Positions 1 through 64,000 of a stretch of DNA of 64,000 bases are shown in pieces (the first letter of the stretch is position 1; each line of letters opens with the position of its first letter). Under the pieces are notes generated by a model. That model did not search any database and was not told the origin of the DNA. It was given only the letters and a program-made list of their open reading frames with translations. A program made the translations under genes and the position numbers. The stretch is taken from contig JAIRYP010000011.1 in NCBI GenBank assembly GCA_031267755.1, positions 128,761 to 192,760 on the forward strand, in the 5' to 3' direction. Source of the DNA: Clostridiales bacterium. Its GTDB lineage: Bacteria > Bacillota > Clostridia > Monoglobales > JAIRYP01.

Positions 1-632
1 TATAAATATGAATTCGCACAAATTTTAATTTCTATTAGATAAGGTTCAAAACAATTTGTTTCTGACTTAAAAAGTCCATTTTTTATCTCTTTGCTTCTTT
101 CAAAAACAACGAAACAATCATAAATTGTTCTTTCGGTTGTCAGCTGTTGCCCATGACTTGACATAAATGAAACAAAATCATGAGTGCCAATAAAAAAACT
201 TGCAGCAGTTTTCATATTTAAAATATTCATTTTTTTAGGAATTTTTAAACTATATTTTCTTAAAAATGGGTTGCACATAAAACTATTCCAAATTCTATAT
301 GAATACGTTTTTTTCGTAACACAAAACCTCGAATTAAACTTTAAATCAACCTCAAAAGATTCAATTACTGAAATATCCTCCGGCAAAACCACATTCAAAA
401 CCTTTGAAAATTTATTTGATGGAATTCTTGAATCAGTCAAAAAATTACAAACATAATCAAATCCATGAACACCAGCATCCGTTCGACTACATCCCACAAC
501 TTCCGAAAACTTGTGTGTTACTTCTTTTACTGCATTTTCTATTCTTCCTTGAACCGTTATTGCATTTTTTTGCCTTTGCCACCCATGATAATTGGTTCCA
601 TCATATTGAATTCTAAGCAAAACATTCTTCAT
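1..632 (-). CDS. truA: tRNA pseudouridine(38-40) synthase TruA (3' end runs off the window edge)
   Basis: Absent from the ORF track because it is cut by the window edge. I checked the reverse frame triplet by triplet from the ATG at 630-632 down to position 237 and found no stop; the stretch below that was read as continuous translation. Translation MKNVLLRIQYDGTNYHGWQRQKNAITVQGRIENAV...GCSRTDAGVHG contains the TruA catalytic RTDAGVH motif. Confidence 0.85.
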   Translation of the reverse strand, partial: MKNVLLRIQYDGTNYHGWQRQKNAITVQGRIENAVKEVTHKFSEVVGCSRTDAGVHGFDYVCNFLTDSRIPSNKFSKVLNVVLPEDISVIESFEVDLKFNSRFCVTKKTYSYRIWNSFMCNPFLRKYSLKIPKKMNILNMKTAASFFIGTHDFVSFMSSHGQQLTTERTIYDCFVVFERSKEIKNGLFKSETNCFEPYLIEIKICANSYL

Positions 633-691
633 ATGTAACTCGCAAAATTTTTAAAATAAATACCTTCGTTCATAAACATTACGTTTAAAAC

Positions 692-1453
692 TTAATTGTC
701 AAATTTTCTTTGTTTTAACGCTTCAAACATCAATATTCCTGCCGCAACTGAAGCATTTAAAGATTTTACATTCCCAAGCATCGGAATTCTTATTAAAAAA
801 TCACATTTTTCTTTGACGGTTCTAGTTATCCCTCTACCTTCGCTTCCAATTACTATTCCTATATCACCTCTAAAATCCGATTCAAAATATAACTTTTCAC
901 CTTCCAAATCAGCACCAAACACCCAAAATCCTAAACTTTTAAGTTTTATAATTGTTTGCGAAATGTTTGAAACTCGACAAATTTTAATATATTCAACAGC
1001 CCCCGATGAAGTCTTAGCAACTACTCCTCCAAGAGATACGCTTTTATTTTTAGAAATAACAATTCCATGACAACCAGCAGAACAAGCAGTCCTAATTATG
1101 CCGCCAAAATTCCCCACATCAGTTATTCCATCCAAAATCAACACAAATGCAGGTTCAACATTTTTTTTAGCATCATTTAATATCTCGTCTAAAGAAAAAT
1201 AATTATATAAAGCAACAAAAGCTAAAATGCCTTGATGATTAGAATTTTTTAAAACTCCATCAATTTTCTCCTTTGATACATATTGCAATACTACTTTTTT
1301 TTTAATTAAAATTTTTTTAATATTTTCTGGAAAGATAAAATTTAAACGATTTTGCACAAAAATTTTATTTATTTGTCTACCTGAAATCAAAGCCTCAAAA
1401 ACAGAATTTTTTCCAAATATTACGTTTTTCATGAATTCATACCTGTCAATCAT
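692..1453 (-). CDS. rlmB: TrmH/SpoU-family 23S rRNA 2'-O-ribose methyltransferase (RlmB-like)
   Basis: 253 aa with SpoU class IV methyltransferase motifs: DVGNFGGIIRTA, IVIGSEGRGI and IPMLGNVKSLNASVAAGILMFE. The real start may be an internal Met (MKNVIFGKN). Confidence 0.8.
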   Translation of the reverse strand: MIDRYEFMKNVIFGKNSVFEALISGRQINKIFVQNRLNFIFPENIKKILIKKKVVLQYVSKEKIDGVLKNSNHQGILAFVALYNYFSLDEILNDAKKNVEPAFVLILDGITDVGNFGGIIRTACSAGCHGIVISKNKSVSLGGVVAKTSSGAVEYIKICRVSNISQTIIKLKSLGFWVFGADLEGEKLYFESDFRGDIGIVIGSEGRGITRTVKEKCDFLIRIPMLGNVKSLNASVAAGILMFEALKQRKFDN

Positions 1454-1515
1454 AACTTAATAAATTAAATTTTTCCAAACTAAAAACTAATCCTAAACTT
1501 GTAAAAATAAAAAAT

Positions 1516-2739
1516 TCATTGATGATCTTCATCATCCAAATAACCTTTCAATTTTTTACTTCTACTAGGATGTCTCAATTTTCTAAGAGCTTTTGCTTCA
1601 ATTTGCCTTATTCTTTCGCGAGTCACATTAAAAATTCTTCCAACTTCTTCAAGCGTTCTCGGCCTACCATCATCAATGCCAAATCTAAACCTCAAGACCT
1701 TTTCCTCTCTTGCAGTAAGAGAACCAAATGTTTCGATTAATTGTTGCTTAAGAATAGAAAGAGAAGCAACATCTGCGGGAATCATTGCAGCATGATCTGG
1801 TATAAAATCTTCAAGATGGCTATCATTTTCTTCTCCAATTGGCGACTCAAGCGAAATCGGTTCCTGAGAGATTTTCATTATTTCTGCAACCCTTTCAGCT
1901 GTAAGGCCCATTTCTTTAGCAATTTCTTCCACAGTAGGACTTCTACCAAGCAATTGAACAAGATTTCTCTGTGTTCGTATAAGCCTATTTATCGTTTCAA
2001 CCATATGAACCGGAATTCTTATCGTTCTCGCCTGATCAGCAATTGCGCGAGTTATAGACTGCCTTATCCACCACGTAGCATAAGTGCTAAATTTATATCC
2101 TTTTCTATAATCAAATTTTTCAACTGCTTTAATAAGACCTAAATTCCCCTCTTGAACTAAATCCAAAAAAGATAATCCACGATTCGTATATTTCTTCGCT
2201 ATACTAACAACCAATCGAAGATTTGCTTCAATAATCCTTCTCGTGCTTTCAAATCTACCTTCTTCTATTTTTTTTGCATTTTCAATCTCCTCTTCGTGAC
2301 TCATAAGAGGAATTGTTCCAATCTCTTTTAAGTACATTTTAATAGGATCATCGAAAACATATTTTGAATCTTTGCCAACTTCCTCTTCGGCCCGTTTTAC
2401 TTTTTTTATACCTTTTTCTTTTTTCAAACTTTCTTCTATTATCTCAAGCTCTTCGCGCATATCCTTAACAATTTCAATACCTTCTTTTTCAATTATTTCG
2501 TATATTTTTTCTATTTGCTCAACAGAAATATCAAAACTTTCAAACGCCGAGTTTATTTGTTCATAAGTTAAAATTCCTTTTACTTTTCCAACTTCAATAA
2601 GTTCTATAATCGTTCTTTTTTTCTTTTCAATTAATCCAGCATCATTCTCTGGAAAATTATTTTTTTTCGTTTCAATTTCCTTAACCTCCTTTGTTTTTTG
2701 CATACCGATATTATTTGGCCCTTTTTTCTTAGTTTGCAT
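1516..2739 (-). CDS. rpoD: primary RNA polymerase sigma factor (sigma-70 / SigA)
   Basis: 407 aa. Region 2 is [27 protein letters not shown] and region 4.2 is [29 protein letters not shown]. It lies directly downstream of dnaG in the classic dnaG-rpoD operon. Confidence 0.95.
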
Positions 2740-4518
2740 CTACGTGCCTGCCTCCTCTTGCAAATCTACTTCTTTAAGTTTTTTTACTATTTCATTTAAA
2801 TCTTCAATATTGCCCCTTGTGGCAAGCTCATTCATTCTACTTTTTAAAATATTCATTTTTATTATCTTAATCGGTTGCATGATCTTATTATTTTGCTTTT
2901 TTTCGTCAAAATCTTGTGAAACAAATAATAAATTTTTAGTCTTATAAAGCATTTCAACAATTTTTGGTATTTCCTCTTGATTAAAAATACTAAAAAACTT
3001 CGCGCTATTTACATCTTCTTCTGCTTTATAAAAATCATATATAGTATGTGCAATTTTTTTATGAAACTCAGCACAAAAATCATCTGGATTTATTTTTTTA
3101 GATATTACTTCAAAATTTTTTTTATTAAACATTAACGAAATCAAAAGCTTTTCAGCACTGATTAATTGGCTATCTTTTTCTATTTTTTGTTTTCCCTCTT
3201 TTTTCAAATTTTTATTTTTATATTTTAAATTGTTCAATATCTTTTGTTTTTCAAACTCCTTAAATAAAATTTTCTTTGATATACCAAGCTCTTTTGAAAA
3301 ATTTTCAATATAAACTTCTCTTTTTAACAAATCATCTATTTTGAAAACAAAATCAACAAACTTATGAAGTGTTTTAATTTTTTCATTCACAGTTTGAACA
3401 AAGTATAATTTTTTAAAATCATTCACTTTGTATTCAAAATAATCTAATGAATTTTTAATTTTCAGATCAAAATTATCAATTCCGTAAATTTTAATATATT
3501 CATCAACATCTTTTGCATTATCAATCTGAATTACCTTAATTTTTATATTCGAATTCAAAAGTACTTCCGCAGCCCTATTTGAAGCCTTCATTCCAGCCTC
3601 ATCAGAATCATAGCAAAGAAAAACAGAATCTACATAATTTTTAATTAATTTTAAATGTTCTTTAGTAAAAGCAATTCCAAGACACGCAACAGAATTTACA
3701 ACTTTATTTTGATGAAGAGTAATTACATCTGTATAGCCCTCAACTATAATTAAACTTTTACAAGAATTTTCTTTGGCAAAATTTAAACCGAAAAGATTTT
3801 GACCCTTTTTAAAAACCAAAGTTTCAGAAGTATTTAAATATTTTGGCAAAATTGTTTCGTTTAAACTTCTTCCGCCAAAACCTACTATATTTTTTTTTAT
3901 ATCTATTATTGGAAATATTATTCTGCCAAAAAATACATCCCATACACTCCCATTTGTTTTTTTTACAGCAAGACCCGCTGAAATAATTTGACACAAATCA
4001 TATCCAATTTTTGTTAAATAATTAACTAATCCATTTCTATCATTTGTGGAATATCCAACTTGAAATTTCTCAATTGAATAATCATTTATTTTTCTCTTTT
4101 TGAGATATTCCATTCCTTCCAAGCCAAAATCACTATTTAAAATCTTAAAATAATAATCTGCAGCCAAATTATTTAAATTATAAATTTCCTGTTTTTTCTC
4201 ATAAACAGCTGACTCTCGATCGTTATATTCTAAAAAATCAATTCCAGCTATATTCGAAAGAAACATAATACTATCAACAAAATTCAAATTTTCTCTTTCC
4301 ATAATAAAATGAATAAGAGTACCGGACTTGGAACATCCAAAACAATAAAACACCTGCTTTTCACGTGAAACCATAAATGATGGAGTTTTTTCATTATGTA
4401 GTGGGCAAAGCCCCACAAAACCACTTCTATTTTCTTTTAACGAGGTGTAACGAGATACAACATCAACTATGTCATTCTTTTCAATAACTTTTTGAATGTA
4501 TTCTGGAGAAAAATACAA
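2740..4518 (-). CDS. dnaG: DNA primase
   Basis: 592 aa with a zinc ribbon (CPLHNEKTPSFMVSREKQVFYCFGCSKSG) and a TOPRIM segment (IIVEGYTDVITL ... CYDSDEAG). Its stop codon abuts the rpoD start at 2739/2740. Confidence 0.95.
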   Translation of the reverse strand: MYFSPEYIQKVIEKNDIVDVVSRYTSLKENRSGFVGLCPLHNEKTPSFMVSREKQVFYCFGCSKSGTLIHFIMERENLNFVDSIMFLSNIAGIDFLEYNDRESAVYEKKQEIYNLNNLAADYYFKILNSDFGLEGMEYLKKRKINDYSIEKFQVGYSTNDRNGLVNYLTKIGYDLCQIISAGLAVKKTNGSVWDVFFGRIIFPIIDIKKNIVGFGGRSLNETILPKYLNTSETLVFKKGQNLFGLNFAKENSCKSLIIVEGYTDVITLHQNKVVNSVACLGIAFTKEHLKLIKNYVDSVFLCYDSDEAGMKASNRAAEVLLNSNIKIKVIQIDNAKDVDEYIKIYGIDNFDLKIKNSLDYFEYKVNDFKKLYFVQTVNEKIKTLHKFVDFVFKIDDLLKREVYIENFSKELGISKKILFKEFEKQKILNNLKYKNKNLKKEGKQKIEKDSQLISAEKLLISLMFNKKNFEVISKKINPDDFCAEFHKKIAHTIYDFYKAEEDVNSAKFFSIFNQEEIPKIVEMLYKTKNLLFVSQDFDEKKQNNKIMQPIKIIKMNILKSRMNELATRGNIEDLNEIVKKLKEVDLQEEAGT

Positions 4519-4902
4519 GTCCTCTTCTATCTCCTCAATTAAGATTTATACTTTTAACACCCTTCTCGCAGTAAACATAATATCAATTTCACTAAACAAT
4601 TTTTAATTATACCTAATTCACTCATACTAATAAAGCTTGTCCACACTTTTAAAAAACACTTTACGTTATCAAATAGCATTTCCACGCCATATTAAAATAA
4701 TTATCTCACTTTTAACACAATTTTCAATTTTATTTCAAAAAACTTTTCCAAACGATAAATTTTTTTGTAACCTAAAAAAAATTAAATTTTATTCCTTTAA
4801 ATTACCCAACCAAATTATATTTTTCATCAATGGTATACGAATTTTTTCGGAAAAAAATTAATATCCTATATCACATTTTAGTTCACTTCGAAAGGATAAC
4901 CT

Positions 4903-5922
4903 ATGAAAAATGAACTTAATTTTCTACATGTCGTGCGGCTCACTCTTATTTTATTCTTTTTTATCCCATTAATTATGCACCATTTTTTTAGTTCTTCAAA
5001 AATCAATTCAAAACTTAAAAACAACAAAACTAAACAAATAACAAAAGAAATAATTTCTCCTGATAGAATAAAAGTTTACAATGTTAAAAATGACACAATC
5101 TTTGAAATTAATTTTGAAGACTATATAATTGGAGTTTTAAGCGGAGAAATGCCTGCATCATACGAACTCGAAGCGCTTAAGGCACAAGCGGTTGCGATTA
5201 GAAGTTATGTCTTAGATAAAATAATAAATTTTAATAAACAAAATTATTTATGCAAACACAACGGAGCCCATATTTGCACTGATCCCGGGCATTGCGAAGC
5301 CTATCTTTCACAAGAAGATGCTAACAACAAATGGGGTAAAGATTGGACAAAAAAATATTTTGATAAAATAATGCAAGCAGTGTTAGAAACTAAATCGGAA
5401 TATATGATATGTGAAGGAGAAGTAGTTAAAGCATTCTTTTTTGCACTAAGTGGCGGAGGAACCGAATTTGCATCAGATATCTGGGGAGGGAAAAATTATC
5501 CCTATTTAAAACCTGTTCAAAGTAAATTTGATAAAAACTCTCCAAATTTTCTTTCAGAAAAAAAACTTTCTGTAAATGATTTTAAAAAAAAATTAAAACT
5601 TTTAAGACCAGAAATTAAAGAACTTTGTGACTCAAAAATATCTTTAAACAACATCAAAAAAACAACTTACGGAAGCGTGCGTGAAATTACATTTAATAAC
5701 GAAAACTTTAAAGGAGAAGAAATTAGAAATACATTTAATCTTAGAAGCACAAATTTTGAAATTACAATAAATGATGATTGTATAACATTTTTAGTAAAAG
5801 GACATGGTCACGGAGTTGGAATGAGCCAATATGGAGCGAATTATTTGGCAAAAAACGGGAAAAATTATAAAGAAATATTAAGGTACTATTATAATGGAAT
5901 AAGTTTTTCACATTTAAACTAA
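4903..5922 (+). CDS. spoIID: stage II sporulation protein D (SpoIID/LytB-domain lytic transglycosylase)
   Basis: 339 aa with an N-terminal membrane anchor and SpoIID motifs LEALKAQAVAIRSY and GHGHGVGMSQYGANYLA. Confidence 0.85.
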   Translation: MKNELNFLHVVRLTLILFFFIPLIMHHFFSSSKINSKLKNNKTKQITKEIISPDRIKVYNVKNDTIFEINFEDYIIGVLSGEMPASYELEALKAQAVAIRSYVLDKIINFNKQNYLCKHNGAHICTDPGHCEAYLSQEDANNKWGKDWTKKYFDKIMQAVLETKSEYMICEGEVVKAFFFALSGGGTEFASDIWGGKNYPYLKPVQSKFDKNSPNFLSEKKLSVNDFKKKLKLLRPEIKELCDSKISLNNIKKTTYGSVREITFNNENFKGEEIRNTFNLRSTNFEITINDDCITFLVKGHGHGVGMSQYGANYLAKNGKNYKEILRYYYNGISFSHLN

Positions 5923-6040
5923 TTAAATTTAAAAAAGAAATAATCATTCCATATAGAAAATAAATAGTGTAATTTAGCTTGCTCAAAAAATTAATTCTCA
6001 AAAAAGCAAGTTAATTTAAATATAATGCGAGGTAATAAAA

Positions 6041-6817
6041 TTGAATAAATCAGATTTAAGCCAAAATACAAAAAGAGAAATCGAATCGTTTGCAAAATAT
6101 AAATTTAATAAATTAAATGGACCGCAAGACAATAAAAAAGATTTCAAAAACCCTATTGTTGAAAAAATTAGAAACGCAATAAAAAAAAACAATATTGAAA
6201 ACATAAAAAAATCAAAAAACAAAAAATCTCCTGAAGGAATTGCAGAAATTGTTGAAGACGAAGTAATCAAATTGATGAAGGAAGGAAAAAATGAATCCGA
6301 AGCTTTAAAATATGTCATGGATAATTTTGACAAAATTTCAAACGAAAACGATGACTCAAACAATGACACTAAAAACATTACAAACTCAATTAGTCCTTCA
6401 CCATATACTAGTTCATTTGATAAAGATTTTGATTATAAAAAAGCCCTCGAAAAACTTAATAAAATTGATCCATTACTACACGAACTTTCTCCTTTTGCTG
6501 ATCCATCAAAACTTTCAAAAACAAATTACTCATCCTACTTTGATTCGCTTTTAAATACGCCATCATCTATTCTTTCTTCAAACAAAAAAAACATTGATTC
6601 AACTTCATTTAAAAAAGAATGGTATGACAAAAATGGCGAATCAGTCGGATTGTTTTATGCAGCCTTTATTATGCTTGGGCTCACATTTGGTTCACTTCTT
6701 GGATATCTTACAAATTATACTCCTTTGAATGCTGCTATCGGCATATTAATTGGCTTTAGCGTTGGAATCGGACTTGGTTTGCTAACAAACGCCTTACTTA
6801 TAACATTTAAGAAATAA
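6041..6817 (+). CDS. hypothetical membrane protein (Lys/Asn-rich N-terminal region, two C-terminal TM helices)
   Basis: 258-aa ORF with a TTG start. The C-terminus VGLFYAAFIMLGLTFGSLLGYL ... AAIGILIGFSVGIGLGLLTNALLI is strongly hydrophobic. I recognise no family. It is the only sizeable ORF in this gap; the overlapping antisense ORF at 6016-6378 is low complexity. Confidence 0.5.
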   Translation: MNKSDLSQNTKREIESFAKYKFNKLNGPQDNKKDFKNPIVEKIRNAIKKNNIENIKKSKNKKSPEGIAEIVEDEVIKLMKEGKNESEALKYVMDNFDKISNENDDSNNDTKNITNSISPSPYTSSFDKDFDYKKALEKLNKIDPLLHELSPFADPSKLSKTNYSSYFDSLLNTPSSILSSNKKNIDSTSFKKEWYDKNGESVGLFYAAFIMLGLTFGSLLGYLTNYTPLNAAIGILIGFSVGIGLGLLTNALLITFKK

Positions 6818-6862
6818 TTATCAAATATGAAAAAATCAAAATTCATTAATTTTTTTAGAATT

Positions 6863-7345
6863 TTACTGTGCAATTTTGTTTTTATCGTCCATTTCATGTA
6901 TAAAACCATTAAAGTCTATTGAACTTATGTCGGCACAAGTGATTTTTTTATTATAAATAAAAACATTCGCTCTGACATCTTGATCCGTCTCCTTGTGATT
7001 CAATACTTTGTATGAATATCTAATCAACTTGCACCCCTTATAATTTGATAAATCGAATCCTATTTTTTTCTGAATTTTATTATAAGAATCGTATATCACA
7101 TCAAAATTATTTGGAACTTTTATGTATTTGATATCAACAGGTTTTTTCTCAACTAGCCATCCAAAATTCTGAATATAAGAAACGTTCATGTCATTAGTCT
7201 TGTTGTCTATTCTATAAAAAAACAACACTACCAGTGCAATTGAAACGAAAAAAAACAAACTTACAATATATTTTTTTTTGACTTTAAACCACTGCATTAA
7301 TTTTTTCATCAAAGACACCACAACTTTTTTGAAAAATATATGCAA
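6863..7345 (-). CDS. membrane-anchored hypothetical protein (DUF4830-like by remembered pattern)
   Basis: 160 aa with an N-terminal TM (YIVSLFFFVSIALVVLFFY). The segment GWLVEKKPVDIKYIKVPNNFDVIYDSYNKIQKKIGFDLSNYKGCKLIRYSYKVLN resembles the clostridial DUF4830 pattern. That assignment comes from memory, not from a search. Confidence 0.5.
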   Translation of the reverse strand: MHIFFKKVVVSLMKKLMQWFKVKKKYIVSLFFFVSIALVVLFFYRIDNKTNDMNVSYIQNFGWLVEKKPVDIKYIKVPNNFDVIYDSYNKIQKKIGFDLSNYKGCKLIRYSYKVLNHKETDQDVRANVFIYNKKITCADISSIDFNGFIHEMDDKNKIAQ

Positions 7346-7424
7346 GATAAAATCAAAATAGAAATAAAAATTAAATCATAATAACGCATCAATTTTAAAG
7401 CTTTAATGCAAAGTATTATAAATA

Positions 7425-8048
7425 TTATTTTTCAATGTACACCTCTTCTAAAAAAACTATTTTTGTTAAAAGTATTTTTGTGTTTAAAATTTTAACTTTA
7501 AACTCGTTAACTTGATTGACTGGTACAAAAAAAATTATTCTTACATTTTCTAAATATTCTATGGTAACATTCCTTGATTTAAATGCTTTTAAAATATTCT
7601 GAATTTTATTTAAGGTGCTATAATTACATTCTATTATAATTTTTAAACATAAGTTCATTTCCATAATGTAACTACTATCTATCACGCCTTTTGCAGCATC
7701 AAAATAAACACGTGCAAGTTTTTTCTTACCAAGAAGCGCCCCACCAAAATACCTTGTCACAATCACAACAACATCAAGCAAATTAAAATTTTTTAAAACA
7801 TTTAAAATTTGCACTCCAGCAGTTCCTGGAGGCTCTCCGTCATCACTATAACGCATAACATTTTCGTTTTTTAAAATATATCCGTATGAATTATGTTTAC
7901 TTCCATAATATTTTTTTTTAACACTTTCCAAAAACTTTCTTATTTCATTCACATTCTTAACCGGAAAAACTTCGGCAACAAAACGCGAACGCTTTTCAAC
8001 TATCTCAAAAAATGCGTAATCTTTTATAGTTAAATATATTTCACTCAA
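7425..8048 (-). CDS. yigZ: YigZ/IMPACT-family protein (UPF0029)
   Basis: 207 aa. KRSRFVAEVFPV and YSDDGEPPGTAGVQIL match the conserved YigZ N-terminal domain. Confidence 0.8.
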   Translation of the reverse strand: MSEIYLTIKDYAFFEIVEKRSRFVAEVFPVKNVNEIRKFLESVKKKYYGSKHNSYGYILKNENVMRYSDDGEPPGTAGVQILNVLKNFNLLDVVVIVTRYFGGALLGKKKLARVYFDAAKGVIDSSYIMEMNLCLKIIIECNYSTLNKIQNILKAFKSRNVTIEYLENVRIIFFVPVNQVNEFKVKILNTKILLTKIVFLEEVYIEK

Positions 8049-8158
8049 ATTTTATTCACTCTTTTTTATTTTTATTGTTATAATTCTAATTCGGATTATC
8101 AAAATTTAATTTTATCTTGCCATACACTTTTTATTCTTTCTAAAATTAAAGGTGAAAA

Positions 8159-8962
8159 ATGAAAAACACAGTTTTTTTCCCAAAGTTTGGGTTTGAAATT
8201 AAAATTAACAATATAGCCTTTGAAATAATGAAATTTAAAATTTATTGGTATGGAATTATTATATGTTTTGGAACTTTGCTTGCCATTTTTTATGGTTTTC
8301 ATGAATGTGAAAAGAAAAAAATTAAATCAGACGATGTATCAAACATGTTGTTAATAGGAATGCCAATTTCTATATTTTGTGCAAGATTTTACTATGTCTG
8401 CTTTAAATTTGAAGATTTCAAAGAAAGAAAATTTCTTGAAATTATTAATATTAGAGAAGGCGGGATTGCTATTTACGGTGCAATTATCGGCGCAATTATC
8501 ACAGGACTAATATATACAAAAATCAAAAAAATTCCGTTTTTGCCTCTTCTTGATATTTTCGGTATTTGCCTTTTAATTGGACAATCAATTGGAAGGTGGG
8601 GAAATTTTATAAATTGTGAAGCCTATGGCACACACACCAACTTGCCGTGGGCAATGAGTATCTCCGGTCAAATCAACGCAAACAATGTACATCCAACATT
8701 TCTTTATGAGTCACTTTGGAACGCACTTGGAATTTTAATATTAAACTTATACAAAAAAAACATCAAATTCAAAGGCGAACTTTTTTGTGCATATATGTTT
8801 TGGTATGGAATTGGCAGAACATTTATAGAAGAAATACGAGCCGATTCACTTATGTTTTTTTCCTTTAAAATATCACAAGTTTTGTCTATAATAATAACAT
8901 TAATTGGTTTATCTATAATACTTTTTAAAAGGTTTAAAAAAATTAATAATCAACTTAATTAA
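8159..8962 (+). CDS. lgt: phosphatidylglycerol-prolipoprotein diacylglyceryl transferase
   Basis: 267-aa polytopic membrane protein with Lgt signatures IYWYGIIICFG, GGIAIYGAIIG and GRWGNFINCEAYG. Confidence 0.9.
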   Translation: MKNTVFFPKFGFEIKINNIAFEIMKFKIYWYGIIICFGTLLAIFYGFHECEKKKIKSDDVSNMLLIGMPISIFCARFYYVCFKFEDFKERKFLEIINIREGGIAIYGAIIGAIITGLIYTKIKKIPFLPLLDIFGICLLIGQSIGRWGNFINCEAYGTHTNLPWAMSISGQINANNVHPTFLYESLWNALGILILNLYKKNIKFKGELFCAYMFWYGIGRTFIEEIRADSLMFFSFKISQVLSIIITLIGLSIILFKRFKKINNQLN

Positions 8963-9010
8963 GAATATATAAAATTTATTTTAATTAACTAACAAGTGAG
9001 GTGATGAAAT

Positions 9011-10294
9011 ATGATTAATGAATCACTCGAATTTTTAAAGAAAAATTTCGCAATAAAAGAAAAAATTTTAAAAATGTCATTGTCTATCGAAAATAAAATA
9101 TGCGATAAATTTTTAGACATCGATAAAATTTCCGATTATAACCAATTAAAAGTTTTAAATAGTTTTCTCGAGCATAAAGTTTCATATACCAATTTTACTG
9201 AAACAACCGGTTATGGTTATGACGATTACGGACGAGATACACTTGAAAAAATTTACGCAAAAATATTCGGATGTGAAGATGCACTAGTACGCCACAACAT
9301 AATATCTGGAACACATGCAATTTCACTTTGCATATTTGGTGTTTTACGTCCAAATGACAACTTACTGTGTGCAACCGGAAAACCTTATGACACATTGATT
9401 GAAGTTTTGGGCTTAAATAATTCTCGCGAATGTTCGCTTAAAAGTTGGGGAATAAACTGTTTTATTGCAGAACTGGACTCACAGAATAAAATTCAATATG
9501 AAAAAATTTCTAAAATTTTAAAAGAAACAAACCCTAAGGCAATTTTGATTCAAAAATCAAAAGGTTATAATTTCAGACCTTCATTTTCTAACGAAGAAAT
9601 CGAAAAAATAATAAAAATAACAAAAAAATGGAATGAAGAATGTATTTGTATAGTTGATAACTGTTATGGAGAATTTGTTGAACTAAAAGAACCTACAGAA
9701 TTTGGTGCAGATCTTATCGCGGGGTCTCTCATAAAAAATTTAGGAGGTGGATTTGTTGACTGCGGAGGGTATGTAGCAGGCAAAAAAAAATATGTAGAAA
9801 AAGCTTCATATAATTTGACAACTGTGGGAATTGGAAAACATGCAGGAGCTAGCCTTGGATTCAATAAAAACATGTATCGAGGATTGTTTAATGCGCCCCA
9901 TGCAGTCAATCAAAGTCTCAAAAGTGCACTATTTTGCTCAGAAATTTTTAGTGAATTAGGTTTTGAAATATGCCCTAAAACTTCAGATAAACGCACGGAT
10001 ATCGTACAAGCAATAAAGCTTGGAAGCGCAGAAAAAGTTATAAAATTTTGTCAAACAATTCAAAAAAACTCCCCAGTAGACAGTCATTTAACGCTGTTAC
10101 CTTCAAGGCTACCAGGATATGTTAATGATATAATCATGGCAAGTGGATCGTTTGTGCAAGGGTCTTCAATAGAAATGTCAGCTGATGCACCAATAATACA
10201 CCCTTACGTTGTATACTTTCAAGGTGGAACAATTTTTAGTTCAGCAAAAATTGCCATAATGAAAGCTGCAAGTGAAATTCTAGATATGTATTAA
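9011..10294 (+). CDS. PLP-dependent C-S lyase family protein (aluminium-resistance / YnbB-like)
   Basis: 427 aa. TGYGYDDYGRDTLEKIYAKIFGCEDALVRHNIISGTHAI and SLIKNLGGG are typical of the aluminium-resistance (Met_gamma_lyase-like) family. Confidence 0.75.
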   Translation: MINESLEFLKKNFAIKEKILKMSLSIENKICDKFLDIDKISDYNQLKVLNSFLEHKVSYTNFTETTGYGYDDYGRDTLEKIYAKIFGCEDALVRHNIISGTHAISLCIFGVLRPNDNLLCATGKPYDTLIEVLGLNNSRECSLKSWGINCFIAELDSQNKIQYEKISKILKETNPKAILIQKSKGYNFRPSFSNEEIEKIIKITKKWNEECICIVDNCYGEFVELKEPTEFGADLIAGSLIKNLGGGFVDCGGYVAGKKKYVEKASYNLTTVGIGKHAGASLGFNKNMYRGLFNAPHAVNQSLKSALFCSEIFSELGFEICPKTSDKRTDIVQAIKLGSAEKVIKFCQTIQKNSPVDSHLTLLPSRLPGYVNDIIMASGSFVQGSSIEMSADAPIIHPYVVYFQGGTIFSSAKIAIMKAASEILDMY

Positions 10295-10355
10295 AAATAA
10301 TAGACTTTTATATTTAATACATTTTATACGCAAACTTATTTTTAAAAATTTTTAA

Positions 10356-11180
10356 ATGGTGATTTATATGATAAATAATACAATAATCGGTCAGTATTAT
10401 CCAAGTGAATCCATTCTTCATAAAATAGACCCAAGAATTAAAATTGTATTCACGATGTTATTTTCAAGCCTAATATTCTTTGTTAAAAATCTCTCAAACT
10501 ATATATTGCTCGGCTTATTTATTTTCTCACTTATAAAAATATCTAAAATTCCAATAAAATTTATATTAAAGGGAATTAAATCTACAATTTTTTTCATCAC
10601 TCTTACTTCCATTTTGAACATATTTTTTACAAATGGAACAACGCTTATAAAATATAAATTTATTACGATAACTTATGAAGGGCTATATTACTGCGCTTTA
10701 ATTATAATTCGAATGTTTTTTCTTATGATAACAACATCGCTCCTTACGTTATGTACACTTCCAACTTCAATTACCGATGGAATTGAAGGCTTACTTTTAC
10801 CCCTAAAAAAATTTAAATTTCCAGTACATGAATTTGCGATGATGATTACCATTGCAATTAGATTCATTCCAACTATTTCTGAAGAAATTGAAAAAATAAT
10901 AAAAGCCCAATCTTCAAGAGGAGTTGATTTTGAAACTAAAAATTTAATTAAAAAACTTAAATATGCTATGTCGATTTTAGTGCCGTTACTTGCCAACTCT
11001 TTTAGGCGTGCCGATGAACTTGCCATTGCGATGGAGTGTAGATGTTATAGAGGAGACGAAAACAGAAGCAAATTTAAAAAACTAAAATTAAAACGCATAG
11101 ACTTATACGCATGCTTCACAATTATAGCTTTTATATGTTTCGTCCTAATTTTTAAAAATTACAAAATGGTGAAAATATAA
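10356..11180 (+). CDS. ecfT: energy-coupling factor (ECF) transporter transmembrane subunit EcfT
   Basis: 274-aa CbiQ-family multi-TM protein with the C-terminal coupling motif RADELAIAMECRCYRG. The second ATG at 10368 is better spaced from the GGTGA Shine-Dalgarno sequence, so the start is uncertain by 12 nt. No ecfA genes lie next to it in this window. Confidence 0.85.
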   Translation: MVIYMINNTIIGQYYPSESILHKIDPRIKIVFTMLFSSLIFFVKNLSNYILLGLFIFSLIKISKIPIKFILKGIKSTIFFITLTSILNIFFTNGTTLIKYKFITITYEGLYYCALIIIRMFFLMITTSLLTLCTLPTSITDGIEGLLLPLKKFKFPVHEFAMMITIAIRFIPTISEEIEKIIKAQSSRGVDFETKNLIKKLKYAMSILVPLLANSFRRADELAIAMECRCYRGDENRSKFKKLKLKRIDLYACFTIIAFICFVLIFKNYKMVKI

Positions 11181-11347
11181 CTTTTAAATTTCAAACTTTA
11201 AAAATTTAAAAAATTCGCTATAATGGTATAAGCACTTCTTACTTTTTGAATTAATATATTCGCATGTAATTTAATGTCTCGTTTCATAAATTTTATAGAC
11301 AAATTTTAATAATTTATATATTTTGAATAATTTCATACAGAGGATAT

Positions 11348-13978
11348 ATGGTTCCAATCAAGCTTAATGAAATACGCGAAGAGTATCTAAGATTTTTCGA
11401 AAAACGAGATCATTTGAAACTTGAATCATTTTCGCTTGTTCCAAAAAACGATGAAAGCATACTTATAATAAACTCAGGCATGGTTCCGTTTAAAAACTAT
11501 TTTGATGGCACCAAAAAACCTCCTCACGGAAGATTAACTACTTGCCAAAAGTGCGTAAGAACAATCGATATAGATAATGTTGGCAAAACTTCTCGTCATG
11601 CATCTTTTTTTGAAATGCTTGGCAATTTTTCTTTTGGTGACTATTTTAAAAAGGAAGCCATCGAATGGGCGTGGGAATTTGTTACTGAAACTTTAAAAAT
11701 TTCAAAAGATAAATTATGGGTAAGTGTTTATGAAGAAGACAAAGAAACTGTAAAAATATGGAAAACTTTAACCGATGTGCATGAGAAAAAAATTGTTTTT
11801 CTTGGTAAAAAAGATAATTTTTGGGAAATTGGAACGGGACCTTGTGGGCCATGCAGTGAAATTTATTTCGACAGAGGATTTCAATTCGGTTGCAAAAAAC
11901 AAAACTGTAAACCAGGATGTAATTGCGATAGATTTATTGAATTTTGGAATCTTGTATTTACTCAATTTGAAAAAAACAAATTTGGTGAGTATATAAAATT
12001 AAATAAACCAAATATCGATACTGGAATGGGACTTGAACGAATAGCATGCATAATACAAGGTAAGAACTCAATATTTGATATAAACGAAACTAAAAAAATC
12101 TTACTTGAAATATCAAATATAACCAAAATAAATTATGAAAAATCAGAAGAAAATGATATATCGCTCAGAATTATAACTGATCACATTAAAAGTTGTGTAT
12201 TTTTGGTCTCAGATTCAATTTTACCATCAAATGAAGGACGTGGCTATGTTTTGCGCCGTTTGATTAGGCGAGCCGAAAAAAATGGCATAATGCTTGGTCT
12301 TAATGAATCGTTTTTATATAAAATAGTCAATTGTGTGATTCAAGAATATTCTTTCACATACCCAGAATTACTTGAAAAAAAAGAATACATAAAAGAAATC
12401 ATAAAAGACGAAGAAGAAAAATTTTTTAAAACACTTGAAATAGGCATTGAAATACTAAAAAATAATATAGAAAGAGTCAAAAACGTAAATGAAGAAACTA
12501 TTTCGGCAGAAATTATTTTTAATTTATATGACACTTACGGTTTTCCTTTTGATTTAGCATGTGAAATTTTAGAAGAAAATGGAATCAAAACCGACAAAAC
12601 AAAATTTGATAGTTTAATGGAAAATCAAAAAAATTGTGCGAGGAGTGCAAAAAATAAAAAATTAAAATCTTTTGAGGATAAAAAAAACCTTAATTTAAAA
12701 GAAAAAACATTATTTGTTGGTTACGATAATTTTGAATGCGATTCTCAAATTCTGTCAATTTACAAAAATAGCGAAAACGTGAAAGAAGCGAAAGAAAACG
12801 ACAAGTTAAGCATAATTTTGAATAAGACAGTTTTTTATGCCGAAAGTGGCGGACAGGTTTCTGATTGTGGTTACTTGTTTTCACCAAATATTAAAATTAA
12901 AGTTTTAAATGTCATAAAACAAAATGAAATTTTTATTTTAGAAACAGAAATTGAAAAAGGAAAAATAAAAGTTGGCGATAAATTAAAATGTCAAATAAAC
13001 ATTAATAAAAGAAAAGAAATATCGAAAAATCATACATGTGTACATCTACTTCAAAGTTCTCTTATAAAAATTTTTGGAAATCAAATACAACAAAAAGGCT
13101 CATACGTTTCCGATGAAAAATTTCATTTTGATTTTTCATATTCAAAACCTATAAATCAAGAAGAGCTCGAAAAAATTGAAAAAGAAATAAATAATAAGAT
13201 ACTTGAAAATTTAGATGTTTACACAATAGAAACAGATAAAGAACTCGCAAAAAATATGGATGCAATCTCAATTTTCGACAAAAAATATAAAGAAAAAGTT
13301 CGAGTTGTAAAAATTGATGATTATAGCACAGAATTTTGTGGCGGCACTCACGTAAAAAAAACTGGAGAAATCGGGATATGTAAAATAATTTCACAACGTA
13401 GTGTATCGAACGGAGTTCGAAGAATTGAAGGAATAAGTGGACTTAGTGTACTCAATTTACTTTTGGTTAAAGAAGGAGTTATAAGCGAAATTTCCGAAAT
13501 TTTTAAAATTAAAGATAAAAAAAATATTATTAAAAAAATCCAAAATATTTCCGAAGAACTTAAAGAAAATAAAAAAGAAATAAAATTATTAAAAACTAAT
13601 TTACTTGAAAAATTATTTTTAGAATTATCAACTAAATTCGAATATATCAACAAAATAAAAACTTTTTTCTTGCAAATTAATAAAAAATATGATACAGAAC
13701 TTCTCAGAAATTTATGCGATTTACTTACAAAAAACTCAGACAAAGTTTTTGTAATTTTATCTGCAAAAACCGATAAAAATATAAATATAATATTATTAGC
13801 AATATCAAAAAATATGATAGATGTTGGCATAAGTTTAGAAAAAATTTCTGAAGATATTATTAAAATTACTAAAGGATCAGGTGGTGGAAAATCTGATTTT
13901 TTTCAAATAAATTACGGCGACGCTACAAAAATTCAAGAATCATTTGAAATAGTTAAAAAAATTCTTGAAAAGATTTAA
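11348..13978 (+). CDS. alaS: alanine--tRNA ligase
   Basis: 876 aa with class II core FEMLGNFSFGDYFK, editing-domain HTCVHLL and CGGTH motifs, and a DHHA1-like C-terminus. Confidence 0.97.
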   Translation: MVPIKLNEIREEYLRFFEKRDHLKLESFSLVPKNDESILIINSGMVPFKNYFDGTKKPPHGRLTTCQKCVRTIDIDNVGKTSRHASFFEMLGNFSFGDYFKKEAIEWAWEFVTETLKISKDKLWVSVYEEDKETVKIWKTLTDVHEKKIVFLGKKDNFWEIGTGPCGPCSEIYFDRGFQFGCKKQNCKPGCNCDRFIEFWNLVFTQFEKNKFGEYIKLNKPNIDTGMGLERIACIIQGKNSIFDINETKKILLEISNITKINYEKSEENDISLRIITDHIKSCVFLVSDSILPSNEGRGYVLRRLIRRAEKNGIMLGLNESFLYKIVNCVIQEYSFTYPELLEKKEYIKEIIKDEEEKFFKTLEIGIEILKNNIERVKNVNEETISAEIIFNLYDTYGFPFDLACEILEENGIKTDKTKFDSLMENQKNCARSAKNKKLKSFEDKKNLNLKEKTLFVGYDNFECDSQILSIYKNSENVKEAKENDKLSIILNKTVFYAESGGQVSDCGYLFSPNIKIKVLNVIKQNEIFILETEIEKGKIKVGDKLKCQININKRKEISKNHTCVHLLQSSLIKIFGNQIQQKGSYVSDEKFHFDFSYSKPINQEELEKIEKEINNKILENLDVYTIETDKELAKNMDAISIFDKKYKEKVRVVKIDDYSTEFCGGTHVKKTGEIGICKIISQRSVSNGVRRIEGISGLSVLNLLLVKEGVISEISEIFKIKDKKNIIKKIQNISEELKENKKEIKLLKTNLLEKLFLELSTKFEYINKIKTFFLQINKKYDTELLRNLCDLLTKNSDKVFVILSAKTDKNINIILLAISKNMIDVGISLEKISEDIIKITKGSGGGKSDFFQINYGDATKIQESFEIVKKILEKI

Positions 13979-14029
13979 TTAATTTTTTATATTAACTAAA
14001 TTAATTACTATTCAACTCTAGGAGAAAGA

Positions 14030-14374
14030 ATGAATAAATGTATTTTTTGTTCAATAATAAAAAAGGAAATTAATGCAAGTATAGTATATGAAAATTCTAA
14101 AGTTCTTGCTTTTAACGACATCTCCCCAATCTCCCCTAAACATATAATTATAATACCTAAGATTCATATAAAATCAACAAATGAAATTGATCAAGAAAAT
14201 TGTCATGTTATATCAGAAATATTCGAAATTATACCAACGATTGCCAAAAAAAATGGTTTTTATAATAATGGTTACAGAATAGTCAATAATTGTGGGAACG
14301 ACGGAGGACAGACCGTTGAACATTTACATTTTCATTTGCTAGGAGGTAGATCTTTCAAATGGCCACCCGGTTAG
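14030..14374 (+). CDS. HIT-family (histidine triad) nucleotide hydrolase
   Basis: 114 aa with the N-terminal CIFCSII motif and the histidine triad HLHFHLLGG. Confidence 0.9.
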   Translation: MNKCIFCSIIKKEINASIVYENSKVLAFNDISPISPKHIIIIPKIHIKSTNEIDQENCHVISEIFEIIPTIAKKNGFYNNGYRIVNNCGNDGGQTVEHLHFHLLGGRSFKWPPG

Positions 14375-14441
14375 ATTAAATTTTTTGTTTAATTTTATTT
14401 ACGAAGTGCTGAAATGACTAAATATTTACATACATCTATAA

Positions 14442-14517
14442 GCCTCCTTAGCTCAGTTGGTAGAGCATTCGACTCTTAATCGACAGGTCTGCGGTTCAAA
14501 CCCGCAAGGGGGCACCA
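14442..14517 (+). tRNA. tRNA-Lys (anticodon CTT), CCA encoded
   Basis: Cloverleaf folded by hand. Acceptor stem GCCTCCT/AGGGGGC, D arm GCTC-AGTTGGTA-GAGC, anticodon arm TTCGA-CTCTTAA-TCGAC (4 bp plus one mismatch, anticodon CTT), variable loop AGGTC, T arm TGCGG-TTCAAAC-CCGCA, discriminator A and CCA. Confidence 0.9.
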
Positions 14518-14538
14518 TAAAAATCGTCAGAGGGAAAA

Positions 14539-15321
14539 TTGTTTGACACTTTGTATGTACAAAATAAATGCAATAAAGAAAATTTATTAATTGGAAGAGA
14601 AATGCATTTTTTTGAAATAATTGATACAACGCAGGATTATTTAAAAAAAAATCATAATCATTTCGCTGAAGGTTTAACTGTTATAGCCTCAAATATGACA
14701 AAAGGAAAAGGAAGAAAAAATAAAAATTTTTTCTCTCCCGAAAAAGGTTTATATATGAGCGTGTTGTTAAAACCAAAAAACGTGAAAAATTTAAATTTTA
14801 TTGTAATTTATGCAAGTGTGGCTGTTTGTGAAGCAATTTACGAAACATATGGAATTGAAGTGGATATTAAATGGGTAAATGACATATTTTGTTTTGGAAA
14901 AAAAATTTGTGGAATACTTGTTGAAAGCATTTTTAAAAATGAAAAGGAAGTTTCTGCAATCGTAGGTTTTGGCATAAACACAAATTCAGACTTGAAAAAT
15001 TTTCCGTCAGAAATAAAAGATAAAGTTTCAACACTGTTTGAGTGCACCGGCATAAGAATTAAAAATGAAGAAATCGCATTTCGTGTATTAAAAAATTTTA
15101 ATAAAATATATGCCTATTATAAAAAAAATAAAAATAAAGATATATTAACAAAATACAAAAAAAGAAATTTTATTCTTAAAAAAAATATAAAAGTTATCGA
15201 AAATGAAAATTCTTACATAGCAAAAGCTGTTGATTTAGATGAATTTGGTAGACTTGTTATCATGAAAGGAAAAGAAATCAAAATTTTAGATTCGGAAGAA
15301 GTAAGTCTTGACATTATCTAA
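14539..15321 (+). CDS. birA: biotin--[acetyl-CoA-carboxylase] ligase (class I, no N-terminal HTH)
   Basis: 260 aa with the biotin-binding loop GKGRKNKNFFSPEKGLYMSVLL and KWVNDIF.GKKICGILVE. It is too short to carry a repressor domain. The start may be the internal Met at about 14602. Confidence 0.8.
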   Translation: MFDTLYVQNKCNKENLLIGREMHFFEIIDTTQDYLKKNHNHFAEGLTVIASNMTKGKGRKNKNFFSPEKGLYMSVLLKPKNVKNLNFIVIYASVAVCEAIYETYGIEVDIKWVNDIFCFGKKICGILVESIFKNEKEVSAIVGFGINTNSDLKNFPSEIKDKVSTLFECTGIRIKNEEIAFRVLKNFNKIYAYYKKNKNKDILTKYKKRNFILKKNIKVIENENSYIAKAVDLDEFGRLVIMKGKEIKILDSEEVSLDII

Positions 15322-15571
15322 ATTTTTTTGAATTTTTAAATAATTTGTTTTTTAAAATTTAATAACCCAAATTAAACGTACTAAAAATTCTAAATTATTT
15401 AACAAAATTTTTCAATAAATCTAACATTCAAACAACATGTTCTGTTTTGTTAAAATCGTTTGTAAAAAATAAATTTTAAATCAATTAAAAAAATATAAAA
15501 TTCAAACCTACTGCTGAATCAAAAATGATTTTTTTACAATAATAAAAAAAAATAAGTTAGCCAGGGGTACT

Positions 15572-16162
15572 ATGATGAGATTTTTATTTATTTTTTTATT
15601 GATAATAAATTTGTGTAGCTGCAAAGAAACTAAAGATTACAACAATAACACTTACAAAAACGAAACATTTAAAGATGATGAAAGATATAAAAGGTCTGGC
15701 CTAGAAAGAATGTCAGGTGACGAAATAAGCAATCTTGAAGAAACTGCATATATGATGCATCGTACCGAAGATAAAAAGGCTGCAAAACACGTTATGACAA
15801 CTCCACAAGGCGACTCGCCCACACTTTGGTCATTAGCGCAAATAAAACTTTTCATGGAAAATCACAATATCGGAAATTATACTGAATTATATTACACACT
15901 GAAAGGTTATAAAGTAAAAAAAGGAACACGAGAACACGATGGAAGTGGCGAAGCAGGAGCATCAATATTTAAAAATAATTATGACTATATAAAAGCAAAA
16001 TATGAATTAATTATAGAAAATTGGGACGTCCTTCGCGAAAATATTCCAGGAATACATTTAAACTCCGAAGAAGCTGAAAAAGTTATTGAATTTGCTTTTT
16101 GCACTAGTGAAGAGTTTTATAATAAATATCCCGAAAGTTTATCAGGATCTCCTGTTGAGTAG
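15572..16162 (+). CDS. hypothetical lipoprotein
   Basis: 196 aa with the signal peptide plus lipobox MMRFLFIFLLIINLCS-C and a GGGG-containing RBS region upstream. I recognise no family. Confidence 0.6.
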   Translation: MMRFLFIFLLIINLCSCKETKDYNNNTYKNETFKDDERYKRSGLERMSGDEISNLEETAYMMHRTEDKKAAKHVMTTPQGDSPTLWSLAQIKLFMENHNIGNYTELYYTLKGYKVKKGTREHDGSGEAGASIFKNNYDYIKAKYELIIENWDVLRENIPGIHLNSEEAEKVIEFAFCTSEEFYNKYPESLSGSPVE

Positions 16163-16268
16163 TTAATTTTTAATTTTTTGGATTACAAACATTTAAAATT
16201 AAAACAACATATAAATAATTAAAAACATAAATTCTTATATGAAATTTGCTTTTTTAAAATTACTTTTA

Positions 16269-16297
16269 TTTGACATCAAAAAATAATTTCTGCATAA
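16269..16297 (+). promoter_or_regulatory. sigma-A-type promoter candidate for the infC-rpmI-rplT operon
   Basis: TTGACA (16269-16274), a 17-nt spacer, then CATAAT (16292-16297) with TG immediately upstream. It sits about 105 nt upstream of the proposed infC start. AT-rich DNA yields many -10-like hexamers, but an exact TTGACA is rarer. Confidence 0.35.
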
Positions 16298-16401
16298 TAA
16301 ATTTAATTCTCAATTTTTATAATATTTTAAAAATATTAATGTAAAAAATTTAAAAATAATTTTTTAATTTTGAAAATCGTAGATTTAGGGGGCATAAGTT
16401 C

Positions 16402-16941
16402 ATAAGTAAAAAAGATTTAGAAATAAATGAAAATATTAAAGATAAAGAAATTAGATTACTCGATACAGATGGTTCTCAGCTTGGAATAATACAAAGAACA
16501 ATAGCAATGGAAATGGCCTATGGGAAAAATTTAGATCTTGTTAAAATTTCTCCAACGGCAAGTCCTCCTGTGTGTAAAATAATGAACTATGGAAAATATA
16601 AATTTGAAGCAATTAAAAAAGATAAGGAACATAAAAAGAGACAAAAAAGCGAAAATATTAAAGAAATAAGAATTACACAGAATATTGGCGAACATGATCT
16701 TAATACTAAAATTGAAAACATAATAAAATTCTTAAAAATGGGATATAAGGTAAAAATCACCATAAGATTTAGGGGACGCGAAATTACTCATTCGTCCATA
16801 GGCATATCGCTCATTGAAGAAATTTCGAAAAAAGTTTTAGAATATGGTTCGCCCGAAAAAAATCCCAAACTTGAAGGTAAATTCCTTTCAGTGGTAATTG
16901 GTTCGAAGAAAAATTTATCCGCAACTGAACAGCCTCAATAG
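16402..16941 (+). CDS. infC: translation initiation factor IF-3, with a non-AUG (ATA) start
   Basis: The ORF track starts at an internal Met (16507), but the frame is open back to 16360. The upstream residues [39 protein letters not shown] are the conserved IF-3 N-domain. AGGGGG (16387-16392) sits 9 nt before the in-frame ATA at 16402. Confidence 0.85.
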
Positions 16942-16966
16942 AATCAAAAATATAAGGGGAAAAGCA

Positions 16967-17164
16967 ATGCCAAAATTAAAGACTCATAAAGGCGCATCAA
17001 AACGCTTTAGTTTTACAAAAAATGGAAAAATAAAAAGTACTAAAGCTTTTAGAAGGCACATTCTAAACAAAAAAACAACAAAAAGAAAAAGACATTTAAG
17101 AAAAATTGCTTATTTAGATTGTTCTAGTGTAAAAACTATAAAAAAAATGCTTCCGTATGCATAA
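16967..17164 (+). CDS. rpmI: 50S ribosomal protein L35
   Basis: [14 protein letters not shown]... (65 aa) starts at the ATG at 16967, preceded by AAGGGGA. The track's longer 88-aa version starts upstream inside infC. Confidence 0.9.
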
Positions 17165-17192
17165 AATATTTTTAAAAAATTAAGGAGGAAAA

Positions 17193-17546
17193 ATGTCCAG
17201 AATAAAAGGGGCGGTAAAAACTCGAGCAAGACATAAAAAAATTCTAAAACTCGCAAAAGGTTATAGAGGAGCAAAAAGCAAACTTTTTAGAACTGCAAAA
17301 CAAGCTGTCATGAAATCATTAGCCTATGCATATCGAGACCGAAGACAAAAGAAAAGAAATTTTCGAAGACTTTGGATTTTAAGGATTAACGCAGCTGCAA
17401 GATCAAATGGAATCACTTACAGTAAATTTATGAATGGACTTAGAAAAAATAAAATCACAGTCAACCGAAAAATGCTCTCAGAAATTGCAATCTCGGATCC
17501 AAATGCTTTTAAATTTCTAGTCGAAGAATCTAAAAAAATCGCATAA
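17193..17546 (+). CDS. rplT: 50S ribosomal protein L20
   Basis: 117 aa beginning [27 protein letters not shown], with an AAGGAGG RBS upstream. Confidence 0.95.
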
Positions 17547-17618
17547 CAAAATTGAGTTTATATTTTAATTGCTATTTTTTAACTAACTGTTTATTTTTAT
17601 TTTAAACTTGGATTTCAA

Positions 17619-19385
17619 ATGAATGAAGTATTAGAAGAAATTTTATTTTTAAGAAACGAAATAAAAAAAAATAACCATCTTTATTATAATTTAGATGATC
17701 CTGTTATAAGCGATTTTGAATACGATGAACTCATGAGGCGTCTTGAATTTTTGGAATTGCAAAATCCAGACTTTATGAAAAACAACTCACCGTCACAAAT
17801 CGTCGGAGGCAAAGCACTTAAAACATTCAAAAAAATTGACCATAAAGAATCAATGGAAAGTTTAAGTAACGTTTTTTCTAAAGAAGAATTTCTTAATTTT
17901 GATTCAAAAATCAAAAAAACATTAAATCAAAAAAAATATAATGAAGAAATAGAGTATGTTTTAGAAACAAAAATAGATGGTCTTTCAGTTTCGATTGAAT
18001 ATGAAACTGGAGAAATTGTACGTGGTTCAACAAGAGGCGATGGGAAAATTGGAGAAGACGTAACTGAAAATTTAAAAACAATAAGAACTCTACCACAAAA
18101 CGTAAAAACATCACTTGATTACTTCGAAGTTAGAGGTGAGGTTTTTATGTCCAAAGAAAATTTTACAAAGTTGAATCAAGAAAGAAAAATCCAAGGAGAA
18201 AAAGAATTTTCAAATCCAAGAAATGCTGCAGCGGGTTCTCTTAGACAATTAGATTGCAATATTACAAAATATAGAAACTTAGATATACTAATATTTAATT
18301 TACAAAAGATCGTTGGCATAGAATTTGAAACACACACCGAATCACTTAAATTTCTTAATGATATTGGTTTCAATGCAAGCCCAATTATTTACAAATCAAG
18401 TAATATTGAAAATATATTTTTGCATATTGAAAAACTTGAACAAGAAAAGGAAAAATATTTACATCAAATTGATGGTGCAGTAGTAAAAGTCAACAATTTA
18501 AATCTTCGAAAAATTCTCGGTAGCACATCAAAAAGTCCAAGATGGGCAATAGCTTATAAATTTTCTGCTGAAAAAAAGGAAACAAAAATAGAAGACATTG
18601 TAACTCAAATTGGAAGAAGTGGTGCAATAACTCCAATTGCAATATTGAAACCTGTAGATCTAGGCGGAACAACGGTAACTAAAACAACGCTTCACAATAT
18701 TGATAACATCAAAAACAAAGACATTCGAATTGGAGACTATGTTTTAGTTCAAAAATCAGGAGATATAATACCTGAAATAATTTGTTCTTTTAAAGAAAAA
18801 CGACTCGGAAATGAAAAAATATTTGTTATGCCAAAAAAATGTCCCGCTTGCAATACCGATCTCAAAAAAGAAAAAAATGAAATTATAATAAAATGTACAA
18901 ATTTATTTTGCCGTGCGAAAAGTCATAAAAGTATCATACATTTTGTGTCAAGACATGCTATGGAAATTAATGGACTCGGAGTTTCTGTAATCGCTCAATT
19001 ACTTGAATGTAAAATGATTGAAGACTTTGCAGATATTTATTATTTAAAATATGAAAAACTAATAAACCTTGCAAGATTTGGCGATAAATCTGCGAAAAAA
19101 TTATTGGAATCAATTTATGAATCTAGAAAAAGAAGTTTGGAAAGACTCTTATATGGACTTGGAATACCGTTAATTGGTTTAAATGCTGCAAAAATAATAT
19201 CGAAAAAATTTTCAAATATGAAAAATATTATGAATAGTTCAATTGAAGATTTTTTAAACATTCCTGAAATCGGAGAAAAAATGGCAAAAAACATATTTAT
19301 ATATTTTAAAAACAATAAATCTCAAGAATTAATCAAAAAATTGGAATCTGCAAACATAAACATGAATTATTATATTGATGAATAA
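17619..19385 (+). CDS. ligA: NAD-dependent DNA ligase LigA (short form, no BRCT domain)
   Basis: 588 aa with the adenylation motif KIDGLS, an OB fold, a Cys4 zinc finger (CPACNT...CTNLFC) and HhH repeats (LYGLGIPLIGLNAAKII, IPEIGEKMAKNI). The protein ends directly after the HhH region. Confidence 0.95.
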   Translation: MNEVLEEILFLRNEIKKNNHLYYNLDDPVISDFEYDELMRRLEFLELQNPDFMKNNSPSQIVGGKALKTFKKIDHKESMESLSNVFSKEEFLNFDSKIKKTLNQKKYNEEIEYVLETKIDGLSVSIEYETGEIVRGSTRGDGKIGEDVTENLKTIRTLPQNVKTSLDYFEVRGEVFMSKENFTKLNQERKIQGEKEFSNPRNAAAGSLRQLDCNITKYRNLDILIFNLQKIVGIEFETHTESLKFLNDIGFNASPIIYKSSNIENIFLHIEKLEQEKEKYLHQIDGAVVKVNNLNLRKILGSTSKSPRWAIAYKFSAEKKETKIEDIVTQIGRSGAITPIAILKPVDLGGTTVTKTTLHNIDNIKNKDIRIGDYVLVQKSGDIIPEIICSFKEKRLGNEKIFVMPKKCPACNTDLKKEKNEIIIKCTNLFCRAKSHKSIIHFVSRHAMEINGLGVSVIAQLLECKMIEDFADIYYLKYEKLINLARFGDKSAKKLLESIYESRKRSLERLLYGLGIPLIGLNAAKIISKKFSNMKNIMNSSIEDFLNIPEIGEKMAKNIFIYFKNNKSQELIKKLESANINMNYYIDE

Positions 19386-19492
19386 TTCACAATATTATTA
19401 ACAAAATATAATTTTTTAAGTAAAAACATTGACTAAAATCAAAAAATATTTAAAATTTTTTTACATTAAAAATAACGAGGAGGAAAAAATCA

Positions 19493-21421
19493 ATGTTTTG
19501 TGTTGCTAAAAGTCCTTATTTTAACAAACTAGTAAAAAAACAAACTAAAGATATTTTCACCAACATTATTTCATCAAAACTAAATGATGATCAAAAAATA
19601 ATTTTAAAAAAAAGTCAAGAATTAGGTGGACCGAATTATGAAGCTCTTCAAATTATAAAAATTCTTGCTACAGTTATGGAAGAAAAACGTTTAATTATTT
19701 TTGAAACAGATGTTGATATCCATAATTATAAATTTTTTTTTGAAAGATTTTTAAATTACCTAGCCCAAACAGATACTTTTAAAAAAATATTTTTAAAAGA
19801 AAATTTTATTAAAGAATGTTCAAAAAATGATTTTGATTTTCTTTGTAATATTTTTATATATTTTTTTGCTCCGGCTGCATTCGAAGAAAACTGTGGACGT
19901 AAATTAGAAATAGTTATAGAAAAAGCAATTCCAATATTTTTAGAATTACATAAACAAAAAATTCCACATTCACTTAATGAATATAGATTTATAATCTCCA
20001 AATACATATTATATTTTCCTTTAAAAATGCAAAAAAAAATTATTGAATTTTTAGTTAAATATGACCCAAAGATTCTAGACGAATTTCGCGACGAATTTCC
20101 CGAAGAAAAAACAAAACTAATTCTTTTAGCAAAACTTGCTAATGAAAATGAAAAAGTAAGTGATTTAATTGTTAGAATGTCTTGTGAACTATCAATCAAC
20201 GCCACAACTTTTTTGTTTTTTGTAAAACTAGAAATGAAAAAAATAGATTTAGAAAATATAGATTATTTTAATTTTATTGAAACTGGATGGTATGAAATAT
20301 TTGATAAATGGAAAGGATTTGAACAAGCTTTAGTCATACTTTTAAAAACAAAGCTTGAAAAAAAAGTTATATCAAAATATGATCCAAAATGTCTTCAAAA
20401 TTTATATGACAAAATTTTACGTAATGTTCAAAACAATAATTCAACAACACTCGAAGAAGATGAAGAAGATTTAGAAGAGAAGGATTTAAAAAAGATAGCA
20501 GAAAGAATTTTTATTCTTTTTTGTTGTGGAAAAATAACTCGTGGTCAAGCTTTAAAATTGAGCCAAAACAAATTTAATTCTGTAGATAATATTCCATTTA
20601 TTGAAAAAAGAGGAATTTCTTTTTCCGCAAAATTTAATGATCATAATATCATAAAGGAAGATGAATTTCAAGTTGAAGAAATTCCAATTTTTGGAATATA
20701 TCCTTTAACGGGCACAGAAAAATCACTTAAAAAAACTAAAGAAGAAAACGAAGCAATATTAAAATCTAAACAAAAACCCGATCAAACATCGAATAAATCA
20801 CAAACTATAGGTATTAAAAATGAATCTTTAGAAAAAATAGAAACAGAACTTACTTCCAGACAACTTGCGGCAAATTTTGTTTATACAAAAAAATTAAAAA
20901 CAAAAATTAAAAAAGATTTGGAAAATTTGAGTGAAAAAAAACTTTTTTCTGATGAACATATTATTCCAAAAGTTAAAGAAATAAATGATGTAATCGAAAT
21001 AATAGGACTTTCCATTTTTATAGCGTACCTTCCAGATGAAAAAATATCAAGAAGAGATTCTAAAAATATTCATGACTTACTTATGAATGCAAGTAAAAAT
21101 TACTTTTCAAAAAATCGACAAGAACTTTCAGAATGGAAAGAAAAAATATTAGAAATTATAAAAAACCCGGATTCAGAAGCAACTGAAATTAAGAAAAAAT
21201 TAATCGAAATTCACTCTCATTATTTACAAAAAATAAATCCTAATATTCATATTTTCATAATTTTCCGATGGGCCGTAATACTAGCAGATTCTTTATTAGA
21301 TTTTTTAAAGGGACTTCAAACGCGTGAGCAAATATTTAACAAAACAGAATTTAAAAATTTAACTCCATTTCTAAAAAAAGATTCAAATGAACGCGATATT
21401 TTCGATCCTGTTTTAAATTGA
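19493..21421 (+). CDS. hypothetical protein, large paralog family C, member 1
   Basis: 642-aa ORF with an AGGAGG RBS. It shares blocks with 23376-25499: IIKEDEFQVEEIPIFGIYPLTGTEKS versus IIKEDEILEEETQVFGVYPTSGTTRS, and ILFCCGKITRGQALKL versus LLFISGKISEEKILEI. It has no signal peptide and no recognisable domain. Confidence 0.7.
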   Translation: MFCVAKSPYFNKLVKKQTKDIFTNIISSKLNDDQKIILKKSQELGGPNYEALQIIKILATVMEEKRLIIFETDVDIHNYKFFFERFLNYLAQTDTFKKIFLKENFIKECSKNDFDFLCNIFIYFFAPAAFEENCGRKLEIVIEKAIPIFLELHKQKIPHSLNEYRFIISKYILYFPLKMQKKIIEFLVKYDPKILDEFRDEFPEEKTKLILLAKLANENEKVSDLIVRMSCELSINATTFLFFVKLEMKKIDLENIDYFNFIETGWYEIFDKWKGFEQALVILLKTKLEKKVISKYDPKCLQNLYDKILRNVQNNNSTTLEEDEEDLEEKDLKKIAERIFILFCCGKITRGQALKLSQNKFNSVDNIPFIEKRGISFSAKFNDHNIIKEDEFQVEEIPIFGIYPLTGTEKSLKKTKEENEAILKSKQKPDQTSNKSQTIGIKNESLEKIETELTSRQLAANFVYTKKLKTKIKKDLENLSEKKLFSDEHIIPKVKEINDVIEIIGLSIFIAYLPDEKISRRDSKNIHDLLMNASKNYFSKNRQELSEWKEKILEIIKNPDSEATEIKKKLIEIHSHYLQKINPNIHIFIIFRWAVILADSLLDFLKGLQTREQIFNKTEFKNLTPFLKKDSNERDIFDPVLN

Positions 21422-21447
21422 CAAAATTAAAATTAATTTAATGTGAG

Positions 21448-23343
21448 GTGTTAATTTTGATTAAAAAATTTAAAGTTCCTGAAAGAATTCATATAAGAAA
21501 CATGGAAAATAAATATAGGGATTCAAATCCATTTCCTCCCGCAGATAGAGAAGAAATTTTAAACCTTGCGTTTAAATTTAAATACAATGAATCACCATAT
21601 TGGAAAAAAATTTCAATTTTTTTATCTAAATTAATTTTTAAAAAAAAATTGGTATTAGAATCTTTAGATGAATTTAAAAAATTTTTATATGAATTTAATT
21701 TTCTTTTTTTTAATGTAAAAGAAGTGCAAAATAACTTACATTTTTTTGTGAATAAAACTGAATCCGAAGCAGCCAAAAAAACTTCTATAAATTTTAAATT
21801 TACTTTAGACATATTTAGCATTTCCTTATGTTATTTTAATTGTCTTGAACATTATTTTGAATTATTAAAAATAAAAGCAGATGAAAATAAAATAAAATAT
21901 TTTTTCGAAATTGTAGTCCCAATATATTTACAACTTTTAAAACTTGATGAAAATGGAAAAATTCACCCTTTATTCAATAAAAACTTGCTAGAAATTTCAA
22001 AATATTTGGCAGAATATTCTGAAATAGAAAAAGAAAAAATTATAAAATACATGTGTAACAATGACCCAGAAGAAACATTAAATTTACAAGAATTAGAAAA
22101 CAAAAATTTGAATAGAAAATTATTAATTATTAATGAAGATATTGATGATGATTGTGAAATTAATTTTTTAAGCAAATATATTGCTCACGAAATTTTTAAT
22201 GATAAAACTGATGAAAAAGGTTTTAAATTAGCTTTAATATTAGAAAAATCTGGACATAGTGCGTGTATTGAAAAAATAAATTTAAATAATTTAGGAGAAA
22301 TTGGAAATTGGGAAGGTTATGAAGAGATTTTAGCACGTTTAATTGGGTTAAATTTTAGTGAAGAAGATTTAAAAAAAATTTTTCCAAATTTAAAAGACAT
22401 AAAAGATTTTGCCCAACATTTAGAAGGACTTTCTATTTCTACAAGATCAAAAAAAGTAAAAAAAATAAAGGCTTTAGAATTGTCTTATCTTGTTTTAATG
22501 GGAGTAATGAGCTCACAGCAAGCTTTGGAATATATGGAAACATCAGAAAATCTCGCCGGTATTCCATACATTCAAAATCCAAATGGAGAATTTGAGCTAA
22601 AATTCGCTGATAATGTTTCCGAAAACAATCTAAGTTCATTGCAGATTCCAACTAATGTTGCCTTAAATATAAATAATATACCAGGAGTTATTCACGTATC
22701 AGATGATACCGTAAAAGAAATTGCAGAAGAAGCTCCGGAAGATTCACATGAAGAGGCTGTGGAAGAAATTGCAGAAGATTCAGATGAAGAGACTACGGAA
22801 GAGAAATTTGCAGAAAAAATTCCTGAAGTCGCAACTACAACTGACGAAGAACCAAATAAATCAATCTTAAATATAGAAAAAAATGAAATTTTAGAAAAAA
22901 ACGATTTTAATATAAATTGGACGGAAAATTTTTTAGAAATGTTTTTCTTATATATTAAAAATCAAAAAGAACTAACACATAAGAATGTTAAAGTTTATGA
23001 ACTTTTTTTAAAACAATTTTTTTCTAAAGAGCACAAAATCGTTTTTGAAAAGATTGAACATGAAATAGAAAATATTATGAGAAATGATGGTTTAAACAAA
23101 GAAGAAAAAATAACTGAAATTTCACATTTTATGAATTTAGAATTAAAAAAAATTAACCCTTATTGTGACAAAACTACCGTAGTTATGTTCTTATTAAAGT
23201 TTTACGATTTCTTGAAAGATATTTTTTGCCCAATTAAAACAGAAGATATTATTTTCAAACTTAAAAAACAAACAAAACAGCACACAAAGTTTCAAACTAA
23301 CGAAAATACACTTGCAAATCCAGATAAAACAAGTAAAACGTAA
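21448..23343 (+). CDS. hypothetical protein, large paralog family C, member 2
   Basis: 631-aa ORF. The start is ambiguous: GTG 21448, TTG 21457 or ATG 21502, all after GAGGTG. It is collinear with members 1 and 3 (YLVLMGVMSSQQALEYM block) and has an acidic linker EIAEEAPEDSHEEAVEEIAEDSDEETTEE. Confidence 0.65.
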   Translation: MLILIKKFKVPERIHIRNMENKYRDSNPFPPADREEILNLAFKFKYNESPYWKKISIFLSKLIFKKKLVLESLDEFKKFLYEFNFLFFNVKEVQNNLHFFVNKTESEAAKKTSINFKFTLDIFSISLCYFNCLEHYFELLKIKADENKIKYFFEIVVPIYLQLLKLDENGKIHPLFNKNLLEISKYLAEYSEIEKEKIIKYMCNNDPEETLNLQELENKNLNRKLLIINEDIDDDCEINFLSKYIAHEIFNDKTDEKGFKLALILEKSGHSACIEKINLNNLGEIGNWEGYEEILARLIGLNFSEEDLKKIFPNLKDIKDFAQHLEGLSISTRSKKVKKIKALELSYLVLMGVMSSQQALEYMETSENLAGIPYIQNPNGEFELKFADNVSENNLSSLQIPTNVALNINNIPGVIHVSDDTVKEIAEEAPEDSHEEAVEEIAEDSDEETTEEKFAEKIPEVATTTDEEPNKSILNIEKNEILEKNDFNINWTENFLEMFFLYIKNQKELTHKNVKVYELFLKQFFSKEHKIVFEKIEHEIENIMRNDGLNKEEKITEISHFMNLELKKINPYCDKTTVVMFLLKFYDFLKDIFCPIKTEDIIFKLKKQTKQHTKFQTNENTLANPDKTSKT

Positions 23344-23375
23344 AGTATTAAATTTTTTAAAGTTGGTGTTAAATT

Positions 23376-25499
23376 ATGACGAGGTGGGCAAAAGAAGAAA
23401 TAATTAATAATTTGATAAAAATGCAAAATAATATTTTATTAGGTAAACTTACTGAAGAACAAAAAGAAACACAAACAAAAGCAAGAAAATTAGGTCTAGG
23501 TTATAATGGCGTAGCCCAAATAGTCTCTAATTTAATCGTTTTAACACAAGAAAATGATGAATTCAAATACTTAGTTAAAATTAATCAAGAAGGATTTGAA
23601 AATTTTTGTAAAGAAATTTTTAAAATGGCTGAAGTTCAAGGAATATCAAATAATGTAATGATGACTAACAAAGAAATGAAAGAAAAAACAGCTATTTTAG
23701 CAAAAACATTTACTGAAATGATGACTTATTATCAAATCGAAGAAAAATATTCAGACGCTATAAACCTTGAAATAAAAGAAAAAATGCAAACAATTTTATT
23801 TCCGAGAAAAGAAAAGAAAAGCGCTGAACAAGTTTTACACGAAACTTTTTCAACTCTTTGGAATATTGTTTCTCACGAAGATAAACTTTTTAGAGGTTTA
23901 ATTCATGAGTATCAAATGGCAAGAATATTAAGAAAATTCAACCCAACTGAACAGGAAAAAATATTTAAATATTTAGGTAAATTTGAAGTAAATGAATTAC
24001 CTGAATTAGAAAATAAAGATTTACAAGAAAAATTATTAATGTTTAGAAAATTTTTACATCGAATGAGTTCTAGGGATGAATATTATTGTGTAAGCTCTCA
24101 GATACTCCAAATAATATTCTCAAAAACTGACAAAAAACATCTTAAAGAATTGTTTAAACTTGAAGAAGAAGACAAGTTTCATTCTTATCCAAGCCAAATC
24201 AAAAAATTGCCTGAACTACTTGAAACTGATTGGTCAAAACATATGGGCTTATTATTTGATATTTTAAAAATCGATAATTATGGATATGACTGCAATTTTT
24301 TATTAAGCTTCTCAGGTCATGCAGACGAGATAAGCGAAGTGTACACTATGATAAAAGAAAATTTTAACTCAAATAATATGCAAATGAACGAACAAGAGCG
24401 TGCATTATGTGGTGAAAAATTATTATTACTTTTTATATCAGGAAAAATAAGTGAAGAAAAAATTTTAGAAATTGCAAAGAGACAAGTTTCAAGTCCTGAC
24501 GAAATTCCAAAATGTTCAATTTCAGAATATCGTGGTTATATTAAACCTGATGAGCCTGATGGAGAAATTAAATGCATTGAAGAAAAATCAAATCATCGTT
24601 TTAAAGTTGAAATCACTCCCAATTCAATAATTAAAGAAGATGAAATACTAGAAGAAGAAACCCAAGTTTTTGGCGTATATCCAACAAGCGGTACCACAAG
24701 ATCTCGCGAAGAAACATGGCATGAACAAACTAGTAAATATTGGGCATTAAATCCGATATCAATAAAAGGAGAACATGTTCATGAAAAGGAAGAAGAAAGA
24801 GGAGAAGAAACTGAAGAAGAAAAAAATCTTCGAGAACGTGTTAAAGAACAAAATAGCGATTTAGAAGAATTTTTAGATTATGTTAAGTCTTTGCCAGATG
24901 AAGATATTACCTTTGTAGAAAGAGAAAACACACATTTAGAAATTGGAAATTCTTCAAATGATTCTCTCCCAGAAGGGAAAGCTTTAAGCGAAGAACAAAA
25001 ACGTAAAAATTTAACATTTTCTTTAGTAGCGTTGGCTTTTTTGCTCGCTTATCCATCAGATAAAATTATTTTAAATAGGGAATATAAAAGTTTGGATGCT
25101 TTTTCAAAATTTATGAAAGGTGAAATTGATGAAAAATATAGAGAATTTTTTAAACAATCAGTTAAATCAATTATTCATAGAATGAAATTTGACAATTCTT
25201 ATATTGGAAAACAAGAAAAAGCTGAAAAAATAAAAAAATTAATAACGGATGAAATAAACTCTTTCGGTCGATTTTATCTTTATAAAGATATGTTCGTTCT
25301 AAAACGATATTTACAATGTCTTGTCGATTGGTTTGTTGATAGGTTTTTTAAATCCAAAACACGTGAAGAAATTTGTGAAAAAAATCCGGACATTAAAAGA
25401 CAGTTGTTTACGCTTCCTAAAAACCCTGTAGAAATTAGCAAATTCAATAAAATCACTTCTGAAACTCCTTCGGAAAATTCAGAATCTCACAGTTTATAA
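23376..25499 (+). CDS. hypothetical protein, large paralog family C, member 3
   Basis: 707-aa ORF. Its N-terminal block LTEEQKETQTKARKLGLGYNGVAQIVSNLIVL parallels member 1 (LNDDQKIILKKSQELGGPNYEALQIIKILATV). It has an acidic linker EKEEERGEETEEEKN and a C-terminal block LTFSLVALAFLLAYPSDKI. Confidence 0.7.
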   Translation: MTRWAKEEIINNLIKMQNNILLGKLTEEQKETQTKARKLGLGYNGVAQIVSNLIVLTQENDEFKYLVKINQEGFENFCKEIFKMAEVQGISNNVMMTNKEMKEKTAILAKTFTEMMTYYQIEEKYSDAINLEIKEKMQTILFPRKEKKSAEQVLHETFSTLWNIVSHEDKLFRGLIHEYQMARILRKFNPTEQEKIFKYLGKFEVNELPELENKDLQEKLLMFRKFLHRMSSRDEYYCVSSQILQIIFSKTDKKHLKELFKLEEEDKFHSYPSQIKKLPELLETDWSKHMGLLFDILKIDNYGYDCNFLLSFSGHADEISEVYTMIKENFNSNNMQMNEQERALCGEKLLLLFISGKISEEKILEIAKRQVSSPDEIPKCSISEYRGYIKPDEPDGEIKCIEEKSNHRFKVEITPNSIIKEDEILEEETQVFGVYPTSGTTRSREETWHEQTSKYWALNPISIKGEHVHEKEEERGEETEEEKNLRERVKEQNSDLEEFLDYVKSLPDEDITFVERENTHLEIGNSSNDSLPEGKALSEEQKRKNLTFSLVALAFLLAYPSDKIILNREYKSLDAFSKFMKGEIDEKYREFFKQSVKSIIHRMKFDNSYIGKQEKAEKIKKLITDEINSFGRFYLYKDMFVLKRYLQCLVDWFVDRFFKSKTREEICEKNPDIKRQLFTLPKNPVEISKFNKITSETPSENSESHSL

Positions 25500-25538
25500 G
25501 TTTGGAATAAAAATTTTAAAAAAGAGATTAATTTAAAA

Positions 25539-26816
25539 ATGAAACTTTTGATAAAAAATGGAAGAATTGTAAATCCAGCAAATAATTTAGAAGAGACATT
25601 TGATATTTTAAGCGAAAACGGAATCATAAAAAAAATTGAAAAAAATATAACGGAAAATTCAGACGTTATAATAAACGCAAAACATAAAATAGTTATTCCT
25701 GGGCTTATAGATGTTCATTCGCATTTTAGAGATCCCGGAGAAACACATAAAGAAGATATAATTTCGGGATGTAAAGCCGCCGAAACAGGCGGTTTTACTT
25801 CAATTGTGTGCATGGCAAATACAAATCCTGTAATAGATAATGAATTTGTCATAAAATACATAATTGATAAAGCAAAAAAATTTTCAAAAGTAAACATCTT
25901 TCCAGTTGCCTCAATTACCAAAGGAATGTTAGGTAATGAACTTACAGAAGTTGGAAAACTGAAAAAATTTGGCATTGTTGGAATTTCAGATGATGGTAAG
26001 CCCGTTGAAAACGCATCAATTTTGCGAAATAGCTTACTTTATTCGAAAATGTTTAATATTCCATTATTTTCGCATTGTGAACGTCTTGATATGACATCTG
26101 GCACAGTAATGAATGAAGGAATCATGGCAACAAGTTTAGGACTTATAGGTGCGCCAAATGTCTCAGAAAGTGCAGCAATAGCTGCAGATATATTAATAGC
26201 CGAATCAGTAAATTCAAAAATACACATATGCCACGTTAGTACAAAAGAATCCGTTGAAATCATTAGAATTGCTAAAAAAAAAGGAATAAAAGTAACGTGC
26301 GAAACTGCTCCACATTACTTTTCGCTCACTGATGAGATGGTGCGCGGTTATAACACAAACGCTAAAGTAAATCCACCGCTTAGAGATCACAATGACGTTT
26401 TGGAAATTATAAAAGGTTTAAGTGATGGAACAATTGATATAATTGCAAGTGACCATGCGCCTCACCACGAAGATGATAAAAACTTGCCATTTTGTATGGC
26501 AAAATGCGGTATAATTGGTCTTGAAACCTCTTTAGCAATTGGCATGACTTTTCTTGTAAAAAAAGAAAAAATAAGTCTTATGGAACTAATAAAAAAAATG
26601 ACATTGAATCCAAATAAGTTAATAAACGTTGATAGAGGTTCTATTGAAGTTGGGAAAGTTTCTGATATAACAATATTTGATGAAAAAGAAAAATGGATTG
26701 TTGATGCAAAAAAAATTAAAAGTAAATCAAAAAACTCTCCATTCATAGGTTTTGAGCTTTATGGCAAGGTAAAATATACAATCGCTGCTGGAGAAATAAT
26801 ATACAAAGACGATTAA
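25539..26816 (+). CDS. pyrC: dihydroorotase
   Basis: 425 aa with metal-binding motifs DVHSHFRDPG and ASDHAPH. Confidence 0.92.
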   Translation: MKLLIKNGRIVNPANNLEETFDILSENGIIKKIEKNITENSDVIINAKHKIVIPGLIDVHSHFRDPGETHKEDIISGCKAAETGGFTSIVCMANTNPVIDNEFVIKYIIDKAKKFSKVNIFPVASITKGMLGNELTEVGKLKKFGIVGISDDGKPVENASILRNSLLYSKMFNIPLFSHCERLDMTSGTVMNEGIMATSLGLIGAPNVSESAAIAADILIAESVNSKIHICHVSTKESVEIIRIAKKKGIKVTCETAPHYFSLTDEMVRGYNTNAKVNPPLRDHNDVLEIIKGLSDGTIDIIASDHAPHHEDDKNLPFCMAKCGIIGLETSLAIGMTFLVKKEKISLMELIKKMTLNPNKLINVDRGSIEVGKVSDITIFDEKEKWIVDAKKIKSKSKNSPFIGFELYGKVKYTIAAGEIIYKDD

Positions 26817-26858
26817 AATATTTAAAAAATATAACTATTTCATATTCAGAGGTATTTT

Positions 26859-27773
26859 GTGTCGATCGATTTAATGATTGAAAAAATTAAAGAAAAAAAT
26901 GATACACCTATTTCTGTAGGACTTGATCCAAAAATTGATTATATACCAAACGATATAAAAAACATAATATCAAAAAAATACGGTTTTGGGCCTAAATTTG
27001 CAGCAAAATGTTTGTACGAATTTAATAAAGGAATAATAGACGCAATTTATGATATTGTTCCAATCGTTAAAATACAGTCAGCTTATTATGAACTATATGG
27101 CTCAGAAGGAATTTTTACGTTTGCAGATACCATAAATTATGCTAAAATGAAGGGTTTATACGTTATCGTTGATGTAAAAAGAAATGATATTGAAGAAACA
27201 AGCGAAGCGTATGCTAACGCTTATTTAGGAAAAACAAATATAACATATAATTCAAAATTTCAAGCGTTTGGCGCAGATTCTATGACAGTTAATCCATATT
27301 TTGGTTCTGATGGAATAGTACCATTTATAAATGTTTGTAAAAAATATTCCAAAAGCATTTTTACAATAGTCAAAACTTCAAATAAATCTTCATTTGAAAT
27401 TCAAGATTTAATTTGTGAAGGCGTACCACTTTACGAAAAAATTGCACATTTTGTTTCAGAATGGGGCAAAGATTTAATTGGAAAAAATAACTACAGTAAT
27501 ATCGGTGCAGTAATCGGTGCAACACATCCAAAAGTTTTCAAAACTCTTAGAAAAATTATGAAAAAATCATATTTTTTAGTGCCAGGATGTGGAGCTCAAG
27601 GAGGGTCAGTTAAAAATATTTCAGACGCTTTTAATGAAAACGGCTTAGGTTGCATAATAAACGCATCTCGCTCTATAATCTGTGCACACATGAAAAACAA
27701 CGAAAATTATCAAAATGAAGCAAGACGCGAAACCTTAAAACTTAGTTACGATGTGAAAAAATTATTTTCATAA
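26859..27773 (+). CDS. pyrF: orotidine 5'-phosphate decarboxylase (long, type 2)
   Basis: 304 aa (GTG start) with VGLDPK, the VDVKRNDI catalytic-Lys region and VPGCGAQGG. Confidence 0.88.
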   Translation: MSIDLMIEKIKEKNDTPISVGLDPKIDYIPNDIKNIISKKYGFGPKFAAKCLYEFNKGIIDAIYDIVPIVKIQSAYYELYGSEGIFTFADTINYAKMKGLYVIVDVKRNDIEETSEAYANAYLGKTNITYNSKFQAFGADSMTVNPYFGSDGIVPFINVCKKYSKSIFTIVKTSNKSSFEIQDLICEGVPLYEKIAHFVSEWGKDLIGKNNYSNIGAVIGATHPKVFKTLRKIMKKSYFLVPGCGAQGGSVKNISDAFNENGLGCIINASRSIICAHMKNNENYQNEARRETLKLSYDVKKLFS

Positions 27774-27843
27774 TTAGACTGTTAATAAAAATAACTAAAT
27801 TAAAATTAAAAAATATAAGATTTCTGTATTAAAGAGGTATATC

Positions 27844-28608
27844 GTGCTTTATGAATTATCCAAAAAAAAAGCTATTAATGACAAAATATTTGACTTTGAA
27901 GTTGAAAGTTTTAATTCAACCGAAAATGTTAAAGCGGGACAATTTTTTTATATAGATTGTGGTGGCAAAAGTTTTTTAAGACGTCCAATAAGTATATGTG
28001 ATGTTTTAGATGGAAAATTACGATTTATTTTTGAAATTCGAGGAATTGGAACTTATGAATTATCCAAAAAAAAATGTGGTGAAAAAATCGATATTCTGGG
28101 CCCATTTGGAAAACCATTCAACACTGAATTTGGTAAAAATAAAATTTCTATATTGATAGGAGGTGGAATTGGAATTATTCCTCTTTTTAAACTTTCGAAA
28201 GAACTTGAAAAGGTTGTAGCTATACTTGGTTTTAAAACAAAAGAATCTATTTTTCTTAAAGAAGAATTTGTTTCGACATGTGATAAAGTTATTATAACGA
28301 CAGATGATGGAAGCTTTGGAAAACATGGTAACGCGTTTGAGGCACTTGAAGATACACTAGAACGTGAAGAAAACAAAAAAAATATTGGTGCGCTGTACAC
28401 TTGCGGACCTAAAAAATTAATTTATGGTGTTGCAAAATTCGGAATAACAAACAACATTAAAACACAGGTTTCAATGGAAGAACACATGGGATGTGGAATT
28501 GGTGCATGCATGGCTTGTGTGTGTGACACGACAGAAGGAAAAATGCGAGTGTGTAAAGAAGGACCAGTTTTCGATTCGAAAAAAATTTTAAACAATTTTG
28601 AAGAGTAA
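27844..28608 (+). CDS. pyrK: dihydroorotate dehydrogenase B electron-transfer subunit
   Basis: 254 aa with the FAD-binding motif RRPISICD and a C-terminal 2Fe-2S cluster motif CGIGACMACVC...CKEGPVF. Confidence 0.9.
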   Translation: MLYELSKKKAINDKIFDFEVESFNSTENVKAGQFFYIDCGGKSFLRRPISICDVLDGKLRFIFEIRGIGTYELSKKKCGEKIDILGPFGKPFNTEFGKNKISILIGGGIGIIPLFKLSKELEKVVAILGFKTKESIFLKEEFVSTCDKVIITTDDGSFGKHGNAFEALEDTLEREENKKNIGALYTCGPKKLIYGVAKFGITNNIKTQVSMEEHMGCGIGACMACVCDTTEGKMRVCKEGPVFDSKKILNNFEE

Positions 28609-28828
28609 ATAAAACTTTAAAAACTTAAACGCAACTTGAACAATAATCAAAAACACTTTATTGTTATTAACAAAATTTAATATAAAATTTTAAAGTTGAT
28701 AAAAAATAACTAATTGAAATAAGCTTTTATTTTTGAAATTTATATAATTTAATATCAATCAACAAAATAAAAAAAATTTTACAAGTAAAAATGCTATAAT
28801 TTTATGTTTAACAAAAAGGGGCATAAAT

Positions 28829-29749
28829 TTGACTCAAAAAAAAATAAATATGAAAGTGGATATTGGTGGGGTAGTCTGGAAAAACCCAGTTTCAACAGCA
28901 TCAGGCGTCTTCGGATTTGGAGAAGAATACTCAAGTTTTTTTGATATAAATGCGCTTGGAGCAATATGTTTAAAATCTCTCACGCTTAAAAAACAAGTTG
29001 GGAACGATTCTCCAAGAATTGCAGAAACTTCATCTGGAATTTTAAATAGCATCGGTCTTCAAAATCCAGGCATTGATTTTTTTATAAAACATGAACTACC
29101 AAAACTTAAAAAAATTTGCAAAACAAACATAATTGCAAGCATTGCTGGTTCGTCAATAGAAGAGTACGCAATTATTGCTGAAATGTTAGGTTCAAACGTT
29201 AATATGATTGAACTTAATATTTCATGCCCCAATGTTAAAGAAGAATGTATAACGTTTGGAATTAACTCAAAATCAGTTGAAAACATAACAAAAAAAATTA
29301 AAAAAGTGTCTAAAGTTCCTTTGATTGTCAAACTTTCTCCGAATGTTGAAAATATTTGTGATATATCAAAAGCAGCTGAATCGGGGGGGGCAGACGCACT
29401 ATCGCTTGTAAATACTTTCTTGGGTATGAAAATAGATATAAAAAATCAAAAACCTTACTTCAAAAACACCTTTGCTGGACTTTCTGGGCCAGCAATAAAA
29501 CCCATTGCACTCAGAATGGTATGGCAAGCTAGGCTTGCAACAAAACTTCCAATAATCGGACTTGGAGGAATAACATGCACAAATGATGCGTTAGAATTTC
29601 TAATGGCTGGTGCAAACGCCGTGGCAATCGGAACATATGGTTTTTTTGATCCACTCATTTGGCCCAAAATTAAAGATGGTATAGAAAAATATTTAATTGA
29701 AAATAACATAAATGACATAAAAAATATATCTTTAACAAATTCATATTAA
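28829..29749 (+). CDS. pyrD: dihydroorotate dehydrogenase B catalytic subunit
   Basis: 306 aa with WKNPVSTASG, ELNISCPNV and GLGGI. The TTG at 28829 is 7 nt after AAAGGGG. The alternative ATG at 28850 (MKVDIGG) is in frame. Confidence 0.9.
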   Translation: MTQKKINMKVDIGGVVWKNPVSTASGVFGFGEEYSSFFDINALGAICLKSLTLKKQVGNDSPRIAETSSGILNSIGLQNPGIDFFIKHELPKLKKICKTNIIASIAGSSIEEYAIIAEMLGSNVNMIELNISCPNVKEECITFGINSKSVENITKKIKKVSKVPLIVKLSPNVENICDISKAAESGGADALSLVNTFLGMKIDIKNQKPYFKNTFAGLSGPAIKPIALRMVWQARLATKLPIIGLGGITCTNDALEFLMAGANAVAIGTYGFFDPLIWPKIKDGIEKYLIENNINDIKNISLTNSY

Positions 29750-29805
29750 CAAAAAAAATAAGAAAATTTTTTCAATATTTAATTTATGTAACATTAATCT
29801 AAATA

Positions 29806-30183
29806 TTATTTTTCTAATAAGCCTTGGCCAATTTTTAATAAATTTTCAGATTTGAAAAAATATTTTTTAATAAAAAGATGACGAATAATGGTAAAATTGT
29901 TAAATATCCTTGTACCAAACACAACTATTGCTGCAATATATATGTTTATTCCAAGTTTGTTTCCTAAATATGTAAGAAAAGCTGCTAAAAAAGTATTTGT
30001 AAAAAATCCAGTTATAAACACTGTAAAATTGAATTTTTTATTCATATTAGAAATTATTCCACCAAACACTGAGTCAAAAGCAGCAAGTATTGCAACAGCA
30101 ACATACTGCGATATATTCGTAGTAATATCCGGAACAATTGTTCCAACGTAAGCGCCAAGTAATAAAAAAATAATAGTTAACAT
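29806..30183 (-). CDS. sbp: small basic membrane protein Sbp (DUF1290)
   Basis: 125 aa with four hydrophobic segments. AILAAFDSVFGGI...VFITGFFTN resembles the Bacillus Sbp/YlxX family. Confidence 0.7.
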   Translation of the reverse strand: MLTIIFLLLGAYVGTIVPDITTNISQYVAVAILAAFDSVFGGIISNMNKKFNFTVFITGFFTNTFLAAFLTYLGNKLGINIYIAAIVVFGTRIFNNFTIIRHLFIKKYFFKSENLLKIGQGLLEK

Positions 30184-30418
30184 ATGTCCTCTTTTATACG
30201 CTGAACTTAATTTTTATAACCAAAAACCCATTTTAACATTTATGAATCTGAAAATCAAATTTATTTTCACTAAAATTTTGATAAAATATTCATTAATGAA
30301 AATTTTCTATATGTTTAAAGAACCATAGGAAATAAATTAAACATTTACAATTAAAATTATTGTTGAAATAATAAATAAAACTGATATAATTTCAATAAAG
30401 ATTCATAGGGGTGATTTT

Positions 30419-33055
30419 TTGGCATTTGGATTAAAAAACGTCATTGAAGCGTTTATTGGAACTTGTAGTGATAGAAGATTAAAAGAAATCCGACCTATCT
30501 GTGACAGCATTATTCTAACAAAAGACAAAATGATAAATTTATCGGAAAGTGAAATTCGCGAAAAAACAAACAAATTCAAGGAAGCCATTAAAGAAAAAAC
30601 TAAAAGCAATAATTTAATTATTGAAGCTTTTGTTTTGATCATGGAAGTAATAAAAAGAAATTTAAACATAAATCCATTTAAAGTACAGATTATGGGCGCA
30701 TTAATACTTGATCAAGGCGGAATTGCTGAAATGAAAACAGGAGAAGGCAAAACACTCGTTGCTGTTATGGCGGCATATGTCAACGCCTTAAACGAAAATG
30801 GTGTTCACATCGTTACAGTCAATGATTATTTAGCAAAACGTGATAAGGAATGGATGGAAAAAGTTTACGTTTATTCAGGACTTAGCGTTGATTGCATTTT
30901 GCACGAAATGAACGATAATGAAAGAAAAGAAAAATATACCAAAGATGTAATATATGCAACCAACAATGAACTTGGTTTTGATTACCTTCGCGATAACATG
31001 GTAATTCGTAAAGAAGATCGAGTGCAAAAAAAACTAAATTTTGCAATAATTGATGAAGTAGACAGCATTCTAATAGATGAAGCTAGAACTCCTCTCATCA
31101 TTTCTGGAAAAGGAGAAAAATCTACAGAAACTTACAATAATGTTGAAAAATTTGTTTGTAAATTAAAACATATAACAATTGCAGAAAATGATGATAAAGA
31201 AGATTCCGATGAAAAATTTAAAAAATATGATTACATAGTTGAGGAAAAAGCTAAAACTTCAACATTAACTGAAAGCGGAGTAAAAAAAGTTGAAGATTTT
31301 TTTGGATTAAAAAACCTTTCTGATATCTCCAATATGACTTTGTCTCATCATATCAATCAAGCAATTAAGGCGCACGGAAACATGAAAAGAGACATCGATT
31401 ATGTTGTCAAAAATGGAGAAATTTGGATCGTTGATGAATTTACAGGAAGAATTATGCAAGGAAGGCGTTATAGTGACGGTTTACATCAAGCAATTGAAGC
31501 AAAAGAAAAAGTTAAAGTGCGAAACGAAAGTAAAGTTCTTGCAACAATTACATTTCAAAACTATTTTAGGCTATACAAAAAATTATCAGGAATGACAGGC
31601 ACCGCACATACTGAAGAAAATGAATTTCAAGAGATATATCATCTTGACGTTGTAAAAATTCCAACGAATAAACCACTCATAAGGTTTGACAAACCCGATG
31701 TAATATATAAAACGGAAAAAGCAAAATTTAAAGCAGTTGCTGAAAAAACTGAAAAAATACACAAAACTGGCCAACCTTTGCTCGTTGGCACAGTTTCAAT
31801 AGAAAAATCCGAATTGTTGAGTAACATGCTTAAAAAACGCGGAATTAGACATAATGTATTAAACGCTAAATTCCACGAAAAGGAAGCTGAAATAATTGCA
31901 CAAGCAGGAAAAAAATTTGCTGTAACGATAGCAACAAATATGGCGGGACGCGGAACTGATATAATTCTTGGTGGAAATGCTGAATTTATGGCAAAAAAAG
32001 AAATGAAAAGATTGGGTTTTTCAAACGACACTATCTCACTTTGCACAAGCTTCGTCGAGATAAAAGATAAAGAAATATTAAATGCAAAAGAAAAATTTAA
32101 TAATCTACTTAAATATTTTGAAGAGCAAACAAATAAAGAACAAGAAGAAATAAAAAAACTCGGTGGTCTTTACATAATTGGCACAGAGCGTCACGAAAGT
32201 CGAAGAATTGATAATCAACTTCGAGGTCGTTCCGGCAGACAAGGTGACCCGGGTTATTCAAGATTTTATCTATCTCTCGAAGACAATTTGATGCGTTTAT
32301 TTGGTTCTCAAAAAATTGCAAATGTTATGAATATGCTCAAAATGAATGACGATGAAGCAATTGAAAGCAAAATGGTTTCAAACGCCATAGAAAATGCCCA
32401 AAAAAAAGTTGAATCACATAATTTTGATATTAGAAAACATGTAATTCAATACGATGACGTGAATAATCAACAAAGAGAAATTATATATAAACAGCGCAAT
32501 GTAGTTTTGAATGGCAAAAATATAAAAGAAAATATTGTAAATATATTTGATAATCTAATAGAAAAAATTTTAAATTTATTCATCTTCGATAATCAAAAAC
32601 CTAAAAATTGGAATTGGATTGAAATGCGTAAATATTTTGAAGAGATTTTTTTTGTAACATCAGAAAAAGAATTTAAGCCAGAAAATTATGATTTTAAGAA
32701 AAAAACAATGAATAGAAATATTCTAAAAGAAAACTTAATGAAAATTGTTAAAGAAAAATATGAAGAAAGAGAAAAAATGTTTGGAGAAAAAATAAGAGAA
32801 ATTGAAAGAATTATTCTACTTCATGCTGTTGATGAAAAATGGATAGAACACATTGATAATATGGAACAACTTAAACACGGAATACATCTTCAAAGCTATG
32901 CCCAAAAAGACCCCATAGTCGAATATAAATTTGAAGGAATGAAAATGTTTAACGAAATGGTTGAATCCATAAAAGAAAATACAGTAAAATGTTTATTCAA
33001 CTTTAAAATTGACGAACATTCATCAACCTTAAATTTAACAAATTATATAATCTAA
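30419..33055 (+). CDS. secA: preprotein translocase ATPase SecA
   Basis: 878 aa (TTG start) with Walker A MKTGEGKTLVAVMAAY, the DEAD-like box IIDEVDSILIDEARTPLIISG and TNMAGRGTDI. There is no C-terminal Cys-rich zinc tail. Confidence 0.97.
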   Translation: MAFGLKNVIEAFIGTCSDRRLKEIRPICDSIILTKDKMINLSESEIREKTNKFKEAIKEKTKSNNLIIEAFVLIMEVIKRNLNINPFKVQIMGALILDQGGIAEMKTGEGKTLVAVMAAYVNALNENGVHIVTVNDYLAKRDKEWMEKVYVYSGLSVDCILHEMNDNERKEKYTKDVIYATNNELGFDYLRDNMVIRKEDRVQKKLNFAIIDEVDSILIDEARTPLIISGKGEKSTETYNNVEKFVCKLKHITIAENDDKEDSDEKFKKYDYIVEEKAKTSTLTESGVKKVEDFFGLKNLSDISNMTLSHHINQAIKAHGNMKRDIDYVVKNGEIWIVDEFTGRIMQGRRYSDGLHQAIEAKEKVKVRNESKVLATITFQNYFRLYKKLSGMTGTAHTEENEFQEIYHLDVVKIPTNKPLIRFDKPDVIYKTEKAKFKAVAEKTEKIHKTGQPLLVGTVSIEKSELLSNMLKKRGIRHNVLNAKFHEKEAEIIAQAGKKFAVTIATNMAGRGTDIILGGNAEFMAKKEMKRLGFSNDTISLCTSFVEIKDKEILNAKEKFNNLLKYFEEQTNKEQEEIKKLGGLYIIGTERHESRRIDNQLRGRSGRQGDPGYSRFYLSLEDNLMRLFGSQKIANVMNMLKMNDDEAIESKMVSNAIENAQKKVESHNFDIRKHVIQYDDVNNQQREIIYKQRNVVLNGKNIKENIVNIFDNLIEKILNLFIFDNQKPKNWNWIEMRKYFEEIFFVTSEKEFKPENYDFKKKTMNRNILKENLMKIVKEKYEEREKMFGEKIREIERIILLHAVDEKWIEHIDNMEQLKHGIHLQSYAQKDPIVEYKFEGMKMFNEMVESIKENTVKCLFNFKIDEHSSTLNLTNYII

Positions 33056-33242
33056 ATAAATAACGAATAAAAATAATTTCTATGTATAAGAAAACGAAAA
33101 AACTTAGACACCGTTGCATTAATAAATTGATTTTTAAATATCTCTCAAACCACAAAAAATTAAAATTACTTGAGAAAATAGCAAACAATATTAATGGCAA
33201 CAACTTATACTTTTTATTTTTAATTTATTTTTTAAATTTAAA

Positions 33243-35444
33243 CTATTTTTGATTAGAATGATCGAAAGTCTTTTCTTTCTTTTCAACCTGTTTTTCAAAA
33301 TCTTCAGACGATTGAAAAGTTGAATGTTCTGTAACTTTTTCTCGATCTTGCACCGCAGTGGAACTTTCACTTCTTGAATGGAAAGGTGGTAAATGTTTTA
33401 GGGGATAAAAATCCTCATTTCCTTTTAATTTTATTGGTTTCTCAAAAACAGCATCTGGATATCTACAGTGATTATAGTATGGAGCAAGAAAAAATATATG
33501 CAATAAACCGCTTCTAAAAAATAAATAAATAGCTTGAAAAAAAATATATATTTTGCTTCTTTTAAGCCCATCGCGTTCAAGTATTTTAATCATAGCCTTA
33601 ACTTTTATTTTCTTTTTTTCCTTTGAATCTAACACTTCATGTAAGGACCGCTTGCCCTCTTCACTTAATTTAATTTTTTCAGCTTTGAGTAACGCTAACA
33701 AAAAAAGCAACTGTTCCTCATAAGCGTTTAAACGTCGAGTCGTCATATATTTTTTTTCCGCAAAATCATTCAAACGTTTATTAAAAGAATCTTTTTCTTC
33801 TTCTACTTTGCCTTCTACTTCTTTACCTTCTTCGTTTTCTTCTTCTACTTCTTTTTCTTCTTCTACTTCTTCTACTTCTTTACCTTCTTCGTTTTCTTCT
33901 TCTACTTCTTTTTCTTCTTCTACTTCTTCTACTTCTTTACCTTCTTCGTTTTCTTCTTCTACTTCTTTTTCTTCTTCTACTTCTTTTTCCTCTTTTTCTT
34001 CTTTTTCTTTTTGAAGAATCCTCTCATAAAATTTCTCAACATTTTGATCGAAATTTGAATAATCCAATAGATGTATATTATAACCATATTCATCCATATA
34101 AAAAGATACTTTTTCTTTAAAATCTGATAATTGTTTCAATAATCCAGGTTCTCGATCTCCACTTTTTTTAAACTTTTCAACTATTTTATAAACTTTTGGG
34201 CTTCCAAAAAACGCAAAATTTAAAATAATTCTTTCTCTAAAATTTAATTTTTTTTCTATAGTTAAATCAACAGAAAATCCAAAAGGAAGCCACATATTTC
34301 CATTTTGCCACAAACCTACAATACAAGCCTCTTTAAGCGCTTGTTTAAAATAAATATGTTTAAATTCTCTTTTAGAACAAATATTAAACTTCCTAATTAA
34401 CATCTGAACAAATTCCGAAGGCTTTTTATTTTTTTCACAAAAATCAGTTAAAGTGAGTGCTGGAACTAAAACAAGAGCACCTAAATCTTGAGAAGAACAA
34501 GAATCACTTTCAAGAGGTTCAATACAATCAAGTAAACGTAAAACTCGATTATCAAAGACCTCATTAAACTCTATTGTTTCAGTACAATTTGGAATTGCAA
34601 AATAACCTAAAAAAAAGAAAAAGAAAATTTTACTTGCATCATTAAAAGAACTAACTCGACCTAAAACATTTTGTGAAAAACCTAATTTCTCTAAATCATA
34701 AAAATTTTCATTACCAACTCCGCCACAAATAATTGATTGATGCAAAATATATAAAATATCATTTTTCAATTCTGGAGTTAAACTAGACATTGGCGTAATT
34801 TGTTTTTTTAAATCTTCAAAACTTTTTGACAAATTAATAGGAAAACTCATACAAGTCTGCAAAGATTGTTTATGATTTGAAATGCGACAATGCCGAATTC
34901 TAAAAATTTTAGTTATTGCAGCATAATTATATTTGTCAATATAATCAAAACTACTAAAATACTCAATAAAACGTTCAAAATATTTTAAACCTAAACCTTC
35001 GCGCTCATCAAAACAACGAGATTCAAAAATAATATTTTCCACATTGCTCAATAATTCTTCTTTTTGACTTGGATTCAAAGAATTATAATTCAGTCCACTA
35101 GTTAAAATAATTAAGGTACAAACAAATTTAATAAACCTATCTGGTTCTGTTGTAAATAAAATAACAGATTTACAAAATCTTTCTTCTTTAAATAATTCTA
35201 AAATAATGATTTTTAAAACTTCACTATTCTCGACAAATGGATATCCATAATTTTGTGAAATAAAACTAGAAATTTCTTCTAAAATATTCCAAAATTTTTC
35301 TATGTTAGAATCAGAAATATAATATTCTTTTGGTGGTTTATTAAAATCAACACCCACAAATGAATCATTTACTATTTCTCTTACTTCATTAATCTCATCT
35401 TGAAATTTACTACCTGATTCGCTAATAAGTTCAATTAAATTCAT
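33243..35444 (-). CDS. hypothetical protein with acidic tandem repeat; divergent fourth member of family C
   Basis: 733-aa ORF. Its C-terminal block EEQLLFLLALLKAEKIKLSEEGKRSLHEVL parallels LTFSLVALAFLLAYPSDKIILNREYKSLDAF (member 3) and IEIIGLSIFIAYLPDEKISRRDSKNIHDLL (member 1). An acidic linker sits at the same relative position. Confidence 0.65.
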   Translation of the reverse strand: MNLIELISESGSKFQDEINEVREIVNDSFVGVDFNKPPKEYYISDSNIEKFWNILEEISSFISQNYGYPFVENSEVLKIIILELFKEERFCKSVILFTTEPDRFIKFVCTLIILTSGLNYNSLNPSQKEELLSNVENIIFESRCFDEREGLGLKYFERFIEYFSSFDYIDKYNYAAITKIFRIRHCRISNHKQSLQTCMSFPINLSKSFEDLKKQITPMSSLTPELKNDILYILHQSIICGGVGNENFYDLEKLGFSQNVLGRVSSFNDASKIFFFFFLGYFAIPNCTETIEFNEVFDNRVLRLLDCIEPLESDSCSSQDLGALVLVPALTLTDFCEKNKKPSEFVQMLIRKFNICSKREFKHIYFKQALKEACIVGLWQNGNMWLPFGFSVDLTIEKKLNFRERIILNFAFFGSPKVYKIVEKFKKSGDREPGLLKQLSDFKEKVSFYMDEYGYNIHLLDYSNFDQNVEKFYERILQKEKEEKEEKEVEEEKEVEEENEEGKEVEEVEEEKEVEEENEEGKEVEEVEEEKEVEEENEEGKEVEGKVEEEKDSFNKRLNDFAEKKYMTTRRLNAYEEQLLFLLALLKAEKIKLSEEGKRSLHEVLDSKEKKKIKVKAMIKILERDGLKRSKIYIFFQAIYLFFRSGLLHIFFLAPYYNHCRYPDAVFEKPIKLKGNEDFYPLKHLPPFHSRSESSTAVQDREKVTEHSTFQSSEDFEKQVEKKEKTFDHSNQK
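33811..33981 (-). repeat. 3 x 57-bp in-frame tandem repeat encoding (EEEKEVEEENEEGKEVEEV)3
   Basis: By direct comparison, units 33868-33924 and 33925-33981 are identical. Unit 33811-33867 differs only at its first base. The period of 57 bp equals 19 codons. Confidence 0.9.
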
Positions 35445-35683
35445 TCTCTAAGATTCCTTTGCTTAAAACAAATATGAATATTAAAACAATTATTATTATG
35501 TAGAAAAAATAAAATAATTAAAAGTATTTATTGAATTATTTTTGCTCAAAAAATCTAAATTAATGAATAAATAATTGAATTTTTTACCACACTATTACTG
35601 TAAATTAAGTCTTAGAAACTTAAATTTATATTTGTTTAAAAATTCAAATGTTAGTTTAAAACGAACGTAAGGGGATGATTAAT

Positions 35684-36229
35684 ATGAAAGCCACGGGAAT
35701 AGTGCGAAAAATTGACAATTTAGGTAGAGTTGTAATACCCAAAGAAATTAGATCAACAATGAAAATACGCGAAGGTGATCCACTCGAAATATATACAGAT
35801 AGAAATAATGAGGTAATATTTAAAAAATATTCATTGATCGGTGAGCTTGGAATCTTTGCCGAGCAATATACCGAAAGTTTAGCAAAAGTTTCGCAATTTC
35901 CAGTTTGCATAAGCGACAGAGATGTTTTAATTGCTTGCAATGGAATTTCAAACAAAAATCTGATAATAGGCAAAAGAATTTCCAAAGAAATTGAAGATTA
36001 TATAGAAACAAAAACTTTATCTATAATAAAAAAAGAAGAAAAAGTTCCGCTTTTACTTGAAGACAATCAAAAATATAAAATTGCGGCAATTGCTTCAATA
36101 ATTTTCGAAAATGAACCAATTGGATCAGTACTACTTCTTGAAAACTCAAAAAACAAAAAAGATGTTGAAGAATCAGATATGAAACTTATTGAGGTTGCTT
36201 CAATTTTTCTATCAAAGGTCGCAAATTAA
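35684..36229 (+). CDS. spoVT: stage V sporulation protein T (AbrB-type DNA-binding domain plus GAF-like domain)
   Basis: MKATGIVRKIDNLGRVVIPKEIRSTMKIREGDPLEIY is the SpoVT/AbrB swapped-hairpin domain. The length of about 181 aa fits SpoVT rather than AbrB. The ATG at 35684 is better spaced from AAGGGG than the track's ATG at 35675. Confidence 0.85.
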   Translation: MKATGIVRKIDNLGRVVIPKEIRSTMKIREGDPLEIYTDRNNEVIFKKYSLIGELGIFAEQYTESLAKVSQFPVCISDRDVLIACNGISNKNLIIGKRISKEIEDYIETKTLSIIKKEEKVPLLLEDNQKYKIAAIASIIFENEPIGSVLLLENSKNKKDVEESDMKLIEVASIFLSKVAN

Positions 36230-36307
36230 GTAAAATAATAATAACCGTAAATTAAAAAATTTTAAAAACGTTTGAAAAATTTTATAGAACGTAATCAAAA
36301 ATAAATA

Positions 36308-36324
36308 GTCGCCTGAGAGGCGAC
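36308..36324. terminator. bidirectional rho-independent terminator between convergent spoVT and 36358-37617
   Basis: Perfect 7-bp stem GTCGCCT/AGGCGAC with a 3-nt loop (GAG). It is flanked by an A-rich run upstream and a T-rich run downstream (ACATTTATTTAATTTTT). Confidence 0.6.
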
Positions 36325-36357
36325 ACATTTATTTAATTTTTAATTATAGAATCAAAA

Positions 36358-37617
36358 TTATTTCCCCGGAACAGTTGCTTTTTTAGGAGCAGGGGCTTTA
36401 GCTTTAGGAGGCATTGCATTAGGCGGCGTAATCGGGGTAGATTGACGATATAATTCTACTTCGTTTTCTTGTTTTTGAGTTATTGCATCCTTAGCATGAA
36501 TAACTAAATCACTAATTTTTTCTTCGTCAATGTGTGGCAAGTTTGCATCCACATGCTTTTTTGCAAGAAATTCAAGTGCGCTGTGATCGCCATTTTTTGC
36601 TTTTTCCATATTAATTTGTATTTCTTTCAATTTTGCTTCTAATTCTTTTAATCTTTTCGAACAAGTATCTGCGCAAATGTCAAGCTCGTCTTTAATTATT
36701 TTGGTAAGATTACGAAAATCTTCTATTGATTTTTCATACATTTTTTTAACGAGTTCTTTCCTAAAATCTTTCGAAGAATCAGGAAAAGCGTTTTTAACTA
36801 ACCGTCCTAAATTCTTCTCCAATTCGTGAGACGTTTCAATCAATTGATTATAAAACTTTTCTCCTAGCTTACCTAAAGATTTAAAATATCTCAAAACCTT
36901 TATAATTTCTGTTGAAACAACACTTAACTCTTTACCTCCTCTTTTTAATTTTTCAACATATTCTATTGCCTTATCAATAGCTTCATCAAATGACACCGTT
37001 TTTTCTGACGACATTTTATCTGATGCTAATTCAACTGGCAATGATTCGTTCGCTGAGAATGAGTCAAGCGTTAGTTTCTCTGGCGAAGAAATTTTGGAGG
37101 ATGAATCGAGCATTGGTTTTTCTGATGAAAAATCATTCGATAAATCGGGCGAAATTGTAAACGATGAAGTTTCTAAAACTGGTAAAGTTCCTGAGCCTTC
37201 AGGGTCTTTATAATCTTCTGGCTCTGAAATTGTTAAATTGGGATTCGACGCCTCAGTGGTTTCTGTTTGACTAGTTTTAACTACTCCTAATGCATCATTC
37301 TCTGGTAATTTTTCTAAATTTTCTTCTTTAATTTTTGTAGCATCAATTTCTTTTACTTTTTCTCTCTCTTGATTTATTTTCTTTTTTATTTTTTCAAATT
37401 TACTGTAATTTTCGAAAAATAAAAAATCTTTTTCAAAAGAATGCAAAATCAATAAAATAATCAAAATAGGTGTAAAAAACAAACAAATAATAAATTGAAA
37501 TATCATTTTGTAAAAAATTTTATTTTGCTGTTTGATTAATTCTTTTATGTTTTCGGTATCATCAGAATGTTTTTCAATCTTTTTAAAATCAATCATGTTT
37601 TTCACCACCTGAAACAA
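36358..37617 (-). CDS. hypothetical single-pass membrane coiled-coil protein, KKATV[PH]GK-tail family (type A, copy 1)
   Basis: 419 aa. The N-terminus KKIEKHSDDTENIKELIKQQNKIFYKMIFQFIICLFFTPILIILLIL is near-collinear with 40233-41417. A Ser/Glu/Pro-rich linker is followed by a helical C-domain ending PPNAMPPKAKAPAPKKATVPGK. Confidence 0.75.
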   Translation of the reverse strand: MFQVVKNMIDFKKIEKHSDDTENIKELIKQQNKIFYKMIFQFIICLFFTPILIILLILHSFEKDFLFFENYSKFEKIKKKINQEREKVKEIDATKIKEENLEKLPENDALGVVKTSQTETTEASNPNLTISEPEDYKDPEGSGTLPVLETSSFTISPDLSNDFSSEKPMLDSSSKISSPEKLTLDSFSANESLPVELASDKMSSEKTVSFDEAIDKAIEYVEKLKRGGKELSVVSTEIIKVLRYFKSLGKLGEKFYNQLIETSHELEKNLGRLVKNAFPDSSKDFRKELVKKMYEKSIEDFRNLTKIIKDELDICADTCSKRLKELEAKLKEIQINMEKAKNGDHSALEFLAKKHVDANLPHIDEEKISDLVIHAKDAITQKQENEVELYRQSTPITPPNAMPPKAKAPAPKKATVPGK

Positions 37618-37711
37618 TTTTAAAAAATATAACGATTATTTTAAACAATTTTTTTAAAATAATCAATGATATTTTTTTAATAAATTAAGTTTATTTGTGA
37701 AGTTAAAATTT

Positions 37712-38911
37712 TTATTTTCCGTGTACAGTTGCTTTTTTGGGCGCAGGGACTTCAGCTTTAGGAGGCATTGCATTAGGCGGCAACATTGCAGCCGCTTGCT
37801 TAGGTGGGATTGGGTGATATATTGCTTCTTGAGTATCTATTTTCTTTTTTAAATCGGCTTCTACTTGACTGACAAATTTATTAGCGCTATCTACAAAATG
37901 CTGTTTTAGCGAAGTTAAGGTCGCGTCTGAAATTTCTGGGCAAGGAATCGGCTTCGCTTGAGCAATAAAAGAAGTTGCTTCTTCATCGCCTCCAACAGCT
38001 TCAACGAGTTTTTTGCCTATAAGTTCATCCTGAGCCTGCTTTTCTTCTAAATATTTTGTTAATGGCACTTGTGCTTTTTTATATGTATCTGTCATCGAAT
38101 CAAAAATTGAAGTAAGACCTCCAACTAAATTACTATTATTTTCTACAATCAATCCAGTCTTAACTGTCTCAGGCAAAGGAGCCTCTGTTATCAATTTTGA
38201 AGTTTTAACGCCGCCTTCTTGTAATACATGTTTTACATCATCTAAAGTTCCTCCATACCAAACATCTAATTTTCCCGAACTTGATACTCCCTTACTTCCT
38301 TCGTTAGAACTTCCCTTTTGAAAAATTCCAAAAAAATGTTTTGCATTGTTTGCATTTGTCTGTATGCGCTGTTGCTCATCAACTTCACGCTTTCGTTCAA
38401 CAGCCTTACATTTCTCTTTAATACCTTCTAACAACCCTTTATATCTCTGCCACCCTTTTCTAAATCTTTCTAATTCTGCAATTTCTCCATCCAATCTTGA
38501 TCTTTCATCTTCAGCATTACTTTTCTGTACAGCACGCGAAATACCTCCACCGATAGCACCAGCCAACAAACCAATGCCTGCACCAACTGCTGTTCCTACT
38601 AAAGGAATTGGAAAACTTGTACCAATTGCAGCACCAACACCTGCTCCTGTGGCTGCCCCAGCACCTGCACCAGCAACACCTCCTGCTACAGGTCTTGTTA
38701 CATTTCCCTTGATTATCCCGTCTTGGTCTTCTACCAAAACCCTAAAATCTCTTATACACTCTTCGATTTTCGTAATTAAAGCACTAGCACTCTCTAAATG
38801 TCTTTCCAACTCATCTTCTGTAAAACCTCGCGCAGTGTATTCACCAACAATTTCACCTGATCCCACTTCTCTTTTCATACGCTCCATTTCGTCTCGCGCA
38901 GTTGCTGCCAT
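37712..38911 (-). CDS. hypothetical glycine-zipper membrane protein, KKATV[PH]GK-tail family (type B, intact copy)
   Basis: 399 aa with the Gly/Ala zipper segment AGGVAGAGAGAATGAGVGAAIGTSFPIPLVGTAVGAGIGLLAGAIGGGI, followed by coiled coil. The C-terminus is PPNAMPPKAEVPAPKKATVHGK. Its DNA is much GC-richer than its neighbours: my counts are 60/130 for 38781-38910 and 62/120 for 38581-38700, against 25/120 for 39181-39300. Confidence 0.8.
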   Translation of the reverse strand: MAATARDEMERMKREVGSGEIVGEYTARGFTEDELERHLESASALITKIEECIRDFRVLVEDQDGIIKGNVTRPVAGGVAGAGAGAATGAGVGAAIGTSFPIPLVGTAVGAGIGLLAGAIGGGISRAVQKSNAEDERSRLDGEIAELERFRKGWQRYKGLLEGIKEKCKAVERKREVDEQQRIQTNANNAKHFFGIFQKGSSNEGSKGVSSSGKLDVWYGGTLDDVKHVLQEGGVKTSKLITEAPLPETVKTGLIVENNSNLVGGLTSIFDSMTDTYKKAQVPLTKYLEEKQAQDELIGKKLVEAVGGDEEATSFIAQAKPIPCPEISDATLTSLKQHFVDSANKFVSQVEADLKKKIDTQEAIYHPIPPKQAAAMLPPNAMPPKAEVPAPKKATVHGK

Positions 38912-39124
38912 TTTTAACTCCTTCTGAGATTATGATTGATTTTAAATTGTTCTAACAAAGATGCTTATACTGCAAAATAAAAAATTTTAAATAAAATTTT
39001 TGAAAATATATTAATAAACTTTTAAAACTATAATTAAAATACTTTGTAAAAAATTTATAATTGTTTTTCATTAATTAATTGTGTTATCATTATGTAATTC
39101 ATATTTTTAATAAAGGACGAAATA

Positions 39125-40165
39125 ATGAACACTGCATCAGAAGAATATAAAGAGATTTTTAATGCTTTTTTTGAAGAAGTAAATTTACTTGAAAAAGATA
39201 AATTCAGAAAAGAAATCATGGATATGATGCTTGATTGGACAGAATTTTTTAAAAAGAAAAATGAATTAGATGAGAATGATTATATTTCAGAAAAAAAAAT
39301 GAACAAAATCATAAAAAAAGTATATAGATCAAAAGTAATTCAAGAATATAATAAAGAAACAGGTTCTAATTTAGAAGAACTTGTTGTTGTTTGTCCATCA
39401 ACTCATCATTTTAATTTTCTTCACTTCCATCAAATTAAAGATATTTTTAATTATTTACAAAGGCACAAGATTAAATTTATATTAAAAAACATACGTTTAT
39501 TAATTCAACTTAAAAATATTGAAGAAAATAAATATCAAAATGATGAAATTGTCAAAAAAATTTTAGACAAAACTAGAAAATCAATACATGATTTTCGATG
39601 CATAGAAATAGAATACAAAGATGAATTTAAAAAAAAAGATTCTCCAGTGCTTTTTATTGTTAGACATGCTTGCATAATAAATTTAGCATGCAAATTACTG
39701 AAATCGATGGAAAGAAAAATAAAATTTTCAACACATGATTTGAATAAACTTAAATTTTTTATGAAAATAGAAAATGAAAGTGGATTTGGCTTTTATAACC
39801 AATATATTTTTGAAGAATTAAAAAACACATATAATAAAAAAGGTAAAAAAGCACTCCATAATCAATTAAAAAATTTAGAAGATAATTTTTCATCATTAAA
39901 CACAAAAATTTTTCCAAATTTAATCGGTTATTTCTACACTATTTTTGTAGAAATTAAAGATCATTTCTTTCCTAAAAAACCTGAAATAATCTTAGAAGAG
40001 TTAAAAAAAGAAAAAATGGCAGGATATAGAAGTTTTGAAAATTATATAGAATTAATAAAAGAAGTAAAAGAACTAAACGGCAAAATTGATCCTACATCTT
40101 TTAGTGATCCTGCACTCAATAATATAAACACTAGTAAAGTTGAAGAATATATGTTTATAAAATAA
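39125..40165 (+). CDS. hypothetical protein (Lys-rich, soluble)
   Basis: 346-aa ORF on the opposite strand between the two copies of the duplicated module, with an AAGGA RBS upstream. It has no TM segment, no signal peptide and no recognisable motif. Confidence 0.6.
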   Translation: MNTASEEYKEIFNAFFEEVNLLEKDKFRKEIMDMMLDWTEFFKKKNELDENDYISEKKMNKIIKKVYRSKVIQEYNKETGSNLEELVVVCPSTHHFNFLHFHQIKDIFNYLQRHKIKFILKNIRLLIQLKNIEENKYQNDEIVKKILDKTRKSIHDFRCIEIEYKDEFKKKDSPVLFIVRHACIINLACKLLKSMERKIKFSTHDLNKLKFFMKIENESGFGFYNQYIFEELKNTYNKKGKKALHNQLKNLEDNFSSLNTKIFPNLIGYFYTIFVEIKDHFFPKKPEIILEELKKEKMAGYRSFENYIELIKEVKELNGKIDPTSFSDPALNNINTSKVEEYMFIK

Positions 40166-40232
40166 CTATAACTAATCTTTGACCTTTTTTTAGCTTTAAA
40201 TCCTCTCAGTAAATGGAGCAATTATATTAAAA

Positions 40233-41417
40233 TTATTTTCCGTGTACAGTTGCTTTTTTAACTGGAGTTTCAGAAGACATTGATTCAAAAAAAGGCATAG
40301 CTGGTTTTGCAGTTGAAAACCTTTTACGGTATTCCTCCACCCGGGCTTTTTGATTTTGAATTATTGAGTCTATCAAATTGTTAATTAAGCTATATAATTT
40401 TTCCTCATCGATTTCCGAAAATAAAAAAGGCGCTTCCACATGTTCTTCGGCAAGAAATGCTAACGCTTTTTCATCGCCCTCTTTTGCTTTTTGCATATTG
40501 ACTAAAATTATTTTTGATTCATTTTCTAATCTCGCCATTCTCTCTGCACACATACCCTCAAGAGCTCCAATATCATGACCAATTGTTATATAAAAATTAC
40601 GCACTTGTATTTCCGTTTCAATAAAAATTTCTTCAAAAATCTCTTTTATGGAATCTTTTGAAATATTAGGAAAAGTCACATTAAGTAATACTTTTAAATT
40701 TGCTTTTAAATGATGCAGTTTACCAAAAGTTTGGTAAATAAAATTATAGTACAGTTTAGATATAGATTTAGAAAGCTTACGATTTTTTTCAATTTCCTCT
40801 AAAATACCATCGCTTTTTTTGATTTTTGCTTCTGTTTTTTCTTTTCTAATACTCTCTGCAACTTTGTCGAATACTCCATCTAATAACGCTAATTTTTCCT
40901 GTTCGAACTGTTCCGACAAAACGAACGAAATATCTGGGGTTCTTAAATCTTTTGATTCTTGTGAATTTAAAACTGGTGATTCAAGGTTTGATGATTCAGA
41001 ATTATCAACACTTTCAGGCTGCTCTGTATTTAAAGATGGTGATTCAAGGTTTGATGATTCAGAACTTTTTATTTTTTTAATTTCTGTTGAATTTAATGGT
41101 TCACTATCTTTCAATTTTTCTATTCTTTGTCTTTCAAATTTCTCAAAATCTATTTCCTTTATTTTTTTTCTCTCTAAATTTATTTGTTCCTTTATTTCTT
41201 CTAATTCTTTGCACGTTTTAAAAAACAAATAATCTTTTTCAAAAAAATGCAATAATAAAAAAATTATGAAAACAGGAATAAAAAATAAACAAATTATAAA
41301 TTGAAATATCATTTTATAAAACGGTTTGTTTTGTTGCCTAATTAAATCTTTTATAAATTCTGTATCATTCGATTGTTCTTCGATTCTTTTAAAATTAACC
41401 ATAACTTCTATCGCCAA
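40233..41417 (-). CDS. hypothetical single-pass membrane coiled-coil protein, KKATV[PH]GK-tail family (type A, copy 2)
   Basis: 394 aa. The N-terminus FKRIEEQSNDTEFIKDLIRQQNKPFYKMIFQFIICLFFIPVFIIFLLL is paralogous to 36358-37617. The C-domain block MQKAKEGDEKALAFLAEEHVEA ... ends VKKATVHGK. Confidence 0.75.
   Translation of the reverse strand: MAIEVMVNFKRIEEQSNDTEFIKDLIRQQNKPFYKMIFQFIICLFFIPVFIIFLLLHFFEKDYLFFKTCKELEEIKEQINLERKKIKEIDFEKFERQRIEKLKDSEPLNSTEIKKIKSSESSNLESPSLNTEQPESVDNSESSNLESPVLNSQESKDLRTPDISFVLSEQFEQEKLALLDGVFDKVAESIRKEKTEAKIKKSDGILEEIEKNRKLSKSISKLYYNFIYQTFGKLHHLKANLKVLLNVTFPNISKDSIKEIFEEIFIETEIQVRNFYITIGHDIGALEGMCAERMARLENESKIILVNMQKAKEGDEKALAFLAEEHVEAPFLFSEIDEEKLYSLINNLIDSIIQNQKARVEEYRKRFSTAKPAMPFFESMSSETPVKKATVHGK
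40975..41064 (-). repeat. 63-bp-period coding repeat (SESSNLESP[SV]LN x2) in the linker of 40233-41417
   Basis: The exact 27-nt string GGTGATTCAAGGTTTGATGATTCAGAA occurs at 40975-41001 and 41038-41064, with similar flanks. Confidence 0.8.
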
Positions 41418-41491
41418 CTTTTAAAATATTTTTTTAAAATAAACAATAATGTTTTTTCGACAAATTAAGTTTATTTATAAAATTAAAACCA

Positions 41492-42659
41492 CTATTTTCC
41501 AGGTACAGTTGCTTTTTTAGAAACTGGGGTTTTAAGAGGTGTTACAGTAAGTGGTGATGTGTCTGCTTGCGTAAACGGAGTTGGTTGATATTGCAACCTG
41601 AAAGCTTCCACGGCAGCCTTTTGTCTCTGAATTATAATATCCTTAACGTGACTAATCAAATCGTTAATTTTTGCCTCATCAATTTGCGGTAAATTTGCTT
41701 TCAAATGTTTTTTTAGCAAAAATGCAGAAGCAGATTCATCACCTTCACTAGCTTTAACCATATTAAGTTGTATTTCTTTTAATTCAATTTCCAGCTCTTT
41801 CATTCTTTCCAAACGAGTACCAATACAAATTTCAAATTCCTCTTTAATTTTTATGTAACAATCGCGAATATCTTCTTTTGACTTTTTAAATACATTTTTA
41901 ACAAGTTTTTTTCTAAAAACCTTTGGAAAATCTGGAAAAGTATTTTTAACTAATTCTTTCAAACTGCTTTTCAATTCATCTTTCATATCATCAATCTGAT
42001 CAGAAAGTTTATCTCTAAATGTTTGCAATTTATCTATGTGTTCTCTATTTTCGTTATGTTCTTCAATGGCCTCTTGTTTCTTCGCCCCGCCATTTTTCAA
42101 ATCAGTTTCTAATTGTTTAACTTTTAATTCTAAAACCACACAGTCTTCTAATTCTTTTTGCTTCGCTGGTGATTTGTCAGGTACTTTACGATGATCCATT
42201 TCTGTTTTTATCTTTGTAATAAAAACCTTCCAGAATTGATTTCTCGAACATATAATGCGGAATTATCTCAGCTTCAAGTCTTGTTTTTTCTTCCGTTAAA
42301 CTTTTGTTTTCAAGTTCACTCGCCGCTTTTCCAAACACATAACCAAAAATAGTGCCTATAATAGGAATAATAGAACCAACTATCGCATAAGCAAGTGGCG
42401 ACGAATTTGAATCTTCCAACATTTTTGTTATCTAGTTATTTCTTTGTTCACAATGAACTAACCCTCTTTCACGAAATTCGATACGATTTTCAGAATCAAC
42501 CCAATATTCCTTCAACTGTTGATTGTTTAAATCAACGATTTCTTCTGGCACAATAAACGATTCTCCCGCACGTTCTTTTCTATTTTCCTTTAGAACATGA
42601 AATTCTTCGCTTAATTTAAAAATTTCACTAGAAGTTTTTGTCGCAGACATCGATACCAT
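41492..42659 (-). pseudogene. disrupted type-B KKATV[PH]GK-tail gene (three collinear ORFs: 42432-42659, 42186-42422, 41492-42199)
   Basis: The ORFs together span 1168 nt, against 1200 nt for intact 37712-38911, with the same order of parts. The N-domain RKERAGESFIVPEE parallels MKREVGSGEIVGEY. The TM segment is AYAIVGSIIPIIGTIFGYVFG. Coiled coil and the tail KKATVPGK follow. ORF1 and ORF2 are in the same frame, separated by a TAG at 42432-42434. ORF2 and ORF3 differ by one frame at the A5 run at 42221-42225. Removing one base there gives LEGFITKIKTEMDHRKV, matching LEGIKEKCKAVERKREV in the intact copy. Confidence 0.55.
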
Positions 42660-42888
42660 ACCTCCAAATAAAAAAAGTATTGTTATATTGCTGAAATACT
42701 ATGTATTTATATATAAAAATTTTAAAATAATTTCAACAAAATTTCAAAAAACAAAAATGTTTTTTATTGAAAAAACTTCTAAAATGACTAACTTGAAAAA
42801 TATTTGAAAAAATACAATATTTTTATGTATGCGACTTGAAAAATTTTTAAAGATAATTTTTTAAAAATAAAATTTAGCAAAATATTGA

Positions 42889-43983
42889 TTACACGTTAAA
42901 CAGAAAATGAATAATATCTCCATCATGAACAACATATTCCTTTCCTTCACTTCTGATAAGTCCTTTTGACTTTGCATTTGAAAGACTTCCGCATTCTAAA
43001 AAATCATCAAATCCAATTACTTCGGCACGAATAAAACCACGTTCAAAATCTGAGTGTATTTTTCCAGCTGCTGCCGGTGCTTTTGTATTATTCGTAATTG
43101 TCCATGCTCTTACCTCTGGTTTTCCAGCAGTGAAATAACTTATTAATTCAAGTAAATCATAACTTTTTTTAATAAAACTATTAAGTCCGGTATCGCTTGC
43201 TCCTATATCCTCTAAAAATATTTTCTTTTCTTCATCAGACAAACTAGAAAGTTCCTCCTCGATTTTAGCGGAAATTACAATCATCTCAGACTCATTTTTT
43301 TCACTATATTCTTGAACTTTTTTTAAAAAATCATTTTTACCTGGATTTGTATAATCACCTTCAGTAGAATTTGCTGCATAAATCACTGGTTTTAAAGTGA
43401 TTAAATTAACATTTGACACAATCTCAATTTCTTTTTGGGAAAGATTCAAATTTCTAGCCATTTTACCGCTTTCGAGAAATACCTTTATCTTATTTAAGGT
43501 ATCAAGTTCAAATTTCCTATTTTCTTCGTTAATTTTAAAATTTTTATCAAGTTTTGAAATTCGTTTTTCAACAATATCAATATCTGAAAAAATAAGTTCC
43601 AAATTAACAATTTCAATGTCACGAATTGGATCAACAGAATTTTCGACATGAAAAATATTTTCATCTCTAAAACACCTTACAACGTGAACTATAGCATCAA
43701 CTTCGCGAATATTTGATAAAAATTTATTACCAAGTCCTTCGCCAACGCTTGCTCCTTTCACAAGACCCGCTATATCAACAAAATTTGCAACCGCTGGCGT
43801 AATTTTTTCTGGGTTATATATTTTTGATAATTCTTCAAGACGGATATCTGGCACATTTACAACACCAATATTGGGCTCTATTGTGCAAAAAGGATAATTG
43901 GCAGACTGCACAGACGACTTAGTTATCGCATTAAAAAGAGTACTCTTTCCAACGTTTGGAAGTCCAATAATGCCAAGTTCCAT
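42889..43983 (-). CDS. ychF: ribosome-binding ATPase YchF
   Basis: 364 aa with the G1 motif GIIGLPNVGKSTLFNA and a C-terminal TGS domain (KGLIRSEGKEYVVHDGDIIHFLFNV). Confidence 0.95.
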   Translation of the reverse strand: MELGIIGLPNVGKSTLFNAITKSSVQSANYPFCTIEPNIGVVNVPDIRLEELSKIYNPEKITPAVANFVDIAGLVKGASVGEGLGNKFLSNIREVDAIVHVVRCFRDENIFHVENSVDPIRDIEIVNLELIFSDIDIVEKRISKLDKNFKINEENRKFELDTLNKIKVFLESGKMARNLNLSQKEIEIVSNVNLITLKPVIYAANSTEGDYTNPGKNDFLKKVQEYSEKNESEMIVISAKIEEELSSLSDEEKKIFLEDIGASDTGLNSFIKKSYDLLELISYFTAGKPEVRAWTITNNTKAPAAAGKIHSDFERGFIRAEVIGFDDFLECGSLSNAKSKGLIRSEGKEYVVHDGDIIHFLFNV

Positions 43984-44126
43984 CTTCTTCTCCTAATTTT
44001 TATATATCATAAATTTAAATCAAAACAGCTCAATATAAAATTTATCACTTTTTTTCTATAAATAAATCAAATAAACTTCTATATTCAAAATAACTTTGCT
44101 GTTCTTGTTGTCTAGATTTATTCGAT

Positions 44127-44780
44127 TCATTTTTGTAAATCTCTTTTAATATTATTAATATCATCATTTATTTCTTTATATTGCCTTAAATTCTTCTCAG
44201 CGTGATCTTCAAGTTCTCGTATCTGAGTACGTTCAAAAACTTCTTCATCAAAAATGAATCTAGCTCTACGATTTCTCCTATCTTCTTCTTCACTCAAAAT
44301 ACGTTGTTGTTCTACACGTCGAGCTTCTTGTAAAAATGAAAAAAGTTCAATACTACGTACTTTAAACTCTGCTTCTGTCACTAATTCCTTTACTCTATTC
44401 ACTAAAAATTTTTTACCATACAAAATATTACTTAAAATTAGTTTGTCACTCGCTGCAATTTCTTCTTTAAGAGAATCGGAAAAAGGTTTTTTACTTTCAT
44501 ACCTTATTTTCTCTTCTTCTAATTGTCTTTCAAGTTCTTCTATTATAGGTCTTGAAGCAAAATCTACCAACATACTAAAACTTTGTAATATTCCGTAACA
44601 ATTTCGTGCTTCAACAATATCAATATCATTTTCAAAATTCGCAAACGCAACAACATTTCCATCAGGCCCAATTCCTTGTCTATCTCCAGAAAACAACCTC
44701 AAATGAGCTGCTTCCGCATTTTCAACTGTTTGTTCATCCATATCTAAAATTCTATAACATTGAAAAAATATACCATTCAT
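44127..44780 (-). CDS. hypothetical protein, family A ([FY]F.CYRILDMD N-terminus), copy 1
   Basis: 217 aa. MNGIFFQCYRILDMDEQTVENAEAAHLRLFSG aligns with MVFFDCYRILDMDSEKVRAASEAYERLCQRV from 44858-45511. The two also share EEEDRRNRRARFIFDEE versus EEEDRINRRSRLSYDEE. It has no TM segment or signal peptide and a coiled-coil C-half. Confidence 0.7.
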   Translation of the reverse strand: MNGIFFQCYRILDMDEQTVENAEAAHLRLFSGDRQGIGPDGNVVAFANFENDIDIVEARNCYGILQSFSMLVDFASRPIIEELERQLEEEKIRYESKKPFSDSLKEEIAASDKLILSNILYGKKFLVNRVKELVTEAEFKVRSIELFSFLQEARRVEQQRILSEEEDRRNRRARFIFDEEVFERTQIRELEDHAEKNLRQYKEINDDINNIKRDLQK

Positions 44781-44857
44781 CGTTTAACCAATCCCTTCTT
44801 ATTACAAAAAATATTTTATAAATTTAAAATAATTATAATATTTATTTTTACTCAATT

Positions 44858-45511
44858 TTACTTATTTTTAAAATTATTAATATCTTGACTTAATTTTTTT
44901 TGAAGACGTAAAATTCTTTCTGAAGGAGTTTCAAACATTTTTATTTCTTTTTCTACAAGAAACTCTTCGTCATAACTAAGTCTACTTCTACGATTTATTC
45001 TATCTTCTTCTTCTCTCAAAATACTCTCTTGTTCTAAACGTTGAGCTTCTCTAGTATCATGAATAAGTTGAATAAAAGTTAATCTATTTTCCGCCTCTCG
45101 TAATTTTTCTTCTACGTCTCTAACAATAGATTTAACATTACACAAAAGATTAAGTGAAAGATAGTAATCACTTTCTGCACGCCTTTTTAAAATGGGATCT
45201 GAAAAAGTTTTACCTTCAAAACTTTGTTTTGCTAATTCCAATTCTTGTTCACGTTGTAATATTAAAGGAGCTGAGGCCATTACTACATCTGCATAAAAAT
45301 TCCGCAATGATCCAAAAATACCCCTAGCAGTATTAAGATCAATTTGATTAAAAGCTTCAGGAAAAAACTCTGGAAAAACTTCAAACTGTGTAGGATTTTC
45401 AACAGTTCCAATCGCATGAACGCGTTGACACAATCTCTCATAAGCTTCACTTGCTGCTCTGACTTTTTCTGAATCCATATCTAAAATTCTATAACAATCG
45501 AAAAAAACCAT
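44858..45511 (-). CDS. hypothetical protein, family A, copy 2
   Basis: 217 aa, collinear with 44127-44780 over its full length, with a GAGGAG RBS upstream. Confidence 0.7.
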   Translation of the reverse strand: MVFFDCYRILDMDSEKVRAASEAYERLCQRVHAIGTVENPTQFEVFPEFFPEAFNQIDLNTARGIFGSLRNFYADVVMASAPLILQREQELELAKQSFEGKTFSDPILKRRAESDYYLSLNLLCNVKSIVRDVEEKLREAENRLTFIQLIHDTREAQRLEQESILREEEDRINRRSRLSYDEEFLVEKEIKMFETPSERILRLQKKLSQDINNFKNK

Positions 45512-45558
45512 ATTTAATCTCTCCTCTTTTTTTAATATAAAAAATATTCTACAAACTT

Positions 45559-45588
45559 ATTATAACACAATAACTTGAAAAAAATCAA
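45559..45588 (-). promoter_or_regulatory. sigma-A-type promoter candidate with extended -10 upstream of 44858-45511
   Basis: Read on the minus strand: TTGATT (45583-45588), an 18-nt spacer, then TGTTATAAT with TATAAT at 45559-45564. That is about 45 nt upstream of the start codon. The same leader sequence recurs upstream of the gene remnant at about 46585-46655. Confidence 0.35.
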
Positions 45589-45667
45589 ACATTTTAAATT
45601 TTTACGCCAAACAATGAAATCTCCACACATCATATATTTCTCATAATTATTATTGTTTACTCAATCT

Positions 45668-46249
45668 TCATTTGCCTAACTGTAATTTAAGATTTTCAAT
45701 ATCTTTATTTAAACTTGTTAATAAATGTGAAGCTCTTTCGTTGAGTCCTTCAAATTCTTTTATATTGCCTACAAAAAAATGCTCATCATAAACATCAACA
45801 ATAATTCTTTCATTTTCCGTATTTTCCCGAACTGTTACAAAAAAATTTACATCTTGATGAAATTCATCATTAATTTGACTAACCATCAATTCAAATTGCG
45901 CTAATTGCAAAACTTGCTTAATGATATCAATACACAAATCAATATTAAGTAAATTAAGTTCTATAGATATTCTATCTTCAGAATCTATATCTGTTCCCTC
46001 TAAATCAGTCTGAAGCTGTTCAGACATAGCTATTGATGTTGAAAATACTAAATTTCCGAAATCTTCTAATGTTTGGCAACAACGTTCCGCAGTAGCCACA
46101 TCAACTCCAACTATAGCATGATCTACAAAAAAACTTCCATCATTGTCTATTGAAACTCTACCACTACATAATGTTCGAAAAGCTTCATCAGCTCTTTCAA
46201 TCGTCTCCAAATCTAAATTCAACTTATCATGAAAATAAATAAAATTCAC
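45668..46249 (-). CDS. hypothetical protein, family A, divergent copy 3
   Basis: 193 aa. MNFIYFHDKLNLDLETIERADEAFRTLCSG aligns with the N-termini of the other two copies. The C-terminal NKDIENLKLQLGK parallels DINNIKRDLQK. It lacks the RRNRR block. Confidence 0.65.
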   Translation of the reverse strand: MNFIYFHDKLNLDLETIERADEAFRTLCSGRVSIDNDGSFFVDHAIVGVDVATAERCCQTLEDFGNLVFSTSIAMSEQLQTDLEGTDIDSEDRISIELNLLNIDLCIDIIKQVLQLAQFELMVSQINDEFHQDVNFFVTVRENTENERIIVDVYDEHFFVGNIKEFEGLNERASHLLTSLNKDIENLKLQLGK

Positions 46250-46388
46250 CTATATCCCACTCCTTTTTAATATAAAAAATATTTATAAACGTAAAAAATT
46301 GAAAAAATAAAATTATTTATCCATTATCTTAAATTTCACACGTTTAAAATAATCATGCTGTTCCTCTTGTTTTTTCTAAACGATACTG

Positions 46389-46523
46389 TTAACTTAAAAT
46401 CCTTTCAATATTATTAATATCATCACTTAATTTTCTATGTAACGCTAAATTTCTCATAAAAAGATCTTAGAGTTTTCGTATATGAACCTCTTCAATAAAT
46501 CCTTCGTCATATTGAAAATCATT
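46389..46523 (-). pseudogene. 5'-deleted remnant of a fourth family A gene
   Basis: The minus-strand translation DFQYDEGFIEEVHIRKL*DLFMRNLALHRKLSDDINNIERILS* aligns with FIFDEEVFERTQIRELEDHAEKNLRQYKEINDDINNIKRDLQK* of 44127-44780. An in-frame TAA (plus-strand TTA at 46467-46469) replaces a Glu codon. The 3' flank (46346-46388) also matches the flank of 44127-44780. Confidence 0.7.
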
Positions 46524-46863
46524 AATAAATATTAATTAAAACATATTTTAAATAATAATCTAAAATTGCAAAAATTTTCTTTTTATCTCACTCCTTTGTA
46601 AACTAAAAAATATTTTCAAGTATTTTCATAACACATAAATTTAAAAAATACAATAATTACTGAAAACTTTTGAAGAATTAAACAATTTTTCTCTCATCAA
46701 TCTAATGGTTTAAAATTACTGATTAAAATTAATAAATATTTACAAAACTTATTATTTACATTTTTTATAAAAAATATTAAATAATTTTAAATTTTGTAAA
46801 TAAAATTAATCAAACTTAAAAAAATAAAATTCTCAAAATTTAAAATTAACTTTTTGAAGAATT

Positions 46864-47601
46864 TTAAAATTTCCTTTTGCCTAAAAATTTTTTACAAAAT
46901 AAACTATTGGCAGAAATCTCAAGATCATCATTCAATTTTGACAAACTCAAAAACTCCTCATATTTTTGTTTTAACGCTTTATTTAACAAATGATCACACA
47001 CTAAAGGATTTTTAGGAAGAAGTGGCCCATGAAGATAAGTTCCAATAATATTTTCGTGCATCACGCCCTCAAATTCAAAATTGTTATAACATCCACCAAT
47101 TAATATTTTACCAAACGGTTTATAACAATTATTAAATGTTCTACCTGCATGATTCTCAAAACCGACTATTTTATTATCAAATAATTCATTTTCCAAAATT
47201 ATATTTCCAATTATACGCTTATCGCTTGATTCGGTATAAATATCCAATATTCCAAGCCCTTCAAGCATCTCATCTTTAATTTTATAATATTTCCCAAGAA
47301 GTTGATACCCACCGCAGACAGCAAGCAATACTTTTTGATCCTCAACATATTTTCTTATTTTATTTTTTATGCATAATAATTTTTCACAAACTATTTTTTG
47401 TTCTCTATCCGAGCCTCCGCCAATAAAAATAATATCAACATAATTTAAATCAATATTTTCAGACTCTGTCGTCAGCTCAATAACGTTTGCATCAATATTC
47501 CTCCACAAAAGCCTTCTTTTCATGCATTCAATATTCCCTCTATCGCTGTAAAGATTCAACAAATCAGGATACATATGGAGAATATTTACTACCACAACCA
47601 T
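46864..47601 (-). CDS. gatD: lipid II isoglutaminyl synthase, glutaminase subunit GatD (CobQ-type amidotransferase)
   Basis: 245 aa with the nucleophile motif LLAVCGGYQLLG and the His region GTYLHGPLLPKNP. It lies immediately downstream of murT. Confidence 0.85.
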   Translation of the reverse strand: MVVVVNILHMYPDLLNLYSDRGNIECMKRRLLWRNIDANVIELTTESENIDLNYVDIIFIGGGSDREQKIVCEKLLCIKNKIRKYVEDQKVLLAVCGGYQLLGKYYKIKDEMLEGLGILDIYTESSDKRIIGNIILENELFDNKIVGFENHAGRTFNNCYKPFGKILIGGCYNNFEFEGVMHENIIGTYLHGPLLPKNPLVCDHLLNKALKQKYEEFLSLSKLNDDLEISANSLFCKKFLGKRKF

Positions 47602-47667
47602 TCCTCAATTTCTTTATAAAATACTCAAAAGATAAAAATTAAAATTCTTAAACAATTATTTAATCTA

Positions 47668-49122
47668 TTAACAACATTTTAACTCATTTTTATTAAAATT
47701 GTTCCTGATTTCTAAAATTATATTTCTAGTTGTAAAAAGAGCAGTGTAATTAACCAAAATATAACAAACTTCAGCTCTTGATTTAAAACTTTCACATATT
47801 GTTTGTTTAATATCTTCACTAAAATAATCAACTGCAATTTCTGAATACTTAAAACGAAGTGCAACATCATAAAATCTTGAGCCTGCAACACCAATAAAAC
47901 ATATCTTATCGTTATTTAATTTTTCAAAATCAACATCCCAAATCCACGATACATCTTTTCCATCATTCACATTGTCATTAATCACAATAATTATGCTTTT
48001 AAACTCTTCTTTTTTTAAAATTGTATGTATCGCTTGATTAAATCCTGCAGGATTCTTAGACAAATTAAGAAACACTCTCATATTATTTAAACCAATTTCT
48101 TCCATTCTGCCAAGTTGAAAAGGATAATGAACTTTTAAAAAATCAACTTGAATTCCACAAACGCTGATCGCCGAAAGGGCAGCAAGCACATTATAAATAT
48201 CATATATTCCCCATCTTAAAAACTTCACAACTTTCTCATTTATTTTAAAACTTTCTCCAAAAACTATATCTTTCGCAGCAAAATCAATTTCAGGACATTT
48301 ATACCCACAATTTTCACAAAAATATTTTCCAAGCTGACCATAGTGATAATATTCGTAATACATTTTACTGCCACATAAAATACAAAATCTACCTTCACGA
48401 ACTTCATCCATATTATCTGAAATTTTTTCGTCAATTCCAAAATAATAAATATTTTCTTTCTTTTTAAAAGAATATTCTTTTGAATAAAAAACATGTTTGC
48501 TTTCTGTATCCATTTCACTTAAATTAATGTTCTCATCAGTTTTTTCTATCACAAATTTTTCAAGTCCAAATTCAGCAATTAATGGATCATCAGCATTCAA
48601 CACAAGTTTTGAATTTTTAACCTTCTTTAAAGCATTTTCAATTAACTTAATCGCACTATCTATTTCTCCATATCTATCAAGTTGATCTCTAAACAAATTT
48701 GTAATTACTACAACATGTGGAGTTAAAAAATCAAAAATTTTAGTTACATACGCCTCATCAATTTCAAAACATGCATAATCGGCCGAAAGTTTTCCAAAAA
48801 TATTAGTTTTTTCAATTAATGATGTAACAATACCACTTGGCATATTTGCACCAAACTTATTGCACACAACGATAGTTTTTTCACAATTATCAATTCTATA
48901 ATTTTCAATAAAACTGCATAAAATATTGTTAACTGTGGTTTTGCCATTAGTACCGCACACAACAATTATCTCTTTTTTTATAAATTTAGATAAAATTCTT
49001 ATAATATTTGGACAAATCTTGAGTGCGAGAACACCAGGCATAGACGTTGTTTTTTTATTTAAAATTTTTCCTATAAAAATCACAGATTTAGCTATCCAAA
49101 TTGCAAACAATTTTCTAAGCAA
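47668..49122 (-). CDS. murT: lipid II isoglutaminyl synthase, Mur-ligase-like subunit MurT
   Basis: 484 aa with the Mur ligase P-loop VCGTNGKTTV, a Cys4 ribbon (CILCGSKM...CENCGYKC) and a DUF1727-like C-terminus. It is paired with gatD. Confidence 0.88.
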   Translation of the reverse strand: MLRKLFAIWIAKSVIFIGKILNKKTTSMPGVLALKICPNIIRILSKFIKKEIIVVCGTNGKTTVNNILCSFIENYRIDNCEKTIVVCNKFGANMPSGIVTSLIEKTNIFGKLSADYACFEIDEAYVTKIFDFLTPHVVVITNLFRDQLDRYGEIDSAIKLIENALKKVKNSKLVLNADDPLIAEFGLEKFVIEKTDENINLSEMDTESKHVFYSKEYSFKKKENIYYFGIDEKISDNMDEVREGRFCILCGSKMYYEYYHYGQLGKYFCENCGYKCPEIDFAAKDIVFGESFKINEKVVKFLRWGIYDIYNVLAALSAISVCGIQVDFLKVHYPFQLGRMEEIGLNNMRVFLNLSKNPAGFNQAIHTILKKEEFKSIIIVINDNVNDGKDVSWIWDVDFEKLNNDKICFIGVAGSRFYDVALRFKYSEIAVDYFSEDIKQTICESFKSRAEVCYILVNYTALFTTRNIILEIRNNFNKNELKCC

Positions 49123-49256
49123 ATCTTTTTACAACCTCCACAACTTCTCTAGATTCTCTTTAATTTTTCAAACTATTCATTACCAAGTTATATTTTTAAT
49201 ATCACTAATTTAAAACACATAATTCGTACCTTAAATTAATTTTATTACATTAAAAT

Positions 49257-51233
49257 TTACGTAATTATTGCACCGCTTTGAATATCATCCAAAACCGTAG
49301 TCAATGACACTTTATTTCCAATAGATGCTGATAAAATCATTCCATTGGATTCGAATCCCATTATTTCAACTGATTTTAAATTTGCAATAAATAAAATATT
49401 TTTTCCAATAAGCTCTTTTGGGGAATAATATTTTAAAATTCCAGATAAAATTTGTCTCTTTTTATCTCCACACTCAATTATAAACTTCAAAAGTTTTGAA
49501 GACCTTGGAACTTTCTCGCACTCCAAAATTTTCCCAACCCTAATATCTAACTTTTCAAAATCCCTAATATCAACACTCTGTTTATATGTTACTTTGTCTT
49601 CGCAATTAATTTTATTTTCTACATTTTTTTTAATATTTCCAACTACTTTATTATCATTTTCAATTTCTAAATAAATTTCTCTTAATTTTTCTTTTGCGTC
49701 AATTCTTTTAAATAAAACTTCCCCGCCTGTAAGATTAAAAACTTCAACATTACCAAACTTTTCTATGCTTTCAAAAGTAATTTCAACCCCCAAAATTTTA
49801 GAAATTTTTTCTGAAGTCCTTGGCATAAACGAAGAAATGAAAAAAGCGACAAAACGTATACTCTCAAGTAAATTATAAATAATCTCTCGCAATCGATTCA
49901 TTGAATTTTTATCATTCGCCAAATTCCACGGAGTAGTTTCATCAATATATTTATTTATTCGATTTATAAACTTCCAAATTTCTTTAAGTGAACTAGATAT
50001 TTTATAATCATTTACAAAATTAATAACATTTTTTAAGCAATTGCTACATGCACTTTTTAAATCATCATCAACTAAATTACTACAATAAATCTCTTTAACG
50101 TTATTAACAATACCGCTAAAATATTTATTTGTCATAGCAACAACACGACTTACCAAATTTCCCAAAGAATTTGCAAGATCAGAATTATATTTGCTTATCA
50201 CAGTCTCAAAACTAATTGAACCATCTGCCAAATAAGGCATTTCACTCATTACAATGTATCTCACGGCATCAGTTCCAAAATGTTTTACTAAAAAATCAGT
50301 ATATATAACATTTCCAACAGTTTTACTCATTTTATCGCTATTAACTAAAAGCCATGGATGCGCAAAAATCTTTTTAGGCAGAGGCTCATCAAGCGCCATA
50401 AGCATAATTGGCCAATAAACAGAATGAAATCTAAGTATATCCTTGCCGATAATATGCACATCCGCCGGCCAATATTTTTCATATTCAACATTTTTTTCAC
50501 CTGGCGAATAACCAAGCGCCGTTATATAATTCGATAATGCATCAATCCAAACATAAACAACATGTTTCGGATCAAAACTAACCGGAATTCCCCAATTAAA
50601 ACTTGTTCTCGAAACACATAAATCCTGAAGACCAACTTCTAAAAAATTATTCATAATCTCTTTTTTCCTAGACAATGGTTGAATAAAATCAACATTCTCC
50701 TCAAAAAAATTCAAAAGTTTATCTTGATATTTCTTCATATTAAAAAAATATGCTTCCTCTTCTTGCTGTTCAACATTTCTTCCGCAATCAGGACACCTAT
50801 TAACATTTACAACCTGTGTTTGAGTCCAAAAAGATTCACACGAAACGCAATACCACCCAACATACATGCCCTTATATATATCACCTTGATTATAAAGCTT
50901 TTCAAAAATTTTCTGAACAGATTTAACATGCTGAACATCAGTCGTTCTTATGAATCTATCATATTTTATATCAACCATATCAAAAATCTTTTTTATTTCA
51001 CTCGAAATCTCATCAACATTTTGTTTTGGAGTTATGTTTTTTGAAAGCGCAACTTCTTGTATTTTTTGCCCATGCTCGTCCGTTCCCGTGAGAAAAAAAA
51101 CATCATAACCAAGATACCTCTTAAATCTTGCTATGGAATCAGTTAAAATTATTTCATAAACATTTCCAATGTGTGGTTTTCCCGAAGCATAAGCAATTGC
51201 ACTTGTTATATAGAATTTCTTTTTGAATGTCAT
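49257..51233 (-). CDS. metG: methionine--tRNA ligase (with C-terminal tRNA-binding domain)
   Basis: 658 aa with a HIGH-type motif (GKPHIGNVYE), KMSKT, a zinc knuckle (CVSCESFW...CPDCG) and a C-terminal EMAP-like domain (LDIRVGKILECEKV). Confidence 0.97.
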   Translation of the reverse strand: MTFKKKFYITSAIAYASGKPHIGNVYEIILTDSIARFKRYLGYDVFFLTGTDEHGQKIQEVALSKNITPKQNVDEISSEIKKIFDMVDIKYDRFIRTTDVQHVKSVQKIFEKLYNQGDIYKGMYVGWYCVSCESFWTQTQVVNVNRCPDCGRNVEQQEEEAYFFNMKKYQDKLLNFFEENVDFIQPLSRKKEIMNNFLEVGLQDLCVSRTSFNWGIPVSFDPKHVVYVWIDALSNYITALGYSPGEKNVEYEKYWPADVHIIGKDILRFHSVYWPIMLMALDEPLPKKIFAHPWLLVNSDKMSKTVGNVIYTDFLVKHFGTDAVRYIVMSEMPYLADGSISFETVISKYNSDLANSLGNLVSRVVAMTNKYFSGIVNNVKEIYCSNLVDDDLKSACSNCLKNVINFVNDYKISSSLKEIWKFINRINKYIDETTPWNLANDKNSMNRLREIIYNLLESIRFVAFFISSFMPRTSEKISKILGVEITFESIEKFGNVEVFNLTGGEVLFKRIDAKEKLREIYLEIENDNKVVGNIKKNVENKINCEDKVTYKQSVDIRDFEKLDIRVGKILECEKVPRSSKLLKFIIECGDKKRQILSGILKYYSPKELIGKNILFIANLKSVEIMGFESNGMILSASIGNKVSLTTVLDDIQSGAIIT

Positions 51234-51425
51234 AATTAAATAATTCCTTAATTTTTTAAATTTTTGCTAACCATATTTTCTTAAACTTAATTAAAATATT
51301 AAAAAATGAAATTATTAGTAAATCAAAAATTTTTTTATTTTAAATTTTTTAAAATTTATTCATATCGTAATTTTTTCGCCATAATAACTTTTAAACATTT
51401 ATGAAACAATTACTTTTCTTTTTAA

Positions 51426-52184
51426 TTAATCATCAAAATTAACAAAACTTAAAAATTTTTTCGTTCTTTCTTCTTTTGGATTTTGAAATATACTATCTGG
51501 CGAACCTTCTTCAATTATGCGTCCACCATCCATAAATAATATACGATTTGCAACATCTCGTGCAAATCTCATCTCATGAGTTACTATAATAATAGTCATA
51601 CTAGAAAGAGCAAGTTCTTTTATAACCTCCAAAACTTCTACAACCATTTCAGGATCAAGAGCACTTGTCGGTTCATCAAAAAGCATAACTCCAGGATTCA
51701 TCGCAAGCGCCCTAGCAATTGCAACACGCTGCTGCTGACCGCCCGAAAGCTGTTTAGGATAGCTATCTGCTTTATCAGCAAGCCCAACTCTTTTCAAAAG
51801 CTCATAAGCTTTACTTTCAGCCTCTTCTTTAGACATAATTTTTAAATCTACTGGCGCAAGCATTATATTTTTTTTCACTGTAATATGAGGAAACAAATTG
51901 AATTGTTGGAAAACCATTCCAATATTTCTTCGCAATTTATCAATATTTTTGTCTTTTTTAAGCTCATTTTTATCAATAAAAACTTCACCACTATCTGGCT
52001 GTTCAAGTAAATTTAAACATCTTAAAAAAGTAGATTTTCCAGATCCAGACGGACCTATAATACCAACTACTTCTCCCTCAGTAACATCAAGACTAATTCC
52101 CTTTAAAATTTTCAAATCCCCAAAACTTTTATATAAATTTTTAACACTGACTTTTATTAACACGATTATAATTCCTTTCCGCAA
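51426..52184 (-). CDS. polar amino acid ABC transporter ATP-binding protein (GlnQ-like)
   Basis: Walker [10 protein letters not shown], signature [15 protein letters not shown] and Walker [12 protein letters not shown]. The track start is a TTG that overlaps the permease gene. A GTG at 52163 ([15 protein letters not shown]) is a likelier start. Confidence 0.9.
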
Positions 52185-52836
52185 CCATCGAAATCTGAGT
52201 TAAAATAGTTACAATGATTAAATAAAAAATCGCAACAACCGTCCAAGTAGAAAACGATTCCATCGTCCTACCAATATAAATTTTTGCCTCATAAATAATT
52301 TCTCCAAGACTTATCACTGAAACAATTGATGTATCTTTTAAACTTATTATAAACTGATTTACAAGTGAAGGAATTGAAATTCTTATTGCTTGAGGAAGAA
52401 CAACTCGTATCAAAGAGCGCCACTTTGAAAACCCAAGACTACGAGCCGCCTCCGTTTGACCAACATCGACCGCCAAAACTCCTCCACGAAAAATTTCCGA
52501 AATGTATGCGCCCGCATTAAGCCCAAGTGTAATAATTGAAGCAGTAAAAACTGATATCCTAAAGTTTATTCCAAAATGTTGAATAAGCTGTGGAATAGCA
52601 AAATAAATATAAAATACCTGAACTATAAGTGGAGTTCCACGTATTATCCAAACATAAACATCAGACAAAAAAGAAAAAATTTTAATACACGATAAATGTG
52701 CTAAGCATGATAATAAACCCAAAAATATTGCAATAATAAGAGCTATAAAAGTTGTTTGCATCGTAATACCAAAACCCTTCAATAAAAAAGGAAAAGCTTC
52801 ATTCAAAACTTTAATTATATTCATAAACTTCTCCAA
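52141..52836 (-). CDS. polar amino acid ABC transporter permease
   Basis: 231 aa, multi-TM, with the EAA loop [24 protein letters not shown]. The start may be the internal Met at 52824. Confidence 0.88.
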
Positions 52837-53608
52837 ACCTTTTTACATATTTATTTATAATTCGTTCATATTCCCCGTTTTGAATGATGTTATCAAGACC
52901 ATTATTAAACATATTTAAAAGCTCCTGATTTTTCTCCTTAAGCACTACAAAACCATAACAAAATTCGGAATTAGAACTTAAAACAATTTTAAGTCCATTA
53001 TTCTGTGAAATTCCATATTCAAGAACTGTTTGATCTTCAAAACACGCAACAGAATTTCCAGTTTTTATCTCATCATACATAATAGGAGTTTCATCAAAAT
53101 AATTTGTCGTAAATCCAATCTTATCTTTCAACGATTCAGCAAATAATGCAGCCTGAGTTCCGGTTTTAAGAGCAATCTTTTTTCCCCTTAAATCTTCAAA
53201 AGTTTTTATCCCATTTTCTTCTTTTTTTACTGCAACGCAAACATTCGTTTTATAATAACCCTTAGAAAAATCATACTTAATTCTTCTTTCATCAGTTATT
53301 ATTACACCAGCCATCATTCCATCCGCTTGGCTTGACTCAAGCGCAGTAATCGCACTATTAAAACCAAGGCCTTTAAATTTATATTTAAATTTTTGATCCT
53401 TTGCTATCTCTTCGAAAATCTCAATGTCAATTCCCACATCTTTACCCTTGGCATTTTTAAACTCGAAAGGCGCATAATCAATATCTGTTGCAATTACAAA
53501 TATCTTTTCTCTTGTGTTAACGTTTTCGCATCCTGCGAACAATAACGCTACTCCACAAAACAAAATTGCAAGATGCAATTTTATTTTTATTTTTCCCAAA
53601 CTTAACAC
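52811..53608 (-). CDS. polar amino acid ABC transporter substrate-binding lipoprotein
   Basis: 265 aa with the lipobox LLFAGC and a family-3 SBP pattern (DYAPFEF, GLGFNSAITALESSQADGMMAGV). Confidence 0.85.
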   Translation of the reverse strand: MLSLGKIKIKLHLAILFCGVALLFAGCENVNTREKIFVIATDIDYAPFEFKNAKGKDVGIDIEIFEEIAKDQKFKYKFKGLGFNSAITALESSQADGMMAGVIITDERRIKYDFSKGYYKTNVCVAVKKEENGIKTFEDLRGKKIALKTGTQAALFAESLKDKIGFTTNYFDETPIMYDEIKTGNSVACFEDQTVLEYGISQNNGLKIVLSSNSEFCYGFVVLKEKNQELLNMFNNGLDNIIQNGEYERIINKYVKRFGEVYEYN

Positions 53609-53659
53609 CTCAAAAACACATAAAATAATATTTTAGATATCAAAATTTCAAAAACAATA

Positions 53660-54484
53660 TTAATAAACTCCAACTACATTATCTGCCTCTACTAAATCTC
53701 CATAAATTGGATACAAGGTTTTTTCGTAATCTTCATAAAAAAATTTTTCTTCTCTAAGTTTTTTTATTTCATCGTCCAACCAACTTAATAGATCGTGATC
53801 GCTTTTTCTTACAGCTGGAGCGATAAAACTTTCGCTTCCAAATGAGTCAACAGAAACCGAAAAATCATCATTCCCATTAACCCATGCGTATAGTATGGTG
53901 TTATCGTGTGACATTGCATCCCCTCTTCCATTGGCTAAAGCATTAAAGGCTTCAGTATTTTGATCAAATTTTAAAAGTTTTATTTCCGGGTGATTTGTTG
54001 CAAAAAATACTTCGGCTGTTGTACCTTTATTTACAATCAATGTTTTTCCATTTAATTCTTCAATATTTGAAATTGGAAATTTTTTTGGAGAAGCAATGCC
54101 TAAACGAACTTTCATATATGGTTTACTAAAATTAACAACCTTTTCTCTATCTTTAGTAATTGTAAAATTGGCAAGAGTTACATCAACCTTTCCGGACAAA
54201 AGATAACTAACGCGATTTGCAGCTTCCATTGGTACAAACTCAAGTTTACTTTCATCGCCCAATAAGTCTTTAGCAATTCTTTTAGCCAAAAAAACATCAT
54301 ACCCTTGATTTTCACCATTCGTATCAATATAACCAAAAGGAAACTTATCTATAAAAACTCCGATCTTAATTTTACCACGTTCTTTTATTTCATCTAACAA
54401 ATTTTTCTCTGAACTGCAGCCAAAAATTGTTAGACCTAATAAAATAGCAGCGCAAAATAAAAATATTTTCTTAAACTTTTTCAT
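53660..54484 (-). CDS. polar amino acid ABC transporter substrate-binding lipoprotein (second system)
   Basis: 274 aa with the lipobox LTIFGC and a family-3 SBP pattern (FPFGYID, GKVDVTLANFTIT.DR). Confidence 0.85.
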   Translation of the reverse strand: MKKFKKIFLFCAAILLGLTIFGCSSEKNLLDEIKERGKIKIGVFIDKFPFGYIDTNGENQGYDVFLAKRIAKDLLGDESKLEFVPMEAANRVSYLLSGKVDVTLANFTITKDREKVVNFSKPYMKVRLGIASPKKFPISNIEELNGKTLIVNKGTTAEVFFATNHPEIKLLKFDQNTEAFNALANGRGDAMSHDNTILYAWVNGNDDFSVSVDSFGSESFIAPAVRKSDHDLLSWLDDEIKKLREEKFFYEDYEKTLYPIYGDLVEADNVVGVY

Positions 54485-54678
54485 AAAATTACTCCTTTAT
54501 TATTCTTCAAAATATTTAATAAAATCAAAAATAAATCTTCTTCATTATTTAAAATTTTTATTTTACGTAAATAATTTGTTCTCTTTCATAAAAAATCTTT
54601 TTAAAATTATGTATCCAAAAAATATAAACCATATCTTCATCATGTCAATAACTTTAAAATTATAATCTTTAAAATTTT

Positions 54679-55452
54679 TTAATCTGACTTTTCATTTTTA
54701 TGAGATTTAAATTCGAAAATATCCAAAAATCTTTTTGCTTTTTCAGTCTCAGGATTATTAAAAAAATTTGAATTATTTTCTAAAATTTCTCCATCATCCA
54801 AAAATAAAACACGATCATTTATAGCTTTTGCAAACGGCATTTCATGAGTCACAATAATCATTGTGGTACCCTTTTCAGCAAGTTCAAAAATAAGTTCCAA
54901 AACCTCTCTGCTCATTTCAGGATCAAGTGAAGCTGTAACTTCATCAAACAAAAGTATTTCAGGTTCCATAATAAGCGCTCTAGCTATTGCAACTCTTTGT
55001 TTCTGGCCGCCAGACAACTGATGAGGAAAAAAATCACCTCGATTCAATAAACCAACACGCTCCAAGAGTTTCCTTGAATTTTCAAGTACTTCACTTTTGT
55101 TTTTTTTCTGAACTAAAATAGGACCTAAACTAATATTTTCAAAAACATTCATGTGCGGAAATAAATCATAATTCTGAAAAACCATTCCAATTTTTTGACG
55201 CACAAGCTCCCATTTTGTTTTAGAAGTTGTAATAACCTCGCCATTAAATTTAATTGTTCCTGATTCAATGTTTTCAAAACCATTTATACATCTTAAGATT
55301 GTGCTTTTTCCTGAACCGCTTGGTCCTAAAATAACTAAAACTTCACCTTTGTGAATATCAAAAGATATATTCTTAAGTATATGCAACCCATTAAAACTTT
55401 TATGCAAATTAAAAATCTCTAATATAATTTTTTTACACATTAAAAATCTCAC
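54679..55452 (-). CDS. polar amino acid ABC transporter ATP-binding protein (second system)
   Basis: 257 aa with [24 protein letters not shown] and LLFDEVTASLD. Confidence 0.9.
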   Translation of the reverse strand: MRFLMCKKIILEIFNLHKSFNGLHILKNISFDIHKGEVLVILGPSGSGKSTILRCINGFENIESGTIKFNGEVITTSKTKWELVRQKIGMVFQNYDLFPHMNVFENISLGPILVQKKNKSEVLENSRKLLERVGLLNRGDFFPHQLSGGQKQRVAIARALIMEPEILLFDEVTASLDPEMSREVLELIFELAEKGTTMIIVTHEMPFAKAINDRVLFLDDGEILENNSNFFNNPETEKAKRFLDIFEFKSHKNEKSD

Positions 55453-55529
55453 TTCTTAACTTCTTTTATATTAAACATATGCCATAGATAATAAAAACAT
55501 TTTTAAATTATTTTCAAAAAATTCTAAAA

Positions 55530-56213
55530 TTAAATTTTAAACTTATTTTCAAAAAATTTTGCAAAACAAGACACTGTTTGACATGCTACAAAAAAAAGAG
55601 CAAATATAAATCCATATACAAAAAATGGTGCTTTTGGATTTTTAAATACATTGTATTCTATAATCTGTTGACCAACTTTCAAAACCTCTATAACACCAAT
55701 CAAAGTAACAATAGAAGTTGTTTTTATCATTCTAACAATTAAATTAATTGCATTTGGTAAAACCATTCTCATAATCTGAGGCATTATTATTTTTTTATAC
55801 AATTGTTTGTATGTAAAACCAATTGCGAGCCCGCTTTCATACTGATGTTTTGGCAACGCTTCCATACTGCTGAGTATAATATCAGAAAATTCAAAAGTTC
55901 CCCAAACGAAAAACACTATAATTGACACCGCCGTACCACTTAATCCTCCGTTTTTACCTGAAAGTTTAAAATAAAATAAAAAGAGCCAGGCAAAAATCGG
56001 AATTATTCTAACAATTTCGAGAAAAATTTTAAAAACAATGCGAAATATCTTTCTTTTAGAAACTATAAAACCAAACAAAATACCAAAAAATATGGATAAA
56101 AGAACAGAAACCAAAGATATATACAAATTAACACAAAATGCCCTAAGCAATCTTTTAAACCCTACGGCTTCTTGAACAAAAAAATCCAAAACTCCAATAC
56201 TTAAAATATTCAC
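55530..56213 (-). CDS. polar amino acid ABC transporter permease (second system)
   Basis: 227 aa, multi-TM, with the EAA-like loop QYESGLAIGFTYKQLYKKIIMPQ. Confidence 0.85.
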   Translation of the reverse strand: MNILSIGVLDFFVQEAVGFKRLLRAFCVNLYISLVSVLLSIFFGILFGFIVSKRKIFRIVFKIFLEIVRIIPIFAWLFLFYFKLSGKNGGLSGTAVSIIVFFVWGTFEFSDIILSSMEALPKHQYESGLAIGFTYKQLYKKIIMPQIMRMVLPNAINLIVRMIKTTSIVTLIGVIEVLKVGQQIIEYNVFKNPKAPFFVYGFIFALFFVACQTVSCFAKFFENKFKI

Positions 56214-56324
56214 ATTCTTTCTTGCCTCCCAAAAAATTATACTAGAAAAACAAAAAATATTTATAATTTAAATAATTAATATTTCCTCTGTAAACAAAAA
56301 TTATATGATTTTAATTTCAAATAA

Positions 56325-57029
56325 TCAAAATAAAATTTTATTATCTATGTATTTAATTTTTTCTTTCAAAAACGTAAACAACAAAACAAATGGCAAAATA
56401 ATTACAACATACGAAACAATAAGCATAAACAACGCTTCATTTGTACAATAATACATGCCAATTACATCTTTTGTTACAAACATGACATCAGCAAGTGCCA
56501 CAATACCTGCAACACTTGTCTCTTTAATTAAAAACACAATAACTCCAGCTATAAGCGGCATCGACAATACAATTGCTTGAGGCAAAATAATGTGGCAAAT
56601 TAATTGCCAATTGTTGAGACCAATGCTCAATCCAGATTCAATTTGAGTTTTTTTAATGGAATCAAACCCACCCTTAACGGCCTCACACATATAACTTCCA
56701 CCCAAAAACGAAAGACCAAACAACGCACAATTAAACGAACTAAGGCGCACCCCAAATAATGGTAAACTAAAATAAAGAAAAAATAATTGAATTGTAAGAG
56801 GTGTATTTCTTGAAATCTCTACATAAAATTTAATAATCCATGAAACTATTGGAATCTTCATATAACTTATTGCACTACAAACTATTCCCAAAAACAATGA
56901 AATCATAATAGCGCACAAAGAAAGTTTTAAAGTTAAAAAAATCGATTCTTTGTAAATGGGAATAAGTTTCATAATCAAAACAAAATCCATAAAAACCACC
57001 ACAAAAAACATAAAATTTAAATTAATCAA
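56325..57029 (-). CDS. polar amino acid ABC transporter permease (second system)
   Basis: 234 aa, multi-TM, with the EAA-like loop QIESGLSIGLNNWQLICHIILPQA. Confidence 0.85.
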   Translation of the reverse strand: MINLNFMFFVVVFMDFVLIMKLIPIYKESIFLTLKLSLCAIMISLFLGIVCSAISYMKIPIVSWIIKFYVEISRNTPLTIQLFFLYFSLPLFGVRLSSFNCALFGLSFLGGSYMCEAVKGGFDSIKKTQIESGLSIGLNNWQLICHIILPQAIVLSMPLIAGVIVFLIKETSVAGIVALADVMFVTKDVIGMYYCTNEALFMLIVSYVVIILPFVLLFTFLKEKIKYIDNKILF

Positions 57030-57126
57030 CGCTTTTAAAACTAATATTTTTCAAAATAATTTCGTTTTCGAACAACTTACTATTTTAGTTAATATCTTAT
57101 CACATTAATTATTAAATCATATCTTT

Positions 57127-58680
57127 TTATGCACATTTCTCCTCCAAAGCCTTTTCCTCAAGCTTTTTAACTACTGAAGGATTTATTTTAACAACCGAAA
57201 CAGTCCAAAGAACCACAACAATTAAAGACGCTGCCATTATAATTCTCATATTAATTGGAGTTGTAATTTTAGAACCAGGTGCAACAAAATTTGTAAGAAT
57301 CACAATTAAAGTTGAAGCACCACTTTTACCAAGCCTGCTCCCAACAACTTCAACTGCTGCTTGGCTTTTAAGCTTTGCATCAGAATCCAAAGGAAGATAA
57401 GCCATATTTTTAGTAGAATCAAACATGGAATATTTAACTCCCTTTATGCAGCCAACCTGATATGCGCCTACCCACACACAAGCATTTAATAAACTTTGTC
57501 CAAATATCAAAATATTCTCTGCAGCATGTTCTTTATAAATCATAATAATAAAAAGTAATATAGCACCAAGACCTGTGAATAAAGGCGTTATTAAAGCCGT
57601 CGTTCTCCACTTGCAACTTTTTAATATATTTGTCCCAACAATCATCAAAAGAATCGTTAAAATTCCAACTCTTTTGGAATAACCACCCATAAATGCATTA
57701 TATTCATTGCTTCCCGGATATTGAACTCTAACTTGACTTTTCCAAATTTGTTCAATAAGAACAGTCGACATTCCATAAGAAAACACAAGAGCCGCAATAA
57801 GAAGCACATAAACATCAGTACAAACATACTTCAAACCACTCATAACTCCCATTTTAGGTTTTTTCTTCTTCTTTTTATTTTTATTTCCTTCGCATGAATA
57901 AAATTTTGGATCACCTAATACATTTTTTTGCATCCAGGCATATATAAACATTATAGAAATTCCAAAAAATATTACAAAAGACATCTGCCATTTTAAATTT
58001 TGTCCAAATGCAATAACCTGATTTGCTCCGACTTGATCAGCAGCTTTTTTTGACAATCTTTCAACAAATTCACCAGAAGCTATAAGACCAAAATTCCCAA
58101 TCATTCCAAACAAACTATAAAATCTTGGAGCTTCACTTGTCTTTGTAATTTCATTTGCAAACTGCCAATAAAGAAGTCCAATAACTGCTGTTCCCCAAAG
58201 TTCAGCAATAACATAAGCGAGCGTTATCGTCCAATTTGTAAAACACGGAATAATCCAATAAAGCCACGGGAATTTCTGCCTTAAATTTGTTATCGTTTCA
58301 ATCGAAGCGTGTAAATATTTAATATTGGGAAATAAAACAAAACCAAAGAGTGCATAAAAAATTACAAAAAACGTTAACACTCCATAAAACATTTGTTGAG
58401 ACGAAAATTTATTCGACATTTTCATAAAAACCGCCATAAATGCAAACGAAATCGGTAAAACAAACCATGTTTTAAGAGCTGAAAGCATTTCAGAACCGCC
58501 ACCAGTTGCACACGTTTGCACCAATGTATCCTTCAAATCTCTACATAATGTGTATATAAAAAGAATGCAAATCATCATAATGCCCATAGGCAAAAACTTC
58601 TTAAGTTCAAAATTGTGTATCGGCCACAAAACAGAACGTATCTTACCGAATTTAGGTTTACCAACCTCTTTATCGCTCAT
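57127..58680 (-). CDS. tlc: ATP/ADP translocase (nucleotide transporter, Tlc/NTT family)
   Basis: 517 aa with about 12 hydrophobic segments. Long collinear matches to the Rickettsia/Chlamydia Tlc sequence as I remember it include FGKIRSVLWPIHNFELKKFLPMGIMM, AELWGTAVIGLLYWQFANEITKTSEAPRFYSLFG and GVKYSMFDSTKNMAYLPLDSDAKLKSQAAVEVVGSRLGKSG. Confidence 0.9.
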   Translation of the reverse strand: MSDKEVGKPKFGKIRSVLWPIHNFELKKFLPMGIMMICILFIYTLCRDLKDTLVQTCATGGGSEMLSALKTWFVLPISFAFMAVFMKMSNKFSSQQMFYGVLTFFVIFYALFGFVLFPNIKYLHASIETITNLRQKFPWLYWIIPCFTNWTITLAYVIAELWGTAVIGLLYWQFANEITKTSEAPRFYSLFGMIGNFGLIASGEFVERLSKKAADQVGANQVIAFGQNLKWQMSFVIFFGISIMFIYAWMQKNVLGDPKFYSCEGNKNKKKKKKPKMGVMSGLKYVCTDVYVLLIAALVFSYGMSTVLIEQIWKSQVRVQYPGSNEYNAFMGGYSKRVGILTILLMIVGTNILKSCKWRTTALITPLFTGLGAILLFIIMIYKEHAAENILIFGQSLLNACVWVGAYQVGCIKGVKYSMFDSTKNMAYLPLDSDAKLKSQAAVEVVGSRLGKSGASTLIVILTNFVAPGSKITTPINMRIIMAASLIVVVLWTVSVVKINPSVVKKLEEKALEEKCA

Positions 58681-59194
58681 AAAATACTTACCTCCCTCAA
58701 ATACTTCAAATACATTTTGTTATATATATTCTCCAAAAAAACGAAAAATATAAATATAAATAATACACAAAGACTAATCTCATAATTTCATTTTTTCCAA
58801 CAAACACTTCCGCCTCTCACTCGCATTCTTGCAAAACACAAACAGCGTAAGTATATCATAACTAATAAAATATTTTCTAAAAAATAAAACATTTACAATG
58901 TCATCTTTCAACTGTTCGTATAATTCAAACAAAAATCGTATTAAAAATTAAAGAAATAACTAAGCATAACCCACTTCTTATATCATAAATGTTTTTGATA
59001 TTAATCGTTATTTTCCTTCATTTTGTAAGTAAATTATTAAAAAAATATGCAAATATTAAAAAAGTGTGTCAAATAAAAATAAATTTAAAATTAACTAAGA
59101 AAAAATATTTTTGCTAAAATTTAACTTTGCAAAAATTTTTGTAATAAATTAGCATCAATATTAGTTATAATACAAAAATAATTTAATAACTATT

Positions 59195-59222
59195 TTGACA
59201 TTTTTAAAAATCATGTTATTCT
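59195..59222 (+). promoter_or_regulatory. sigma-A-type promoter candidate for rpsO-pnp
   Basis: TTGACA (59195-59200), a 16-nt spacer, then TATTCT (59217-59222), preceded by TGT as an extended -10. It sits about 120 nt upstream of rpsO, leaving room for an S15 autoregulatory leader. Confidence 0.35.
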
Positions 59223-59340
59223 GTTCATTCGGAGATTTGTTTTTAAAAAATTAAATAAAAATCGACTTTTTAGTATTACAAATCAATTGCGATGAAAAAA
59301 TATAATAGAGACAAAAATACAAATTAAAAGGAAATGAAAA

Positions 59341-59604
59341 ATGATTAAAGAAGCAAAAAGTAAAATAATTAAAAATTATGCAATACATCAAAGTGATACG
59401 GGCTCTCCGGAAGTGCAGATTGCAATTTTAACCTTTCGAATAAATGAGCTTAACGAACATCTTAAAATTCATAAAAAAGATTTTCATTCAAGAAGAGGGC
59501 TTTTAAAAATGGTCGGTTCAAGAAGAAATCTTCTCAATTATCTTCATGATAAAAATTTTGAAAGATATCATTCACTAATTGAAAGACTCGGCCTCAGGCA
59601 TTAA
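59341..59604 (+). CDS. rpsO: 30S ribosomal protein S15
   Basis: 87 aa with [50 protein letters not shown]. Confidence 0.95.
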
Positions 59605-59670
59605 ATATTTACAGATTTTAACTATTTTTTATCTGTATTTGAGATTAATGGACACACAGGAGATTTTAAA

Positions 59671-61782
59671 TTGATTTATTCGAAAACTTATGAAGATAAT
59701 ACAAAAAAATATGAAACTAAAATTTCGGGTAGAAAAATCGTTGTTGAAATCGAAAAATACGCGTTTTTTGCGAACGCTTCTGTCATGGTTGGATACGGTG
59801 ATACGAGAGTGTTAACGACAGTGACTTCTTCCAGCAAGCCTCGCGAAGGAATTGACTTCTTTCCCCTTAGCGTAGATTATGAAGAAAGAAAATATGCAAT
59901 TGGAAAAATTCCTGGAGGATTTGTGAAACGCGAAGGAAGACCTTCAGATAGAGCAATAGTCACATCTCGCATGATAGACAGATCGCTCAGGCCTCTTTTT
60001 TTTCTAAATAATTGTCGAAATGACGTGTCAATTGTTTCAACTGTATTATCGGTTCAACAAGATAATCCACCAGATCTTTGCGCAGTACTTGGTGCGTCAG
60101 TTGCAGTTTCTATATCCGATATATTCTGGAATGGTCCGATTGCAACAGTTTTCGTTGGTTATGTTAATGAAAGGTTTATAATTAATCCTAACAGCTTGGA
60201 AAAAAACGAAAGCACTTTAAATCTCACCGTTTCAGGAAGTATGGAAAAAATAATTATGATTGAAGCGAATGCAAACGAAATTACGGAAGAAGTGATGTTG
60301 GACGCAATTTTTTTTGCTCATGAAGAAATAAAAAGAATTATAAATTTTATACTAAAAATTAAAGATGATGTCGGAAAACAAAAAAATAATTTTAAAATTG
60401 ACCAAACTTATATTGAACTTGTTGAAAAAATTAATGATTTTTCCGAACTGATGGTAGCCGAAACACTTTTAATAAACGATAAAATTTTACGAAAATCAAC
60501 CGTTGATGATTTGTTTTGCAAGATATGCGAAGAAATTAAAAACGAATATCCCGTCAATGTTTATAAAAATCAAATTGAAAACGCAATACACGAGATTGAA
60601 AAAAAAAGTGCACGAAAGTATTTATTGAATGGCAAAAGACTTGATGGGCGAGAATTGAATGAAATTAGACCAATGTACGCAAAAATAGGAATTCTTCCAC
60701 GCACTCACGGAAGTGCACTTTTTAATCGAGGGCAAACTCAAGTATTGACAACTGCAACCCTTGGCACACCCAGAGATATGCAAACTCTTGATGGAATAGA
60801 TGAAGAAGAAGAATACAAAAAATACGTGCATCATTACAATTTTCCACCATATAGCGTTGGCGAAACTAAACCTTTAAGAGGTCCTGGGAGACGAGAAATC
60901 GGTCACGGAACTTTAGCTGAAAAATCTTTAGAACCCGTACTTCCTTTGGAACATGAATTTTCATATGCAATAAGATTAGTTTCGGAGGTTCTAAGTTCAA
61001 ATGGTTCAACATCACAGGCAAGTGTTTGCGCAAGTACTTTGGCATTGATTGATGCCGGAGTGCCAATAAAAAACCCAGTTGCCGGAATTTCGATAGGTCT
61101 TGTCACAGATTCAAATACTGAGTCATTTGTTACGATGGTTGACATACAAGGTATTGAAGATTTTTTTGGCGATATGGACTTTAAAGTAGCGGGAACAAAA
61201 AAAGGAATTACGTCAATTCAATTGGACATCAAAATTGATGGTCTTACAAACGAAATAATTAAAACAGCACTTTTCAAAGCACGTGATGCAAGATATTATA
61301 TTTTAGATGAAATTATGAATCCAATTATCGCTACCAAAGAAAAAGGAATTTCGAAGTTTGCGCCAAAAGTTGCAAGTTTACAAATTCCAACTGAAAAAAT
61401 TAAAGACATTATAGGTTCCGGTGGAAAAATAATTCAAAAAATTACTTCAGAAACTGGCGCAGAAATTGACGTTGAAAACAATGGAAAAATATTTGTTTCC
61501 TCAAATGACCAAAATAAAATTGACAAAGCTTTAAATATAATTAAACAAATCTTAAAAGTTCCTATGCCAGGAGAAATTTATGAAGGAAAAATTGTATCAA
61601 TAACTGACTTTGGAGCATTTGTTGAAATTTTCCCCGGAAAAGATGGTCTTATACACATATCAAAACTTTCAAATATAAGAATAGACAAAGTTGAAGATGT
61701 CGTAAAACTTGGTGAAACAGTAAAAGTTGAAGTGCTTGATATTGATAAACAGGGAAAAATAAACTTAAAAAAAATAAATTAA
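59671..61782 (+). CDS. pnp: polyribonucleotide nucleotidyltransferase (PNPase)
   Basis: 703 aa (TTG start) with two RNase PH domains (GRELNEIRP..., DFFGDMDFKVAGT), a KH domain (IGSGGKIIQKI) and an S1 domain (GEIYEGKIVSITDFGAFVEI). Confidence 0.97.
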   Translation: MIYSKTYEDNTKKYETKISGRKIVVEIEKYAFFANASVMVGYGDTRVLTTVTSSSKPREGIDFFPLSVDYEERKYAIGKIPGGFVKREGRPSDRAIVTSRMIDRSLRPLFFLNNCRNDVSIVSTVLSVQQDNPPDLCAVLGASVAVSISDIFWNGPIATVFVGYVNERFIINPNSLEKNESTLNLTVSGSMEKIIMIEANANEITEEVMLDAIFFAHEEIKRIINFILKIKDDVGKQKNNFKIDQTYIELVEKINDFSELMVAETLLINDKILRKSTVDDLFCKICEEIKNEYPVNVYKNQIENAIHEIEKKSARKYLLNGKRLDGRELNEIRPMYAKIGILPRTHGSALFNRGQTQVLTTATLGTPRDMQTLDGIDEEEEYKKYVHHYNFPPYSVGETKPLRGPGRREIGHGTLAEKSLEPVLPLEHEFSYAIRLVSEVLSSNGSTSQASVCASTLALIDAGVPIKNPVAGISIGLVTDSNTESFVTMVDIQGIEDFFGDMDFKVAGTKKGITSIQLDIKIDGLTNEIIKTALFKARDARYYILDEIMNPIIATKEKGISKFAPKVASLQIPTEKIKDIIGSGGKIIQKITSETGAEIDVENNGKIFVSSNDQNKIDKALNIIKQILKVPMPGEIYEGKIVSITDFGAFVEIFPGKDGLIHISKLSNIRIDKVEDVVKLGETVKVEVLDIDKQGKINLKKIN

Positions 61783-62181
61783 GAAATAAGTTCAACAAAA
61801 TTGTATAAAAACTTTTTTCAGTTTATTTTTTAAGTTATTAAAACTCTTTTTTTAATTATATTTTCATATTTTTTTAATTCTCTGATTTGATAATTATCTC
61901 TTAAATTTTATTTTTAAATTCAAAAAATCACATATATGCTAATGTTTTCCAAATTACAAATCCTAAAAACCATAAACTTATTAATGGTATACTAACATTT
62001 ATTTCACAAAATTATTAATTACAAAAAATTTTGATCTCGTCCATTTTAAATTTCTGTTCAATAAAAATCATTTTTCAATATTAACTTAATATCATTTTTT
62101 CAACCATATAGAATAACTGCAATTTGAGTTTAATAAAACTAAATATTTATAATTGCAATTAAAAATTTTGGAGGAAATTTA

Positions 62182-62895
62182 GTGTTAGTGATAAAAATTA
62201 AAAACATTTACCTATATACCATTATTATTGCTTTTTTGACATCAGGCATATTATTATTCAGCTTTAAAAATAAAATTGCTACGGTTTTTTCAACGTCAAT
62301 CACAAATAAAGTTATAATTATAGATGCTGGACATGGTGGTGTTGATTCTGGCGCAATTTCAAACGATGCCATTGAAAAAGAATTAAATCTTCAAATAGCA
62401 ACCAAATTGCAAGCCTTCCTAGAAGAAGGCGGTGCAACTGTCGTTTTAACACGAAACGAAGATAAATCATTACAAAATCCTAATAGGAACAAAAAAATAT
62501 CCGCTAAAAAATCAGATTTACTCGAAAGAAAAAGAATTATGGATGAATCAAACGCTGATATATTTGTAAGCATACACATGAACAAGTATATTAATTCTTG
62601 CTATAAAGGCAGCCAAGTGTTTTATTCAAACAATGCAAATAGCAAAATCCTTGGTGAAACAATTCAAACATCACTTGCCGAAACTTTCAAAGATAACAAT
62701 AATAGAAAATCAAAACAATTAACTGAAGGGGTGTTTTTGCTAAAAAAAGCAACAATTCCTTCTGTGATAGTCGAATGCGGCTTTCTATCTAATCCAGATG
62801 AAGCAAAAAAATTAAAAAACGAAATTTATCAAAGAAAAATTGCATGGGCAATCAATCTTGGCATTATGAACTATTTCTTAAATTTTAAAAAATAA
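62182..62895 (+). CDS. cwlD: germination-specific N-acetylmuramoyl-L-alanine amidase CwlD
   Basis: 237 aa (GTG start) with an N-terminal TM and the Amidase_3 motifs IIDAGHGGVDSGA, LTRNED, ADIFVSIHMN and VECGFLSNPDE. Confidence 0.85.
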   Translation: MLVIKIKNIYLYTIIIAFLTSGILLFSFKNKIATVFSTSITNKVIIIDAGHGGVDSGAISNDAIEKELNLQIATKLQAFLEEGGATVVLTRNEDKSLQNPNRNKKISAKKSDLLERKRIMDESNADIFVSIHMNKYINSCYKGSQVFYSNNANSKILGETIQTSLAETFKDNNNRKSKQLTEGVFLLKKATIPSVIVECGFLSNPDEAKKLKNEIYQRKIAWAINLGIMNYFLNFKK

Positions 62896-63016
62896 CAACG
62901 TGATAGTAATTAAACAATTAATTTACATTTTTTATTAAAAATTCCAAAAATTACATGAATTAATATTAAAAAATTGCGTAAAATATCGTTGAATTAAATA
63001 AATGGAGGTGAAAAAA

Positions 63017-63184
63017 ATGTCTGGATCATATAAAGAAAACCTTAAAGCTCAAGCAGCAAGCGATGTTGGAGTTAAACTTCATAATTGCAAAGGATGTAAC
63101 GGAGATCTTACATCTCGTGAAGCAGGAAGCGTTGGCGGAAGAATGAATCAATTATTATGGAACTCTGTTAATAAACAACAATAA
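63017..63184 (+). CDS. small acid-soluble spore protein, alpha/beta type
   Basis: 55 aa starting at the ATG at 63017, 7 nt after GGAGGTG. VGVKL...GDLTSREAGSVGGRM matches the SASP alpha/beta signature region. Confidence 0.8.
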   Translation: MSGSYKENLKAQAASDVGVKLHNCKGCNGDLTSREAGSVGGRMNQLLWNSVNKQQ

Positions 63185-63240
63185 CAATCAAATGTTTATT
63201 AAATTAAAAGTTAATTTTTACTAAAAATTACAAAACCTAT

Positions 63241-63262
63241 TGCCAAGAATTAAATCTTGGCA
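63241..63262 (+). terminator. rho-independent terminator candidate after the SASP gene
   Basis: Perfect 8-bp stem TGCCAAGA/TCTTGGCA with a 6-nt loop (ATTAAA), followed by TACAATTTG. The T-tract is weak. Confidence 0.45.
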
Positions 63263-63405
63263 TACAATTTGTCCATTGATATATTTTATATAATTGAAAT
63301 AAAATATTCACGTTTATTTAAAATATTGGTATAAATTATGTTATAAAACAATTTTATATATTAATATTTAAATAAAAAAATACATTAAAATTTATGGAGG
63401 AACAA

Positions 63406-64000
63406 ATGAGCGATGTTAGAGAGGAAATTGCACACGAAGCAAAAATTACAGATGCTAGAGAATTTGCATTTTTAAAATTAGATAAAATTAAATCTGCAAA
63501 AAATAATATTAGAACTCTAATACATACACCTGGCGCACCTATTAAAGAAATTAATGAAGCTTTAGATTACCTAGCATGGATTGAGGGAAGAATTAGAAAA
63601 TCATTACAGGCAGATGAAGATTTTTATAAATATTATAAAATTTTAAAAGAAAAAAAAGAAATACTTATAGCTCTTGGAGTATCACCAGAATTAGGAATAG
63701 CAAATGGAAGTGACCCTGAAACTGTTGAACTTGCGAAAACTTACAATAGTATAGTATCTATAAGGCGTAATTTATTGCCGGAAACAATGGCAAATCAAGA
63801 TTGGGAAAATATTGACAAACATTTTAATGACTTAATGAAAAACACTAAACTATTACATGAAATTTCAATTTTATCTTCTTATTTTTCTTTTTTCTCTTCT
63901 TCAAATAATGTTTCACAACCTGCTCCAACCGGAGGTTTAGGGCATATTCCAGACACAGGATATTCACAACCTAATTCAACCTTAAGAGATTTGCAGAACT
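63406..64000 (+). CDS. hypothetical protein (partial, continues past the window end)
   Basis: The ATG at 63406 lies 6 nt after GGAGGA, and my translation runs without a stop to the window end: MSDVREEIAHEAKITDAREFAFLKLDKIK...SQPAPTGGLGHIPDTGYSQPN. It is absent from the ORF track because it has no stop within the window. I recognise no family. Confidence 0.55.
   Translation, partial: MSDVREEIAHEAKITDAREFAFLKLDKIKSAKNNIRTLIHTPGAPIKEINEALDYLAWIEGRIRKSLQADEDFYKYYKILKEKKEILIALGVSPELGIANGSDPETVELAKTYNSIVSIRRNLLPETMANQDWENIDKHFNDLMKNTKLLHEISILSSYFSFFSSSNNVSQPAPTGGLGHIPDTGYSQPNSTLRDLQN

Follow-up and report, generated by a model that had tools for sequence, protein, structure and literature searches.

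Acquisition of a nucleotide transporter (NTT) is regarded as the key step in the passage from a free-living microbe to an obligate energy parasite, as has been argued for the Rickettsiales, Chlamydiae and Microsporidia. To our knowledge, no clostridial NTT has a transport assay. Since 2023 the argument has been extended to one clostridial family (PMC10579323), the Acutalibacteraceae, described in the searchable literature as the sole family of Bacillota shown to live inside cells. In that work, Takahashi et al. 2023 reported ATP/ADP translocases from endospore-forming members of this family whose genomes are reduced. This small-genome clade has no net ATP-generating pathway and no purine synthesis, keeps UMP synthesis and transcribes the translocase, and its members live intracellularly and form endospores inside protists (PMC10579323). 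The same study suggests an alphaproteobacterial source of the clostridial gene. One NTT of the Clostridia had already been counted in 2017, and NTT genes are also broadly present in free-living bacteria (PMC5381601). The first-pass annotation of the locus described here had called a translocase in a spore-former unexpected, a view that these reports overtake. Putative energy-parasite Clostridia have been known since 2023; what is new here is the reported organismal lineage (Monoglobales/WRAG01).

The DNA analysed (the window) is a contiguous stretch of 64 kb from the MAG Gsp477_bin49 (GCA_031267755.1), which comes from the gut of Glyptotermes sp., a flagellate-bearing lower termite of the Kalotermitidae. 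The MAG consists of 894,313 bp in 15 contigs with 28.5% GC; the window represents about 7% of this assembly and has a GC content of about 28%. CheckM gives a completeness of 60.6% and a contamination of 0, and standard marker sets under-score small-genome clostridial genomes (PMC10579323). According to the GTDB-Tk table in the supplement of Mies et al. 2024, Gsp477_bin49 belongs to Clostridia; Monoglobales; WRAG01. The placement used here rests on that published table, because our own DnaG and SecA trees neither confirm nor refute it. For DnaG, identity to the closest relative reaches just 42%, and bootstrap values at the deep nodes stay below 25%. SecA proved too conserved as a marker, hundreds of Clostridia matching at about 60%; its tree contains an 11-sequence clade with 100% support. 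The gene order at the three best SecA matches is not syntenic with the window, and the SecA match P0159 and the NTT P0123 have no sample in common.

The transporter gene was assessed for membership in the NTT/TLC ATP:ADP antiporter family (PF03219, TIGR00769, TC 2.A.12). Its open reading frame has exactly the bounds listed in Table 1, starts with ATG and encodes a product of 517 aa. The product matches the Pfam profile over nearly its full length (positions 5-488 of 491; 504 bits with the cutoff at 21, E 6e-151) and exceeds the curated NCBIfam threshold (421.9 against 387.2 bits). The Tlc/NTT assignment made from a few diagnostic blocks is thereby borne out, and the blocks themselves are found in the protein at residues 159-164 (AELWGT), 172-188 (WQFANEITKTSEAPRFY) and 414-454 (GVKYSMFDSTKNMAYLPLDSDAKLKSQAAVEVVGSRLGKSG). 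GenBank already annotates the exact protein (MDR1391971.1) as an NTP/NDP exchange transporter; this existing annotation is correct, and the biology of the NTT is largely explained by prior work.

Table 1. Coordinates of the features discussed in the text, in positions of the 64-kb window
Feature	Position	Strand	Evidence and remarks
spoIID	4903..5922	+	TIGR02870 equivalog, 336 bits vs 234.75; PF08486
pyrC-pyrF-pyrK-pyrD	25539..29749	+	Pfam, NCBIfam
spoVT, sporulation regulator	35675..36229	+	PF15714 SpoVT_C, 103.8 bits; TIGR02851 best match 183.8, below cutoff 235.9
Polar amino-acid ABC importer no. 1 (2 solute-binding proteins, permease, ATPase)	51426..54484	-	Pfam SBP_bac_3 x2, BPD_transp_1, ABC_tran
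Polar amino-acid ABC importer no. 2 (2 permeases + ATPase)	54679..57029	-	Pfam BPD_transp_1 x2, ABC_tran
NTT/Tlc nucleotide transporter gene, intact	57127..58680	-	ORF, Pfam, NCBIfam, PDB matches, AF2 model
Divergent AT-rich intergenic region, NTT / rpsO	58681..59340	.	660 bp, sequence
Shine-Dalgarno GAGGGAGG	58691..58698	-	Read from sequence; strong; 10 nt upstream of the NTT ATG
cwlD-like germination amidase	62182..62895	+	PF01520, 162 bits; TIGR02883 best match 213.4, below cutoff 221.55
alpha/beta-type SASP	63002..63184	+	PF00269, 37.9 bits vs cutoff 22; ORF

The intergenic stretch that separates the NTT gene from rpsO presumably carries the promoters of both. Promoter-like matches around the NTT gene are no more frequent than chance predicts (11 against 13.5 expected), and a scan of 56900-59400 revealed no terminator-like site. 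No Rfam family matched the intergenic stretch, the whole window yielding only a tRNA. ABC importer no. 2 follows the NTT gene immediately, in the same orientation and 97 nt past its stop, and the two may be co-transcribed; together with importer no. 1 they form a 7.3-kb same-strand importer block. Besides the NTT and both amino-acid ABC importers, the importer genes of the window include an ECF-T component.

Among solved structures, the protein matches NTT1 of C. pneumoniae (9j3n, E 4e-116) and of Arabidopsis (9j3j, E 6e-92) in sequence. That the protein is collinear with transporters of Chlamydia and plastids had been noted from the sequence beforehand; this holds, over residues 9-504 in the comparison with C. 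pneumoniae NTT1. The AF2 model (pLDDT 79.4, pTM 0.83) contains 12 long helices and a lysine-rich central loop, i.e., a predicted 12-transmembrane-helix, MFS-like fold such as that of the solved NTTs. With this model as query, the best five Foldseek matches are all CpNTT1 or AtNTT1 (E 5e-25 to 3e-19, TM 0.82-0.89); generic MFS proteins follow only from E 3e-6, more than 13 orders of magnitude behind. The reading that had been named as fatal to the assignment, a place in a different MFS-like family, finds no support in these values or in the position of the protein in the canonical NTT clade.

In AtNTT1, the charged residues K155, E245, E385 and K527 are reportedly needed for transport and counter-exchange, according to mutagenesis attributed to Trentmann and co-workers in 2000. 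These residue numbers were checked against the 9j3j chain, where just one offset, 84, puts K, E, E and K at the four positions. All four residues are kept in the window NTT, as K70, E160, E310 and K452, which map to helices 2, 4, 7 and 11 of the model and are invariant in an alignment of 13 clade members, in which about 100 columns are invariant. The AtNTT1 residues also served as the reference for the charged-residue test in PMC10579323. Family, predicted fold and key residues mark the gene as a genuine, intact member of the ATP/ADP-translocase type and a putative nucleotide importer.

Of the sporulation genes named in the first-pass annotation, all four (spoIID, spoVT, cwlD and SASP) were recovered, by TIGR02870, TIGR02851, TIGR02883 and PF00269, respectively, with spoVT and cwlD just below their equivalog cutoffs (Table 1). 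At the level of genes, this set indicates endospore formation. The same annotation had drawn on pyrC/F/K/D to favour import of energy or purine nucleotides over pyrimidine salvage. The genes themselves are confirmed: PyrC (428 vs 279 bits), PyrF (256 vs 110.6) and PyrD (401 vs 269) lie above their NCBIfam cutoffs, and the best match of PyrK (185.6 bits) falls below its cutoff of 219. Part of de novo UMP synthesis is thus kept, with four pyr genes within the window; only these four steps lie there, and completeness of the pathway is not implied.

On balance, we consider it likely that the gene encodes a functional 12-helix NTT engaged in ATP/ADP exchange, acquired by lateral transfer, in a genome-reduced, endospore-forming clostridium that draws on the energy of a eukaryotic host. 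The protein would sit in the cell membrane as a 12-helix nucleotide transporter and would work, like the solved NTT1 proteins of C. pneumoniae and Arabidopsis, by alternating access, as an antiporter that brings in external ATP and releases internal ADP and phosphate. Through this exchange the bacterium would gain host energy. The surrounding cytoplasm would be eukaryotic, probably that of a gut protist, from which energy and possibly purine nucleotides could be drawn, and the spores would serve transmission between hosts. Substrate, exchange mode, intracellular location and dependence on imported ATP are parts of this scheme that we infer. The import of host-derived nucleotides or energy, which had been proposed beforehand, fits the published model (PMC10579323) as well as the source, a genome of about 0.9 Mb and 28.5% GC from a flagellate-bearing termite. 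The accompanying warning that the sequence does not reveal the substrate specificity was well placed.

Characterised NTTs vary in substrate (ATP/ADP, all NTPs, UTP, GTP or NAD+), and Protochlamydia NTT2-5 and Rickettsia Tlc4/5 are importers of nucleotides or cofactors outside ATP/ADP energy exchange. A functional NTT that imports nucleotides for nucleic-acid synthesis, either by broad NTP/NDP exchange or by proton-coupled import of purine NTPs, or that imports a cofactor, e.g., NAD+, is the foremost alternative, although we judge it unlikely. The substrate range within the family is wide, use of the clostridial translocase for other nucleotides has been considered possible, and the published clostridial relatives are without purine synthesis (PMC10579323); as the window keeps pyrimidine steps, purines could be what the cell chiefly needs to import. 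The identity to the ATP-bound structure is just 39-45%, yet ATP/ADP exchange is the activity of the nearest relatives with known function and structure, and four of the four AtNTT1 residues tied to counter-exchange are kept. Exchange of ATP for ADP is further favoured by the presence of a single NTT gene in the window, if, as we suppose, organisms with a single NTT usually keep the ATP/ADP type.

Free ATP is scarce outside cells, and this counts against an extracellular organism, living in the gut lumen or as an ectosymbiont, whose NTT would scavenge the nucleotides of lysed cells with no intracellular energy parasitism; we regard such a lifestyle as distinctly improbable. NTTs are widespread in free-living bacteria (PMC5381601), but the window NTT belongs to the canonical parasite/plastid clade and not to the free-living multidomain clades. 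The retained sporulation toolkit would suit life outside cells, whereas the published intracellular relatives likewise sporulate inside protists (PMC10579323). The Pfam search points the same way as the toolkit, since none of the 14 unannotated ORFs of the window gave a significant match to eukaryote-like effector domains, even in a relaxed search; against it stands an assembly of 0.89 Mb with 28.5% GC and zero contamination.

The origin of the transporter was assessed from NTT trees, which were built by neighbour-joining (NJ), not maximum likelihood, and without the sequences of Ca. Improbicoccus, the Dependentiae and most Chlamydiae. Relatives in GTDB genomes were gathered with the clade alignment as query; the same scan with the single NTT protein gave no matches. 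The 60 clostridial NTTs are monophyletic (91% bootstrap, and 80% with Dayhoff-6 recoding). Within this clade the phylogenetic check that had been proposed places the window NTT among RGIG1955 NTTs, in a 15-member subclade with 100% bootstrap, where it is sister to a protein from a lower-termite metagenome (94-97%). [quoted passage not shown] Compositional attraction was considered as a cause of the clostridial clade and rejected: the groups do not differ in their FYMINK and GARP fractions, and the clade is still recovered with Dayhoff-6 recoding.

The comparison of base composition and codon usage, likewise advised in the first-pass annotation, showed a gene typical of the window, with GC 0.334 (z 1.27), GC3 0.253 (z 1.36) and a codon-usage rank of 27 among 51 genes. 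Recent horizontal transfer or contamination is ruled out by this native composition, by the flanking clostridial housekeeping and sporulation genes and by the CheckM contamination of 0. In an assembly or binning artefact, the NTT of a Holosporales or Rickettsiales symbiont from the same community would have ended up on a clostridial contig by mistake. The MDR accession series of the window MAG does include Holosporales MAGs whose NTTs are related at about 47% identity (P0016, MDR1476445.1), but such an artefact is effectively refuted by the position of the gene inside contiguous sequence of a 257,603-bp contig, between clostridial ABC-transporter genes and rpsO-pnp-cwlD-SASP, by its typical GC, GC3 and codon usage, and by its nearest relatives (52-61% identity), all of which lie on clostridial contigs beside clostridial ribosomal-protein genes. 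The NTT is old in the lineage and compositionally native. Its place among RGIG1955 rather than Acutalibacteraceae NTTs points to lateral transfer between clostridial symbiont lineages; the gene was probably obtained from another clostridial symbiont, a direction of transfer that we infer.

More tentatively, energy parasitism may have arisen at least three times in the Clostridia (Acutalibacteraceae, Ruminococcaceae RGIG1955 and Monoglobales WRAG01), not through separate captures from Proteobacteria or Chlamydiae, but through one clostridial NTT lineage passed laterally among co-resident termite-gut symbionts, possibly within the same protist host. The NTT would then act as a transferable "starter gene", and this MAG would be the first case outside the Oscillospirales. 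If the GTDB placement is right, the same transporter lineage would have set off genome reduction in a second clostridial order, and a third, undescribed set, the Ruminococcaceae genomes of 0.7-0.9 Mb from termites, ruminants and pigs, carries that transporter as well. If true, gut Clostridia would offer a natural system for the repeatability of the route to parasitism and would show how far parasitism spreads by gene transfer among co-resident symbionts; tiny clostridial MAGs of animal guts would be flagged as probable protist parasites, not fermenters.

Compared with known systems, the window NTT shares its protein family with those of Ca. Improbicoccus pseudotrichonymphae, Ca. I. devescovinae, Ca. 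Paraimprobicoccus trichonymphae and related gut MAGs. Like Gsp477_bin49, which lies within the size and GC range concerned, the members of this small-genome clade are endospore-forming Clostridia of about 0.9-1.4 Mb and 27-39% GC from termite and other animal guts, with UMP synthesis partly kept. Their order and family are Oscillospirales/Acutalibacteraceae, in contrast to the reported Monoglobales/WRAG01, so that the published GTDB-Tk assignment puts Gsp477_bin49 outside the clade; the MAG is also absent from Table S11 of Takahashi et al. 2023. Their NTTs are only 36-43% identical to the window NTT, and the clades seen here may correspond to the "type I" and "type II" translocases of that paper. 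[quoted passage not shown]

The closest sequences are the NTTs of RGIG1955 (Ruminococcaceae), at 56-62% identity and within the fully supported subclade. They derive from termites (Gx481_bin185 and Gsp477_bin88), goat (RGIG1955 = GCA_017414435.1), and cattle and pig gut; Gsp477_bin88 comes from the same termite sample, Gsp477, as the window MAG. These genomes are equally tiny (0.74-0.87 Mb), but belong to another order according to GTDB. Their gene order rplM-rpsI-rpsU-HAD-NTT is conserved, whereas the window NTT lies between an ABC importer and rpsO. Our literature search found no paper on RGIG1955 NTTs, and none of these has been characterised.

Among the solved transporters, C. pneumoniae NTT1 (Npt1; 9j3n, 9j3o) is collinear over its full length as a single-domain 12-helix protein, with 39-45% identity and a TM of 0.82-0.86 to the ATP-bound inward-open state. 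It belongs to a Gram-negative obligate intracellular pathogen, and its function has been demonstrated, whereas that of the window NTT is predicted. The Arabidopsis plastid AtNTT1 (9j3j, 9j3l, 9j3m) is similar in fold (TM 0.82-0.89) at 34-37% identity, but it carries a transit peptide and resides in the inner envelope of an organelle. The best-scoring non-clostridial relatives are the Tlc/NTT proteins of the Holosporales and Rickettsiales (42-48% identity), which the tree separates from the clostridial clade; their rank fits the alphaproteobacterial source suggested for the clostridial gene (PMC10579323).

The open reading frame that the first-pass annotation had assigned to the NTT/Tlc nucleotide transporter family was recovered with identical boundaries. 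It is preceded, 10 nt before its start codon, by a strong Shine-Dalgarno sequence (GAGGGAGG), and its product contains the diagnostic sequence blocks quoted for the family. The assignment holds far beyond chance: the protein matches the Pfam TLC profile (PF03219; 504 bits, profile positions 5-488 of 491), the NCBIfam model TIGR00769 ("NTP/NDP exchange transporter"; 421.9 bits, curated cutoff 387.2) and, over its full length, two solved NTT1 proteins, those of Chlamydia pneumoniae (9j3n, E = 4e-116) and of the Arabidopsis plastid (9j3j, E = 6e-92). The identical GenBank entry MDR1391971.1, "MAG: NTP/NDP exchange transporter [Clostridiales bacterium]", already bears the correct name.

Features of the window and their coordinates
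Feature	Position	Strand	Length	Remark
dnaG (DNA primase)	2740-4518	-
infC	16507-16941	+	144 aa	Starts at profile position 29, IF3 N-terminal domain
NAD-dependent DNA ligase (LigA)	17619-19385	+	588 aa	Stops after HhH domain, no BRCT
Unannotated ORF region	19493-25499
Unannotated ORF region	33243-35444
Unannotated ORF region	36358-42199
Unannotated ORF	37712-38911	-	399 aa	GC 0.40
Unannotated ORF region	44127-46249
NTT gene	57127-58680	-	517 aa	ATG start
NTT-rpsO intergenic region	58681-59340		660 bp	Divergent, very AT-rich
Shine-Dalgarno sequence of NTT	58691-58698
SASP gene	63002-63184		60 aa	alpha/beta-type

An AlphaFold2 model computed from a 13-sequence clade alignment (pLDDT 79.4, pTM 0.83) contains twelve long helices and a short C-terminal helix, with a disordered, lysine-rich central loop at residues 262-276. 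The top five Foldseek matches in the PDB were all ATP/ADP translocator NTT1 structures (E = 5e-25 to 3e-19; TM 0.82-0.89 against ATP-bound and ADP/Pi-bound states), followed by generic MFS transporters (E about 3e-6). Charged transmembrane residues of the Arabidopsis protein (AtNTT1) were reportedly studied by Trentmann et al. in 2000, and we take the residues concerned to be K155, E245, E385 and K527. A single offset (84) sets K, E, E and K on the 9j3j chain; the four residues align with K70, E160, E310 and K452 of the window NTT, which sit in model helices 2, 4, 7 and 11 and are all (4/4) invariant in the 13-sequence clade alignment. Charged transmembrane residues of AtNTT1 also served as the functional test in Takahashi et al. 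2023 (PMC10579323). Since the profile, structure, model and key-residue tests all agree, the protein displays every sequence-level and fold-level hallmark of the NTT family, and transport itself is predicted. The gene is intact and translatable at full length, and its product shares its fold and key residues with ATP/ADP exchangers.

The phylogeny that the first-pass annotation had proposed (neighbour-joining with bootstrap rather than maximum likelihood, without Ca. Improbicoccus sequences) places the window NTT among clostridial NTTs. Within the best 120 database hits, it joins 12 Clostridia- or Oscillospiraceae-labelled proteins with 100% bootstrap; Holosporales and other Alphaproteobacteria come next, at about 47% identity and lower. 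Scanned with the clade alignment, the genomes of GTDB species yielded 72 NTT loci, and all 60 clostridial NTTs are monophyletic in a joint 193-sequence tree (91% support, 80% after Dayhoff-6 recoding), amino-acid composition being equal across NTT groups. The clostridial clade splits into two parts. Tier A (15 sequences, 100% support) includes the window NTT, both copies from "Clostridia bacterium PG1894_198", and sequences from termite MAGs and from the guts of goats, cattle and pigs. With 94-97% bootstrap, the window NTT is sister to a protein found in the lower-termite gut metagenomes of Waidele et al. 2019, its samples (SAMN10573998, SAMN10574002) lying within that study's deposited range. 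Tier B (45 sequences, 99% support) derives from human, Hadza and ruminant MAGs and consists of two paralogous subgroups, only 36-43% identical to the window NTT. Because MGYG-HGUT-04496 and the genus CAKSSR01 (assigned to Acutalibacteraceae, to the published clade or to both) belong to tier B, this tier is tentatively equated with the NTT lineage of Takahashi et al. 2023. None of the clostridial NTT genomes in the tree carries both tiers.

Many clostridial genomes possess two NTT paralogues, which in tier B lie either in tandem (loci L016, L017, L019) or at two loci falling in two subclades (L023/L027, L024/L025, L028/L067, L057/L078); the two tier A copies of PG1894_198 (L011/L013) are 70% identical. 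By analogy with Rickettsia and Protochlamydia, such pairs hint at substrate diversification. The best non-clostridial matches, at about 47%, are proteins of Holosporales MAGs (among them P0016, MDR1476445.1); since they share the MDR accession series with the window protein, termite guts may also house potential relatives of the clostridial NTT from Alphaproteobacteria.

The source genome, Gsp477_bin49, appears under accession GCA_031267755.1 in the MAG list that supplements Mies et al. 2024 (PMC11481507). Its host is the kalotermitid lower termite Glyptotermes sp., and the assembly comprises 894,313 bp in 15 contigs at 28.5% GC, in agreement with the window composition; CheckM completeness is 60.6% with 0 contamination, and GTDB places it in Clostridia; Monoglobales; family WRAG01; genus unassigned. 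The SecA, DnaG and NTT genes lie together on a 257,603-bp contig. The best DnaG match in 5.8 billion proteins reaches only 42% identity. The lineage of the source organism is either very deep or evolving very fast, essentially without sequenced close relatives.

Two other termite MAGs with tier A NTTs belong to the Ruminococcaceae genus RGIG1955, namely Gx481_bin185, of 736 kb in 7 contigs, and the 874-kb Gsp477_bin88, as does a third, Ncb351_bin1 (772 kb), which was left out of the NTT comparison (Mies et al. 2024, PMC11481507). The eponymous goat MAG RGIG1955 (GCA_017414435.1) has an NTT of tier A; it is missing from Table S11 of Takahashi et al. In seven RGIG1955-group genomes the NTT gene follows rplM-rpsI-rpsU-HAD, and the order rplM-rpsI-(rpsU)-HAD phosphatase-NTT is kept across termite, goat, cattle and pig hosts (L001/L007, L005, L008-L012, L081-L088), which argues for vertical descent within this group. 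The window NTT and its sister lack this linkage: whereas RGIG1955-type genomes link NTT to rplM-rpsI, in the window it lies between an ABC importer and rpsO. RGIG1955-group NTTs are 56-62% identical to the window NTT, about as near as those of the two termite MAGs of the genus are to each other (62.8%). In the searchable literature, RGIG1955-type genomes of 0.7-0.9 Mb seemingly have not been described as NTT carriers. The window NTT belongs to a subclade distinct from the published one, which it shares with undescribed tiny Ruminococcaceae genomes.

Gsp477_bin88 and Gsp477_bin49 come from the same termite sample, and their GTDB orders differ. As the NTT identity resembles that within a genus while the GTDB order is different, the simplest reading is that a clostridial NTT moved laterally between symbiont lineages in a shared gut. 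Alternatively, instead of NTT transfer, GTDB-Tk may have misplaced a fast-evolving, AT-rich, reduced genome. In the DnaG tree, deep nodes have bootstrap support below 25%, and the SecA tree puts the window in a well-supported 11-sequence clade whose members bear uninformative names. The host lineage is reported to lie in a different order than the published clade; if this is confirmed, the lifestyle would have emerged convergently via lateral, intra-clostridial gene transfer.

The suggested comparison of GC and codon usage showed an NTT composition typical of window genes: GC (0.334) and GC3 (0.253) are only 1.3-1.4 sd over the mean of 51 window genes, and the codon-usage distance ranks 27th of 51. 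The gene belongs to a same-strand importer block, followed by two polar amino-acid ABC systems, the first beginning 97 nt past NTT with no terminator-like site seen in the gap; its other flank faces rpsO-pnp-cwlD-SASP. Its identity to NTTs of clostridial relatives is 58-61%, and the same relatives' genomes share 49% (LigA), 51% (IF3) and 68% (L20) with the window. Because the composition is typical and the identity within the housekeeping range, the NTT is an old, ameliorated gene. Recent arrival and mis-assembly into the window were both rejected on native composition, clostridial context and housekeeping-range identity.

The intergenic region between NTT and rpsO is unusually long (coding density is about 88%); no Rfam match was found in it, and promoter-like sites occur at chance level. 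Among the context genes named in the first pass, SpoIID exceeds its equivalog cutoff and the SASP gene was confirmed; spoVT and cwlD are best matches with scores just under the cutoffs, and PyrC, PyrF and PyrD exceed theirs, PyrK being a best match below cutoff.

No significant Pfam domain, eukaryote-like ones included, occurs in fourteen ORFs that take up a quarter of the window (about 16.5 kb). Most fall into three local paralogue families: one of 642 and 707 aa, with a 631-aa ORF between the two members, one of 419, 394, 235 and 399 aa, and one of 217, 217 and 193 aa. The 419- and 394-aa proteins each have one N-terminal hydrophobic segment, and the families may represent surface or effector proteins specific to the lineage. 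The 399-aa ORF, with GC 3.6 sd over window genes, normal GC3 and an N-terminus abundant in Ala, Gly, Glu and Arg, stands out in composition within its ORFan family and may have been acquired more recently. In the NTT-sister genome (L003), LigA has 679 aa and includes BRCT; the shorter window LigA looks like the domain loss typical of reduced genomes. The infC gene usually starts at a codon other than ATG, GTG or TTG, and the true start here is probably such a codon upstream. Throughout the window, GC skew follows gene orientation very strongly and asymmetrically, at about -0.3 to -0.4 in minus-strand blocks (1-4.5 kb, 33-59 kb) and only about +0.1 in plus-strand blocks, which suggests a replication-strand skew laid over coding-strand bias.

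Besides NTT, the genome codes for sporulation functions, a number of importers and some steps of UMP synthesis. The earlier interpretation as energy or nucleotide import is supported. Going by homologous transporters and by the example of the published clade, the transporter would swap external ATP for internal ADP and phosphate by alternating access, supplying energy and perhaps purine nucleotides from the cytoplasm of a protist host, and spores would carry the bacterium from host to host. Substrate and coupling mode differ among family members and are the main uncertainty, ahead of localisation and the actual state of the ATP-generating pathways.

Major et al. 2017 (PMC5381601) counted one NTT in Clostridia and five in Bacilli, and warned that free-living bacteria also carry NTTs. 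The co-occurrence with sporulation genes, deemed unexpected in the first pass, has been an established pattern since earlier reports of clostridial NTTs (Takahashi et al. 2023, PMC10579323). These describe Ca. Improbicoccus and Ca. Paraimprobicoccus, endospore-forming cocci that live inside flagellates of the termite gut. Their genomes measure 1.0-1.3 Mb at 27.5-33% GC and lack any net ATP-generating pathway and purine synthesis; UMP synthesis is kept in two of the three, and they carry an ATP/ADP translocase that is transcribed. With 23 MAGs from guts, these bacteria make up the small genome clade of Acutalibacteraceae, in whose ancestor the translocase was inferred to have been gained, possibly from Alphaproteobacteria (PMC10579323). 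A 2025 preprint enlarges this clade to 41 genomes, states that Acutalibacteraceae alone among Bacillota families has been shown to live inside cells, and mentions a small-genome Ruminococcaceae clade, the translocase being reported only for the Acutalibacteraceae member. Like the small genome clade, Gsp477_bin49 combines a genome of about 0.9 Mb and 28.5% GC with sporulation genes, part of UMP synthesis and an NTT.
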